From the human T2T-CHM13v2.0 reference genome, Homo sapiens: a DNA stretch of 64,000 bases. The notes under the pieces are model-generated. The model had not been told where the DNA came from and ran no database searches. It was given only the letters and a program-made list of their open reading frames with translations. The stretch lies in assembly GCF_009914755.1 (NCBI RefSeq), contig NC_060938.1; one strand, written 5' to 3'. Below, in pieces: positions 1-64,000 of the stretch (positions are counted from its first letter, which is position 1; the number at the start of each line of letters is the position of its first letter). The translations under genes were made by a program, and so were the position numbers.

Positions 1-160
1 GAGCAGGGAGGGTGCTCGGGGCTCAGTCGTCGGGGAAGGGAAAAGTTGCCCAGCGCTGGTCAGCGTCCCCGGGATGGGGCCAGTTGTGTCCGTGCCGGCC
101 ACTGTTGAGGTCAGGATTCTGTCCTCCCAGAGCCTGGAGACACAGGCCCCATCCTTCCCA

Positions 161-1716
161 ATGGGGACACTTCAGGGAGCGGCTCTCAGGTCCCGAGAAA
201 GACCCTCCTGGCCACAGGAGACACACGGACATCGGGAACGGACGGAGGAAGGATGTGCAGTTGCAGCCTTTTCAGCAGACGCCCTGAGAACGGGAGGTCA
301 AGAGTTGGAGCAGACGGTCAGTTCTGGTGCGTGGAGCTTTCTCAGGCAGGTGTTAATGGGGCTGGGGTCAGCCTAGGGGCGTGACCTGAAGCCACTGGAA
401 GCCTTGCTGGGGTCTGGCTCTCTCTTGGTGCGGGGGGGTGGAGGGAGCCCTGACAATAGAGCACTGGGGGGCCTCCAGGAGACCATCCCTGCAGCAGCTG
501 GGCCATGCTCTGAGGACCAGGAGACCATCCCTGCAGCAGCCGGGCCATGCTCTGAGGACCAGGAGACCATCCCTGCAGCAGCCGGGCCATGCTCTGAGGA
601 TGTGGGACGAGGACCCCCACTGTCTCTGAGTGTAGGGTGGTGACTTCTTTGCACAGACTGGCCAGGGGTCCCCCAGGGGCACAGTACAGGTATCCCTGGG
701 CTGCAGGGCTGGGGGACATCAGAGCGGCTCTCTGGGCTTGGCAGCCACCTCAGGTGGGATCAGAAGGGGAGGCAGTGCCTGGTGCTTCCCCTCCAGGCCT
801 CTCTCCATGGTGTCCAGGGTAGTTTCTGGGGCTTTGGTGCCAATTCCTCAGGCCAGGGTCCTACCCTTCTTGGTGCCGTGATGCTTGGGGGCTCTGGAGG
901 AAGCCCCAGCTTTGGCCACTCCTGCACTGCCTGGGGCTCCAGTCCTGCTGCGCCTTGAGGGGAACCCAGGGCCCCAGCCTTGGCCCTGTAAGGTCAGATG
1001 GGGGCTGGGCTCCAGCATCCTGCCGCTTGGTTTAGTTCCTAAATGACAGGGAGGCAGACTCTGGCTGAGCTCAAGACCTGTCCCCAGGCTCTGCACCAGA
1101 GCAGGGTCCCCCAGCAGAGGCTGTGTGGAGCTGGGCAGGGTTCCCACTTTGTGGGGAGTTCCCTGGACCTGGAGACTCAACCCTCAGCCTCCTTGATGAT
1201 AAATGATGCGTCCTGTGACTGTCTTGGCCCAGACCATCAGATGGCCTCCTCACCTACCCCTCTTCAGACAGGGCCTCAGACCTAAGGCAGGAGCACCCCC
1301 TATGCCAGACCTCCTGGGTCACAGGATATGCACGGACATTGGGAAGGGATGGAGGATGGACGGAGGAAGGACGTGCAGTTGCAGCTCTTTCTGCAGATGC
1401 CCTGAGAGAGGAGGTAGGAGCACCCTTGCTGTGGTTTGAATGCTTCTCTCCTCCAAAACTCATGTTGAAATTTCATTGCCATTGTAACAGTATGAAGAGT
1501 GATTAGGTCATAAGGTCCCCACCTCATGGGTGGGATTGGTGCTGTTATAAAAGGGTGAGTTCGGCCCCCTCTTGCTCTCTTTCTTGCCTTCCGCCATGTG
1601 ATGACACAGCAAGAAGGTCCTCGCCAGATGCTCCTGGACTTGCTTTGGACTTTCCCTTGCTCTTGGACTTGCTCTGGCACCTGTGCTCTTGGACTTCACA
1701 GCCTCTAGAACTGTGA
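161..1716 (+). CDS. FAM30A: Putative 134-aa FAM30A ORF, exons 161-316, 1272-1413, 1610-1716 (coding status doubtful)
   Basis: GT donors at 317 and 1414 and AG acceptors ending at 1271 and 1609 join MGTLQGAALRSRERPSW...QELEQT / GLRPKAGAPPMPD...CPERG / ARRSSPDAPGL...SQPLEL*. TGA is at 1714-1716 and AATAAA at 1719-1724. Confidence 0.55.
475..600. repeat. 42-bp tandem repeat x3
   Basis: CCAGGAGACCATCCCTGCAGCAGCYGGGCCATGCTCTGAGGA starts at 475, 517 and 559. Confidence 0.95.
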
Positions 1717-1791
1717 GAAATAAATTTCCGTTCAGTATAAATTTCCCAGTCTTGGGTATTCTATTCTAACAGCACAAAACAGTCTAAGACA
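1429..1791 (+). mobile_element. MaLR solo LTR (MST family)
   Basis: TGTGGTTTGAATG...CAAAACTCATGTTGAAAT start, GCAAGAAGGTCCTCGCCAGATG core, AGAACTGTGAGAAATAAAT and CTAAGACA end. Confidence 0.8.
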
Positions 1792-2096
1792 ACCCCATAT
1801 TCAGACCTAAGGTGAGATAACCCCAACCAATATCTAAGGATCCCCTGCTCCAGACCTTGGTGGTGAGGTCAATACAGGACTCCCTCTGAGGGAAGCCCTG
1901 ACAGCGATGCCTGGGAAGGCATCTCTAGGGCCCAGTGGGCCAGGGGAGGCCCAGGACACACCTGCATCATCTCTCATAATCCCTCCATTCTGTTATAACA
2001 GGAGCATATGCTTATAGCATACTTTAAAAATTAGCCCAAAACTGAAGGTAAGCATCGATTAATTGATGGACTCCTTTTCACAGTTTGGTCTTTGTA

Positions 2097-2375
2097 TTTA
2101 CACCAGTCATCTCACAATGCGTGTTGAGCTTTGCACCCTTTTACCAAATGAGGTCACCCCATGAATGCTGTCATGTTATCACAGATATGCGGTAAGTATA
2201 ATTGGGAATGTTTGCAGAATAATCCCACTAATTTTACACCACAGTCATCTCACAATGCGTGTTGAGCTTTGCACCCTTTTACCAAATGAGGTCACCCCAT
2301 GAATGCTGGCTGTCACGTTATCACAGATATGTGACAAGTATAATTGGGAATGTTTGCAGAATAGTCCCACTAATG
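2097..2375. repeat. ~140-bp direct tandem duplication x2
   Basis: CAGTCATCTCACAATGCGTGTTGAGCTTTGCACCCTTTTACCAAATGAGGTCACCCCATGAATGCTG...CCCACTAAT occurs twice back to back. Confidence 0.9.
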
Positions 2376-5300
2376 TATGCACCATAATTTCTTCAGGCAC
2401 TATCTTGCTTTCAACTATTTTATAATTATAAATAATGTTCTGAAGAATGTCTGTTCACAAAGTGTTTTCCTTATGTGTGCTAGCCATTTGTTTTCTTTTA
2501 GAAATTGTGTTATATCCTTTTTGCCGATTTCTTAAGGGATTTGTTCTTTTTCTTATTAGCTTATGTATGTTGTTTGCATAATAATGGTACAAGACCTTTA
2601 CATATTAGATTAATATTATTTGAGTTTATTATTTACTCTTGTTTTGATGATTTTTAAATGTAAAGAATCTGTAAAGGTGTTACCTAGCTTCATGATTTGG
2701 GTTTGCAGTGAAGCCTGCCCAACTTTGGGCAGCTGTCTGGGCCTGTGTTTCCAGAGCTTGAAGGAGTCTCTGCTTCCCTCTGGAGGGCTGGTGTGATATC
2801 AGTGTTCTCTGTCCAGGCCTGGGTGCCCTCCTGGGTCTGGGCTTGGGCTGGGCTCTTAGATGTCTCAGAGAAATTGAGACTCTATTAATCATCTGAGTCT
2901 TTCCATTTCTGGTGAGATGATCATGGGTCATCATTGGCCTGAGTGGTGGGATGAGCTATAAATAGTTCTAAATTCCTGGTGTAAGTCCTTGTTCAACGAG
3001 ATGGACAGAATTTGGCCTTCTAGGATGTCATTTATAACATTTGGCTCTTTGCCAAAATGCAAGTTAGCCCATGTTTTACTCTGGGGACTGTGAATTGTGA
3101 TCCCTTTAATAGACTTTCCCATGTTCCTCCAAATCCTGGAGCAGTTCTTATGGGAACTGATTAGTTTTGTGAAAGTCTAAACTTCACCCATAAAGCCATC
3201 TTGGCCTGAAGTCATCTGTGAGGGCAATTATTTAATAATCTTAATGCTTTCTTGAGGATTACTGTTCCAATTATGATTTCCATTTCTCCTTGAGTCAGCT
3301 TTAAGTTTTATTGCTAGAAAAGAAAAATGCCAACTTGCCGTCATCTCTGCTGTCACTATTTTGTGTTCAACAATTGCCTTCTCTATCTGCTGTATCTTTT
3401 TCAGCACAGAAGCTGTAATGTTATTAAACAAAGCAATGTATCCAGATCACTCAGAATCTATGCCTGTCACGGGGAGCAGGAGAAGAGGGTGAATGAAGAG
3501 CCACAGCATGGCAGGGGAGCCACTGCAAGGATGCTGAAACTCGTGTGAACAGAGTTGCTGTAGGCAGGCTGCTATGGAACCTTTTGGGGAAGCACTGCCT
3601 CTTAGGGATGGCAGTGAAAATGGGAGAAGAGGGTGGCATTGCCTCCAGATGGAAGATGTAGTGCTTTGCCTTGCTCCTTGGTGCTTGGAGAGGGAAAGGG
3701 ATGCTGCTGTAAAGTTCCTGGCTGGACTTTGGCTTGATAAAGCACGGGCACCTTTGGGAGTATGAGGGTGGGTGGGTGTGCACATCTTCCATGAGGAGCT
3801 GTTAGTATTGGGGCAGACGTTTCAAGTATGGCAGACAAAGGATGTTCTGCGTGGGGAAATGTGGTGACACCCATTTCACAAGGACAGCTCACATAGATTG
3901 AGTGCTCAGGAAGGACCAGCACCATACCCAGTGCCTGATGTGTATCATCTCAATTAGTCCTTGCCTCAGATGCAAAAGGAAACCATCGCCATCATCATCA
4001 CCACCATCATCATCTTCCTCCTGTGCAGATGGAAAGGCTGAGGCATAGAGAGGTGACGGAGTCTGCCCAGGACTGCAAGCCTGCTGGTGGCAGAGCCAGG
4101 TTCCAATGGAATGAAGGCTGTCATCCTCAGATGGCAGGGTAGGCAGGTGGCTAGAGCTCACTTGGGAGAAGGGGAAAGGACACTGACTTTGGCTAGGGAT
4201 GGAGCAGAGCTTGGGCTGGCTTTCCATGCACGGGCAGGGGGCGTGGCTCATGACTACGCTCCAGCCCCGGGTGTGGACATTGAATCTTCCAGGTCTACCC
4301 TAGGCTATGGGTCTGGACAGCACTGTGATGGAAAGAAGACACTCTATGTCCTGCATTCTGTGACCAATGATGTGACTGTGGGAATGGCGCTGGCATCTGG
4401 CTGCCACTCTGGGACGGGTGGCCAGCTGCCATCAGGCCCCACCCAGGATGGGACCACCATGCGACTTCTTCCCTCGCTCCTCCTGGTCATGTCCAGAGCC
4501 CCAGGAGGACCAGCAAAGCCTCTCGAGCCGATGGCAGCTCACGTTCTGCCTTGTCAGCTACTCCTCTCCTGGGCAATATTGGCTGCTTGCTGTGGCTCTC
4601 CCCGGGGTATGTGACTGCCTCTGTGCTGGGCACCTGGCCTGGGCTTTCCTTCTGGGCCTGGGCAGCTGGGCTCAGCTTGGACCCAGGCAGCAGCCACAGA
4701 GGGGCCCATGGAGGTGACAGAGTTGCTTCTATGATGGTGAACGGGCAGCTGTGACACGGAGGAGGCGACCACTCCTCAGTTTCCAAGTGCTGCGGTCAGG
4801 GCCGGGGCCAGCAAAGTCCCTCCCATATTCAAAGAGCGGGTTTGGGTTTGTCCCAGGAGGACATAGTCAGGAGCCCATGCTGGGACATGCCTCCTCCAAA
4901 GTTCAGCCTGGATCCCCAGCCTCTGCCAACGGCCCCGCTCCTTAGCTAACCCAGCTTGCTCCTGGGTTCCACGGCGGAGTCAGATGTTTCTGGGCAGTTT
5001 CACCTTTGTGCCTTAAATGCATGTTGAGGACTTTAAGGAATTGTGGAGAAATAGGGCTGTGGCAAAGGCAAGTGACAACTGGGAACAATGATCCCGCAGA
5101 GGCTGCTGAGGCCTGGGCCCCAGGGGCGTGGGTTCATCCTTCTGCCTGGGCTTTGGTGGGAGGGGCAGACTCTGTGGTCTGAGACACAAAAAAACCCGAA
5201 ACATATGTGTGTACAGACACACAGCAGAGCCACACACACACTTGTGCCCATGCACACACTCACAGGAGGCCCGTGGACTCCGCACAGGGAAGAAACTCCT

Positions 5301-6539
5301 CCGGTCGACAGTGGACGGCGCTGCAGCAGGGACTCACCCCCAAGCCCTGCCTGCCTCCCATTGCCCACCTGGCCCTGGCTTGATGGGCTTATCTCATGCT
5401 GTGGCCGGGGACCTCTTGCTTCCTGCAACCCCTTGCTGGACTGGGGCCTGGGCCTCTCCTGGGCTGTGCCTAGGGTTTGTAACCCAGGGCCTGTGCCGGC
5501 GTGCACAGAGCATCTCTCCCTGGGAGGCTCAGGGCTGCCTCCTCGAGCTCTGTGGGCCTGCACTGGCCGGTGAGCTTGTGGTGTGGGTTTTCAGGCTGTA
5601 TCCTTCTACCTCCTGAGCCCAGGGGTCCCAGGCGCCCTGCAGCTGTCTCCTCGGCCATCCTGTGGGGCCCCGAGGCCTTGCCCTCACTTCAGTGCCTGGG
5701 TGCTCAGGCTTTGCCCAGGTGCCAGGAGAAGGTGTGAGCATGAGCCTATTGGACACACCTGGCGACGTATACCAGGTGTCCCACCCCTGCCACCATGGGG
5801 CCTCCCGATACGGCAACCACCACGGACCTGTGGGGACCAATGAGGAAAGAGAGAGGCAGGTCTGGGCCAGGCTCACAGGGACTCCGGCATAGCAGACCCT
5901 GCCCCAGCAGGCCCCCTTGTCCTTCCTGGGTCCTGGTCCTTCATGAGGAACTAGCCCATCCCTGGTGGGGCTCCCACCCCGCTTCTCAGTGGGCTCTATG
6001 CTTGCCTCGTCGGAGTCACCCCTCAGGCAGTCCTGGGATCCTCTCCTTTAGACCCACTGTGCCTTCCCGGCCTCCCGGGCTTCTGCTGGGGGCAGAAGAA
6101 ATGCCTCCCCAGGTCTGTCTCTGGAGGCTCTGAGGGAGATGGGCTTGGGGGCTGTAGGAGGAGGCAGGGATTCCAGGGTGTCAGGAAGGCAGGGGTGCCA
6201 GGTCCCACCTAGTGAAGTAATAAACCGTGGGTGGTGATAGTGACCCAGTGCCCTCACTGCCCAGCCCCGCCTGTCCTCAGCCAGCACTGCAGGGATCCCA
6301 GGCCCAGACTCTGGAGGCCTTCACTGATCCCAGCCACCCCAGAAAAGCTGCAGCCTGCAGGCACCAGCCGGGCCATATGCCCAGTGCCAGCTAGGGCCCA
6401 CCGCCCATCCTGCACACGGGGCCGCTGGGCAGGTGCCCCTCACACCCCCAGGATGTCAGTGCTCACCTCGAGCAAAGCGCCCCAGCTCGGCCTTGGGAGG
6501 TGGTCGTGTCCAGGGGGATGATGGAGAGCTGTCCAACCA

Positions 6540-6568
6540 AGAGAGCGGGAGGGAGGGAAGGAGGGAGG

Positions 6569-6607
<39 letters not shown>
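6540..6607. repeat. (GA)n / GGGA microsatellite
   Basis: Direct reading. Confidence 0.9.
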
Positions 6608-6610
<3 letters not shown>

Positions 6611-6759
6611 GTGTGGGCCCTAAGGCTGCCTTAGTGGAGGTGCGCGTGGCCTGCACCTCACCAAGCCTAGCCACTCTCGCGGCTCTGAGTGGCTCACAGG
6701 CTTGTGAGGGCCCCGTCGCTGCCTGCTGGGTCCCCACCAGGGCTCCCTCTAGGAATGCG

Positions 6760-7190
6760 CCATGGCTGCTATGACAATTTGCACAGCCCAGTGGCTTAAA
6801 CACCATTTATACCACAGGTCCAGATGAATCCTGCAGGGCCAAGGTCTGGGGGTGCTGGAGGCCATGCTCCCTCCAGGCTTGCGGGGAGAACTTCCCTGCC
6901 TCCTCCAGTCTCTCCATCCCTGAGCTCTCGGCTCCTCCTCCGTCTTCAGGGCCAGGGCGTAGCGTCTGCTCTCTCGGCCTCTGCCTCCGCTTCCCACCTC
7001 ACCTGGCTTCTGTCTATGTCAGTCTCCCTCTGCCAACCTCCTAGAAGGACACTTGTGATTACATTAGGGCTCACCCCTTTAATCCAGGGGAGCCTCTCCA
7101 CTTCATGATTTTCAGCTAACTTGCTTCTGCACAGACCCCCTTTCCCTATAAGGGCACACATTCACTGGTCCCGGGGCTAAGGACCTTGCT
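6760..7190 (-). mobile_element. MLT1-family LTR, degraded
   Basis: GGCTGCTATGACAA...GTGGCTTAAACA and AAGGACACTTGTGATTACATTAGGGCTCACC are typical of antisense MLT1. Confidence 0.6.
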
Positions 7191-9204
7191 CCAAGTCCCT
7201 CCACCCATGATGCTGTGCCTTCCAGAAACCTGTCCTCTGCAGCTCGGTCTTGACCCCAAGCCTGCTGGTGACCTGAACTTCACAGGGTTATCCCCTTGGA
7301 CTGTGTGCAGCACGATGCAATTTCTGGGCCTGAATGTCATGCTCCCTGGGGCAGGACCTTGAGCCTGCAGCACACACTAGGCCACCTGCAGTCTCACAGG
7401 CCATGCCCTGGGTAGACAGGGAGGTGCTCAACCCCAGCTCGGGTCCTCTAGTCTGCCTGGCTACCATGCTTCTCACTCTCCTGCATCTGCAGACCCTGCG
7501 TTGCCATGTGAGGCAGGGGTGGGGTGGGGCTGAGGGCGTGGCTTTGGTCCCTGGCTGTCCGGATGAAGTACCAGAGTGACGCCACAGCCCATCCCGGTGA
7601 CATGCTCACCCCCAACCCCCGTGTCCGGGACCCCGGTCTTGTGTGGTCCCTGATGTGGAGTCCTCAGTCCTTAAGATACATCCAGAAAGTCCTGGCCATG
7701 AATTGGAGGTGCAGAGTCCTGCAGAGCCTCTGGGCTGGGCTGGTGCCCCCAGGAGATGGAGGGCCTGGTGGATGCCCTCCTCCCTCAGAGCTGGGGCAGC
7801 TGCCTCCCAGGGGTGGGACTCTGGGCTCAGAGAGAGGCCCTTGAGCTGCAGCTCAGGGGGATGCGAGGCTTCGTGGACTGTGTCCTGGTCCATGTGGTGC
7901 ACGTGTCTCCACCTCCAAGGAGAGGCTCCTCAGTGTGCACCTCCCCCACATCCGTCCTCTCTGCCGGCCCCGGGCGTCTGAGCAGTCATTCCATGCCAGC
8001 ACCTCTGCAGCCTGCTGGGCCTCAGGTTCTCTGTGAGGGACCTCCCCGGCCTTCGGCGGAGGTGGAGTAAGCTCCGTCAAGGCAGGTGGCTTCGTCCCTT
8101 CCTGTGAGTGACACCAGTGATGAAATGGACCCCTCCACACAGGCATCCTCAGGGCACAGGGCCCTGGGGGCACCTTCCTCCTTTCGTATTTGTTGAGAAA
8201 AAAAGTGGCATTGCGCTCACACCAGGATGCTGGAGCAGAGCTGACATGCTCGGGAAAGGGCAGAGGTCACTGGGGGTGGGAAGGTCATCCAGTCCAGACT
8301 CAGCACCTCGTGGGCTGGTAAACTGAGGCTCAAAGTGCTGGTGCCAGGCCTGAGGCCTCGCGGTGACCCCTCTCTCTGGTTCCCAGCACCTGCCTGAGAC
8401 CTGCCCCAGGCACCCATAACCTGGAATTCCCTGTTTCCTTGTCCAGGGCCTGAGGAAATGGCTCCCCAGGTCTGTCTCTGGATGCTCTGAGGCAGATGGG
8501 CTTGGGGGCTCTAGGAAGAGGCAGGGACTCCAGGGTGTCAGGAAGGCAGGGGTGCCGGGTCCCACCCAGTGGAGTAACAAACTGTGGGTGGCGTTTGGGC
8601 CTCCCCGCCTTCCCCACTGGGTGTGCTGGTGCTGGCGCTGCTGGGTCAGGGCTGCCCGTGACCCCAGACACCACTGTCCATCCTGTGAGGCTCCCGTCTG
8701 GGCATGTCCTGGGTGGATTCCTCCTTTCTGTTAAGTAGCTACATGAGGCAGGGGCTCCTGGATCCAAAGCAAATGACAGGAATTCCAGAGCCAGGTGCAT
8801 CCACTCAGGGCAGCCAGTGTTGGTGGAGCTGCCTCTAGCACATGGAGGAGAGTGAAAGTCAGCCTGCCCCTCTCACGAGAAAAGAACCTGGGGATACCTC
8901 TCAGCCTCCAGCGTTGCAAGTGCAAGGCCAGTGGAGTTAATCTGCAACGTGCACGAGGGCGTGTGTCAGTGGCTGTGTGCAGGAGTGTGAGTGAGCAAGA
9001 GCAAGAGCGCATGGCTCCTGCTGTACCTCAAGGTGTGGGCTCCTGGTGGCTGCTCAGTGTTCCCAGGGGTGAGAGGCCTCATGTATCCTAGGCTGCCTGA
9101 GATTTCTGTGTGCTGATCGCATCCTCAGTTTCTTGTCCACCGCTTCACTGGCAAGAGTCCCAGGCTCCAAGGACACCCTCCCTGCACATGATTGGGTGTT
9201 AATG

Positions 9205-9580
9205 GTGGCCTGGGTTGTGTCTTCCCCTGGGGATGAGGGTTGGGTGTCCATGGTGCCCTGGGCTGTGTCCTCCCCTAGGGATGAGGGTCGGGCCTCCACG
9301 ATGCCCTGGGCTGTGTGCTCTTATGGGAATGAGGGTTGGGTGTCCAAGATGCCCTGGGCTGTGTCCTTCCCTGGGGATGAGGGTTGGATGTCCAAGATGC
9401 CCTGGGCTGTGTACTCCCCTAGGAATGAGGGCTGGGTGTCCAAGATACCCTGGGCTGTGTCCTCCCCTGGGGATGAGGGTTGGGTGTCCATGGTGCCCTG
9501 GGCTGTGTCCTCCCCTGGGGATGACGGTTGGGTGTCCATGGTGCCCTGGGCTGTGTTTCCTTGGGGATGAGGGTTGGGTG
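9205..9580. repeat. 48-bp G-rich minisatellite, ~8 copies
   Basis: Unit CTGGGCTGTGTCCTCCCCTGGGGATGAGGGTTGGGTGTCCATGGTGCC; produces the repetitive ORFs in the track. Confidence 0.95.
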
Positions 9581-9879
9581 CTATGGCATCCTGGGCAGGT
9601 GCTTCCTTTCTGCACAAGGGTTGGGTGACCATGATGTCCTGGCAATGGCTTCCCTGGGTTGCCTCTTTTCTGCCATGTGGGAAGAGCAGGGGAGGTTTAG
9701 TTGGTCTCAGCACATCATTCTCTCAGGATAAGTAGAAGAGTGTCTGAGCTGTGAGGCCAGTGCTCCAGCTTTGGAATTGTCTTCCCCACCCTCACCTCCA
9801 TCCCATCAAAGCCCGACATGTCGTGTGGCAGCAGCGAGGTGGGTGTTGGCTGTTCTCTTGGGCTGGGGGTTAGTCGTGG

Positions 9880-10165
9880 ACGGGGAAAGGAGAGATGCTG
9901 GTCAAAGGGCATGAAGTTTCTGCTGATGGGAGGAGTCAGTTCTTTTGATCTGTTGCACAGCATGGTGACTATAGTTAACAATAATGACTATTTCAAAATT
10001 GCTAAAAGATGAGATTTTAAATGTTCTCACCACAAAATGATAAGTGTGTGAGGTGATGGATATGCCACTTACCTTGTTTTAATCATCCCACAATATAGAC
10101 AGGCATTGTCACTTTGCATTGTACCCCAGGAATCTTCACATTTGCTTTTTTGTCAATTAAAAATA
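9880..10165 (+). mobile_element. Old L1 (L1MA/MB-like) 3' end
   Basis: GATCTGTTGCACAGCATGGTGACTATAGTTAACAATAAT...AAATGTTCTCACCACAAAATGATAAGTGTGTGAGGTGATGG. Confidence 0.75.
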
Positions 10166-10320
10166 GAGACACAAAAGGAGAGAGGGGAGAGCAATAGACT
10201 CTTCACGGAACCGTGGGCTTCTGCCTCCGGGTAAAATAAACTGCAAAAAGGATTCCCAGGAAACCGTTCCCTCTTTCAGCCCTTGGTTACAGGAAGCCGG
10301 ATTTGGGAAATCTGCCTGGA

Positions 10321-10783
10321 TGACATTCACATGAACGGGCACATACAGGAAAACACGGTAATGTAATTAGAATAGTCAGAGAAAAGTAGCCAGAAATGAC
10401 ATTCACATGAACGGGCACATACAGGAGAAAACACGGTAACGTAATTAGAATAGTCAGAGAAAAGTAGCCAGAAATGACATTCACATGAACGGGCACATAT
10501 AGGAGAAACCATGGTAACGTAATTAGAATAGTCAGAGAAAAGTAGCCAGAAATGACATTCACATGAACGGGCACATACAGGAAAACACGGTAATGTAATT
10601 AGAATAGTCAGAGAAAAGTAGCCAGAAATGACATTCACATGAACGGGCACATACAGGAGAAAACACGGTAACGTAATTAGAATAGTCAGAGAAAAGTAGC
10701 CAGAAATGACATTCACATGAACGGGCACATACAGGAGAAAACACGGTAACGTAATTAGAATAGTCAGAGAAAAGTAGCCAGAA
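10321..10783. repeat. 76/78-bp minisatellite, 6 copies
   Basis: TGACATTCACATGAACGGGCACA... starts at 10321, 10397, 10475, 10553, 10629 and 10707. Confidence 0.95.
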
Positions 10784-11918
10784 GAATTTGCAACGTGCCC
10801 TTGTAACACCAAATTTGATCAGTTTTTTAAAAAATGATCGTTATGTAGGTGATTGAGAAGTAAATGTATTCTTTTTTAAGGTAAAAATTTGGACCCTTAT
10901 CATGCATACCCCCCTCTGTGCTCTTCAAATCAACATCATTATTAATATCTGTACATTTTTGCTCATCTGAGCCAGCACAGGCTGAGGCTGTCAGAATGGA
11001 CACCTTTTGGTTGTTGGGTTTCTGTCAGTTTCTGGGGTGAAGCTGCGTGATTGAGAACGTAGCTCTTGGCTGCCATCTCGGGGATTATTAAGGACTGTGA
11101 ACTCTATCCACAAGCCATGGCAATATCTGTCCCACCGAATGCTCCCTCTAACACACTCTTACTCCCGTGATGTGTGTTAAGGGCTCCGATGATGCTGAAA
11201 ACAGCACAGGATGTGAAAAGGCAGGAACAGTTCTGAAGTCAAAGGCTGATGTCCTGTTTCTCTTTCCCTCTGTGACCGACTCCCTTCCCAGTGGTAACAA
11301 GTACCCACAGCTTGGTTTGAATTTCTGCACGCTGTTGTCTGTGCACTCGCTCACACTTACGCACACAGCAGGCATGTGGGCGATGCTGGGTATTTTGTGT
11401 ATGAGTGGGATGCACATACACACATCTACATCCATATCATGCCCATGCATCTGTAACTTGCTTTTCCCGTGTAAGAACACTTCTTAGAGTTTGTTCAATG
11501 CATGTGTCTGTGTGAATGATTGAAGGCATTTCTAACCCATTTTAAAGATGGCTACTTAGGACCATATGGATGTTGTACTGATGTCATTTGACCACGTCCA
11601 TTGTTTCCATCTTTTGGGCTGTTCTTGTGTATTTTACTTTCCATGTAACACTGTGACATTGAGAATTGGTACCTACAACAGTCTATTTGCTTTACATTAA
11701 ATTTGTAGGCTAATTTGTGTACCTTCAGAGTGTGAAAGTTTTCTCCTGAGGAAAATGGGGTAATTCATGTTTATTCAGGTTTTCTTCTTGTCTTCCCATG
11801 TGCTTTCTAGTTTACTTTATAAATAATAATAATGTACTCTTACTATCTCTCAGTATACGGAAAGCACAAGTCAAAGAATATGGTGTGGGTTCTTTATTTA
11901 AATCTTCACAACACTAAT

Positions 11919-12147
11919 CAGTGGCAGAGTGTGGATCCTTGCCCCCCAGCACGGGACTAGCCAGTGGCAGAGTGTGGATACTTGTCCCCAGCATGGGACT
12001 AACCAGTGGCAGAGTGTGGATCCTCGCCCCCCAGCACGGGACTAGCCAGTGGCAGAGTGTGGATACTTGTCCCCAGCATGGGACTAACCAGTGGCAGAGT
12101 GTGGATCCTCGCCCCCCAGCACGGGACTAGCCAGTGGCAGAGTGTCG
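11919..12147. repeat. Alternating 43/42-bp tandem repeat (85-bp dimer)
   Basis: CAGTGGCAGAGTGTGGAT starts at 11919, 11962, 12004 and onward, with alternating A and B tails. Confidence 0.9.
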
Positions 12148-12739
12148 ATCAGACTTCTGGGACCAGTGCCCATTTTCCCAATCACTGCACAGTATAGCCT
12201 TGGATGGCATGAGCTACCTTGGTGTCTAGGTCGTTTGTTGTTCCCATGAATGGGTTTTCTCTTTAAATTACAGTGCTATGAATAAAGCTGTTTCACACAA
12301 ATAACATAAGCGCAGTCTCACTATTAAAATGCAAATACAAAATAGGAAAATTGGAACTTACTTCCAACAGCTCACCTGCAGCCGATTGTACCTTCCTGTT
12401 TCCTGCTGGCCACGTTGTCATATTTTCTGCTAAGTAACCAGCCCATCTGCAGGGTCTTTCGGGGATCTCACCGAGGCCAGGTGCAAATCATCAGTCTTGC
12501 AGTCATCAACAAACAATGCTGATGATAAAACCACACAGAAAATACCTTGAAATCCACAGCTACGCAGCAACATTGCTCATTAGTACATCCCATTCTTTGA
12601 CCAGGGGTGAGGGCCAGGCAGGTACATCATTTATCACTTACATGATAGGTGCAGCTGTTTAAGTAGAATTTCTCAGGCCAACTCCAAGCCCGCTGTAACT
12701 AAAACTCACAGCATGGTGTTGGAGGGAAATGTTTAGCAG

Positions 12740-14330
<1,591 letters not shown>

Positions 14331-15330
14331 AACTTCCTTTAGCCAGTCTTTAAGAGTACATCTTGTAGCAAGAATTCTTTTAGTTTTTGTTTATTTGAGA
14401 AGGTATCCATTTTCTGCTCATTTCTGAAGGATAGTTTCATTGGGTATAGAATTCACAATCAACAATTCTTGAACATTGAAAAGTATCTGAGAAAGACTCC
14501 AGCATTTGAATTGGCATCCTTGATAGCTAATGCATCATTTCTCTCTTGCTGCTCAGTGCGGTCACTGGGGCAGTGCATGGAATAGATGGTGTTCAGTCCA
14601 TGTGTGTGACCACTCAACATGTATTTGAGCAGGTGGGCCAGGTGGGCGCTGAAGGGGAGGCTGAGTAGGGTGGTCTGGTGAGTGCTTGTCTAAGCAGGGA
14701 CTTGCCAGAGCATAGCCAAATGCAGGGACAGTGAGGTCGCAGAGTGGGAGGATGGTTTGGAGAGAGGGGCTCAAAATGACATAGGGGAGGGAAAATGTAC
14801 TTATATTTGTTTCTATGTATAAAGGTGATAAGTTTATTGTAGGAAGTTTGTAAATTATAATAATAAAATGATATCCATTCAATTCTACATTATCCAATAG
14901 CATGTGCCACTTACAACATTGAGCAGAACGAACAGACTCCCCCGCATGGCTGGGTTCTCATCTCACGGCTGGAGATCCAGATAGGGCATGGCCATGGCAT
15001 AGGTGTCTGGCAGGAATCTCCTTAAATCATCCCTGGTCATTTATAAATTCCAAACTGATGAGCTATTATCCACTCAGACCCTACTCAAATCACTCTGCCC
15101 TTCCTGACCACCACCCAAACCAATGCCTCCCAACCTGGTCCCTCTTCACTAACAGCATGGAGTGTAAGGAACCACCAAGTTCAAAGCAAAGGCCTTAAAC
15201 ACCCTGAAAATAAGAATTTGTAAAAACATGAATGAAACTGCCAATTTAAAATATTACCTAAAAAATAAATGTCAACAGGATGTTTTATTGCCAAGCTGAC
15301 AAATTTTAAATTATTAATTCAAAGCCATAG

Positions 15331-15686
15331 TGTATTAGTCCATTTTCACACCGCTATAAAGATACTACCTGAGACTGGGTAATTTATAAAGAGAGGAGGT
15401 TTAATTGACTCATAGTTCCGCATGGCTGGGGAGGCCTCAGGAAACTTACAATCATGGCAGAAGGTGAAGGGAAAGCAAGGCACGTCTTATGTGGCAGCAG
15501 GCGAGAGAGAGAGCAGGGGAACCTGCCACTTTTAAACCATCATATCTCATGATAACACCCTATCATGAAAACAGCCTGGGAAAAACCACCCTTGATCTAA
15601 TCACTCCCACCTGGACCCTCCCTGGACACATGGGAATTACAATTGGAGATGAGATTGGGGTGGGGACACAGAGCCAAACCATATCA
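15331..15686 (-). mobile_element. MSTA/THE1-type LTR
   Basis: TGTATTAGTCCATTTTCACACCGCTATAAAG...GGGGACACAGAGCCAAACCATATCA. Confidence 0.85.
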
Positions 15687-16091
15687 CATAGGAACCTAAT
15701 AGGAGAATAAAGTAGGAAAACTTCCACATCAGTAACCCTTTATCAGTTGGTAATCCCAATCTGCAAAATAAAACTATGTAATTTTACCAAGATAATGGAA
15801 TCTTCTCTACAGAAGGATTTTCCAGTGCAAAAGCTCCCCACCACCACCATGAAATGCAGGTGACCATTTCCAATTTGTGTAAAGTCCTCAGTTAGTACTG
15901 AGACTTTTGAAGGTCAAAAATCCCTTTGCTCATGCTGCATGATCTGGACGAGACATAAGAATTTTTAGCTAATAGACATGCAACAGCTTTTGTGTGAAAG
16001 ATGTTATAAGACATTTAAGGTATTTGCTTATGATTAGTAAGTATTTGTTGTATCATTGGAGCACATGTGCTTATATACCCTGGAAAAATTT
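15598..16091. repeat. Left arm of a ~490-bp inverted duplication (partner 22435-22926)
   Basis: Reverse-complement match, e.g. CCATTTCCAATTTGTGTAAAGTCCTCAGTTAGTACTGAGAC vs GTCTCAGTACTAACTGAGGACTTTACACAAATTGGAAATGG. Confidence 0.9.
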
Positions 16092-16289
16092 TCGTCTTGG
16101 AAAAGTATTATTTTGGGGAAAAATATCAGAAAACATATTGTTAGTCTTTGTTTATAGAGTCTCAGCCTTCTAAATTTGAAATTATTGGCAGTTTTCCTCC
16201 AATTGTAATGACAATCAGCCAATTTAAGGAGGTTTTCCAGTTGCAGAATTTTTATAGAGGTGTCCTCTGCTGAAATTTCAGTATTCACT

Positions 16290-18620
16290 ACTTCTTAAAA
16301 ACCCATGCCTGGATGGAGAATGACATCAGCAAGATGGATGAAGAACTTAGAGAAGCCTGGTGTTCACCCACACCCTCCCCATGAGGAAGGAATAAGGCAA
16401 AGAAGAAACAGCTAAGGTTTGACTGGAGTGTTGAAGGGAGACTGACGGAGTGCAGTGGAGGTGTGGAAACGCACCCGTGGTGATCGGAGGGCAGCATGGA
16501 GGCACCTGGCCTTTGCAGCCTTGTCTTCCCCACCCAGATCGGATTGGTCTGGACACAGGAGGGACTTCCCATGTAGGGAAAAGGTAAGCAGATTTCCCGC
16601 CAGCACCCACTGCCACTGCAAACATCTACAGCCCTTGCAACAGGAGAATTCCACAGGTTTTGCAAGCCCTCAGCCAAGTTTGGGAGCTGCCAGGAATGAT
16701 CCCAGATTAGGAGCACAAGGTGTGTACTCCCTGCCCCCATTCATCCACTGTGAGCCTAGCTGCTGCAGCCCAGCGCCACCTTGAGACCGGAGCCGCCTCT
16801 GGAGTGCATCCTGCCCTGAGGCTGGTAGCCACTGCCCCTTTCTAGCATTGGGGCTCCATCTTCAGGATGCCCATATCTGGGTGGCTGAATGCCACAACCC
16901 TGGCTGTGCAGAGCCTAGGCTGAGGATTGGCCGTGACTCTGGCCCTGCACAGCAAAAAACCCAACCCCTGCTGCTGCACATCCAGCTGGAGGAAGAGCCT
17001 GCCAGGCCTGCCCAGGGTGAATCCACCATTGATTTGGCCAAGCTGCTGAGGGCCCTCCCCTGAGCAGGAGAGGCCCCTGAGCCACCGAGCACCTGATACT
17101 AACTCCAGGCTGGCAGAGTGGATATGTGCCCACACTCAGGCACCTGAGAAATAGCCCTGTGGCATCCACTCCAATTTCCACAGGTATGCCGTTGACCTGC
17201 CCAAAGGCTCTGCACCTGAAATTAGGCCTGAGAAACAGCATCATGGGCCACCCCTGGCAGGCACTCCTATAAGCCAGCAAGCAGCTGTGCGCCCATGACC
17301 CCGGCCTGAGAAATAACCCTGTGCCCCTGCAGCCCCCCAGCAGACACACACCCAGGCCAGCTGAGGAAGCCATGTGGCCATGTCCTGGGTCTGAGAAAGA
17401 GCCCATGGGGTGGCCCTGGGAGACACATGCCCAGGCCAGTTGAGCGGCCATGCACTTGTGTCCTGAACCTGAGAAACAGCCCTGTGGATTGCCCTCAGAA
17501 GCCACACCCCCAGGCCAGCCAAAGAGACTTGTGTTTGCATCCTGGGCCTGAGAAACAGCCCCATGTCCCCAACCCTAGTGAGCCTGGCACCAAGTTGGTC
17601 AATCCACCATGTGCATGCATGTGCCCCGACCTCAGAAACAGCCTGGTGAGTCCACCTCTAGCAACGTTGCACTTCCACTGCCACAAACCTCTCAGCCCAG
17701 GCCACTGAGACACTCGCAAACGTCACCAATGTGGACGGCAGCTGAAGAAACGACATGGAGACTACGCTACTGCGTCAACCTAGAACTAAAGCCAGCACGC
17801 CCCGCCACACTGACACCCTGAGACCCGTCTGTACTAGGAAGTCTTTTCCTGCAAAACCTACTCCATTAAATTGCAAGGGATGACTGGTCCGCCAGATGTG
17901 TAGAAATCAACGTAGGAACACATAAAACATGAAAAGGCCAGGAAACACGACACCTGAAAAAGACAACAGTCATTCTCCAGTAGCAGACCCCAATCATAAG
18001 GAAATATACAGAATGTCAGAAAAATAATTCAAAAGGATAATCTCTAAGAAACTCAGGGAGATACAATAGTGTACAGATAGAAAATTCAGTGAAATCAGGA
18101 AAACAATTTATCATTTGAATGAGGAATTCAACAAAGAGATAAGTATCATAAAAAAGAACCAACAGAAATTCCAGAGTTGAAGAATTCAATGAATGAAATT
18201 AAAAGTACAATTGAGACCTTCAAGATTAGACTAGGCCAAGCAAAAGAGTTTCTGAAGTTGAAGACAGATCTTTTGAAATAATTCAGGCAGATGAATAAAA
18301 AGAAAAAAAGAGTAAAAAGGAATGAAGAAAATCCCCAGCATTTATGGGACACAATTAAGTGAACAAATATTTGCATTATGGGTATTCCAAAAGAGTAGGG
18401 AAATGGTGTAGAAAACACGTTTAATGAAATCATAGCTGAAAACTTCCCAGATCCAGGAGGTTCACAGAACCCAAAATAGAACTTCTTTGAGGCACACTGT
18501 CAAAAGTCAAGTTGTCAAAAGTCAAAGACAAAGAATTCCAAAAACAGCAAGAGAAAAACATTGTCACATATTAGAGAATCTCCATTAGACTAAGAACAGA
18601 TTTCAAAAATATGAAAAAGG
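16290..18620 (+). mobile_element. Old L1 (L1PB/L1MA-like) 5'UTR plus degenerate ORF1
   Basis: GC-rich UTR with recurring CCTGAGAAACAGCCC subrepeats, then ORF1-like GAAATCAGGAAAACAATT...CCATTAGACTAAGAACAGATTTC. Confidence 0.65.
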
Positions 18621-18706
18621 GTTTTCTATGATCTCTGTTGCTGAGCCAAAAAAAAAAAAAAAACAACAACAGTTTAAGACACAGCAAGAAGTTCCATTTT
18701 TGCTTA

Positions 18707-19444
<738 letters not shown>

Positions 19445-21563
19445 TCAGGTCTACAACTGGGTTTCCCTAGAGCCATGTTCTTCAGCAGATTGGATGCAAA
19501 GAGGAGCTCAGAGGCAGGGCCCCTGGGTGTGATGACTCTGAAATTCCAGCATTTGGCGTCCTACATCAACCAAAGTCTATATACCCTTATTCATAGATCA
19601 GATCCCCTTCATTTATTCACCCATTCACTCATTCATGCAACAAATCCTGAGGGCCGATGGTACTAACCCCCACCCCCTGGCATGAGGAGGCATCCCTAGG
19701 CAGATGCACCATCCCTGTGCCCCTGGGGCCAGGTGCCAGGTCCCTAGAGTAAGAAGGCTCAACACCCACACCACCCCAGGCAGTCCCACCACTTCGGGAG
19801 TGAAGGGCAGCAGGTCAGCATTCTGGTCCAGGAAAAGCCTGCAGTGGAAAGGAGAGGGGTTTTGCTTCTGTGTGGTGGGGCAGGATGGAGCCGAGTGCAG
19901 GGAGCTGTGAGCTTCTAAAGGGAGGTCCACAGAGCACAGTGGGCAAGGGCAGCTCATCCCAAACCCCAAGGGTGGTGGAAACACCCCAGGATGGGGTTGG
20001 ATGGGTGAGTAGGAGCTTTTTTTTTTTTAACCACCTCAATCATGAATCTGCAAGAGTGAGAGCTAATGACAGGTGACTATGGCGCACACAGTGTCTAGGA
20101 GGGGCCTGTTTCTGTCCAGTGACACTTTCTCCTTACATGGCCCCAGAGTGTAACACCCGAGTTTCTGTGGTTCTCGGGGCCTACAGTTCTACCCTCTACT
20201 CCTCAGTACTCACATGCGTCACCCACAGGCGTTGCATCTGTGGGGTGGGAACGGGGGTGCCACCACTCCTCACCACATCCAAGGCCCACTGCAGGCTGGC
20301 TGATCTGTGGGGATTTGTGGTTCCAGGGCATGGCAGGTCAGCTGCTTTCCGGAGGACTATGGGTGGATATCTCCTGGGCATGGAGCTCACCGCACAGCCA
20401 AGGGAGGGCTCGGAGTGCACTGGGGAAAGGCCGCCCCCAGGGCATTCCTGGTGACTGGCTGGGGCTGTGAACGTGGAAACTGCACTGTGTGAGGAGAGGG
20501 CGAGGCAGTGAGTGTGGCTGCCTCCCAGTGATGTGGGACTGTGCCTCTGCAAGGGGTCGAACCTGTGTCCTCCTGTTGATGGTGGACCCATTGTCCTCAT
20601 CCACACCTCCACAGGCCTTTCCCTGACTCACTGTAGAACCTGACTATGGCCCCGATAGACAAAGACTTTCCCGCCTGCATTCTCGGTCTACAGCCCATCC
20701 TGAGCCCAGGGCGAGGTCCAGGCTTGCACAGGAAGGAGGCACTGATGGGCACGGGGTGGACTGTAGCCACGGAGGGCTGCACAGTGCTGCCAGGCGAATT
20801 AGCAGACTCCTAGCTCCCAAATGCAGGGCCAGTTTCCTCTCAGGAACCTACCCTCATTTCCTTGGTAGCCCATTTCATGCACTGGGCTCTGAAGAGTTCT
20901 GGTGCAGGATGAGGAGGTGGGGCTGAGGTCTGGACAGACAAAGGTGTGCGTCCCATGGGGCCCACATCGTGGGGCTTGGGAATGATGATGTGTCCAGGAG
21001 AGGGCATAGCCTCCACGCCTCGTTCTTGAGAGGGCCTGTGGTGTGGCTTTGGAAATTGGATAAGAATGGTGGCCGCAGCTGCTGGTGCTATAAGAACGGT
21101 CACAGCTGAGCAGCGGCCACAGTCCCCCGAGAGTGTCCTCTCCAAGGCACCGTGCAGCTGCTAACACCACCCACCCAGTGCCTGCGCGTCCTGAACTACC
21201 CAGAAAACCTACCTCAAGTTGAAAGGAAAAAGCAAAACTGTCTCTGTTCAGAGATTATATGGTTATAGACATAGAAAATCTTAAAGAATCTGAAAAAAAA
21301 ATAAATCCCCAAAACAAAAACGGACTGTTCAAACTAAGAAAATCAAGGACATTTGAGCATATTAGCACCAAACAATTGGAAAATTAATTTTGAAAGGAAA
21401 AAACTTGTGAAGACATAAAAAGCAATCAGGATATACCTTAGAAGAAACATAAAACGATGTGGAGTTCTTTACACAGAAAATTGTAAAACATTGCTCAGAG
21501 GCTATGAACATATGAAGAGATACACCACATATTGGATGCATGGATTGGAAAACTCAGTGTAAT

Positions 21564-22343
21564 TGAGAGACAGGACTAGCTGGATTTCCTAGGCCGACTA
21601 AGAATCCCTAAGCCCAGCTGGGAAGGTGACCACTTCCACCTTTAAACACGGGGCTTGCAACTCAGCTCACACCCGACCAATCAGATAGTAAAGAGAGCTC
21701 ACTAAAATGCTAATTAGGCAAAAGCAGGAGGTAAAGAAATAGCCAATCATCTATCACCTGAGAGCACAGCGGGAGGGACAATGATCGGGATATAAACCCA
21801 GGCATTCGAGCCGGTAACAGCTACCCTCTTTGGGTCCCCTCCCTTTGTATGGGAGCTCTGTCTTCACTCTACTAAATCTTGCAACTGCACTCTTCTGGTC
21901 CATGTTTGTTACGGCTCGAGCTTCGCTTTCGCTCACCGTCCACCACTGCTGTTTGCCCCCGTGGGAGACCCACCGCTGGCTTCCATCCCTCCGGATCCAT
22001 CAGGGTATCCGCTGTGCTCCTGATCCAGCGAGGCGCCCATTGCCACTCTCGATCGGACCAAATGCTCGCCATTGTTCCTGCACGGCTAAGTGCCTGGGTT
22101 CGTCCTAATCGAGCTGAACACTAGTCACTGGGTTCCACGGTTCTCTTCCGTGACCCACGGCTTCTAATAGAGCTATAACACTCACTGCATGGCCCAAGCT
22201 TCCATTCCTTGGAATCCGTGAGGCCAAGAACCCCAGGTCAGAGAACATGAGGCTTGCCACCATCTTGGAAGTGGCCTGCGGTCATTTTGGAAGCGGCCTG
22301 CCACCATCTTGGGAGCTCTGGGAGCAAGGGCCCCCCAATAACA
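21564..22343 (+). mobile_element. HERV-W solo LTR (LTR17), 780 bp, inserted in an old L1 fragment
   Basis: TGAGAGACAGGACTAGCTGGATTTCCTAGGCCGACTAAGAATCCC...AACA, flanked by a 4-bp TSD TAAT (21560-63 and 22344-47). Confidence 0.9.
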
Positions 22344-22434
22344 TAATTAAGATGCCAGTTTTCCCTAAATAAAATCTATAGTTTAAATTTAATCCAAATC
22401 AAAATCCCATTCAACCCAGCAATTCAATTACTGG

Positions 22435-22926
22435 AATTTCTCCAGGGTATAAAAGCACATGTGCTCCAATGATACAATGAATGCTTAGTAATCACAAGCA
22501 AATACCTTAAATGTCTCATAACATCTTTCACACAAAAGCTGTTGCATGTCTATTAGCTAATGATTCTTACATCTCATCCGGACCATGCAGCATGAGCAAA
22601 GGGATTTCTAACCTTCCGAAGTCTCAGTACTAACTGAGGACTTTACACAAATTGGAAATGGTCACGTGCATTTCATGGTGAGGGTGGGGAGCTTTTGCAC
22701 TGGAAAGTCCTGTAGAGAAGATTCCGTTATCTTAGTAAAATCACACAGTTTTACTTTGCAGATTGGGATTACTATCGGATAAAGGGTTACTGATGTGGGA
22801 AGTTTTCCTACTTTATTATCCTTTTAGGTTCCTATGTGATACGGTTTGGCTCTGTGTCCCCACCCCAATCTCATCTCTAGTTGTAATTCTGATGTATCAA
22901 GGAAGGGTCCAGGTGGGAGGTGATTA
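22435..22926. repeat. Right arm of the inverted duplication (partner 15598-16091), including a partial MSTA end
   Basis: Reverse complement of 15598-16091. Confidence 0.9.
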
Positions 22927-23085
22927 CAGGCATCTGCCACCACGCCCAGCTAATTTTTGTGTTTTTAGTAGAGACAGGTTTTGCCATGTTGGCCAGGCTG
23001 GTCTCAAAGTCCTGACCTCAAGTGATCCGCCTGCCTCGGCCTCCCACAGTGCTGGGATTACAGGTGTGAGCCACTGCACCCGGGC
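22921..23085 (-). mobile_element. Partial AluS
   Basis: GATTACAGGCATCTGCCACCACGCCCAGCTAATTTTTG...GTGAGCCACTGCACCCGG. Confidence 0.85.
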
Positions 23086-24206
23086 TCCAGGCTACACTTG
23101 AAGCATTTCTTAGGTTCAGTTCAGAGCAGCCTTTAGTCCTGAATTAATGTGGCACCACTACTCACGAGATTACTTCGGAAGATTGCTTGAAGCTTTACAT
23201 ATCTCAAGGTCTTTCCACCCTGGCTGGGAGAACACAAACAATGCTTTCCTTGTGTAGGCTCTGTGTAGTTTTGGGTCCACAGGTTTCTGGTGATTTCCCC
23301 CTGATATCGAGTAGTTTCTTTTCATGCAGGCATAAGTCAGGCATAAGTCAGTTCTCAGCCCCAAACCTGAGGGATCCCCCTCCCTGCGGCAAGTCTCCAG
23401 CTGTTCTCCCCCCGCCCCACCCCGGCCCATCCTGGCTGCACAGCAGCCTGCTCCCCGGTGCTCCTCCCCTCGGGCTGCTGCTGCCTTGAACTCTGCTCTC
23501 TGTCCGCTCAGCTCACTAAGCCTTTCCGTGTGTCCTGGCAGCTGCTTTCAGGCAATAGCAGGATTCGTTCATTTGTTTTTCTTTTCTCAGGGGTTATGAT
23601 CCTGTGATGCTTGTTTCCAAATGTCTGAAAACTACTTTTTCAAAACATTTCCACCTCAGTGTTCTATTTGTTTAAGGAATGTGGGTAAGTGCATTTTACC
23701 CACAGGGCTTGAACCAACATTCAAAATTTTATGTTAGAACCTGTTAAAGACAAAGGGCAAAACTGATCACAAACTCAAATGCAGGACAGTTGCACTGCGA
23801 TTCTTTTTTCGTTAGGTTACAGCCCTTATGTGTTGTACTCCGCGGGCGCAGGCTGAGAGCCGTCTGCACCTTTGTTACTGCGGCCCGACGCCCTCTTGCC
23901 AGGGCCACAGCAGCATCCCCCGGGTCACCGAGCCGGGGCTTTCCCACGTGCCTCCTTACAATTGCTATGTTTCTGCAAGCAGAGGCCCAAGGAAGTATGA
24001 AGCACTCCTCAATATCTAAATTAGCTAGCAAAACTCTACAGGGTGATTAAAAAAAAAAAAAAAAAACAACTGTGAAGGTGAGAGGTGCAGTGAGTCCTTG
24101 GCAGAGGCCGTTTGCTCAGGGAAAGTAAAACCAATGACCTGACTCAACGCGGACACGTCTGCCCCGCCCCCTAAAACCTGCTTCTGGGGCCGCTGTGTGG
24201 TCTGGA

Positions 24207-24220
24207 GCGCCGCCTGGTGG
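24207..24220 (-). promoter_or_regulatory. RSS-adjacent CTCF motif of IGHVII-1-1
   Basis: Minus strand CCACCAGGCGGCGC, ~21 bp past the nonamer, the typical position of VH-associated CTCF sites. Confidence 0.7.
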
Positions 24221-24241
24221 TCTTGTGCTTCCCTGCAGGGA

Positions 24242-24653
24242 GGTTTGTGTCTGGGCTCACGCTGAGGTCCCCATTCTGTCTCCCACGGGAATGTGCGGCC
24301 CTGCCCTTGGCCATCACGGAGCTCAGCTGCAGGGATAACTGGGCCTTGGATGTGTCTCTACAGATGGAGAGTTGGCCCAGAAAGGCTGGGCTGAAGTGTG
24401 TGCTGCCCCTGGAGCTGAGGTGCCCCAGCGCCTTCCCAGAGGGCTGCTGGGTCCAGGCCCAGAGGTCTGTGAGGACCTCACCAGCCCTGGGCATGACTCC
24501 AGTAGCTGCATCTGATGCAGGACACTCAGGGACAAGAAGCAAAGAGATGAGTCACAAGCGGACACCACAGCCCACAGCCCCCGTTCTGAAATCTCTGAGA
24601 CACTCACATGGAGGTACAGCCATCAGGCAGAGGACGACACACAGAGATCTCAT
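24242..24653 (-). pseudogene. IGHVII-1-1: Clan II VH pseudogene
   Basis: VH4-like leader MRSLCVVLCLMAVPP (24653-24608) followed by GTGAGT. QMQLLESCPGLVRSSQT is followed by an internal deletion/frameshift, then WTQQPSGK...RDTSKAQLSLQLSSV. The nonamer ACACAAACC is intact but the heptamer has decayed to GACAGAA. Confidence 0.85.
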
Positions 24654-26109
24654 GTTTTCCTCAACAAGGGGCTCGACTTTCTCAGTGGCCTCTCCAGGAC
24701 AGAACAAGAAAAAATAACTGGCTGTCTCTAGTTTGAGGTTGCATTTCGCTGGGTCTCTGGGATGGAAATGTGTCTTGTGTCTTCAGGAGTCTGCAGGGCA
24801 GCCGCTGCTGTGACTCAGGTAGAAACTTCTCTCCCCTGATGTCCTGGCCCCTCGTTATCCCTGCCACAGTGCAATCAGACTGGGCACCGCTTTAGGGAGA
24901 AACGGAGGACATGGAGTGAGGGCAGGGTAGTGGAGACTATTGAAGAGAGTCAAAACTCTCCAGGGGTAGAGACGCCTCCAGGACCCCTTGGCATTGTTTT
25001 CTTCACTTTGCAGGAGTAGGAAGGAGCTGAGAGTCTAGACAGAGCCTCAGATGCACAACCCTGATTTGGCATATCGGGGAGCAATCTCATCAGCCCAGGA
25101 GAAGGCCCAGGAGAAGGGGCAGCTCTTTGTGCCTCTGCAGAGAAGCGGCAGGGACTGGGAGGACATTTTCCCTGCCCAGCAGGTGGTGCTGCCTCCTTGT
25201 TCCCTGCCTGGCACAGCCTCGGGGTGCAGCTGCTGGCTTTCCCAGGGTCTGTGGAGAGCGTCTTCTTGGTACTTCCTTAACGTCAAATAAAGTGAATGCC
25301 TTCTCAATGCACATCTTAATTCATCATTGGAAAGGCCAAGACACACGCACACACACATCTATATGTTTTTCTGACAAGAGCTAGAGACAATTGATAAGTA
25401 TGTTATCTGACTGTAGTTCACCTTAAGGAGGAAAAAACTATTAAGAAATTTCTTAAGTGTAAATTGTGCCTAATTATGAGTAAATTAGTAACAGAAGTAA
25501 AAAATAATAACTGCAGTCAACTTATACACTTTAAAAGAATACTCTGTGAAACAATGACGTGTTATCAAAAAAGGGACACTTAATTTGTTATGTGTGGTGA
25601 TGGTCAATGAGCAGACTCGTGTTCTTGCTGGAGAAGTCGCAGCATCCCCACAGGTGGACTTCCTGCAGCAATCTTGTGTGTCTCACACTTCTGTCCAAAG
25701 CATGTAAGGGGGGAACTCAGTGCGCACAGGAACCTGACGCCTGCCACCCAAGGGATGCGTGAGCTTCCGTATAAGCAGAAGAAGATGGAAACTTCAGCAC
25801 CTGCAACAGAAGAGGCTTTCTGCTTTGGGGACCCAAACAGTTCCATCTATGGTGGAGATGTAGGCTCATTCCTACATCAACGTCAACAAGCCATTGGACA
25901 CAACAACATTTAGGAGTAGTCGACCGCACCTTCTCCAATGTGGCCTGCACAGCCCAGGCTGCAGGGTGGGAGAGGTCGATTCTGGAGAAAAGTCATTCCT
26001 GCTCCCCTGGTACACTCTCCTCCCCCACTGCTTCATACAGGGACCAATGTGATGATGCCATCATGATGTTGAAGCACACACTGAGCCCTGTAATCAATTA
26101 GAGGGCTTT

Positions 26110-26660
26110 CCTATCCACCCATCCACACACACATCCACCCATCCACTCACCCGTCCATCCGTCCACCACTTATCCATGCATCCATCCACCCACCCAGCCA
26201 TGCATTCATCCAGCCATCCCACAATCCACCCACCCACCCACACATCCAAACGTCCATCCACGAATTCATGCATCTGTCCACCCATCCAGCCATGCATTCA
26301 TCCAGCCATCCCACAATCCACCCACCCACCCACACATCCAAACGTCCATCCACGAATTCATGCATCTGTCCACCCATCCAGCCATGCATTCATCCAGCCA
26401 TCCCACAATCCACCCACCCACCCACACATCCAAACGTCCATCCACGAATTCATGCATCTGTCCACCCATCCAGCCATGCATTCATCCAGCCATCCCACAA
26501 TCCACCCACCCACCCACACATCCAAACATCCATCCACTAATTCATGCATGTGTCCACCCATCCAGCCATGCATTCATCCAGCCATCCCACAATCCACCCA
26601 CCCACCCACACATCCAAACGTCCATCCACTAATTCATGCATCTGTCCACCCATCCAGCTA
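26110..26660. repeat. (CCAT)n-derived region containing a 92-bp unit x5
   Basis: CATGCATTCATCCAGCCATCCCACAATCC... starts at 26199, 26291, 26383, 26475 and 26567. Confidence 0.9.
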
Positions 26661-26662
26661 TC

Positions 26663-27632
<970 letters not shown>

Positions 27633-27634
27633 AC

Positions 27635-27920
27635 ATCCATCCCTTCACATACCCATTCATCCATCCATCCATCCATCCACTCACTTATCTATCCAAGTAC
27701 TCATCCATGCATGTAGCCACCCACCTACCCACCCATTCATCCACTCACCCATCCATCCACCCATCCATGCATCCATCAACCTACCCATCCACCCATACAT
27801 GCATCCATCTATCTTTTCACTCTTCCATCCACACACCTACTCAGCCATCCATCCATCCATCTATCCATCCATCCATCCATCCATCCATCCATCCATCCAT
27901 CCATCCATCCACTAATCCAT
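27635..27920. repeat. (CCAT)n simple repeat
   Basis: Direct reading. Confidence 0.9.
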
Positions 27921-28408
27921 GGTTGGGTCCATCTGTCTGTGCCACAAACATGCAAAGATAAGTTCCATGTGACAAGTCTGAACTCAGTGTTGGAATCATG
28001 GGAGGGGCAAGGTGGAACAGGCTGGCTTCCTCACCACTGTTAACACTGTGGGGAGAAGGCCGATGGCAAACTCACTTCCATGTTAAATTTCCTAAAAGAG
28101 GAAGGGGAGTGTCATGCTAGAGAGTAATGGAAGCTCCCACTGTTGACACAGAGGTAATAAATGCCTGTCTGATGAGCTAAGACCTGCAGGAACAGAAACA
28201 GTCAGCCACATGAAAACAAGGCAGGAAAGAGGCCTATGGCAGAAGAGCAGCTGCTGAAAGTTCCCTTAGGTTGGGCAAAGCTGTTACGTTTTGAGGAACT
28301 AAGAACAGTCCAAGGGCAAGCCACCGCCCTGTGTTTCTCCTCTTCCCCTGTGTCTGTCTGATGACCCCACAGGTTGCCCTCTTTCACTTTGTATCTCTCA
28401 TTTCTGTG

Positions 28409-28444
<36 letters not shown>

Positions 28445-28597
28445 CCTTCATCTGGCTTATCTCTCTGTATATCTTTTTGTCTTATTATTTCAACAAGGGC
28501 TCTTAGGGTCCATCTACCGTGCTGGAAACTTTCTTCTCACCAACCATTGTAAGTTGGAGAATGTTTTCTCCACCTTATTACAAAATGTTATAGCTAA

Positions 28598-29060
<463 letters not shown>

Positions 29061-30619
29061 AAGAAATTTTATTTTTAATGGACCCTCTTAGATAGTTCTT
29101 AATAATGGCAGTATCAAAATACATGCAATTATGCATATGGAAGTAGCTTTTTTCCTACAAACTTAAGAATATTTCAAATCATCTTCTCTCTATTCTTTTG
29201 AATTACATGTGTGAGAAACAGATTATAAGTATTTCATGTTATTTTCCCAGACATCACTATAAGCATCAAGTAACTATTCACATGTGTGCCAGCGATTTAT
29301 CATCATACTCATGAGGGTTTTCTATTTCTAGAAGTTGCCCATTTTTTGATCTCTTTTTGCTTTTTCCTTCTTGTAAATATTGGAGTTCTTAATTCTTTTC
29401 TAATGCTGTAGATCCTCCTAGGGAAGGATTCTCTACAGTACTACATGTGTTAGAATGTGGGTGAAAAATTATACGTGCTTTAAATAATGAATGAGCCCGA
29501 AAAAAAGAGCTGGAAGTTGCCAGGTGCTAGGAATAGACAAAATTAAAAAGGGCATTTGAATTGAGAATGAAACCTGAATGCCCCTTGCATTTCTGAGGTA
29601 GGTTTAACATACACAGGACGGGAGCAGCCTTGTGTGACTTGTGGGACTGGAGCTGAGGTTTCGGCTTGAGTAGAGAGGTTTTTTTTTTTTTAAATAATTA
29701 GTTTCTCTTTTGATTGACACATAAAAATGACCTATATTTATTCTGTACAGCATAATGTTTTGTAACATGTCTACATAGGGGAGTGGCTCCACTGAGCTAA
29801 TTAACATCTGTATCACTCACCTACTCCCCATACGGCTAGAGAGGTTCTAAGTTGGCTTCAGCCATGATGTCAGGTTAGAAACATTCCCTCATGAACAGCA
29901 GCCCTGGACATGGTAGAAAAGCAAACCCCAAGCCCTCGCTGTTCACAAAGTGGTCCTAGTGTCTCACCCACCATCTGGAGCTGCAAAACTGAGCTGGGAA
30001 ATCACCGTCGTGGAGTGCCACTGGCAGCACACAGGTCCCAGCAGCCAGGAGCAAGGCACCATCCACAGATGCCTGCTCCCGGGGGACCACAGCTCCTGTG
30101 ATGAGGTCTCATACATAGAAACCATGTGATGAGCAAGGGAAAAGCGTGTCATGACATTCTGAAGGCCACAAAGAGGGAGGTAAACCTGTAGAGATGACAG
30201 ATACTTCAAGTTACTTTCTGATTTTTCTAAAATTATAAAATAGATCAACAAAAAGCTAGAGAAGAATGAATAATTCAAGAACAGATTTTAAGAAAGAAGA
30301 ACTTTCTGATGTGTGAAAGTACCCAATATGCATTATCATAATTGTAGGCATTGAGCTCTCAATGAAAGAATGACCTCACACTTGACACTCAGAAGGGGAT
30401 AAATAATGTTGGATAGATTGCCAAAGTGTTCTAGAAAGAAAATAATCCATCTTTAATTTTACAATACCACTCTTTCTACAATGATAGCGAAAAAAAAATC
30501 CAGATACAAATGGCAGGAAAGTGGAGCATATAGTTTCCTGCTGAAGCTGCTGTTGATGAACGTGCCTCACTTGCATGATCTCGGCTGTGCATAGTGTGTG
30601 GCCAGTGGGGAGCAGTGCT

Positions 30620-31005
30620 TGTGGGTGGCTGAATAATGCATCCCCCAAATGTTTACATTCAAACCCCCAGAACATGTGGTTTAGTGACCTCATATGGCAC
30701 GAGGAACTTTGTAGATGTGATTAAATTAATCTCGAGAGGGGAGAATATGGCCCTGCATTGTCTGGGTGGGTATGATGTAATCACAGGGGTGCTTATAAGT
30801 GGAAGCAGGAGAACCAGAGTCAGGGGAAGGGTGATGTGATGATGGACACAGAGATGAGAGGATGGCCTTTGAAGATGGAAGAAGGGGACACAGAGCAAGG
30901 AATATGGGTTCTAGAATCTGGAAAAGGCATGAAAACAGAATCTCCCTCCCAGGGTTCAGAAGAAACCAGCTCTGCCAACGCTTTGCCTCTGGACTAATAA
31001 AACCG
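30620..31005 (+). mobile_element. MLT1-family LTR
   Basis: TGTGGGTGGCTGAATAATG...CTTTGTAGATGTGATTAA...GCCTTTGAAGATGGAAGAAGGGG...AAACAGAATCTCCC. Confidence 0.7.
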
Positions 31006-31425
31006 CAGGACCACCAAGAAACTGCTCTTTCTTGCATAGAACACAGTCAGTATGCTCACACGACATGGGTGGGTTTGAGAGTTAAAGGAGACTGCAAGGT
31101 CTCTGGCTGAAACAGGGCAGGAATCAGGTGGAGCAAGAGGGTGGGTAGGCAGGACCTGATTTTCAGGAGTGTAAATGTGAGGCACTGATGAGATTTCCAG
31201 GTGGAGACAGAGGGAGGAGTTATGTGTTCAGGTCTAGAGTGGAGCTGGTAGGTTGGTCTGAGCCTGAGAAAGGAGGGCATCCTCCAGGAATTGAGAGTAG
31301 GAAAAGGGAAGAGTGGATAAGTGCTAAGAACTAAGTGGGAGATTTCTGGAGGTGGCGGCTCACAGAGCCAGCAATGTCTTATGGTTGGGGTTTGTAACCC
31401 CAGTCACTGAAAGTGTCCTCCCAGC

Positions 31426-31636
31426 CTCTCTCTGCATATGCCCCTGGGGCTGAGTGCCTGCGTTGGATGGTCACTTACCATTCCCTAAGAGGCCCTAAGC
31501 ACCTCCTGCAGCCCAGCTCCTCCTGGACCCTCTCTCTGCATATGCCCCTGGGGCTGAGTGCCTGCGTTGGGTGGTCACTTACCATTCCCTAAGAGGCCCT
31601 AAGCACCTCCTGCAGCCCAGCCCCTCCTGGACCCTC
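31426..31636. repeat. 104-bp tandem duplication x2
   Basis: CTCTCTCTGCATATGCCCCTGGGGCTGAGTGCC...CCTGGACCC starts at 31426 and 31530. Confidence 0.92.
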
Positions 31637-31692
31637 TGGAGGGGAAGTTTGTGTTTGTGTTTGGTCACGGAGCCCGGCTGCAGAGAAAACAA

Positions 31693-31970
31693 GTTTTTTT
31701 TTTTTTTTTTTCGAAAGGATCTCACTCTGCCACCCACGCTGGAGTGAGGTGGTGCCATCATAGCTCACTGCAACCTCAACCTCCTGGCCTCAAGCCACAC
31801 TCCCACCTTGGCCTCCCAAAGTGTTGCGTTTACAGGTGTGTGCCAAGGTGCCCACTCAAAAACGGGTTCTTGGCTGGGCACTGTGGCTCAAGCCTGTAAT
31901 CCCAGCACCTTGGGGGTCAAGGTGGGTGGATCACTTGAGCCCAGGAGTTTGAGACCAGCCTGGGCAACAG
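31693..31970. mobile_element. Two Alu monomer fragments in opposite orientations (minus 31693-31850, plus 31872-31970)
   Basis: T-run with an antisense Alu body, then GGCTGGGCACTGTGGCTCAAGCCTGTAATCCCAGCAC. Confidence 0.7.
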
Positions 31971-32504
31971 ACTGTTACATGACCATTTAGCTTATGCAAA
32001 TGTGGGACTGGTTAAATGGTCTATGTGGGGCTGTCACCTTGTCTTTGCATCTGTCACTGAAGCCAGAAGTCAGCAGGGCAGACAGTTGGGAAGGAAAGAC
32101 AGTGGGCAAGCTGAGGTGGACAGAGGCAGCCACAGGGATGGACTGGGACACATGAAGGCAGGCGAAACCATGTTGTCTCTCACACCCTTTCAAGGGTCTA
32201 GAGGGAGTCCTTTAACTGATTTTCTTCCAATATATGTAATTATGAGGCTGGAGGTGGTGATACTGGAGTTCATAGCCTGACTGGAAGCTGTAAAAAGCTT
32301 GTACAACCTTATGGTGATTAGTTTTTATAGCCTTAATAAGCCCCAGAAATAAGACTAAGTCAGAGACTTGATTTAGGATTTTGATTTTTGAGAACATTTG
32401 TTATAGATGCTAAAAGGCTCAAAATATTTGATCAAAACAGAATCACAGGCCATTGTAAAATGATAGTTACTAATTTAACCGAAGTGGTAATTAAAAAGAC
32501 TTCA

Positions 32505-35192
32505 GAGGTGAGTCAAGATGGCTGACTAGATGCAGCCAGGAGGAATATCTGTCATGGAGGGAGTGAGACATCAGGAAGACGGGTGCTTTCCAAGCAGATC
32601 TTTGAAGGGGAGGCATTGAGAGTGGATTGAGAGTAGATGGGGGAGGACACAGATGCTGAGCTGAAGGTGGAGGAAGATGGGAACCCTGCATGGGGATGCC
32701 AAGCACCAGGACTCATTCCTGGCTCCCAGCAACTCCTGGGGAAAGGTTGAGTTGAACAGGTGAGGAGTGGCCTGCTGTTGCCATGGGCCTCCAGAATCCT
32801 AGCAGCAGGAGACCCCATGACCCCCATGGACACTTGTGCTGGAAGGGACAGCTGCTTAGAGAGATGCCAGGGGCAGGACTCCAGTCTGTGTAAAGCCCAG
32901 AGTGTTTGACATGAGAATGGCTGTAGTGGAGCACAGCCAGGGGACACCCATCCCCCAAGGCTCACCAACCTCCTCTAGGAGATTTTAACCTTAGAGTGAC
33001 TATGGGACCTGAATAAAGCAGGGTGGTCTTGTCCATGGGACAGGGCCCATCTGAAATGAGAATTTCCTTGCCTTCTGGCCTCTCCTGGGGCCCCAGGCTG
33101 GCTGTGCCTGCTTGCAGTACAGCCTTGGAAGCCCAACCAGGGTGTTTCCTGGGGGCCCTCATCATAGCTCCTTTGCCAGCAGACCATGCCTAACCATTGG
33201 AGACCTCCAGCAGGCCAGCCTCTGCTGATGTGCACCAGTCCACCCATAGTACCTCCCAACTGCTTTGCTGGCATGAGTGCACAGCAGATCACAACTCCCT
33301 CTACCACCAGCAAGCATGTGCATGTGTGCCCCACCACCCTGTCCCTGCCAACACACGGACACCTCACTGCGCTGTGACTGCCAGCAGGAACCTATGTAGG
33401 GATGCTGCCACTCTGCTCCTGCCAGTACCCCCACCCCAGCAGATGCATGTGCACCCTGCCATGACTCCACAACTGCTGGCACCCATGAGTAAGAATGGAT
33501 CCCACTGCCACCACTCTAATGAAGTGCTTTGGCCGGCACCCCCTACTATAGTGTTGTGGCCAATGGACTGGGAACACCTCAGCCCCTCCAATGCAGCAAG
33601 TTTCTAAACTCAAGGGGCCAGAGAATAAAGCCAGGGGCCCAGTCCCAGAGCAGAGAACACACCACAAGAGTGCTGAGGTGAGCCTGGACTCTCTAAGATT
33701 TTCAAGAAACACTGCTAACTGAATCCACTTTATACCACAATCAAACCTGCAAGAGTATCAAAGAAGATAAGAGCAAAAAACAAACAAATGAACAAACAAA
33801 CAAAAACACACACCAAAAAACAACAAAAAAGACAAAAACATCCAAAGGACAGCCACTTCAAAGATTAAAGAAACAGCCCACAAAGATGAGAAAGAATTAA
33901 TGCAAGAAACTCTGCAACTCTAAAATCCAGAGTGTCTTCTTACCTCCAAATAATCACACTGGTTTCCCAGCAATGGTTCTTAACCTGACTGAAATGGCTG
34001 AAATGACAGACATAGAATTCAGAATATGCACAGGAAAGAAGATCACTGAGATTCAGGAGAATGTTGAAACCCAATCCAAGGGAGCTAAGAAATAAAGTAA
34101 AATGATACAGAAGCTGAAAGATGAAATGGCCATTTTAAGAAAGAACCAAACTGATTTGATAGAGCTAAAAAACTCACTTCAAGAATTTCAGAATACAATT
34201 ACAAGTATTAACAGCAGAATAGACCAAGCTGAGGAAAGAATCACAGAGCTTAAAAACTGATTCTCTGAATTAACTCAGTCAGACAAAAATAAAGAACAAA
34301 GAATAAAAAAGAAGGCATAAAACCTCAGAGAAATGTGCAATTATGTAAAAAGACCAGATCTATGACACATTGGTATCCCTTAAGAAGAGAAAGAGAAAAA
34401 AAGAAACTTGAAAAACATTTCAGGCTATCCTCCATGAAAATTTCTCCAACCTCACCAGAGAGGCCAACATTCAAATTCAAGAAATGCAAATAACCTCTGC
34501 ATGATATTATACATGACAACCATCCCTAAGACATATAGCCATCAGACATCAGACTCTTAAAGGTTGAAAGGAAAAAAAATATTAGAGGCAGCTAGAAAGA
34601 AGGTTCAGGTCACATACAAAGGGAACCCAATGAGGCTAACAATGGAGGTTTCAGCAGAAACTGTACAATCCAGAAGAGATTGGGGGCCTATATTCAGCAT
34701 TCTTAAAGAAAAGAAATTCCAAGCAAGAATTTCATATCTAGCCAAACGAAGCTTCACAAGTGAAGGAGAAATAAGATCCTTTTCAGACAAGCAAATGCTA
34801 AGGGTATTCATCACCACTAGATTGCCTTACAAGAGGCCCTTAAGGGATTGCTAAATATGATAATGGAAGAACGTTACTGGCCACCACAAAAACACACTTA
34901 AGTACATAACGATTGCCACTATAAATCAACTATACAATCAAATCTGCATATTGAGCAGCTAACAACATGATAACAGGATGAAATATGCACATATCAATAT
35001 TAACCTTGAATGTAAATGGGCTAAATGCCCCAATTAAAGGGCAGAGAATTGCCAAGTTGGAGAAAGAAGCAAGACCCAAATGTATGCTGTCTTCAAGAGA
35101 CCCATCTCACATGCAATGACATCCCCAGGCTCAAAGTAAAAGGATGGAGAAAAATCTACTAAGCAAATGGAAAACAGAAAAAAGCAGGTGTT
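32505..35192 (+). mobile_element. Older primate L1: 5'UTR, degenerate ORF1 and start of ORF2, truncated
   Basis: CAAGATGGCTGACTAGATGCAGCCAGG start; ORF1 peptide KILEAARKKVQVTYKGNPMRLT...EGEIRSFSDKQML; EN-domain start (TTAACCTTGAATGTAAATGGGCTAAATGCCCCAATTAAA). Confidence 0.85.
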
Positions 35193-35193
35193 T

Positions 35194-41352
<6,159 letters not shown>

Positions 41353-42002
41353 ATAGATTCTTGATATTAGACCTTTGTCACATGCTGATGTGGTTTGGCT
41401 CTGTGTCATTAAACAAATCTCATCTCAAATAGTAATCCTTATGTGTCAAGGGGTGGACCTGGTGGGAGGTGACTGGGTCATGGGGGTGGTTTCCCCCATG
41501 CTGTCCTCATGTTCTCCTGATAGTGAGTGAGTTCTCATGAGATCTGATGGTTTTATCCATGTATGGTGGTTCCTCCTTCATTCCCTCTCTCTCTCTTTCT
41601 CTCTCTCACCTGCTGCCATGTGTCACATGCCTGCTTCCACTTCCACCATGATTGCAAGTTTCCTGAGCCTCCGACCCTAACCACACAGCACTGTGAGTCA
41701 ATTAAACCTCTTTTCTTTACAAATTAACCACTTTCGGGCAGTTCTTTATAGCACTGTGGAAACAGACTAATATAGTAAATTGGTACCAGGAGTGGGGAAC
41801 TGCTATAAAGATAACTCAAAATCTGGAAGCAACTTTGGAACTGGGTACCTCCTGGCAGCGGTTGGAACAGTTTGGAGAACTTGAAAGGAGAAGGGAAGAT
41901 GTGGGAAAGTTTGGAACTTCCTAGAGACTTATTGAGTGGTTTTGACTAAAATGCTGATAGTGACATGAACAGTGAAGTCCAAGCTGAGCTGGTCTTAGGT
42001 AG

Positions 42003-42982
<980 letters not shown>

Positions 42983-44274
42983 CTTGATGGAATTTTGTCC
43001 CTGCCCTAGAAATCTGTGGAACTTTGCCCTTGAGAGAGATGATCTGAAATAGGAACTTATGTTTAAAAGGGAAACAGAGCATAAAAGTTTGGAAAATTTG
43101 CAGCCTGGCCATGTGGTAGTAAAGAAAAACACATTTGCTAGGGAGAAATTCAAGTTGGCTGCAGAAATTTGCATAAGTAATGAAGAGATGAATATTAATA
43201 ATCAAGACAATGGGGAAAATGTTTCCAGGGCATGTCGGAGATCTTTGCAGCAGCCCTTCCAATCACAGGCCTGGAGGCCTATCAGGGAAAAATGTTTTCA
43301 TGGGCTGGGTCCAGGGCCCAGCTTCTCTTTGGAGCCTTGGGACTTGGTGCCCTGTGTCCCAGCTGCTCCAGGTCTAGCTGTGGCTAAAAAAGTCCAATGT
43401 ACAGCTCAGGCCATTGCTTCAGAAAGCCCCAATCATTGGTGGCTTCTACATGATGTTGGGCCTAGGGATGTGCGGAAGAGAAGAGTTCAGCTTTGTGATC
43501 CTCCACCCAGATCTCAGAGGATTTATAGAAATGACTGGATGTCCAGCCAGAAGTCTGCGCCAGGGGCAAAGCCTTCATGGAGAGCCTCTGCTAGGGCAGT
43601 GCAGAAGGGAAATGTGGGGTTGGAGCCCCCACACAGAGTCCCCACTGGAGACAGTGACTAATGGGGCTGTGAGAAGAGGGCCACCATCTTTCAGACCCCA
43701 GAATGGTAGATCCATTAACGGCTTGCACTGTGCACCTGGAAAAGCTGCATGCACTCAATGAGAGCAGCCAGGAGGGCTGAACTCTGCAAAGCCCATGAGA
43801 GCAGCCATGGGGTCAGAGCTGCAAAGCCACAGGGTGAGAGCTTCCCAAGGTTGTAGGAGCCCCCACTTTGCATAAGCATGCCCTGAATGTGAGGAATGGA
43901 GTCAAAGGAGATTATTTTGAAGCTTTAAGATTTAATGACTGCCCCACTGGAGTTTGGGCTTGCATGTGACCTGAAGCCCCTTTATTCTGGCTCATTTCTC
44001 CCAACTGAAATGGGAGCATGTATCTAATGCCTGTACCCCCATTTTGTCTTGGAAGTAACTGACTTGTTTTTCATTTTACAGGTTCATAGATGAAAGGGAC
44101 TTGCCTTGTCTCCAATGTGACTTTGGATTTGGACTTTTGAGTTAATACTGAAATGAGTTAAGATGTTGGGGGACTGTTGGGAAGGCATGATTGGTTTTGA
44201 AATGCAAAGAGGACATGAGATTTGGGAGGGGTTGGGTGGCGTGATCTGGTTTGGCTCTGGGTCTCTACCCAAAT

Positions 44275-45650
44275 GACACCATTCCTCAGGGTGATCAGTG
44301 AGCTACCTGATGGCAGGTTGGATTATATTGGACCTCTTCCATCCTGGAAAGGGCAGAGGTTTGTCCTCACTGAAATAGACACTTACTGCAGATATGCATG
44401 CAATGCTTCTGCCAAGACTACCATCTGTGGAGTCATGGAATGCCTTATCCACTGTCACAGTATTCCACATAGCATTGCCTCTGACCAAGGCACTCCCTTT
44501 ACGGCTAAAGAAGTGTGGCAGTGGGCTCATGCTCATGGGATTCACTTGTCTTACCATTTTCCCCATCATCCTGAAGCAGCTGGATTGATAGAAGAATGGA
44601 ATGGCCTTTCAAAGTCACAATTACAATGTCAACTAGGCTCCAATACTTTGCAGGGCTGGGGCAAAGCTCTCCAAAAGGCCATGTATGCTCCAAATCAGCA
44701 TCCAATATATGGTACTCTTTCTCCCATAGCCATAATTCATGGATCCAGGAATCAAGGGGTGGAAGTGGAAATGGCACCATTCACCATCACCCCTAGTGAT
44801 CCACTAGCAAAATTTTTGCTTCCTGGTCCCATGACATTACATTCTGTTGGCCTAGAGGTCTTAGTTCCAGTGGGAATAATGCTGCCATCAGGAGAAACAA
44901 CAACAATTCCATTAAACTGGAAGTAAAGATTTCCACCTGGCCACTTTGGGCCCCTCCTACCTTTAAGTCCACAGGCTAAGAGGGGAGTTACAGTGTTGGC
45001 TGGGCTGATTGACCTGGACTATCAAGATGCAATCAGTCTATTACTCCACAATGGAGGCAAGGAAGAATATGTATGGAATACAGGAGATCCATTAGGGCGT
45101 CTCTTAACATTACCATGCCCTGTCATTAAGGTCAACGGGAAACTACAACAGCCCAATCCAGGCAGGACTACAAATGGCCCAGACCCTTCAGGAATGAAGG
45201 TTTGCATCACTCCACTAGGAGAAAAAACTCTACCTGCTGTGATGCTTGCTGAAGGCAAAGGGAATACAGAATGGGTAGTAGAAGAAGGTAGTCATCAATA
45301 CCAGCTACAACCACGTGATCAGTTGCAGAAATGAGGACCGTAATTGTCATCAGTATTTCCTTCTTCTTTTGTTAAAAACATGTTTGTGCATGTACACACT
45401 TGTACTAAGAAAATTCCTTCATTTCTTTTTTCCTTTATCATGTGACATAAAATTTATTGACTTCATATCAGCATTTAAGTGTTCTTAACTTTACATAATA
45501 GCATTTGGGTTGGGGATTGGTGCATTTCTGGTTGTACAAAAGATAGTTGTATTACATTAGGTGTAATTATGACCTTATTATTGTCTTTATTTGAAGATTA
45601 TGTATGATCTCAGGAGATTTGTATGGGTTCAAGTTGACAAGGGGTGGACT
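44275..45650 (+). mobile_element. HERV-L internal 3' fragment (integrase and dUTPase remnants)
   Basis: LDYIGPLPSWKGQRFVLTEIDTY...IASDQGTPFTAKEV...HHPEAAGLIEEWNG (integrase); VLAGLIDLDYQDAISLLLHNGG (dUTPase motif). Confidence 0.88.
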
Positions 45651-46135
45651 TGTGATGGTTGATACTGAGTGTCAACTTGATTGGATTGAAGCATGCAAAG
45701 TATTGATCCTGGGTGTGTCTGTGAGGGTGTTGCCAAAGGAGATTAACATTTGAGCCAGTAAACTGGGAAAGGCAGACCCACCCTTAATCTAGGTGGGCAC
45801 CATCTAATCAGCTGCCAGTGTGGCCAGGATATAAAGCAGGCAGAAAAACGTGAAAAGACTAGACTGGCTTAGCCTCCCAGCCTACATCTTTCTCCTGTGC
45901 TGGATGCTTCCTGCCGTCGAACATCAGACTTCAAATTCTTCAGCTTTGGGACTCGGACTGGCTTCCTTGCTCCTCAGCTTGCAGATGGCCTACTGTGGGA
46001 CCTTGTGATTGTGAGTTTAATACTCCTCAATAAACTCTAATATATATATATATTATATATAATATATAATACGTATTATATATTGTATATATACATATTA
46101 GGTTTCTCTAGAGGGACAGAACTATATATATATAT
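45651..46135 (+). mobile_element. MLT2 LTR (HERV-L 3' LTR) with (TA)n
   Basis: TGTGATGGTTGATACTGAGTGTCAACTTGATTGGATTGAAG start, directly after the GGGGTGGACT end of the HERV-L internal region. Confidence 0.85.
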
Positions 46136-48829
46136 AGTTTCCATAGTCTGTGGTGTAGACTAGGTGAAATGGAGTTTACAGCCTCCTGAAGGGTAACACC
46201 CAGACTCTCACCTGAATTCCCTGAAATCCTGTGCCCTGGGGATTGGAGAAACCTTAAAACCAAAGCCACTGTTAAGTTAGCTCAGTCTTTGATTGAGCAT
46301 GGCCATCTGCCTATACTTGGCTTCCAGGGCTGGGTGAAGGAGAATTCCTGCCTGGAACAAGGTCACATTACAAAGAATCTTCACAGTGCTCATGAGACAT
46401 CTCAGACCTTCCATCAGAAGCATTCAGGATGGCAGGAGACTGGACATGATGAGCAATATGGGGATAGGAGGAAGGAAACAGAGAACGGAAGGAGGTGACA
46501 GCTGACAAGGCCTTGTGTTCTCAGATGCTGAGCATGAAATGAAGCATTTATGATGAGGGAAACAGAACAGATGTACGGTACAATATTAAATATAAAGCAG
46601 TAAATTACAGCAGGTGGCTTCACAGCAGCTTAGACATAGCAGAAGAGAAGAGGATGGAATTGGAAGATCGATGCTCAGGACGGATGCAGAGTGAAGCCGA
46701 GGATCCGACAAAGAGGATTTGGGAGATGCAGGCTTTGGGAGAGAAGGAGGGGGATTGGAAGAAGAAAGAATGTTTGAAAGTACTCCATAGAGAACCAGGA
46801 CAGCCCCTGGGGCCAAGCAGCCCATGACCCTTGCAGCTTCAGAGGTCCAGACTCCAGCCTGGCCTCACATGCTGGTTGGTCTTATCCCTGCCAGGCCAGA
46901 ACCCTCTTCAGAACCCACTTCAGAACCCAGAGCCCCCACAGCTCTCCCTCACCCTATGCCCGGGACATGTCTCCCGTGCACTCTTCCCTGGCCCACAGGT
47001 GGGAGTTTACACCTGCTTGGGTGGCCTCGGCATCCACACCAACAACCTGTTAGCAGTTGTCCTGCTCCCTCCACCTGGCACAGCGTGAATCTCCCACAGT
47101 GCAGGCCCCGTGTTTGGGAGTGATTAGGACACACAGGAGGGCAGGTCAGGACAACAGGTGCTGAGGCAGGCAGATTTCGAGGATTTAAGTGCCGATGCTC
47201 TTGGAAGACCATTTCCATGGGGTTAATGGTGGTTTTTCTTGGTGAACTGTTGGCTTGTGTTTTTGATATTGCTGTTGCTCTAAATAGTGTTTTCCTGGCT
47301 TCAATACAAACTCTATTGGTCATGTTCTTTGTTAAAATACGTATCATTCTAAAAGTTCACATGGCATTAGATTTTTTGCTCAAACTACCTATAATATTTC
47401 TCCAACAGAGTGCACATTTGCCTTCCTTTCACACATACCTCCGCCCCCTGCCCTGAGCAGAGTCCCAGTGGTTCCCATCTGTTTAGGGGGTGGGGCAGGG
47501 GACACAGGCCCTGACGCGAGGTGGGGCCGTGCCAAGCGTGGTGGTCTTGCACGGGCACTGAGTGGGTGGGCCCTGGAGAGAGGAGAGGTCATTCCCCCTG
47601 GGGAACGCCCCAGGCCACAGGGGAGAGGTCAGCTGGAGCGTGAGGTGGGGGGCGGAGATGCATAAAGGGTGGGATGGGGCCTGCTGCTCTATCAGCAAAA
47701 CCCCTCACACCCGAAGGACACATAGAGGGAGGGCACTGTATTCACTGACCTCACACTTAACTGTCCATTAGCGTTCACCCACAAAATAATAGAACACACT
47801 GACAGAGGCACAGGAATGGATTGCTCGCATCTTTATGACAGCTGAATGGAGGAAATTTCTAACAGGTTCAGAGAAAGGATATCAAGCTGTGTTTGGAGAA
47901 AGGGGTGGGAATTCTAAACAATATCTATGGAAGCAGGACATCTAGAACCACGGATGTATTCAGAAAAATGCTAGATCTCAGTACTACCCTAGAATACCAA
48001 CAGTTTTCTGTGGATGGTATGGGAAGGGTGATTTCTTCCGTCGGTGGGCTTTGCCTTTGAAATTCTCTCTGACATATCTACACTGCATTTTAAAAGTCAA
48101 TATTAGTGTGAATTTTAAGTTAAAATAAAATGTTATCTCATTCAGTTATTTATACATTTAACTTCCATTTTCCTTTACAATAACTCAGTGATACACCTAG
48201 CCCTGTTTTCCACCCGGACCAGCCTGTGCTGCTACAAGCCTGGTTTCTCTTCCTCATCACGACTTACTCAGCTTCCCTTCCTGTTTCAGTTCAAGGAAAT
48301 GTGGGGGCAGGAAGAAAGGGGGCAGCTGCCACTCACAGAGCTCACACTAAATGACAGACAGCTTGCCCCTCACGTCTACCTATTTTTCTAGTTGAATTTC
48401 ATTGCATGCAGCAATCGACCTCAGGGATTCATTTTCCCACATACGGGAAGCTCGGCCCCAGGTAGGGGGATTTGCTTGGTGGGGGATTTGAACCCAAGTC
48501 CCTCTCACTGAAAAGCCCACAGCACCCCCGTGAGGAACAGACAGGGAACAGGGAGTAGCCCTGGATCACCCTAAACTGACTTCGGGTTTAGAGAAGGACA
48601 GATTACCTGGGGAATGAGGAAGCTCATTGCTCTGGAGCTCTCTTCTGGAGAAATGTCATGAATGTTCCCTGTAAGGAGCTGGTGGCAACTTCCGTTAATT
48701 CTGGGACCAGAGACCTCAGGTCAAGAGCCAGATGCTCATTCATGTCTCTCCAGGCAAGAGGTTCTGGCCAAGTTTGGGCTCCCAGAGGAGTCTAAGAAAA
48801 TGTGGAAGGCACCAATGTGTTTTTGAAGA

Positions 48830-51236
48830 TTTATTTCAGAGTGAGCATCAGCGACCTACAAGAACCTGGGACAGAAGCCAATGCCTCCCGTTTCCCTGTG
48901 ATGTGAAACAGGACCCTGTGCTTCCTGTGGACTTCAAGAAATGTGGACTTGAGCTTTGCCATCCCTTCCCCTGATCCTGTTTCATAGATTTTGCTGTTAT
49001 ATTCTCTGTATCTTTACAGGGATCGGGAGGCTGAATTAGTGTTATTCAGGGTTAGTAACTGTCCCTTCCTTAACGGTGGTGGTCCTGATAGTTCGCACAT
49101 TTTTGGCTGTCCCAAAGAGCAGTGCAATTATGAAGGCGTAAATACGACCAAAGACCACTCTCAGATACATCACTGATTGCTGGCTTTGTTTGACGGAACG
49201 TGTTCTTTTTGGAGGTGGCCCGCTGTTGACACTCCCACCAGCACCTCTTCTTAGGCACAGTGGAGGATCCCAGCCTATATGGCAATGGCAGTTCCTTCTG
49301 TTGTTGCAGACTCCTCTATGACCGCACTTCTGAGGGTGGCAGTTGTAGCCCAGTGAAGTGATAGTCACATTGCACTGGGTGTTATTACAGAAGTTTCCAT
49401 GAACACAAGGAGTGCCATCTATCACACGCCCAACATCAGTCGTGTCTGTTGCATGGTGTTCATCCAGTCCAAAACACTGAAACCCTCCTCTCACTGAGTG
49501 ATGGAATGAAACACGTTCCTGCAGCCGGGGAAGATGGGTCACATTGGTACACTGCAGTCTTCCACAAAACTTATCTATTCCTGCACAAGCCTGGTAGCTG
49601 AGATATGTTTGTTGTCTAATACAATGTCCAAATCGGTAGCTTTCAAGATTTATGTCATAGCAGACCTCGGGAGCATCCTCAGCACTGACACCAAAGATCG
49701 CCTTGCAGAGCACATTGCGATCAGTGCAGTTCCCACGATAGCAGTAGCCTTCTTCAGTGCACGGGGTTCCATCTTGCGTATAAACGTTTGCGGGACATGT
49801 CACGGTGGTCCCGTGACAGTACTCTGGAAGGTCACATATATTTTGGATAGGTCTGCAGAGAGTCCCTGGTGGGGAGAAGCTGCAGTTTGTACAGCACTCT
49901 CCTATATGGCAGATGCTCCCCGGTGTTAAGTGACAGTCACTTTGGCAGCAATAACTGGCATAACACTGCTTGAAGGAGCCACAGTCACATTCCTCCCTCC
50001 CCTCCACTATGAGGTTTCCACAGCGAACCGTTGTCATGGTTTCGTTATACACAGGAGCAAGTGTTTCAAAAACACACTGGCCTGAATGTATAAAACAATT
50101 TTGTGCATGTCCATAAGAACAGTTACTGAACGCATCTGTCATCCCAGGAAATCGCTGCATAATGCAGGAGGCCCTTCTCTGACATGTGCAGTAGTTATCA
50201 TCATACTCCAGACCAATACTTCTCATCTGTGTCTGGGTTATTATGACGGCTACCAATAAATAATGTCTGCCTGGAGTACCAATGTGTAACAGGGCTATAC
50301 GGGAACAGAAGTTATACCTTTCAGGTTCATAGTTAGATTCATGTGGCACGTATTTAATAAGTAGTGTGGATGAATGAACATGAAAAGTATCAAAAAAAGT
50401 TGTTTTAAAATAGGTAAACATTGCACTCTGAATTCGATATTCATTCACAGGGGCTGGGTCACGATTATTATATATGGTCAAAAGATAAATATAGTACCGC
50501 AGATCAATATTTTGAGCAATGCTGTCAATGAGACTGAACATCTGGACCACCTCTTTGGAACAAGTTGTAATATTGCCATATATGCGATAATATGAATTGG
50601 AACATTGAACGTGGCCTTTTATATTGCCTCTATGAGAACTATACAGCGAATTAGATATCCTGGGATTCATGCTGTCATTTGCTTCAGAGAACAGGGGGTC
50701 TGTCTCATTGTCATCATCTCTAAATGTGGGCCCTGTTGCGTTGGGCTCGGCCACTATCTGAAAAACAACATGTTCAAACCTGCGGGAATCCTGGAGGGGT
50801 TTGATTTCGTACGCAAGGTCGTCCAGCCTCATGATGCCTCTGAGGTCCCCATAGCACGTGTCGACGGTGACCATGGACAGAGGCACCTCCTCCAGGTAGC
50901 CGAGGTACTAGCAGTCTGGAGGGATGTAGGGGTCACCCATCTGCAAGACTCCTTGGTCATCCTGAGTTGTCACCAGCAGATGTCTAGGCCAAAGAAGGTG
51001 TTTCCTCCGCATGTGAATGACGTGTCTTTGACCCCAAAACACAGGCTGTAGGACAGCCAGCCGGGAAACTGAAGGCCTTTGCTATGGTGTGTCTCCTTCC
51101 TGGGAATCACCACCTCGGAGGAGGCGTAGTGCCACAAGGGACGGCCTTGAGAACACCGGACCGGAGCCAGGAGCGCCCAGAGCCCCAGCAGCAAGAGGGG
51201 GGTCCTAAGGGTGACCCGCGCCTCTGCCCGCCTCAT
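48830..51236 (-). pseudogene. ADAM6: ADAM6 pseudogene with an intronless coding region
   Basis: Signal peptide from ATG 51236; 1-bp frameshift in the G-run near 51032-51035; TAG at 50910-50908; then a 614-codon frame with disintegrin (CGNLIVEGREECDCG, CDLPEYC), Cys-rich, EGF-like and TM regions, stop at 49042; AATAAA at 48835-48830. Confidence 0.93.
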
Positions 51237-51839
51237 GTCCCAGCCCAGCGATAGTCATCCAAAGACAATGGGAAAGGAAAGGACTGTCCTGGGCGAAGCC
51301 AGGCCCCAACCAGCTGCGGTGGCTGCGTCCCTCCCAGGGAGACCCTGACAGAGAACAAAGGGCCTCCCCAGGCTCCCGCACCACACCCCGGGGGGCACCT
51401 GGACTCCGGGAGGGAATGAGGTAACAGTCCCAGGGCGGGGCAGGGGGTGGGCCTGGACAGGACGGCAGCTGCTGCACTGCGGGATGAGGCTGAGGGTCAT
51501 GGCTGTGAGGCCTCATCGGGGAGGGAAAAGGGAGAGGGAAGCAGGGCTGTCTCTTTTACCACCGTCAATCTTTTCCGTTTCTTTCTGAATCTACAAAATG
51601 CAATGATGTGCGTCCAATGCCCTTGCATCACCCGTGTTATTCTCGGTTGCTCTGTGGGTTAATAGTGCTCCTTTCTGTGGCTCACACTGCTTACTCCTTT
51701 GTCATGTGGAGGTAGACACTGCCAATATTTTCCTTGGGGACTGAATGTTTTTCTACTCTTAATAAGTACCCATGTCTTATTCTTTTTGTTGTTGTGTTGT
51801 TTTGTTGTGGCTTTGAAGTTTTGTTTGAAGTTACCAGAT

Positions 51840-52165
51840 TGTGAAAGGAAAATATCTTGGGCCCCGTCAAGCTGGAAACCACTCAGGACAAATCTGCCTC
51901 CCAGTCTATTTAAAGTTGTCCCTCTGCTCACAGAGACAGGTGCATATCCTCATGGCCTCCTTTGCAAACACTTATCAGAAACTCAAAAGAATGCAACCAT
52001 CTGTCTCTCACCTACCTGTGACCTGGAAGCCCTAAGTGGGGAGGACTTGCTTTGAGTTGTCTCAGCCTTTCTGGATGGAACTAATGTCCTTCTTACTTAT
52101 ATTGACTGATGTCTCATGTGTCCCTGAAATGCGTAAATCAAGATGTGCCCGACCACCTTGAATCC
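51840..52165 (+). mobile_element. MER4-group LTR fragment
   Basis: TGTGAAAGGAAAATATCTTGGGCCCC...AGAAACTCAAAAGAATGCAACCAT...GACCTGGAAGCCC. Confidence 0.65.
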
Positions 52166-52874
52166 AGAGTTCCTGGATTCACAAGATCAACAGTTGATAT
52201 AGGGTAACTTTTTCTTCTGTGCTATGTAAAACTCTTGTGAATTATGATACTTTTTACTTAGTCCATCTATTGGGAACAGATGCTATTCCTGACCCCATCA
52301 GAGCCCCAGGTGCTGTCCCTCCGATGCTTCTGTGTGGTTCTCTCCTGGTCTTTGGTCATTTCTTCAGATGCAGGAGCTGATCAGCTCTCAGGGAAGGGCA
52401 CAGGGGGCCCTCTGTGGGTGTCTCATGTCTGAGAACTAACGTTTCACATATTTCTGCCAATTCTGTCATTGCTTATGAGGGGAGGGAAAATCCAAGGCCA
52501 GATCATAATCAGAAACACAAATTACTGTTTCTTCAAAAGTGTAAATATTTCCCTTTCCTGGCGAATGTGGTCACTCCATTTAAACTTAACGTGACCGTGG
52601 TGTGTTTCGAAGGCTGCGCTGTGTGGCACTTTGTCTTCCAACGCCCCGTACTCCCATCTTCCATCGCTTCAAATCCTGCCTTTTTACCACAGATGAACGA
52701 TTACTAATGAAGCTGGTTTCCCCTCTACGAGTGTGCAGGTTGAACGCCCTTTCCCTACCCCTTTAAGGCTTTCACAGGGAACAGAAGGAAAATATTTGAC
52801 ATCCCTGAAGGAGGCTGCTAGGGAAGACTGTGTTCCTCCTAAATTCTTGTGCTGAAGTCCCAACCCTTGGTCCT

Positions 52875-53965
52875 GTCCCCACATGGCCCCTTCCCTGAGA
52901 TGAGCTCATCTGTCCTCTTCCCCAAGGTGAGCACACCTGTCCCCACGTGGACCTTTCCCTGAGACAAGCACACCTGTCCCCACATGGACCCTTCCCTCAG
53001 AGGAGCATAACTGTCCCCATGTGGACCCTTCCTTCAGATGAACTCACCTGTCCCCACGTGGACCCTTCCCTCCAGAGGAGCACACCTGTCCCCACGTGGA
53101 CCCTTCCCTCAGAGGAGCACACCGGTCCCCAAGTGGACCCTTCCTTCAGACGAGCTCACCTGTCCCCACGTGGACCCTTCCCTCAGACGAGGTCACTTGT
53201 CCCCATGTGGACCCTTCCCTCAGATGAGCTCACCTGTCCCCACGTGGACTCTTCCCTCAGATGAGCTCACCTGTTCCCACATGGACCCTTCCCTGAGACA
53301 AGCACACCTGTCCCCATGTGCACCCTTCCCTCAGAGGAGCACACTTCTTCCCTGAGAAGGTGGACTCTTCCCTGAGGCAAGAACACCTGTCCCCAGGTGG
53401 ACCATTCTCTCCGATGTGCACACCTGTCCCCACATGCACCCTTCCCTGAGAGAAGCACACCTGTCCCTATGTGGACCCTTTCTTGATACTAGCACACCTG
53501 TCCCCACATGGACCCTTCCTTGAGACAAGCACACCTGTCCCCACTTCGACGCTTCTCTCAGATGAGCACAACTGTCCCCACCTGGACCCTTCCCTGAGAC
53601 GAGCTCACCTGTCCCTACTTGGATTCTTGCCTTAGACAAGCACCTCTGTCCCCACGTGGACCCTTCCCTGAGAGAAGCACACCTGTCCCCAGGAGGACCC
53701 TTACCTCAGACAAGCATGCCTGTCCCCAGGTCAACCCTTCCCTCAAAAGAGCTCACCTGTCCACATGAGGACCCTTCCTTGAGACAAGCACTTCTGTCCC
53801 CTCAGACAAGCTCACCTGTCCCCATGTGGACCCTTCCCTGAGACAAGCACACCTGTCTCCATGTGGAACCTTCCTTCAGACAAGCACACCTGTCCCCACA
53901 TGGACCCTTCCCTGAGACAAGCACGCCTGTCCCCATGTAGACCCTTCCTTCAGAGGAGCTCTCCT
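52875..53965. repeat. 37-bp minisatellite, ~29 degenerate copies
   Basis: Consensus CACCTGTCCCCAYRTGGACCCTTCCCTSAGAYRAGCW; for example starts at 52934 and 52971. Confidence 0.95.
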
Positions 53966-53967
53966 GT

Positions 53968-54290
53968 GCTCAGACACCACCAGGGGGGCTCAGACACTAA
54001 TAGGGTGGCTCAGACACTAACTGGGGGCTCAGACACCATCAGGGGTCCTCAGACACTAATAGGGTGGCTCAGACACTAAGAAGGGGACTCAGACACCACC
54101 AGGGGGCTCAGACACTAGCAGGGGCACTCGGACACCACCAGGGAGGATCAGACATAAGGCGGGGGGGCTCAGAAACCACCAGAGGGGCTCAGACACCACC
54201 AGAGGGCGCCCAGCAACCAAGGGATGCTCAGAACCTACGGAGGGGCACTCAGGACCTACAGGGGTCGCTCAGGACCTGGCTCAGGAGCAG
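53968..54290 (+). promoter_or_regulatory. Tandem ~20-bp repeat array of CTCF-like motifs
   Basis: About 15 units of CTCAGACACCACCAGGGGG; strong cores CCACCAGGGGGC (54096-54107) and CCACCAGAGGGCGC (54196-54209). Confidence 0.7.
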
Positions 54291-54927
54291 ATGCAAAGTG
54301 AAGCTGAGGTTTCCGTTTTCTCTTTGGGGATTCCTTGTCCTGCCCTGCAAAAGCCTTGCTCAGCAGCTATTATTGTTTCTTCCCTGGAATTCCCTAGTTC
54401 CTCTCATCTGAAAAGGACATAGAGCAGAAATCCCATTTAACTTTTCACACTTCATTTTCAGTCTCCTTCTAGCGATATTTCAGTAAAATATTAATAAGAA
54501 ATAATGAAGCCACAGTCCAAATGTTAGCATCATGCAAAGATTTGTGTGTCTTCTCCACTCTGTCAGTTATGCCTTAGGAAACTCTTCTCTCAATCCACTG
54601 CTCAGTGTACACTATGATGTTGTGTTTTGTTCTTTGCTTTCATCTGCTTTGCAGGGAAATGAAGCACCATTTATTGGGACGTGTCCTCCATTTCTGATGG
54701 ACTCCCCGTGGTCTCCACCTCAGACGGTTTTGCCACCATCTTTAATCCGTTAATGCCTTCAATCGACCTCACCATCCATGTAATGAAGCAATGAATGCCT
54801 TTACCTCATCTACTTGTGTCTCCATGAGTCAGTTCACTTCTCTCCATTCTCACAAAGGACAGCCAACCTCAGGCCACTGCTTCAGAGCCTCCTGCAGCCT
54901 TGGGTGGTCAACCTATTAAAAAGCCCC

Positions 54928-57019
54928 TGCTGTTTAGAAAGGATGTGTATTGGAAACTTAATCCCAAATTCCATAGTGTCCAGAGGTGGGAATGTTAAGA
55001 AATGATTAGGTCATGAGGGCTCTGCCCTCATGAAGCAATGAATGCCATTATCGTCAGAGTAGGTTACTCATTGTGGTAGCAGATTAGTTACTACAGGCCT
55101 GGGTTCCTCATTAAAAAATGAGTTTAAACCCCTTTCCATCCTTCGCACCTGCTCTCCTGCCTTCCACATGGACATCACAGCAAGAAGGCTCTTGCCAGAT
55201 GCTAACACCTTGATATTGACTTCCCAGCCTCTAGAGCTGCGAGAAAATAAATTCCTTTTCCTTATACTTTAGCCAGTGTGTGGTATTCACTCATTGCACC
55301 ACAAAGTGGACTAAGACGAAAAATCAGTATCAAGAGGTGGGGCTGTTGCGATAACAAATACCCCAAAATGTAGAAGTGGATGTAGTAATGCACAAAGACT
55401 GGAATAATTTGGAGGATCAGACTATAAAAAGTCTGGATTGCCCTGAATAGAACACTAGAGGTGATTCTTTTGAGGACTCAGAAGAAGAGAGCTGTGAGGA
55501 AATTCTGAAACTTCTTAGAGATTATTTAGGTGATGACCATTAGATGTCAGTAGAAATGTGGACAATAAAGGCCGTTCTGATGAGGTCTCAGGAGAAAAAG
55601 AAGAATAGCTCATCGGAAAATGGAGCAAAGGCCATCCTTGCCATAAAGTGGCAAAGAACGTGGCTGAATTGTGTTCATCCCTAGGTCCTTCTGTAAGGTG
55701 GAAGTTCAGAGCCATGAACGAGGTTATATGGTGGGAGAAATTTGAAGGAAATCTATGGCCTCACTTCTAGCAGGCACTTTAGGACTCTGTTCCCGGTGTC
55801 CAGGCACAGCACTCCTTGGCTGCCCATGCTGTGGCTCAGGAGGACCTAGGTGTGGCTCAAGCCATCACTTTAATGGTACAAGTCATCAACTTCCATGGCA
55901 TCCATGTGTTGTTAATTCTGCAGGTGTGCAGAATACAAGAACCACGAGGGCATGGCTTTCTCCACCTAGATTTCAAAGAATGCTGTGGACGGCCTAAGGT
56001 CTCGGGCAGCCTAAGGACAGCCTAAGGTCTCGGGCAGTGACTTGTTGCAGAGACAGAGTCACCACACTGGGCCCTTAGCACAATGCCAAGCAGAAATGTG
56101 GGTTTGGAGGTACCACAAAGAGTTTCCAGTCAGCCTAGGAGAGCTAGAGGCCTGAGAGTCCCACCTGTGAGAGCGGCTGAGTGGACTGAACCCAGAAAAT
56201 ATATAGAGGCAAGACTGCCGGAGGCCTTGGGGGCCCATCCCCCTCCCCAGTGTGCACAAGATGCCGTTAAAGAGGATGATTTTCCAGCTATAAGACTTAA
56301 TGTTTTTTTCCCTGTTGGGTTTTGAACTAGGCACCGCTTTCTCCTTGCCTCTCTCTGAGCTTTGGAATGGGAATTTCTATCCCATACCTGCCCCATTGTT
56401 CACTGTATTTGAAAGTAGATAACTTGTTTTGACTTTATAGGCTCGCAGATGGAAACAATTTATATCAGGCTAAATTGTGCCTCGAGTCACACTCATATCT
56501 GATTTAGATGAGACTTTGGACTTCAGACTTTTGCACTGATGCTGGATAAGACTTTGGAGACAATTGGGATGGAATGAATGTAATTTGCATTGTGATAAGG
56601 ACATAAATTTTGATATTAGGAATGGAATGCTATGGTTTAAATGTGTCTCCCAAAGTTTAGGATCTGGAAATAATCTTTAATGCAACAGTGTTGAGAGGTG
56701 GGACCTTTATTATGTGATCAAGTCATGAAGGCTCTGTCCTCATGAATGGATTACTGTCACTATCAATGGAGTGGGTTAGTTATTATAGGAGTGAATTTCT
56801 AATAAAAGATGGTCTCCTTTCTCTCGTGGACAAATGGTCTCTTGCTCACCCACCTCTGCTGTGAGATGAGGCAGTGAGAAGTCCCTTGTGAGATGCCAGT
56901 GTCTTGATATTAGACTTCTCTGACTCAAGCACCATAAAGCATAAATTCCTTTTCTTTAGAAATTGCCCAGTCTCTGGTATTCGGTTATAGTAACAAAAAG
57001 ACAGACTGAGACTAAGCCA
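54928..57019 (+). mobile_element. MST-family MaLR provirus: LTR 54928-55318, internal region, LTR 56628-57019
   Basis: Two similar LTRs (GTCATGARGGCTCTGYCCTCATGAA, ending GACTAAG) flank a MaLR internal region. Confidence 0.75.
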
Positions 57020-57099
57020 TTGTAACATGTGTGAGGTGATATCTTATCATGGTTTTAATTTGCATTTCCCTGATGATTAGTGATGTTGAGCATTTGACT

Positions 57100-57500
57100 C
57101 TTTATGTTGAGTGAAATAAGCCAGGTATAAAAAATTACTCCATGATCTTGCTTACACATGCAATCTAAAAATGTTGAACTCAGAGAAGTAGAGAGTAGAA
57201 TGGTGCCTACCAGGGGCTGGCGTCAGGGGCATGTGAAAGCTGAGACGTTGGTGAAAGGGTACAGAGTTTTGGTTAGATAGAAGGAATTCGTTTGAAGATC
57301 TATTGCACAGCATGGTGACTTCCATGATACTAATGTACTATATACTTGAAAACTGATAAGAGAGTAGATTTTACACGTTTACACCATAAAAAATAAGTAT
57401 GTGAGGTGATGGACATGTTTATTTACTTGATTTAATAATTTCACAATGCCCGCATACGTCAAAACATCACGTCATATCCCCATAATATATGAAATAGAAT
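57100..57500 (+). mobile_element. L1MA-like 3' end
   Basis: TATGTTGAGTGAAATAAGCCAGG...GATCTATTGCACAGCATGGTGACT...GTATGTGAGGTGATGG. Confidence 0.75.
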
Positions 57501-57536
57501 ATGTTTTTCTAGTAAGTGTGATGCCTCTGTTTCTTT

Positions 57537-58257
57537 TTCTTTCTTTTTTTTTTTGGGAACAAAACAATAAACACCTTTATTACATGGGTGAAGACAAAAC
57601 AAGGATTTATTTGCCTTTCTGGGCCTTGATTTTCCTAAGATAGAACTCCAACTCTTTGCCCTCTAGCACATAGCCATCTGCTCGGCCACACTGTCCCGGC
57701 CTTGAAGCCATGCACGCAAGAAGCTTGCCCTGCTGGAACTGCTCCCCCAGGAGACTGCTCATTTTGGCATTCTTCTTCCTTTCATCATATTTCTTCTGAA
57801 TTTTTTTAGATCGTTTTTTGTTTAAAATCTCTTCTTCCTCAGGAGTCAGCTTGGCTCCCTTCTTGCGGCCCAGGGGCAGTGCACAGTGGGACTCGTACCA
57901 CTGTCGGTAGGGCGTGCTGTCGATGAGCACGATGCAATTCTTCACCACGGTCTTGGTACGAACCAGCTCGTTATTGGATGCATTGTAGACAACATCGATG
58001 ACCCTTGTTTCACCAGCGCAGCATTCTGAGCCCCAGGAGAAATTCCCCACGTCCAGCCTCGGGGCACAGTATTTCTTGTTACCTCCTCGCACACGGACTG
58101 TGTGGATGCGGCACGGGTCAGTCTTGCTGTTGGCAGCTGGGCGCCCCAACTCATACTTCCGCTTCTTGTGGCAGGGCCATCTCTTGCCCCCAGCTTTGCG
58201 GCCCTTGTGCCAGTTGTCCCGAGAGGTGCCCATCGCTCGGCGCTGGCTGGAAAGAGG
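57537..58257 (-). pseudogene. RPS8P1: Processed pseudogene of ribosomal protein S8 (ORF 58233-57607, 208 aa)
   Basis: [10 protein letters not shown]...[13 protein letters not shown]...[26 protein letters not shown]; intronless; 5' TOP CTCTTTCC; AATAAA and polyA tail; 14-bp TSD GCCTCTGTTTCTTT (57523-36 and 58258-71). Confidence 0.93.
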
Positions 58258-60622
58258 GCCTCTGTTTCTTTAACAATACTTTCTGGAGATTGTTTTTCCC
58301 TTGAGCAATGTTTCCTCTCTGCTGTATTTACACAGTTTTCCTTTCCCATGGGTTGATTTAAGACAGTGACAATTTATTTATTCTATGTCTGGTAATTTCA
58401 CTGAGAAACTTAATGAATAGCCACTTGAAACCATCTGGTGCCACTGAGAAACCATCTGAAGGACACAGATTTTCTGAGTGTAGGCCACAACCATATTTTA
58501 ACACTTTTTAAATTCAAAATCGGGGTTTAAATTTTGATATTTTACTATGGCTTCTTTGATTCCCTCCCAAGATCTAACCATTGAGCGTGTGAAAAGGGCT
58601 GGGACCCAGGTTACGGCTGTGCTTGGCATGATGACGTCCTGCAGAAATTCCTTTGGCTTTCTACATGGAGCTCAGCCTCCGTATCAGCCAGCTCACCAGG
58701 AGGTCAGAGTACTTTTCAAAGATCCTCATTGTGTTGTTTCATTGTGAGAGGTTTCCAGCCCTCGTGAGACACCCCTTGGTTTTACAGTCATCACGAACTT
58801 GTTTACGATTCCGAAAACATACCTGCCATCTGTCCATATGTTTGTTCTGCGGCTTTTGATTTGCTAAAATGCTGTAGTAACTGCAATAAGTTCTACCATC
58901 TGGATTAATTTTCACCTCAGATGGAAGAGTATATTTTAAGATAAAGATAAAATAGTAATAGTATATCCTCCTTGGTAGTATCCAGTTCTATACTTTGAGC
59001 TATGGTCTGTCAATAAATAATGTTATGCCAGGGTCCTCAATGGAGTGCCTGAACATCTAAGGAAGGTACAGAAGTTTCCCTAACTAAGATAGAAACCATG
59101 GTGAGCACAAGTTTGCTATGCATCCATGTCTCCGGTCTGTCTCACTATGCACCTGACACTCATTTTAACCTCACCAGGAAGTCAGTTAACTTCCAAATCA
59201 GTTTATTGTAATGCTTCTAGGTAATTATATGTGGCAATTTCAGGCAGAAATGAATAAAAATCTTCACCAGAGAATCTAATACAGAAGAATGCAAGAGGCC
59301 CTGGGCTTGTTTTCATAAAAGCATCATACACCAGGCAGTTGATTCTTTCAGCTGTCGGCACTGGCTCACCCAGCATGCGGGCTTCATCCCCTAAGTAAGC
59401 TTCATCATGCATGGATAGGCTGGCGCCTTTCCTGAGGCCATATGCCGATGGATATGCAGCACTGTGCCACACGTCCACAGAGATACAAAATCCCTGATGG
59501 GAAGAACGAGGCTGGATCAACGGGACTGGCAGTTTCTCATTGAGGAAATGTGAGGTCAGTTTCTATGGTGGGCAATTCAGGAAATTACTCAGCAGTTTTG
59601 TAATTGATGGTTATGGAAAAATGAACCGTTGAGATGACTAATGACTTACATTCCATTATTCCAAGTAAGAAACGGACATCACAGTTCGCTGTAACTAAAT
59701 TTTCATAACCAAATGGATTACTTTAAATTTCTTCCTACATCTTCTCTTAATAATTTTTAATAACGAATGTGTCTTACCTATATTCCCAATATTTAAAACT
59801 GGGTTGTCAAGAGAGTCTAGAGAATTTGAGAACTAGGAACAGTGAAACTCCTGTATGTTCAGCAGCTCCCAAAGCAACACAATATTCCCCAGGAACACTG
59901 TTCTGTCCTCCAGCATAATTCATGCTTGTGTATTTCCTAATGGCTCCAATAGTGACCCTCCATTCCCACCAAACATTTGGCCTCCCCTCTCTCCACTTCC
60001 CCTCCATTCATACATTACACTCTCAGCTCTGTCTAGGGTGTCATAAAAGCCAGCGGACGGACCCTCCTGATCTCCTGAACATGAAAGCCAGCACTATCAT
60101 GTGATGGGCTCCTCTTGGCATGGTGACCTTCAAAGGCACCTCATTTAAATAATCACCTTTTTTTTCCTTCTGTAACAAAGTGTTTCTTTCCATTGTGCCT
60201 TCCCATAAGCAGTTTAACATAATTTACTGTCCGACCACAGTTATTAATACACACAAATGCCACAACCTCTTTCTAGCCCAAGAGACCTGATTAATTCTTC
60301 TTTGGGGATGAGCACACCCTAGAAACACATCCCATTCACATAAACACGGGCACACCGATGACGTGTTCTTGAGTCTACACCATTCTCCGTCCAACTCCAT
60401 GAGCCCCTGAAGACCAAGACAGGCTCTTTCACACCTGTGCAAGCTCCGGCCCAGGGACGGCCTGCTGAGGAATGGGCTCAGCTGGGTCTGGGTGCTGGGT
60501 TCATCTCTTCCCCTCTCCTGTCCCAAAGCAGGTCCATCACCCTGCTCAGGTCTGAACAGGAGTGTCTAGGTTTTTCTGGCCATCCGACTTTTTCAATGTA
60601 TAGAAGCTCTCCTATTACCTAC

Positions 60623-61005
60623 TGTATTCATTTTATAGGGCTTTTATAACGAAATACCACAGATCGGATGGCTTACAATACAAAACCAATTTCCTCACAC
60701 TTATGGAGGATGAAAGCCTAAGATCAAGCTGCCAGCTGGGTGGGTTTCCTCTGAGGTCTCGCTCCCTGGCATGCAGATGGCGCCTTCTCACTGTTCTGTG
60801 GTAACATGGCCGTCCCTCGGGGCCTGTGCACCCTCCCTCCTGCTTCCTCTTCTTATAACAACAGTCAGATTGCATTAGGGCCCCACTCCAGGAATCTCAC
60901 TTTAACTTATTCACCTCTTTAAAGGACACTAATCCAAGTATGATTTCATTCTGAAGGACCAAGGGTTGGGACTTCAGCACATGAATTTAGGAGGGACACA
61001 GTCTC
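60623..61005 (-). mobile_element. MLT1A/B-like LTR
   Basis: TGTATTCATTTTATAGGGC...AAATACCACAGA...GGCATGCAGATGGCGCCTTCTCACTG...GAATTTAGGAGGGACACA. Confidence 0.75.
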
Positions 61006-61039
61006 CCCTAGCAGCCTCCTTCAGGGATGTCAAATAAAA

Positions 61040-64000
61040 GGAATAAAAGGACACTGATGCTCCAGAAGGCCTTGAGAGTTTGCAGCTGCTTTGTTGTGGT
61101 GGGACGTGGGTAGGCCTGCACCTTATCTATGATGGCAGATGGAATGACTTTAGTTTTACCCAACCAGATGACACCAACTATTTGACTGATAAGCCTGGAC
61201 CCTGGATTTTGTCTGTATTAACCTCCCATCCTCTATTCAGCAAGTGAGACAGCAAGACAGGGGCTGTAATTTATAAGCTGAAAAAAGACTCAGAGGTTAT
61301 CATGATAACACCAATGTAGTGGAAAACATGTATCCCCTTTGGGTCAGCCCATCGACTGAGGTTGGAGGTCACTAGGCTGTGAGATTTGGGCTGTGTAAAT
61401 ATCCCTGGAACAAGACAGTAAAAGTCCATTGTTCTTTTTAGGTTAATGCAAATTGATCTTGACTCTGGGGCAACAGAAATGCTGAAGAAGGTATTGACTA
61501 AACTGATAAGGAAATGCTACGTGGCTAACACCTCTCCTATTCTCGTCAGACTGGAGGAGATATTAGGAACAGCTGCATTCACTCGGGAGACCACCTTATT
61601 TAACTCCCAGTAATCTACTGTCATTCTCCATGTCTCAACTGGCCTCTGCATGGGCCATGCAGGTCTGTTGTAGGAACCATGCAGTGGCCTCCTAATGCCT
61701 ACCTGGGCTAGCTCCTTAACAATCTTCATGATTGGATCATCTTCCCCTCCCAGGGCAGGTGGTGTTGCTCCAGCTGTGGGACTCCCCATGGGTTGGCAGC
61801 TCTACTGGCATCCAGTTTGCCTTCTGCTTGGTCACACACATCACCACTCTAACTCTCCGTTGGAATTCCCTGGCCGTTGTTTGGAGGGTCACGCCTAAGA
61901 AGATATCCATTCTCATGTGTTCTAGGATGGAAGCTGTGTATACTACACAGGGTCTGGGTGGCAGTCCCCCAGGTCGTATCACTAGTTCAACCGGTCTGAC
62001 TTCCGTGGCCCTTCCATAACCACCTATTGCCGCTATGGGCCCAGAGAACTGGTAGGTGTTGCCAGTTAGAGCACATTCGTTGTCTGGCCACCCTGACTGG
62101 CTCCTTGGCTGTCTCTCTTCCTTTGGTGCCATTGTTCTTCATCACAGTAGGGTGCATCCCTTGCTTACTCAGTTTCTTCTTTTCTCCTAAGTCAGCAACT
62201 ACCTGGGGCACATGAAATGTTGGCTGCCCTCCCAGGGGGCTTAACATGGAAATCAGTGCACCATGCCATTGGGTAGGCACTGAATACATAACTGTAGCTT
62301 TTATTTTGCAGTAAACAATTCATTGTTGGGACTTCAATAATTCTCAGCATAATTAGCATGCCTCATCTCGACTCCCAGAAGATATCCTGCAACTCTTCTA
62401 TAGTCTGCCATTGAGAACGAGCTGTGGGGGCATCTTCCTCATTGGACCCGGCCCCCTTGGAGCCTGCAACCACTTACCATAAAGGTGCCATCATAGGGCT
62501 GGATGGTTTGTGATGGGTGTCATTTTACTCATCTTGAGTCCAGAGAGTATAATACTCTCCACCCCCTATCCCATAGAGAAGCCACCCTGTGATCCACTCT
62601 CTCCCCTTGTGTCTGAATCCAATTCTAAGCTCCCCCAATTCCACAGTGGTGGAATTCCGCATTGTGGTGCACTGCCTTCTCTTAGGTGGGGGAAAGTTCT
62701 GTGGGGCTAACTTCTGCTGGCACAGTTGGCCCACTTTTATGTTGGTGGTGACCACCACAAGTACCATTTGGCTACAGACTGTGTCCTGGCATTCCAAGGC
62801 TTTTGTGTCTGGAAGGCATCCTTTAGCCAGCCTGCTAAAGGTTGTTCCGGATGTGGAGTGGCCCTCTTTGTCACATCCTACACTCGTAAGGCATGACATG
62901 TAGTGCAGTTGCTACTCCTAAACAGTATATCTCACTTCAGCTTCCTTCTGTCTTTGAGACCAGGGTCTTAGGGACACACACTTATGTCCTTGCCTTTAAC
63001 ACAGTCCCCACCTAAACCCCTCAGGGTAACTGACTACATCCAATTCACAGGGCTGTCCCTGCACTAGAACTCCCAAGGTTTGTATTCATTTCACTGTGAC
63101 TTCAGCTTCTTCAGAGCCCTCATCCTCCCTTTTGGAACAGTCGCAGTGGGGCACCTTCTTGTCTAAGTGCCATGGGGGCCCAAGGGGTTTGCCGAAATGG
63201 GGAATAAAGGATCGCCAATGTCCCAGGAGGCCTTGGGAGGTTTCCAACTGCTTTGGTGTGGTGGGACATGAGTAGACCTGCATCTTATCTTATCTATGAT
63301 GAAATATGGAATAACTATAGTCTTATGTAACCAGATGACACCAAGTATTTGACTGATAAGCCTGGACCCTGGACTTTGTCCGCATTGACCTCCCATCCTC
63401 TGTTCACCAAGTGAGACAGCAAAGCAGGGGCTGCAGAGCAAGAACCTTTATGGACTCATCCTAACCTTCATCTCCTTCCCACTGGAGCTCTACATCGGAC
63501 GCCAGGACTTAGGCTCCCAGGATGACGTAGTCATAGTAGTCCTAATGCATTGGTGTGGCAGTCAGCAACACTTTAAATGGCCTACCAAATAAACAATAGT
63601 CTCCAATTTGCTATCCTATCCCTACAGGCGGCATCTCATTATAGTTACAACTGTTCTCGTGGCTGACACACCCTAGCCTGTGCAATGAGCTCTGCCTCAG
63701 TGGTTGCTCAGAGTGCAGTCAGGAGTGGCCAACAGCTGCCACAGCTCAGGAATCTGACTGTCACTTTGTCACATTGTCACATCCACCTCAGGCAACAGGT
63801 CCTCCAGAACTTTTGGCATTTTGGAGGCATCCCCGTACACATGCAGCGGGCCCCATCCATCAAGGATTGCAGCTGTTGGGCCCACAGAGATGTGCATGGC
63901 CTGCCTGGGATTTCCTCACAGGTCTCCCCTTCCTTGACGCTGTTGTCTAAGAGCTTGCAGGATTTTCTTTGACCTTGTTCTGGGCCTACCAGTTGTCATG
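61040..64000 (-). mobile_element. Ancient class III (ERVL/HERV16-like) internal fragments: gag, protease, RT
   Basis: RT-like ELAQVGIRRPLHGSYNRPAWPMQRPVETWRMTVDYWELNKV; PTTPKQLETSQGLLGHWRSFIPHF; gag-like GREWITGWLL. Confidence 0.75.

What the first reader, a model, noticed from the sequence alone, without database searches (positions are those of the whole stretch)
52793..61036. Candidate composite V-D boundary: E-box VNTR fused to an inverted CTCF array inside an inverted-repeat-bounded block
Seen: three structures co-localise. An 82-bp inverted-repeat arm is followed immediately by 1.1 kb of E-box-rich 37-mers, then immediately by ~15 CTCF-like 20-mers on the + strand; the partner arm is 8 kb away. 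Established: mouse Igh V(D)J choice is shaped by CTCF-site orientation (IGCR1, VH-associated CBEs) and by PAIR elements that bind CTCF, E2A and Pax5. Inference: this could be a repeat-built human boundary or loop anchor facing the distal VH cluster. It would leave IGHV6-1 alone on the D-proximal side, which may bear on its preferential use in early/fetal repertoires. Copy-number variation could tune its strength.
Basis: partly seen in the sequence, partly recalled or inferred. Interest (0 to 1): 0.8.

Follow-up and report, generated by a model that had tools for sequence, protein, structure and literature searches.

The report
Inverted CTCF-motif minisatellite, rearrangement scar
This stretch of the human antibody heavy-chain locus is a rearranged, back-to-front copy of a repeat module found throughout the V-gene region; it keeps two or three good CTCF motifs facing the distal V genes, and its inverted repeat is a leftover of an old duplication.

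Summary
The described structure is real. The arms are 82 nt long and match at 79 of 82 positions (52793-52874 / 60955-61036). A 37-mer array of about 29 units (52875-53967) runs straight into a 20-mer array of about 15 units (53968-54277).

The 20-mer array belongs to an IGH-specific family of CTCF-motif minisatellites. Five other IGH arrays carry 95 of 95 motif hits on the V-gene (-) strand. This array is the only one on the + strand.

Only 3 of its roughly 15 units meet the published hVH-CTCF criterion. Those three match entries hCTCF.7-.9 in Ciccone et al. 2019, so the sites are already catalogued, by computation only.

The E-box richness comes from amplifying one unit. CpG is depleted (observed/expected 0.17).

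The inverted repeat is not a functional border. Chromosome 15 orphon copies preserve both arms of an old inverted duplication of about 7 kb. Human IGH keeps the right arm plus an 82-bp stub of the left, joined to the 37-mers at a CCT microhomology.

The array is convergent with a 2-kb array 24 kb distal, and the two bracket IGHV1-2. CTCF or E2A occupancy and any boundary role could not be tested here.

The parts
52793..52874 (.). Left arm: the 82-bp stub of the lost left copy of an old inverted duplication. Its last ~46-48 nt are the start of an ancient dispersed repeat that is cut off at 52874.
   Evidence: 79 of 82 match the partner; on chr15 (T1 copies) this arm continues directly into the inverted block; dispersed-repeat homology starts about 35 nt into the arm and runs on about 310 nt past its inner end in the right-arm context only.
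52875..53967 (+). 37-mer minisatellite of about 29 units, each carrying CACCTG and a CACGTG-type box. It is the expanded version of the 3-5 unit mini-arrays found in 3 of 5 other IGH modules. Its native upstream flank is missing here.
   Evidence: the native upstream flank is present in chr15 T2 (5611-5833) and has no hit in the window.
53968..54277 (+). 20-mer minisatellite of about 15 units. It is an inverted, decayed member of the IGH-specific CTCF-motif array family.
53976..53989 (+). hVH-CTCF match with 2 mismatches. The string equals hCTCF.7 of Ciccone 2019 Table S2. It scores weakly on the recalled matrix (5.9 bits).
54095..54108 (+). hVH-CTCF match with 1 mismatch. The string equals hCTCF.8. 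Recalled matrix score 14.8 bits.
54195..54208 (+). hVH-CTCF match with 1 mismatch. The string equals hCTCF.9. Best CTCF-matrix score in the window (19.9 bits). It carries a CpG at the 3' end of the motif.
54272..54875 (+). Conserved downstream flank of the module, homologous to the sequence following the 2-kb array next to IGHVIII-2-1.
   Evidence: nhmmer E 1.9e-36; the same hit occurs in T1 and T2.
54278..60954 (+). Body of the surviving right arm ('X'). The genome holds four copies: this one and three on chr15.
57555..58256 (-). RPS8P1 retro-pseudogene insertion. It is present here and in chr15 T2, and absent, with a clean empty site, from chr15 T1.
   Evidence: Hub annotation; (T1 joins 58258 to 57535 with a 12-nt overlap).
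58028..60278 (+). Patch where the window is closer to the T1 (left-arm type) copy than to T2. I read it as left-to-right gene conversion. It contains the RefSeq 'enhancer' 58918-60117.
   Evidence: bins: IGH-T1 4.1-5.2%, IGH-T2 7.4-10.2%. (4.5% against 6.9%).
60955..61036 (.). Right arm: the outer end of the surviving arm, continuous with the dispersed repeat inside the block and with flank B outside.

Best explanation
The region is a rearranged, inverted copy of a module that recurs across the human IGH V region. The module runs: a short 37-mer array, then a roughly 1-kb spacer holding an IGHV(III)-type pseudogene, then a 20-mer array whose unit carries the VH-type CTCF motif, then a conserved flank of about 600 bp.

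This copy differs from the others in three ways. It lies on the opposite strand. It has lost the spacer. Its 37-mers have expanded.

It is part of the right arm of an old inverted duplication of about 7 kb. The left arm was deleted in the lineage of this haplotype. The deletion left an 82-bp stub joined to a 37-mer unit at a CCT microhomology. The 'inverted repeat' is that scar.

How it most likely works (inferred, not shown): the two or three well-preserved motifs at 54095, 54195 and perhaps 54252 bind CTCF. They would form a modest cohesin barrier with an IGCR1-CBE1-like orientation, convergent with the distal VH arrays. The nearest such array is the 2-kb array 24 kb away, so the pair brackets IGHV1-2.

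My odds: structure and origin about 0.75; CTCF occupancy in some B-lineage cells about 0.45; a measurable effect on V usage about 0.1-0.15.
For: Family membership:
- Tandem units with the same motif occur at 4 other chr14 IGH places in the pattern search (9 genome hits; 6 on chr14, of which only this one is on the + strand; 3 elsewhere with an unrelated unit).
- TRF shows arrays of 11 to 106 copies in 5 of 5 fetched IGH loci. In 3 of those 5, 37-mer mini-arrays lie about 1-1.2 kb upstream.
- Spacer homology ends at the array start in 3 of the 4 other loci and about 49 nt short of it in the fourth (L020).
- The downstream flank is homologous with 54272-54875.

Orientation: 95 of 95 hVH-CTCF hits in those five loci are on the - strand, and 3 of 3 here are on the + strand.

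Origin:
- chr15 T1 copies read A, arm, then the block inverted, with no RPS8P1 and no 37-mers. chr15 T2 reads native flank, 42 x 37-mer, 20-mers, block with RPS8P1, arm, B.
- Substitution divergence: A against T1 4.2%; B against T2 3.5%; inner block against T2 4.1% but against T1 8.9%; outer block against T1 4.5% but against T2 6.9%. Two paralogous arms therefore already existed when the chr15 copies were made.
- The block has only 4 genomic copies, so the left arm is absent from chr14 today.
- The dispersed repeat is truncated exactly at 52874.

Motif quality. The convergent partner array has 56 matrix hits, all on the - strand, at window-equivalent 78468-80533.
Against: - There is no occupancy, methylation or contact data of any kind.
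- 12 of about 15 units fail the published motif criterion.
- CpG observed/expected is 0.17 in both arrays. That fits germline methylation, and the best site has a CpG in the motif.
- The matrix scores rest on a count matrix recalled from memory.
- The grouping of arm copies rests on a single site.
- The centre of the supposed palindrome cannot be reconstructed. T1 has the spacer homologue inverted 296 nt from its array, and the flanks U and W have no chr14 counterpart.
- Only one human haplotype and no other primate could be examined.
- Tandem repeats were not lead usage variants in Rodriguez 2023 (passages).
Confidence: 0.6

Rival explanations
1. Neutral relic. The arrays are decaying minisatellites whose motifs are incidental. 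They are methylated and unoccupied in B-lineage cells and have no architectural effect. Their only real consequence is structural instability, since they sit at rearrangement breakpoints.
For: - CpG observed/expected is 0.17. CACGTG survives in only 6 units, while 12 show the TG/CA transition forms CACATG or CATGTG.
- Only 3 of about 15 units pass the motif criterion.
- The chr15 paralogues keep just 1 hit each.
- The deletion junction lies in a 37-mer unit. T1 homology ends at the 20-mer array and T2 homology starts at the 37-mers.
- Tandem repeats were not lead guQTLs (PMC10362067, passages).
- A 174-kb synthetic human IGH with simplified intergenic DNA still recombines in mice (PMC13261652, passages).
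Against: - The best site is the top CTCF-matrix score of the whole 64-kb window (19.9 bits by the recalled matrix). Such motifs are often occupied (general knowledge).
- The family is strikingly IGH-specific and orientation-uniform, which suggests the arrays as a class are not neutral.
Confidence: 0.35
2. This is a dedicated, repeat-built V-D-type boundary, analogous to IGCR1 or PAIR elements. It binds CTCF and E2A, isolates IGHV6-1 from the distal VH genes, explains the early or fetal use of IGHV6-1, and is tuned by copy number. The inverted repeat bounds the functional block.
For: - The orientation is opposite to the VH arrays and the position is D-proximal to them.
- IGHV6-1 is the only functional V gene on the D side (hub annotation).
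- Dense CACCTG sites.
- Copy number differs between paralogues: 29 against 42 37-mer units.
Against: - The inverted repeat is a deletion scar.
- The fusion of the two arrays is loss of a spacer.
- Few intact motifs.
- There is no - strand partner forming a divergent pair at the site. The nearest - hit is 24208, about 30 kb away.
- A tighter divergent motif pair lies nearer to IGHV6-1, at 24205(-) and 25173(+) (recalled matrix).
- Proximity alone is the usual explanation for IGHV6-1 use (recalled).
- No occupancy data.
Confidence: 0.1
3. Origin by a single inversion with breakpoint duplication. The ancestral locus had one block in the T1 orientation. An inversion with staggered breaks duplicated the 82 bp at both ends, and no second arm ever existed.
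For: - T1 shows exactly the pre-inversion left junction (A, arm, inverted block) and lacks RPS8P1, so it looks older.
- Short inverted duplications at inversion breakpoints are a known signature (recalled).
Against: - T2 carries the native upstream flank of the 37-mers instead of A plus the arm.
- T1's inner block is twice as diverged from IGH (8.9%) as T1's flank A (4.2%) or T2's inner block (4.1%), so it is a paralogue, not an orthologue.
- The divergence pattern is mosaic.
- At the one grouping site, the left arm groups with T1 and the right arm with T2.
Confidence: 0.1
4. The arms are terminal inverted repeats of a transposon, or they drive recurrent flip-flop inversion of the 8-kb block.
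For: A perfect-looking pair of 82-nt arms 8 kb apart. One chr15 copy type has the block in the other orientation.
Against: - Only 5 genomic copies exist, and all are explained by segmental paralogy.
- There is no target-site duplication beyond AAA (read by eye).
- The arm is part unique DNA and part truncated old repeat.
- The inverted chr15 block is a paralogue rather than a flipped orthologue.
Confidence: 0.03

Closest known systems
Human VH-domain putative CTCF sites (hVH-CTCF; Ciccone et al. 2019, J Biol Chem, PMC6746451)
   Same: The motif is the same. The three sites in the array have exactly the strings and order of hCTCF.7-.9 in their Table S2, following hCTCF.6, which corresponds to the window site at 24208. 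They are intergenic and 'clustered', as many of their sites are.
   Different: These sites lie in the minority orientation (the paper reports 174 of 183 in one orientation). The passages I read do not say which sites are reversed. The word 'tandem' occurs 0 times in the main text, and the paper does not describe the module or its history. The ChIP passages I read concern mouse pro-B cells; I saw no occupancy data for the human sites.
IGH V(III)-pseudogene / CTCF-array modules elsewhere in the locus (for example next to IGHVIII-2-1, window-equivalent 78.4-81.8 kb)
   Same: The 37-mer unit family, the 20-mer unit family and the downstream flank of about 600 bp are shared, in the same order.
   Different: This copy is on the opposite strand. 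The spacer and pseudogene are missing. There are 29 37-mer units instead of 3-5. There are only about 15 decayed 20-mers with 3 motif hits, against 11-48 hits per locus elsewhere. The native upstream flank is replaced by the 82-bp stub.
Mouse IGCR1 (CBE1/CBE2 insulator between VH and D; PMC10293834, passages)
   Same: The motif orientation is opposite to the VH CBEs and the position is D-proximal to them, so the geometry is CBE1-like and convergent.
   Different: It is not in the V-D interval, because IGHV6-1 lies on its D side. There is no adjacent oppositely oriented partner. It is a minisatellite rather than two single sites. No functional data exist.
Mouse PAIR elements (Pax5-activated intergenic repeats; known to me from recall and from titles and reference lists only)
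   Same: They are a repeated intergenic element of the VH region said to combine CTCF and E-box (E2A) sites.
   Different: PAIRs are distal, associated with VH3609/VH8 genes, and defined by Pax5 binding and antisense transcription. None of that could be tested here, and no mouse sequence was available.
Segmental-duplication and inversion breakpoint scars, and IGH orphon duplications on 15q11
   Same: A low-copy short inverted repeat marks the edge of a larger, partly deleted duplication. The chr15 orphon copies preserve the older states.
   Different: I found no description of this particular palindrome or its deletion, but I ran no literature search aimed at it.

Membership tests
hVH-CTCF sites of the human VH domain (Ciccone 2019) | Match to ACCACCAGGGGGCG with at most 2 mismatches | tested here: met
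   53976 (2 mismatches), 54095 (1) and 54195 (1). The strings equal hCTCF.7-.9. The other roughly 12 units fail.
hVH-CTCF sites of the human VH domain (Ciccone 2019) | Common orientation (174 of 183), the same strand as the V genes | tested here: not met
   All 3 sites are on the + strand. The V genes, the 24208 site, and 95 of 95 hits in five other arrays are on the - strand.
hVH-CTCF sites of the human VH domain (Ciccone 2019) | CTCF occupancy in B-lineage chromatin | not testable with these tools
   No ChIP data were accessible, and no paper was found.
IGH 37-mer / V(III)-pseudogene spacer / 20-mer module (family defined here) | 20-mer array with the GCTCAG...ACCACCAGGGGGC unit | tested here: met
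IGH 37-mer / V(III)-pseudogene spacer / 20-mer module (family defined here) | 37-mer units upstream of the 20-mers, in the same 5'-3' order | tested here: met
   These are present in 3 of 5 other loci. Here the array is expanded to about 29 units.
IGH 37-mer / V(III)-pseudogene spacer / 20-mer module (family defined here) | A spacer of about 1 kb with a V(III)-type pseudogene between the arrays | tested here: not met
   nhmmer finds the spacer in 4 of 4 other loci. In the window it hits only IGHV6-1 and IGHVII-1-1, with nothing between the arrays.
IGH 37-mer / V(III)-pseudogene spacer / 20-mer module (family defined here) | A conserved flank of about 600 bp downstream of the 20-mers | tested here: met
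   54272-54875, E 1.9e-36.
IGCR1-type insulator | Lies between the last VH and the first D | tested here: not met
   Hub annotation: IGHV6-1 (18825-19272) and IGHVII-1-1 lie between it and the D genes.
IGCR1-type insulator | Two closely spaced, divergently oriented CBEs | tested here: not met
   Only + strand hits occur in and around the array. The nearest - strand hVH-CTCF hit is 24208. The matrix scan shows no - hit of 12 bits or more within 15 kb.
IGCR1-type insulator | Blocks RAG scanning and loop extrusion | not testable with these tools
   Needs ChIP, 3C and V(D)J-seq.
PAIR elements | Pax5/E2A/CTCF binding, Pax5-dependent antisense transcripts, distal VH location | not testable with these tools
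   No binding or transcript data and no mouse sequence were available. The location here is proximal, not distal.
Transposon with terminal inverted repeats | Many genomic copies, target-site duplication, arms as element ends | tested here: not met
   5 copies, all segmental paralogues. No target-site duplication. The arm is part unique DNA and part truncated old repeat.

The most novel reading that the evidence does not exclude
The human VH region is punctuated by at least 6 modules that pair E-box 37-mers with multi-copy CTCF-motif arrays. These would be a human counterpart of mouse VH CBEs or PAIR-like elements, built from minisatellites. The copy in this window is the only inverted one.

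If its CBE1-like sites are occupied, they would form a convergent loop with the 2-kb array 24 kb distal. That loop would enclose IGHV1-2 alone. It would also act as a second barrier, upstream of IGCR1, keeping IGHV6-1 and ADAM6 in the D-proximal domain.

The arrangement arose when a primate-lineage palindrome lost its normally oriented arm, which flipped the net polarity of the site.
Probability: 0.12. Interest if true: 0.75.

Novelty: new variant of a known kind. Interest (0 to 1): 0.4.

Why it matters
According to Rodriguez et al. 2023 (passages), the regulatory elements that shape human V(D)J choice have not been characterised in depth. Most knowledge comes from the mouse.

This work adds three things:
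- It shows that many of the catalogued human 'intergenic VH CTCF sites' are minisatellite arrays tied to V(III) pseudogene modules.
- It picks out one orientation-reversed array, lying between IGHV6-1 and IGHV1-2.
- It makes a concrete, testable prediction: a convergent 24-kb loop around IGHV1-2.

It also removes a misleading feature. The inverted repeat is an evolutionary scar, not a design element.

It also shows that chr15 orphon copies can serve as 'fossils' for reconstructing IGH history. Without occupancy data the functional importance stays open.

Tried and rejected
- Transposon or TIR reading: rejected.
- Simple inversion with breakpoint duplication: disfavoured.
- IR-mediated flip of an orthologous block in the chr15 copies: rejected on divergence.
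- chr14 counterparts of the chr15-only flanks U and W: none found, only dispersed repeats. U against W shows only repeat matches.
- 37-mer remnants next to the T1 array: none with 8 or fewer substitutions in 27 nt.
- blastn between module flanks of different IGH loci and T1/T2 found only the arrays. nhmmer was needed to see the flanks.
- The genome-wide listing of the 14-nt motif was truncated before chr14 and was not used (340 hits against 67 in the control). It was replaced by a tandem pattern.
- The exact 20-mer dimer pattern found only this array and T2, because the other arrays use a slightly different unit.
- Literature searches for occupancy or for a description of this element found nothing relevant. 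These were IGHV6-1+CTCF (0 papers), VH6-1+CTCF, 'human IGH locus'+CTCF, CTCF+tandem repeat+IGHV+intergenic, human pro-B/IGH/CTCF/loop extrusion and minisatellite+immunoglobulin heavy chain+CTCF.
- A search of the Rodriguez 2023 supplements for guessed hg38 coordinates and cCRE ids gave 0 hits in 5 files, and one PDF was unreadable. My hg38 coordinates were estimated from memory, so this blank means little.
- Earlier findings of this scan were not open to the session.

Full report
**1. The observation**

The three structures are present exactly where stated.
- The arms 52793-52874 and 60955-61036 are 82 nt long and 96% complementary (79 of 82), 8080 nt apart. blastn found no further homology of comparable strength in the 400 nt on either side (next best E 0.27).
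- The 37-mer array begins at 52875, the base after the arm, and ends at 53967.
- The 20-mer array follows without a gap, from 53968 to 54277.
- The 1093-bp 37-mer array holds 20 CACCTG and 6 CACGTG. The rest of the window has 0.54 and 0.08 per kb. These are copies of one unit, not independent occurrences.
- CpG observed/expected is 0.17 in both arrays. Twelve units carry CACATG or CATGTG where the consensus has CACGTG. That is the usual decay of methylated CpG, so the CACGTG box is not being preserved.

**2. How CTCF-like the 20-mers are**

- A strict 12-nt core (recalled from memory) occurs twice in the 64-kb window. Both hits are in the array and on the + strand (0.31 expected; 5 of 100 shuffles reach 2).
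- The published human consensus hVH-CTCF, with 2 or fewer mismatches, gives 4 hits in the window (0.46 expected; 0 of 100 shuffles reach 4). They are 24208 (-), 53976 (+), 54095 (+) and 54195 (+).
It scores 19.9 bits at 54193 (the best in the window), 14.8 at 54093 and 12.0 at 54252. Four units score 3.7 to 5.9 because an extra G shifts the register. The remaining units score about zero or below.
- So the array has two or three credible sites, not fifteen.

**3. The sites are already in print**

- Ciccone et al. 2019 (PMC6746451) searched the human IgH locus with that consensus. I read passages of the main text and, in supplement 2, rows and the legend of Table S2 and part of Table S3.
- They list 188 putative sites. 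Of these, 183 are in the VH domain, and 174 of the 183 share one orientation.
- The strings of hCTCF.6.7.8 and .9 match the four window hits, in that order.
- The sites are therefore catalogued, but by computation only. The ChIP passages I read in that paper concern mouse pro-B cells; I saw no occupancy data for the human sites.
- The word 'tandem' does not occur in its main text. Table S2 only boxes 'clustered' sites.

**4. It is a member of a family**

- A pattern requiring two motifs one unit apart finds 9 places in the genome. Six are in IGH on chr14: this array on the + strand, and five hits at four loci, all on the - strand. Three are elsewhere, with an unrelated unit.
- I fetched those four loci plus one found through the 37-mer search. 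All 5 hold 19/20-mer arrays of the same unit family, with 11 to 106 copies.
- In those five loci, 95 of 95 hVH-CTCF hits lie on the - strand, which is the V-gene strand.
- In 3 of 5, a 37-mer mini-array of 3-5 units lies about 1-1.2 kb upstream.
- The intervening spacer is homologous among the loci (nhmmer, 4 of 4; E from 5e-68 to 3e-247). It ends at the array start in three of them and about 49 nt short of it in L020.
- In the locus next to the window, the spacer contains the annotated pseudogene IGHVIII-2-1 (window-equivalent 80636-80937). The 20-mers begin about 80 nt beyond that pseudogene's 3' end.
- The first 600 nt or so after that array are homologous to 54272-54875 in the window.
It has lost the spacer (no hit between the arrays), and its 37-mers have expanded to about 29 units.

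**5. What the inverted repeat is**

The 82-nt arm occurs five times in the genome: the two arms here and three places on chr15.

Two chr15 copies are 99.8% alike and inverted relative to each other. I call them T1.
- They are colinear with window 38203-52874, the ADAM6 side, which I call flank A.
- They then run straight on from the arm into 61036 down to 53969. That is the block in the opposite orientation, including a 20-mer array.
- They lack RPS8P1 and have no 37-mers.

The third chr15 copy, T2, reads as follows.
- A flank homologous to the native upstream flank of 37-mer arrays, then 42 37-mers, then 20-mers.
- Then the block with RPS8P1, the arm, and flank B out to the window end.

Substitution divergence separates orthology from paralogy.

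| Region | IGH against T1 | IGH against T2 |
|---|---|---|
| Flank A (42514-52792) | 4.2% | not applicable |
| Flank B (61037-64000) | not applicable | 3.5% |
| Inner block (54278-57535) | 8.9% | 4.1% |
| Outer block (58258-60954) | 4.5% | 6.9% |

- In the binned three-way comparison, T1 is the outlier from 54.3 to 57.3 kb. T2 is the outlier from about 58.8 to 60.3 kb.
- Flank A and flank B show the same age, so the doubled distance of T1's inner block means it is a paralogue.
- Two inverted copies of '20-mers, block, arm' therefore already existed in the ancestral locus when the chr15 copies were made.
- Today the block has only four copies in the genome, and only one is on chr14.
- So the left copy has been deleted from this haplotype's lineage, leaving 82 bp.
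- The patch at 58.0-60.3 kb that resembles T1 is best read as left-to-right gene conversion before that loss.
- One search supports the deletion. An old dispersed repeat (about 70% identical copies genome-wide) starts about 35 nt inside the arm and continues about 310 nt into the block at the right arm and in the chr15 copies. At the left arm it is cut off exactly at 52874.
- The junction reads arm-end ...TCCT followed by GTCCCC.... The 37-mer unit has ...ACCT before GTCCCC, so the two share a 3-nt microhomology, CCT.
- At the only site in the arm that groups the copies two against two, the left arm groups with T1 and the right arm with T2. This is weak but consistent.
- The arms are therefore not transposon ends, and they do not delimit a functional unit.

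**6. What remains unexplained in the history**

- The centre of the old palindrome cannot be rebuilt.
- In T1, the spacer homologue lies inverted 296 nt from the 20-mers and is interrupted by a repeat.
- No 37-mer remnant is detectable there.
- The chr15-only flanks U and W have no chr14 counterpart.
- I examined one human haplotype and no other primate.

**7. How it may work**

- In the mouse, the VH CBEs are convergent to IGCR1 CBE1. CBE1 has the opposite orientation and lies on their D-proximal side (PMC10293834, abstract and passages).
- The array here has the same relation to the - strand arrays distal to it, so it is convergent with them.
- I scanned 83.5 kb of contiguous sequence with the recalled matrix. 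The next - strand cluster distal to the array is the 2-kb array at window-equivalent 78468-80533, with 56 hits of 12 bits or more, all on the - strand.
- The only hit of 12 bits or more between 55.6 and 78.4 kb is a + strand one at 73654.
- IGHV1-2 (65669-66106) lies between the two arrays. If both are occupied, they would form a 24-kb convergent loop around IGHV1-2.
- Occupancy is inferred from motif quality only. The best site has a CpG in its 3' part, and the arrays look germline-methylated.
- E2A binding to CACCTG is general knowledge (recalled) and is untested here. CACCTG is also not conserved in all paralogous 37-mer arrays, since the L017 and L015 consensus units have CACATG.

**8. Evidence bearing on function from print**

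- Rodriguez et al. 2023 (PMC10362067; passages) found usage-associated SNVs enriched in CTCF-bound elements.
- They report that no tandem repeat or small structural variant was a lead variant.
- They describe a complex, polymorphic tandem repeat between IGHV1-2 and IGHV1-3, which is probably the 2-kb array.
- They state that human IGH regulatory elements have not been characterised in depth.
- A synthetic 174-kb human IGH with simplified intergenic DNA recombines in mice (PMC13261652; passages). Such arrays are therefore not essential for recombination as such.
- I found no paper on CTCF occupancy or chromatin contacts at this place.

**9. Verdict**

It is partly wrong: the role of the inverted repeat, the idea of a purposeful fusion, and the number of sites do not hold up.
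- It is an orientation-reversed, spacer-less variant of a known kind, the VH-domain CTCF motif clusters, and its sites are already listed in print.
- My odds are about 0.75 for the structural and evolutionary account. They are about 0.45 for CTCF occupancy in some B-lineage stage and about 0.1-0.15 for a measurable role in V-gene choice.
- Interest is moderate.

Noticed in passing
outside the window: chr14:100270452-100272556 (window-equivalent 78452-80556), locus L017: A 2.1-kb array of about 106 19/20-mer units lies about 80 nt past the 3' end of pseudogene IGHVIII-2-1. It has 48 hVH-CTCF hits, all on the - strand. It is probably the complex polymorphic tandem repeat 'between IGHV1-2 and IGHV1-3' mentioned by Rodriguez 2023.
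   Followed up: partly
window 24205-24223 (-) and 25173-25191 (+): Two strong CTCF-matrix hits (17.2 and 18.1 bits, recalled matrix) lie about 1 kb apart in divergent orientation, at and just upstream of pseudogene IGHVII-1-1 and 5-6 kb upstream of IGHV6-1. The first is hCTCF.6 of Ciccone 2019. This IGCR1-like divergent pair is closer to IGHV6-1 than the array under study.
   Followed up: no
window 18750-18768 (-): A weak CTCF-like match (8.8 bits, recalled matrix) lies about 18 nt beyond where the IGHV6-1 RSS nonamer should end. That is near the fixed 19-nt spacing Ciccone 2019 reports for RSS-associated sites.
   Followed up: no
window 16771-16789 (-): A CTCF-matrix hit of 15.3 bits lies between IGHV6-1 and the D cluster. 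It is a candidate for the human IGCR1 region.
   Followed up: no
chr15 T1 copies (L011 / L006-L007; T1 reverse-complement coordinates 7433-8236): The V(III)-pseudogene spacer homologue lies inverted 296 nt from the 20-mer array and is cut off by a dispersed repeat. No scenario I tried explains this.
   Followed up: partly
chr14:100414891 (L015) and four places on chr16 (32.4-35.4 Mb; L016): Small 4-unit 37-mer arrays share flanks that are conserved between IGH and the chr16 orphon copies. The L015 flank also resembles the last ~100 nt before the 37-mers in chr15 T2.
   Followed up: partly
window 57555-58256 against chr15 copies: RPS8P1 is present in the window and in T2 but absent from T1, where the flanks overlap by 12 nt (a clean empty site). 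The retroposition therefore hit the right arm after the arms had separated.
   Followed up: yes
chr15 T2 (L012-L013, positions 9551-10147 of the 30-kb string): A 600-bp insertion relative to the window at 56298 is 92% identical to window 35207-35804, a repeat-masked stretch.
   Followed up: no
window 38203-52874 against chr15 17.95 and 19.61 Mb: The whole ADAM6 pseudogene region is duplicated twice on chr15 at about 96% identity. The two chr15 copies form an inverted pair that is 99.8% alike.
   Followed up: partly

What the first reader, a model, noticed from the sequence alone, without database searches (positions are those of the whole stretch)
53968..54300. CTCF-motif array appears to be an amplified VH 3'-flank with no V gene, in the opposite orientation
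Seen: units such as ACACCACCAGGGGGCTCAG and ACACCACCAGAGGGCGCCCAG all read on the + strand. The array end (GGGATGCTCAG at 54221...CAGGAGCAG) shares words with the minus-strand 3' flank of IGHV6-1 (GGGATGCTCAG 18777-18767; CAGGAGCAG 18724-18716). Its core resembles the IGHVII-1-1 site GACCACCAGGCGGCGC. No V exon or RSS precedes it. Inference: an RSS-adjacent CBE was tandemly amplified and inverted, so it would be convergent with CBEs of the more distal VH genes.
Basis: partly seen in the sequence, partly recalled or inferred. Interest (0 to 1): 0.75.

Follow-up and report, generated by a model that had tools for sequence, protein, structure and literature searches.

The report
Inverted V-less CTCF repeat, IGH locus
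A short tandem repeat between ADAM6 and IGHV1-2 in the human antibody heavy-chain locus is the back-to-front leftover of an old V-gene unit that lost its V gene; it keeps a few good CTCF-binding motifs that point the opposite way from the others examined in the locus, and those motifs were already listed in a 2019 catalogue.

Summary
Window 53968-54280 is a 20-bp minisatellite of about 16 units. It abuts a 37-bp minisatellite at 52929-53967.

Only 3 of the 16 units are good CTCF motifs, at 54093, 54193 and 54252. All three are on the + strand. 54193 is the best match in the 64-kb window.

The array and at least 590 bp of its downstream flank are homologous to the arrays that start just after the RSS of IGHV(III) pseudogenes elsewhere in the IGHV locus. 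I examined 12 such arrays. All are on the minus strand, and 11 directly follow a V(III)-like pseudogene. In four of those loci the same 37-bp repeat lies about 0.6 kb upstream of the V.

In the window the two arrays touch and no V exon or RSS is present. So this is an inverted, V-less, partly decayed VH unit, old enough to be shared with chr15 orphon copies.

The three sites match hCTCF.7-9 of Ciccone et al. 2019 by sequence and list order, so the motif cluster is already in print. Its ancestry and reversed orientation are not discussed in the parts I read.

CTCF occupancy and any looping role are untested. That includes the convergent pairing with the minus-strand array 24 kb distal, which would enclose IGHV1-2.

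The parts
52929..53967 (+). 37-bp minisatellite of about 28 copies, rich in E-boxes. It is the counterpart of the 37-bp repeat that lies about 0.6 kb upstream of IGHV(III) pseudogenes in four minus-strand modules.
   Evidence: TRF. blastn to L009, L010, L011 and L015, all hits on the minus strand. 21 CACCTG/CAGGTG and 6 CACGTG.
53968..54280 (+). 20-bp minisatellite of about 16 units, consensus GCTCAGACACCACCAGGGGG. It is a tandem amplification of the CBE-bearing unit that follows the VH RSS.
   Evidence: TRF. Unit parse and PWM. Genome-wide relatives found only in IGH and its chr15/16 copies. Lineage-specific unit variant.
53974..53992 (+). Weak CTCF-like unit, PWM 6.1. It matches hCTCF.7 (CACCACCAGGGGGG).
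54093..54111 (+). CTCF motif, PWM 15.0. It matches hCTCF.8.
54193..54211 (+). Best CTCF motif in the 64-kb window, PWM 20.1, and the only exact match to CCASYAGRKGGCRS. It matches hCTCF.9 and is identical in the chr15 paralogue L002.
54252..54270 (+). CTCF motif, PWM 12.0, kept in L002.
54219..54293 (+). Array tail that is collinear with the post-nonamer flank of IGHV6-1 (pre-unit AGGGATGCTCAG, 2-3 units, exit CAGGAGCAGATG).
54281..54873 (+). Unique flank homologous to the flanks below the minus-strand V(III) arrays. Collinear patches reach 56461.

Best explanation
Window 52929-54873, with patches to about 56.5 kb, is the remnant of an ancient IGHV gene unit. It lies in the orientation opposite to the V genes annotated or detected in the stretches examined.

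An intact unit of this kind reads, in V orientation: 37-bp repeat, then about 0.6 kb of promoter region, then an IGHV(III) pseudogene with its 23-RSS, then a 20-bp repeat array, then the flank. In the window the roughly 1.0-1.2 kb that would hold the promoter, V and RSS is missing, and the two arrays touch.

The 20-bp array is a tandem amplification of the CTCF-motif unit that follows the RSS nonamer in VH genes. This lineage amplified and homogenised its own unit variant.

Three of the 16 units remain good CTCF motifs. All three point towards the distal VH region, as the IGCR1 CBE1 site is recalled to do in mouse, and against the VH-associated sites.

Shown here: the anatomy, the homology, the orientation and the loss of V and RSS.

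Inferred, with my estimates:

- CTCF binds at least the 54193 site (about 0.6).
- When bound it stalls cohesin arriving from the VH side but not cohesin reeling out from the D-J side. That would make it a minor proximal anchor for VH-domain loops (about 0.35).
- Nothing shows that it is maintained by selection.
For: - **Relatives are confined to IGH.** Whole-genome search: all 89 matches listed lie in the chr14 IGHV region or in chr15 and chr16 regions. Those regions are IGH orphon zones from recalled knowledge.
- **Module structure.** L009 reads, in minus orientation: 37-mer 5879->5574, IGHVIII-2-1 4937->4636 with RSS, then the array 4556->2454. L010, L011 and L015 show the same order with 1.0-1.2 kb between the arrays.
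- **V(III) adjacency.** A V(III)-2-1-like pseudogene sits right upstream of 11 of 12 minus arrays in 11 loci.
- **Flank homology.** Seven of the 9 loci searched match, all on the minus strand.
- **Missing V.** The inter-array piece of L009 hits only V6-1 and VII-1-1 in the window. There is no V or RSS in 51357-54300.
- **Strand census.** Pattern census in chr14: 4 hits on +, all in this array, against 42 on minus in 10 clusters. PWM sites >=11 inside the 12 minus arrays examined are all on the minus strand (for example 61 in L009). The few + sites >=11 in those loci lie outside the arrays.
- **Unit variant.** CAGACAC[CT]A occurs 9, 4, 7 and 7 times in the window, L002, L003 and L004, against 0-1 in each minus locus.
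- **Age.** The chr15 copies L003 and L004 are 87% identical over 53969-56429, and the array is already inverted and V-less there.
Against: - Flank identity to the V(III) modules is only about 63%, while those modules are 77-84% identical to each other. This copy is therefore an old outgroup and may descend from a different V family.
- No V remnant is left, so 'lost its V' is an inference. L003 and L004 lack the 37-mer and break homology exactly at the array start. The abutment may therefore not be one simple deletion.
- 13 of 16 units score below 11.
- The chr15 orphon copies, outside the IGH locus, keep equally strong motifs: L002 20.1 and 12.0; L003 17.1, 13.4 and 17.5. Motif retention here therefore needs no IGH-related selection.
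- No occupancy data could be consulted.
- The PWM was recalled from memory, though two published consensus strings agree with it.
Confidence: 0.8

Rival explanations
1. It is a selected regulatory boundary. On this view the VH-facing CBE cluster acts like a second IGCR1-type anchor upstream of IGHV6-1. It pairs with the minus-strand array 24 kb distal to enclose IGHV1-2 in its own loop and so shapes V usage.
For: In window coordinates 1-86000, the + cluster at 54093-54270 is followed by no minus site >=12 until the IGHVIII-2-1 array at 78.4-80.6 kb. That array holds 56 sites >=12, all on the minus strand. IGHV1-2 (65669-66106) lies between them. The best site scores 20.1. Gene-usage QTLs in human IGH are enriched in CTCF-bound elements (PMC10362067, passages).
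Against: - There are no occupancy or contact data.
- The same arrangement and motif strength persist in the chr15 copy, which lies outside the IGH locus.
- Most units are decayed.
- The cluster has one orientation only, not the divergent pair recalled for IGCR1.
Confidence: 0.15
2. It is an inert decaying minisatellite. The motifs are unbound in vivo, for example because of chromatin state or methylation, and nothing follows from their orientation.
For: 13 of 16 units score below 11. Copy number differs between paralogues, about 16 units here and about 9 in L002, as expected for neutral array turnover. None of the papers I found reports binding here.
Against: A 20.1-bit match and the only exact CCASYAGRKGGCRS in 64 kb. 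One human VH CTCF site (hCTCF.169, not this one) bound CTCF in a gel shift (PMC6746451, passages).
Confidence: 0.35
3. It is a recent inverted copy of the IGHV6-1 3' flank specifically, which is the comparison the reader used.
For: The shared 11-mer and 9-mer lie in the same order. The local alignment scores 32, reached by 0 of 1000 shuffles.
Against: blastn to the V6-1 flank gives E 2.3, against E 1e-41 for the V(III)-module flanks. The similarity covers only about 75 bp of the general VH post-RSS architecture, which IGHVII-1-1 shares. The copy predates paralogues that are 87% identical.
Confidence: 0.03
4. It is a chance G-rich repeat that merely resembles CTCF motifs and VH flanks.
For: A short GC-rich unit can mimic the motif. 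44 of 1000 shuffles of the array reach a score >=15.
Against: Only 1 of 1000 shuffles gives 3 or more sites >=11. There is long collinear flank homology. The family is restricted to IGH and its duplicates.
Confidence: 0.01

Closest known systems
Human VH 'CTCF hot spots' (Ciccone et al. 2019, J Biol Chem, PMC6746451; I read passages of the main text and searched rows of Table S2)
   Same: Clusters of sites matching the hVH-CTCF consensus ACCACCAGGGGGCG, not tied to a functional V. By sequence and list order, the three sites here match hCTCF.7-9 in Table S2. hCTCF.10-59 correspond to the 2.1-kb array 3' of IGHVIII-2-1.
   Different: This cluster is on the opposite strand. The paper counts 174 of 183 sites in one orientation but has no orientation column in the rows I saw, and the word 'tandem' does not occur in its main text. 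The cluster also has no V(III) pseudogene or RSS beside it, and most of its units are decayed.
RSS-associated VH CBEs (19 or 48 bp 3' of the nonamer in human, per PMC6746451; mouse VH81X-CBE work of Jain et al. 2018 is recalled, seen only as a reference entry)
   Same: The repeat unit is the same sequence element. IGHVII-1-1 carries it 19 bp after the nonamer, and IGHVIII-2-1 about 47 bp after.
   Different: There is no RSS here, so it cannot raise the accessibility of a V to RAG. Its orientation is reversed.
IGCR1 CBE1 and the 3' CBE super-anchor of mouse Igh (recalled; orientation statement in PMC6746451)
   Same: The motif orientation is opposite to the VH CBEs, so it faces the VH domain.
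   Different: It lies distal to IGHV6-1 and IGHVII-1-1, not between the VH and D segments. All motifs share one orientation, with no divergent pair. No insulation has been shown.
Mouse PAIR elements (Ebert et al. 2011; recalled, not read here)
   Same: A repeated intergenic VH-region module that combines E-box-rich sequence with CTCF sites. Here the 37-bp array holds 21 CACCTG/CAGGTG next to the CTCF-motif array.
   Different: There is no sequence relation and none was tested. Binding of Pax5 and E2A and antisense transcription define PAIR elements, and none of these could be tested here.

Membership tests
CTCF-binding element | Sequence match to the CTCF core motif | tested here: met
   3 of 16 units have PWM >=11, the best 20.1 (matrix recalled from memory). 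There is an exact CCASYAGRKGGCRS at 54196-54209.
CTCF-binding element | CTCF occupancy in vitro or in vivo | not testable with these tools
   No ChIP or EMSA data were reachable. Literature searches found none for this site.
Human VH CTCF hot spot / IGHV(III)-module 3' array | Tandem ~20-bp units carrying the hVH-CTCF consensus | tested here: met
   The sites match hCTCF.7-9 by sequence and list order.
Human VH CTCF hot spot / IGHV(III)-module 3' array | Homologous unique flank on the far side of the array | tested here: met
   54281-54873 against L009, L015, L016, L011, L010, L017 and L014, E 1e-41 to 2e-5, about 62% identity.
Human VH CTCF hot spot / IGHV(III)-module 3' array | IGHV(III)-like pseudogene with RSS directly upstream of the array | tested here: not met
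   Present at 11 of 12 minus arrays and absent here.
Human VH CTCF hot spot / IGHV(III)-module 3' array | Same orientation as the VH genes | tested here: not met
   All motifs here are on +. The 42 pattern hits elsewhere in chr14 are on minus.
RSS-associated VH CBE | Fixed distance (19 or 48 bp) 3' of an RSS nonamer | tested here: not met
   No heptamer or nonamer in 51357-54300.
IGCR1-type insulator | Divergent CBE pair between the VH and D segments that insulates the D-J domain | tested here: not met
   The motifs have one orientation only. V6-1 and VII-1-1 lie on the D side of the cluster (gene table). Insulation itself is not testable here.

The most novel reading that the evidence does not exclude
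The reversed CBE cluster is a working, VH-facing loop anchor. With the 2.1-kb minus-strand array behind IGHVIII-2-1 it would form a convergent domain of about 24-26 kb that holds IGHV1-2 alone. It would also shield IGHV6-1 and the D-J region from VH-domain extrusion. Copy-number variation of either array would then tune IGHV1-2 and IGHV6-1 usage between people.
Probability: 0.12. Interest if true: 0.65.

Novelty: already known. Interest (0 to 1): 0.3.

Why it matters
CTCF-site orientation decides which way cohesin loops are anchored during V(D)J recombination. In the IGH V region nearly all sites face one way. This cluster is one of the few that face the other way, and it sits just distal to the most D-proximal human V genes.

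The report explains why it does so: it is an inverted V unit that lost its V. That turns an unexplained entry in a motif catalogue into a specific test: delete or flip about 300 bp, then read V usage and contacts.

[quoted passage not shown] As it stands, though, the cluster is an ordinary evolutionary relic with no shown function.

Tried and rejected
- **blastn within the window.** blastn of 53900-54900 against the rest of the window gave nothing significant for the V6-1 flank (E 2.3). The link to VH flanks came only from the whole-genome search.
- **Whole-locus fetch.** The census therefore rests on one pattern search and on about 118 kb of fetched pieces.
- **13-mer pattern search.** The search with the 13-mer core listed only chr1-chr10 before truncation and was of no use for chr14.
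- **Literature.** 'IGHV6-1'+'CTCF' gave 0 papers. 'VH6-1'+'CTCF' gave 2, both irrelevant. 'ADAM6'+'CTCF'+'IGH' gave 4, none on this site. 'human IGH locus'+'CTCF'+'IGHV'+'Hi-C' gave 0. 'IGHV1-2'+'CTCF' gave 17, none on this site judging by title and abstract. A search of the supplements of PMC10362067 for ENCODE element names and nearby coordinates found nothing, and one of its files could not be read.
- **Second + cluster.** A + strand motif cluster in L017 (8542-8718) looked like another inverted array. It is an unrelated 59-bp repeat near the chromosome end.
- **Transposon idea.** I considered that the flank homology comes from a dispersed transposon. I rejected this because all 89 genome matches lie in chr14 IGH or the chr15/16 regions.
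- **V remnant at the junction.** I considered that the last 37-bp unit at the junction is a V remnant. I did not pursue it, because the unit differs from other units of the array by only about 2 bases.

Full report
**What is there**

The finding lies in T2T-CHM13 chr14:100,192,001-100,256,000, between ADAM6 (48816-51356, minus) and RPS8P1. Reading 53500-55100 and running Tandem Repeats Finder shows two abutting minisatellites, not one.

- A 37-bp repeat runs from 52929 to 53967, about 28 copies at about 78% matches.
- A 20-bp repeat runs from 53968 to about 54280. TRF reports 12.0 copies at 53968-54206 and 2.5 copies at 54226-54277.
- I parsed the second array into 16 units.
- Both arrays share the word CTCAGAC at their junction.

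**CTCF motif content**

I scored the window with the JASPAR MA0139.1 count matrix.

- 3 of 16 units score >=11: 54093 (15.0), 54193 (20.1) and 54252 (12.0).
- 5 of 16 units score >=5.
- All of these are on the + strand and none on the minus strand.
- The 54193 site is the best of all sites in the 64-kb window. The window has 14 sites >=11 on both strands together.

Two consensus strings quoted in a paper give the same picture without the recalled matrix.

- CCASYAGRKGGCRS has one exact hit in the window, 54196-54209 on +.
- ACCACCAGGGGGCG with up to 2 mismatches has four hits: 24208 (-) and 53976, 54095 and 54195 (+). Chance would give 0.46.

Among 1000 dinucleotide-preserving shuffles of the array, one gave 3 or more sites >=11 and three reached 20.1. 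The motif cluster is therefore real. 'Array of CTCF motifs' overstates it, because most units have decayed, for example into ACACTAATAGGGTGG.

- GGGATGCTCAG occurs twice in the window, at 54221 (+) and 18767-18777 (-), against 0.10 expected.
- CAGGAGCAG occurs four times, including 54282 (+) and 18716-18724 (-), against 1.34 expected.
- blastn of 53900-54900 against the rest of the window does not find the V6-1 flank significant (E 2.3).
- A local alignment of the 100 bases after the V6-1 nonamer with the array scores 32, against 19 for the reverse strand. None of 1000 mononucleotide shuffles reached 32.
- That alignment runs collinearly over 54219-54293.

The similarity is real but short.

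**Where the strong evidence comes from**

A search of the whole assembly with 53900-54900 gave 89 matches. All lie in the chr14 IGHV region or in chr15 (17.9-19.6 Mb) and chr16 (32-35 Mb). From general knowledge, those are the zones that hold IGH orphon copies. This is therefore not a dispersed transposon.

Within chr14, every other copy of the 20-bp array found is on the minus strand. I fetched 11 such places.

In L009, the minus strand reads as follows:

- IGHV1-3;
- a 37-bp repeat (5879->5574);
- about 0.6 kb of sequence;
- IGHVIII-2-1 (4937->4636), ending in CACAGTG, a 23-bp spacer and ACACAAAGC;
- about 40 bp of sequence;
- a 2.1-kb array of the 20-bp unit (4556->2454);
- a unique flank.

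The same 37-mer-then-20-mer order, 1.0-1.2 kb apart, recurs in L010, L011 and L015. A IGHVIII-2-1-like pseudogene sits directly upstream of 11 of the 12 minus arrays examined. The exception is L014.

**Homology of the window copy**

- The window's flank 54281-54873 aligns to the flanks below these arrays in 7 of the 9 loci searched. All hits are in minus orientation, at about 62% identity, with E from 1e-41 to 2e-5.
- Collinear patches reach 56461.
- The window's 37-bp array matches the other 37-bp arrays only in minus orientation.
- The piece between the arrays in L009 (promoter, V, RSS) finds only IGHV6-1 and IGHVII-1-1 in the window and nothing near 52-55 kb.
- tblastn and RSS searches find no V exon, heptamer or nonamer in 51357-54300.

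So the window holds a complete module in reverse orientation, with the 1.0-1.2 kb carrying promoter, V and RSS missing.

**The unit is the RSS-adjacent CBE**

- In IGHVII-1-1 the nonamer ACACAAACC is followed after 19 bases by GACCACCAGGCGGC.
- In IGHVIII-2-1 the first AACCACCAGGGGGC starts about 47 bases after the nonamer.
- In IGHV6-1 the same stretch holds 2-3 degenerate units (GCTCAGGACCCCAGAAGGCAC, CCAGCACTACCAGCGCAGGGC) and the exit CAGGAGCAGGTG.

These positions match the '19 or 48 bp' classes of PMC6746451.

Amplification is a family trait: L009 alone has 61 sites >=11, all on the minus strand. The inverted lineage has its own unit variant. CAGACAC[CT]A occurs 9 times in the window, 4 in L002 and 7 each in L003 and L004, against 0-1 in each minus locus. 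The variants typical of minus arrays do not occur in the inverted copies. The two lineages therefore expanded or homogenised separately.

**Age**

- The chr15 copy L002 is 94% identical over the non-repeat part.
- L002 has more than 40 copies of the 37-mer and about 9 of the 20-mer, so both arrays change length.
- L003 and L004 are 87% identical over 53969-56429. Their homology starts exactly at the first unit, and they have no 37-mer.
- Instead they carry an oppositely oriented V(III)-like 5' part 0.9 kb away.
- The V(III) modules are 77-84% identical to each other in the flank but only 63% identical to this copy.

The inverted V-less array is thus old and an outgroup to the V(III) modules. 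How the 37-mer came to abut the array is not settled.

**Orientation and context**

A pattern for intact units finds 4 hits on + in chr14, all in this array. It finds 42 on minus in 10 clusters.

Across window coordinates 1-86000 (window plus L018, L019 and L009), the + cluster at 54.1-54.3 kb is followed by no minus site >=12 until the IGHVIII-2-1 array at 78.4-80.6 kb. That array has 56 sites >=12, all on the minus strand. IGHV1-2 (65669-66106) lies between the two.

By the convergent-motif rule, which is established knowledge, the + cluster faces the distal VH sites. It would block cohesin coming from that side, not cohesin reeling out from the D-J side. That much is geometry. Binding and looping are inference.

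**Against a selected function**

- The chr15 copies lie outside the IGH locus yet keep motifs of equal strength: L002 20.1 and 12.0; L003 17.1, 13.4 and 17.5.
- The chr15 copy also keeps the same + and minus pairing, 24.9 kb apart.

**What is in print**

For Ciccone et al. 2019 (PMC6746451) I read passages of the main text and searched the supplement PDF.

- The paper reports 188 computed human sites with the consensus ACCACCAGGGGGCG.
- 174 of 183 VH-region sites are in one orientation.
- It describes 'hot spots' ranging from 3 sites within 100 bp to 50 sites within 2.1 kb.
- In Table S2, hCTCF.6 (GACCACCAGGCGGC) matches the IGHVII-1-1 site.
- hCTCF.7-9 (CACCACCAGGGGGG, CACCACCAGGGGGC, CACCACCAGAGGGC) match the three sites in sequence and order.
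- hCTCF.10-59 run up to IGHVIII-2-1pg.

The cluster is therefore already catalogued. The rows I saw have no strand column. 'Tandem' does not occur in the main text, and 'opposite' occurs once, about IGCR1. Its inversion and origin are therefore not discussed in what I read.

For Rodriguez et al. 2023 (PMC10362067) I read passages.

- It reports a polymorphic tandem-repeat structural variant between IGHV1-2 and IGHV1-3. Equating this with the IGHVIII-2-1 array is my inference.
- It finds enrichment of gene-usage QTLs in CTCF-bound elements.
- It states that human IGH regulatory elements are not characterised in depth.

My other searches found no paper on this site. Subscription-only papers, such as the 1998 locus sequence paper, were not searchable.

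**Verdict**

- the nearest relatives are the IGHV(III) modules;
- only three motifs are strong;
- an abutting 37-bp array belongs to the same relic.

The element is a known, catalogued motif cluster. What is added here is its reversed orientation and V-less ancestry. Function is unproven. I put CTCF binding at about 0.6 and a measurable effect on the repertoire at about 0.12.

Noticed in passing
window 52929-53967: The 37-bp array holds 21 CACCTG/CAGGTG and 6 CACGTG E-boxes in 1.04 kb. The whole 64-kb window has 91 and 11. A dense E-box array next to CTCF motifs recalls the make-up of mouse PAIR elements (recalled), but no binding was tested.
   Followed up: partly
window 24205-24223 (-) and 25173-25191 (+): Two strong CTCF motifs (17.3 and 18.1) form a divergent pair around IGHVII-1-1. 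The + site is not among the hVH-CTCF matches.
   Followed up: no
window 24009-24523: The RefSeq span of IGHVII-1-1 (24009-24462) looks shifted. V-like coding similarity runs 24523->24279 and the nonamer lies at about 24250-24242. The annotated 3' part is therefore post-RSS flank.
   Followed up: partly
L009 2454-4556 (window coordinates 78454-80556): The 2.1-kb array behind IGHVIII-2-1 has 61 CTCF-motif sites >=11, all on the minus strand. It fits the '50 sites within 2.1 kb' hot spot of PMC6746451. It may also be the polymorphic tandem-repeat variant between IGHV1-2 and IGHV1-3 in PMC10362067 (my inference).
   Followed up: partly
L017 8542-8718 (chr14:101,158,542-101,158,736): Four + strand CTCF motifs (11.9-19.1) are spaced 58-59 bp apart in a different GC-rich repeat, about 3 kb from the end of chr14. 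It is probably a subtelomeric repeat and unrelated to the V arrays.
   Followed up: partly
L003 403-1122 and L004 (chr15): In the 87% identical chr15 copies, a V(III)-like 5' part with its upstream region lies on the opposite strand 0.4-0.9 kb before the array, where the window has the 37-bp repeat. This is unexplained. It may mark an old head-to-head pair of V units.
   Followed up: partly
window 53968-54280 compared with 18790-18804 (-): By eye, the first 15 bases of this lineage's unit (GCTCAGACACCACCA) match the end of the 23-bp spacer plus nonamer of IGHV6-1 (GCCCAGACACAAACC) at 11 of 15 positions. I ran no statistical test.
   Followed up: no
window 52800-52874 and 60955-61029: A 75-bp inverted repeat at 96% identity (E 1e-29) has one arm just upstream of the 37-bp array and the other beside the RefSeq enhancer 58918-60117. 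It may be two fragments of one interspersed repeat.
   Followed up: no
window 2771-2789 (-) and 3639-3657 (+): A weak divergent CTCF-motif pair (13.1 and 12.1) lies 4-5 kb above IGHD1-1, inside FAM30A. It is a candidate for the human counterpart of IGCR1. The position argument rests on recall of the mouse locus.
   Followed up: no
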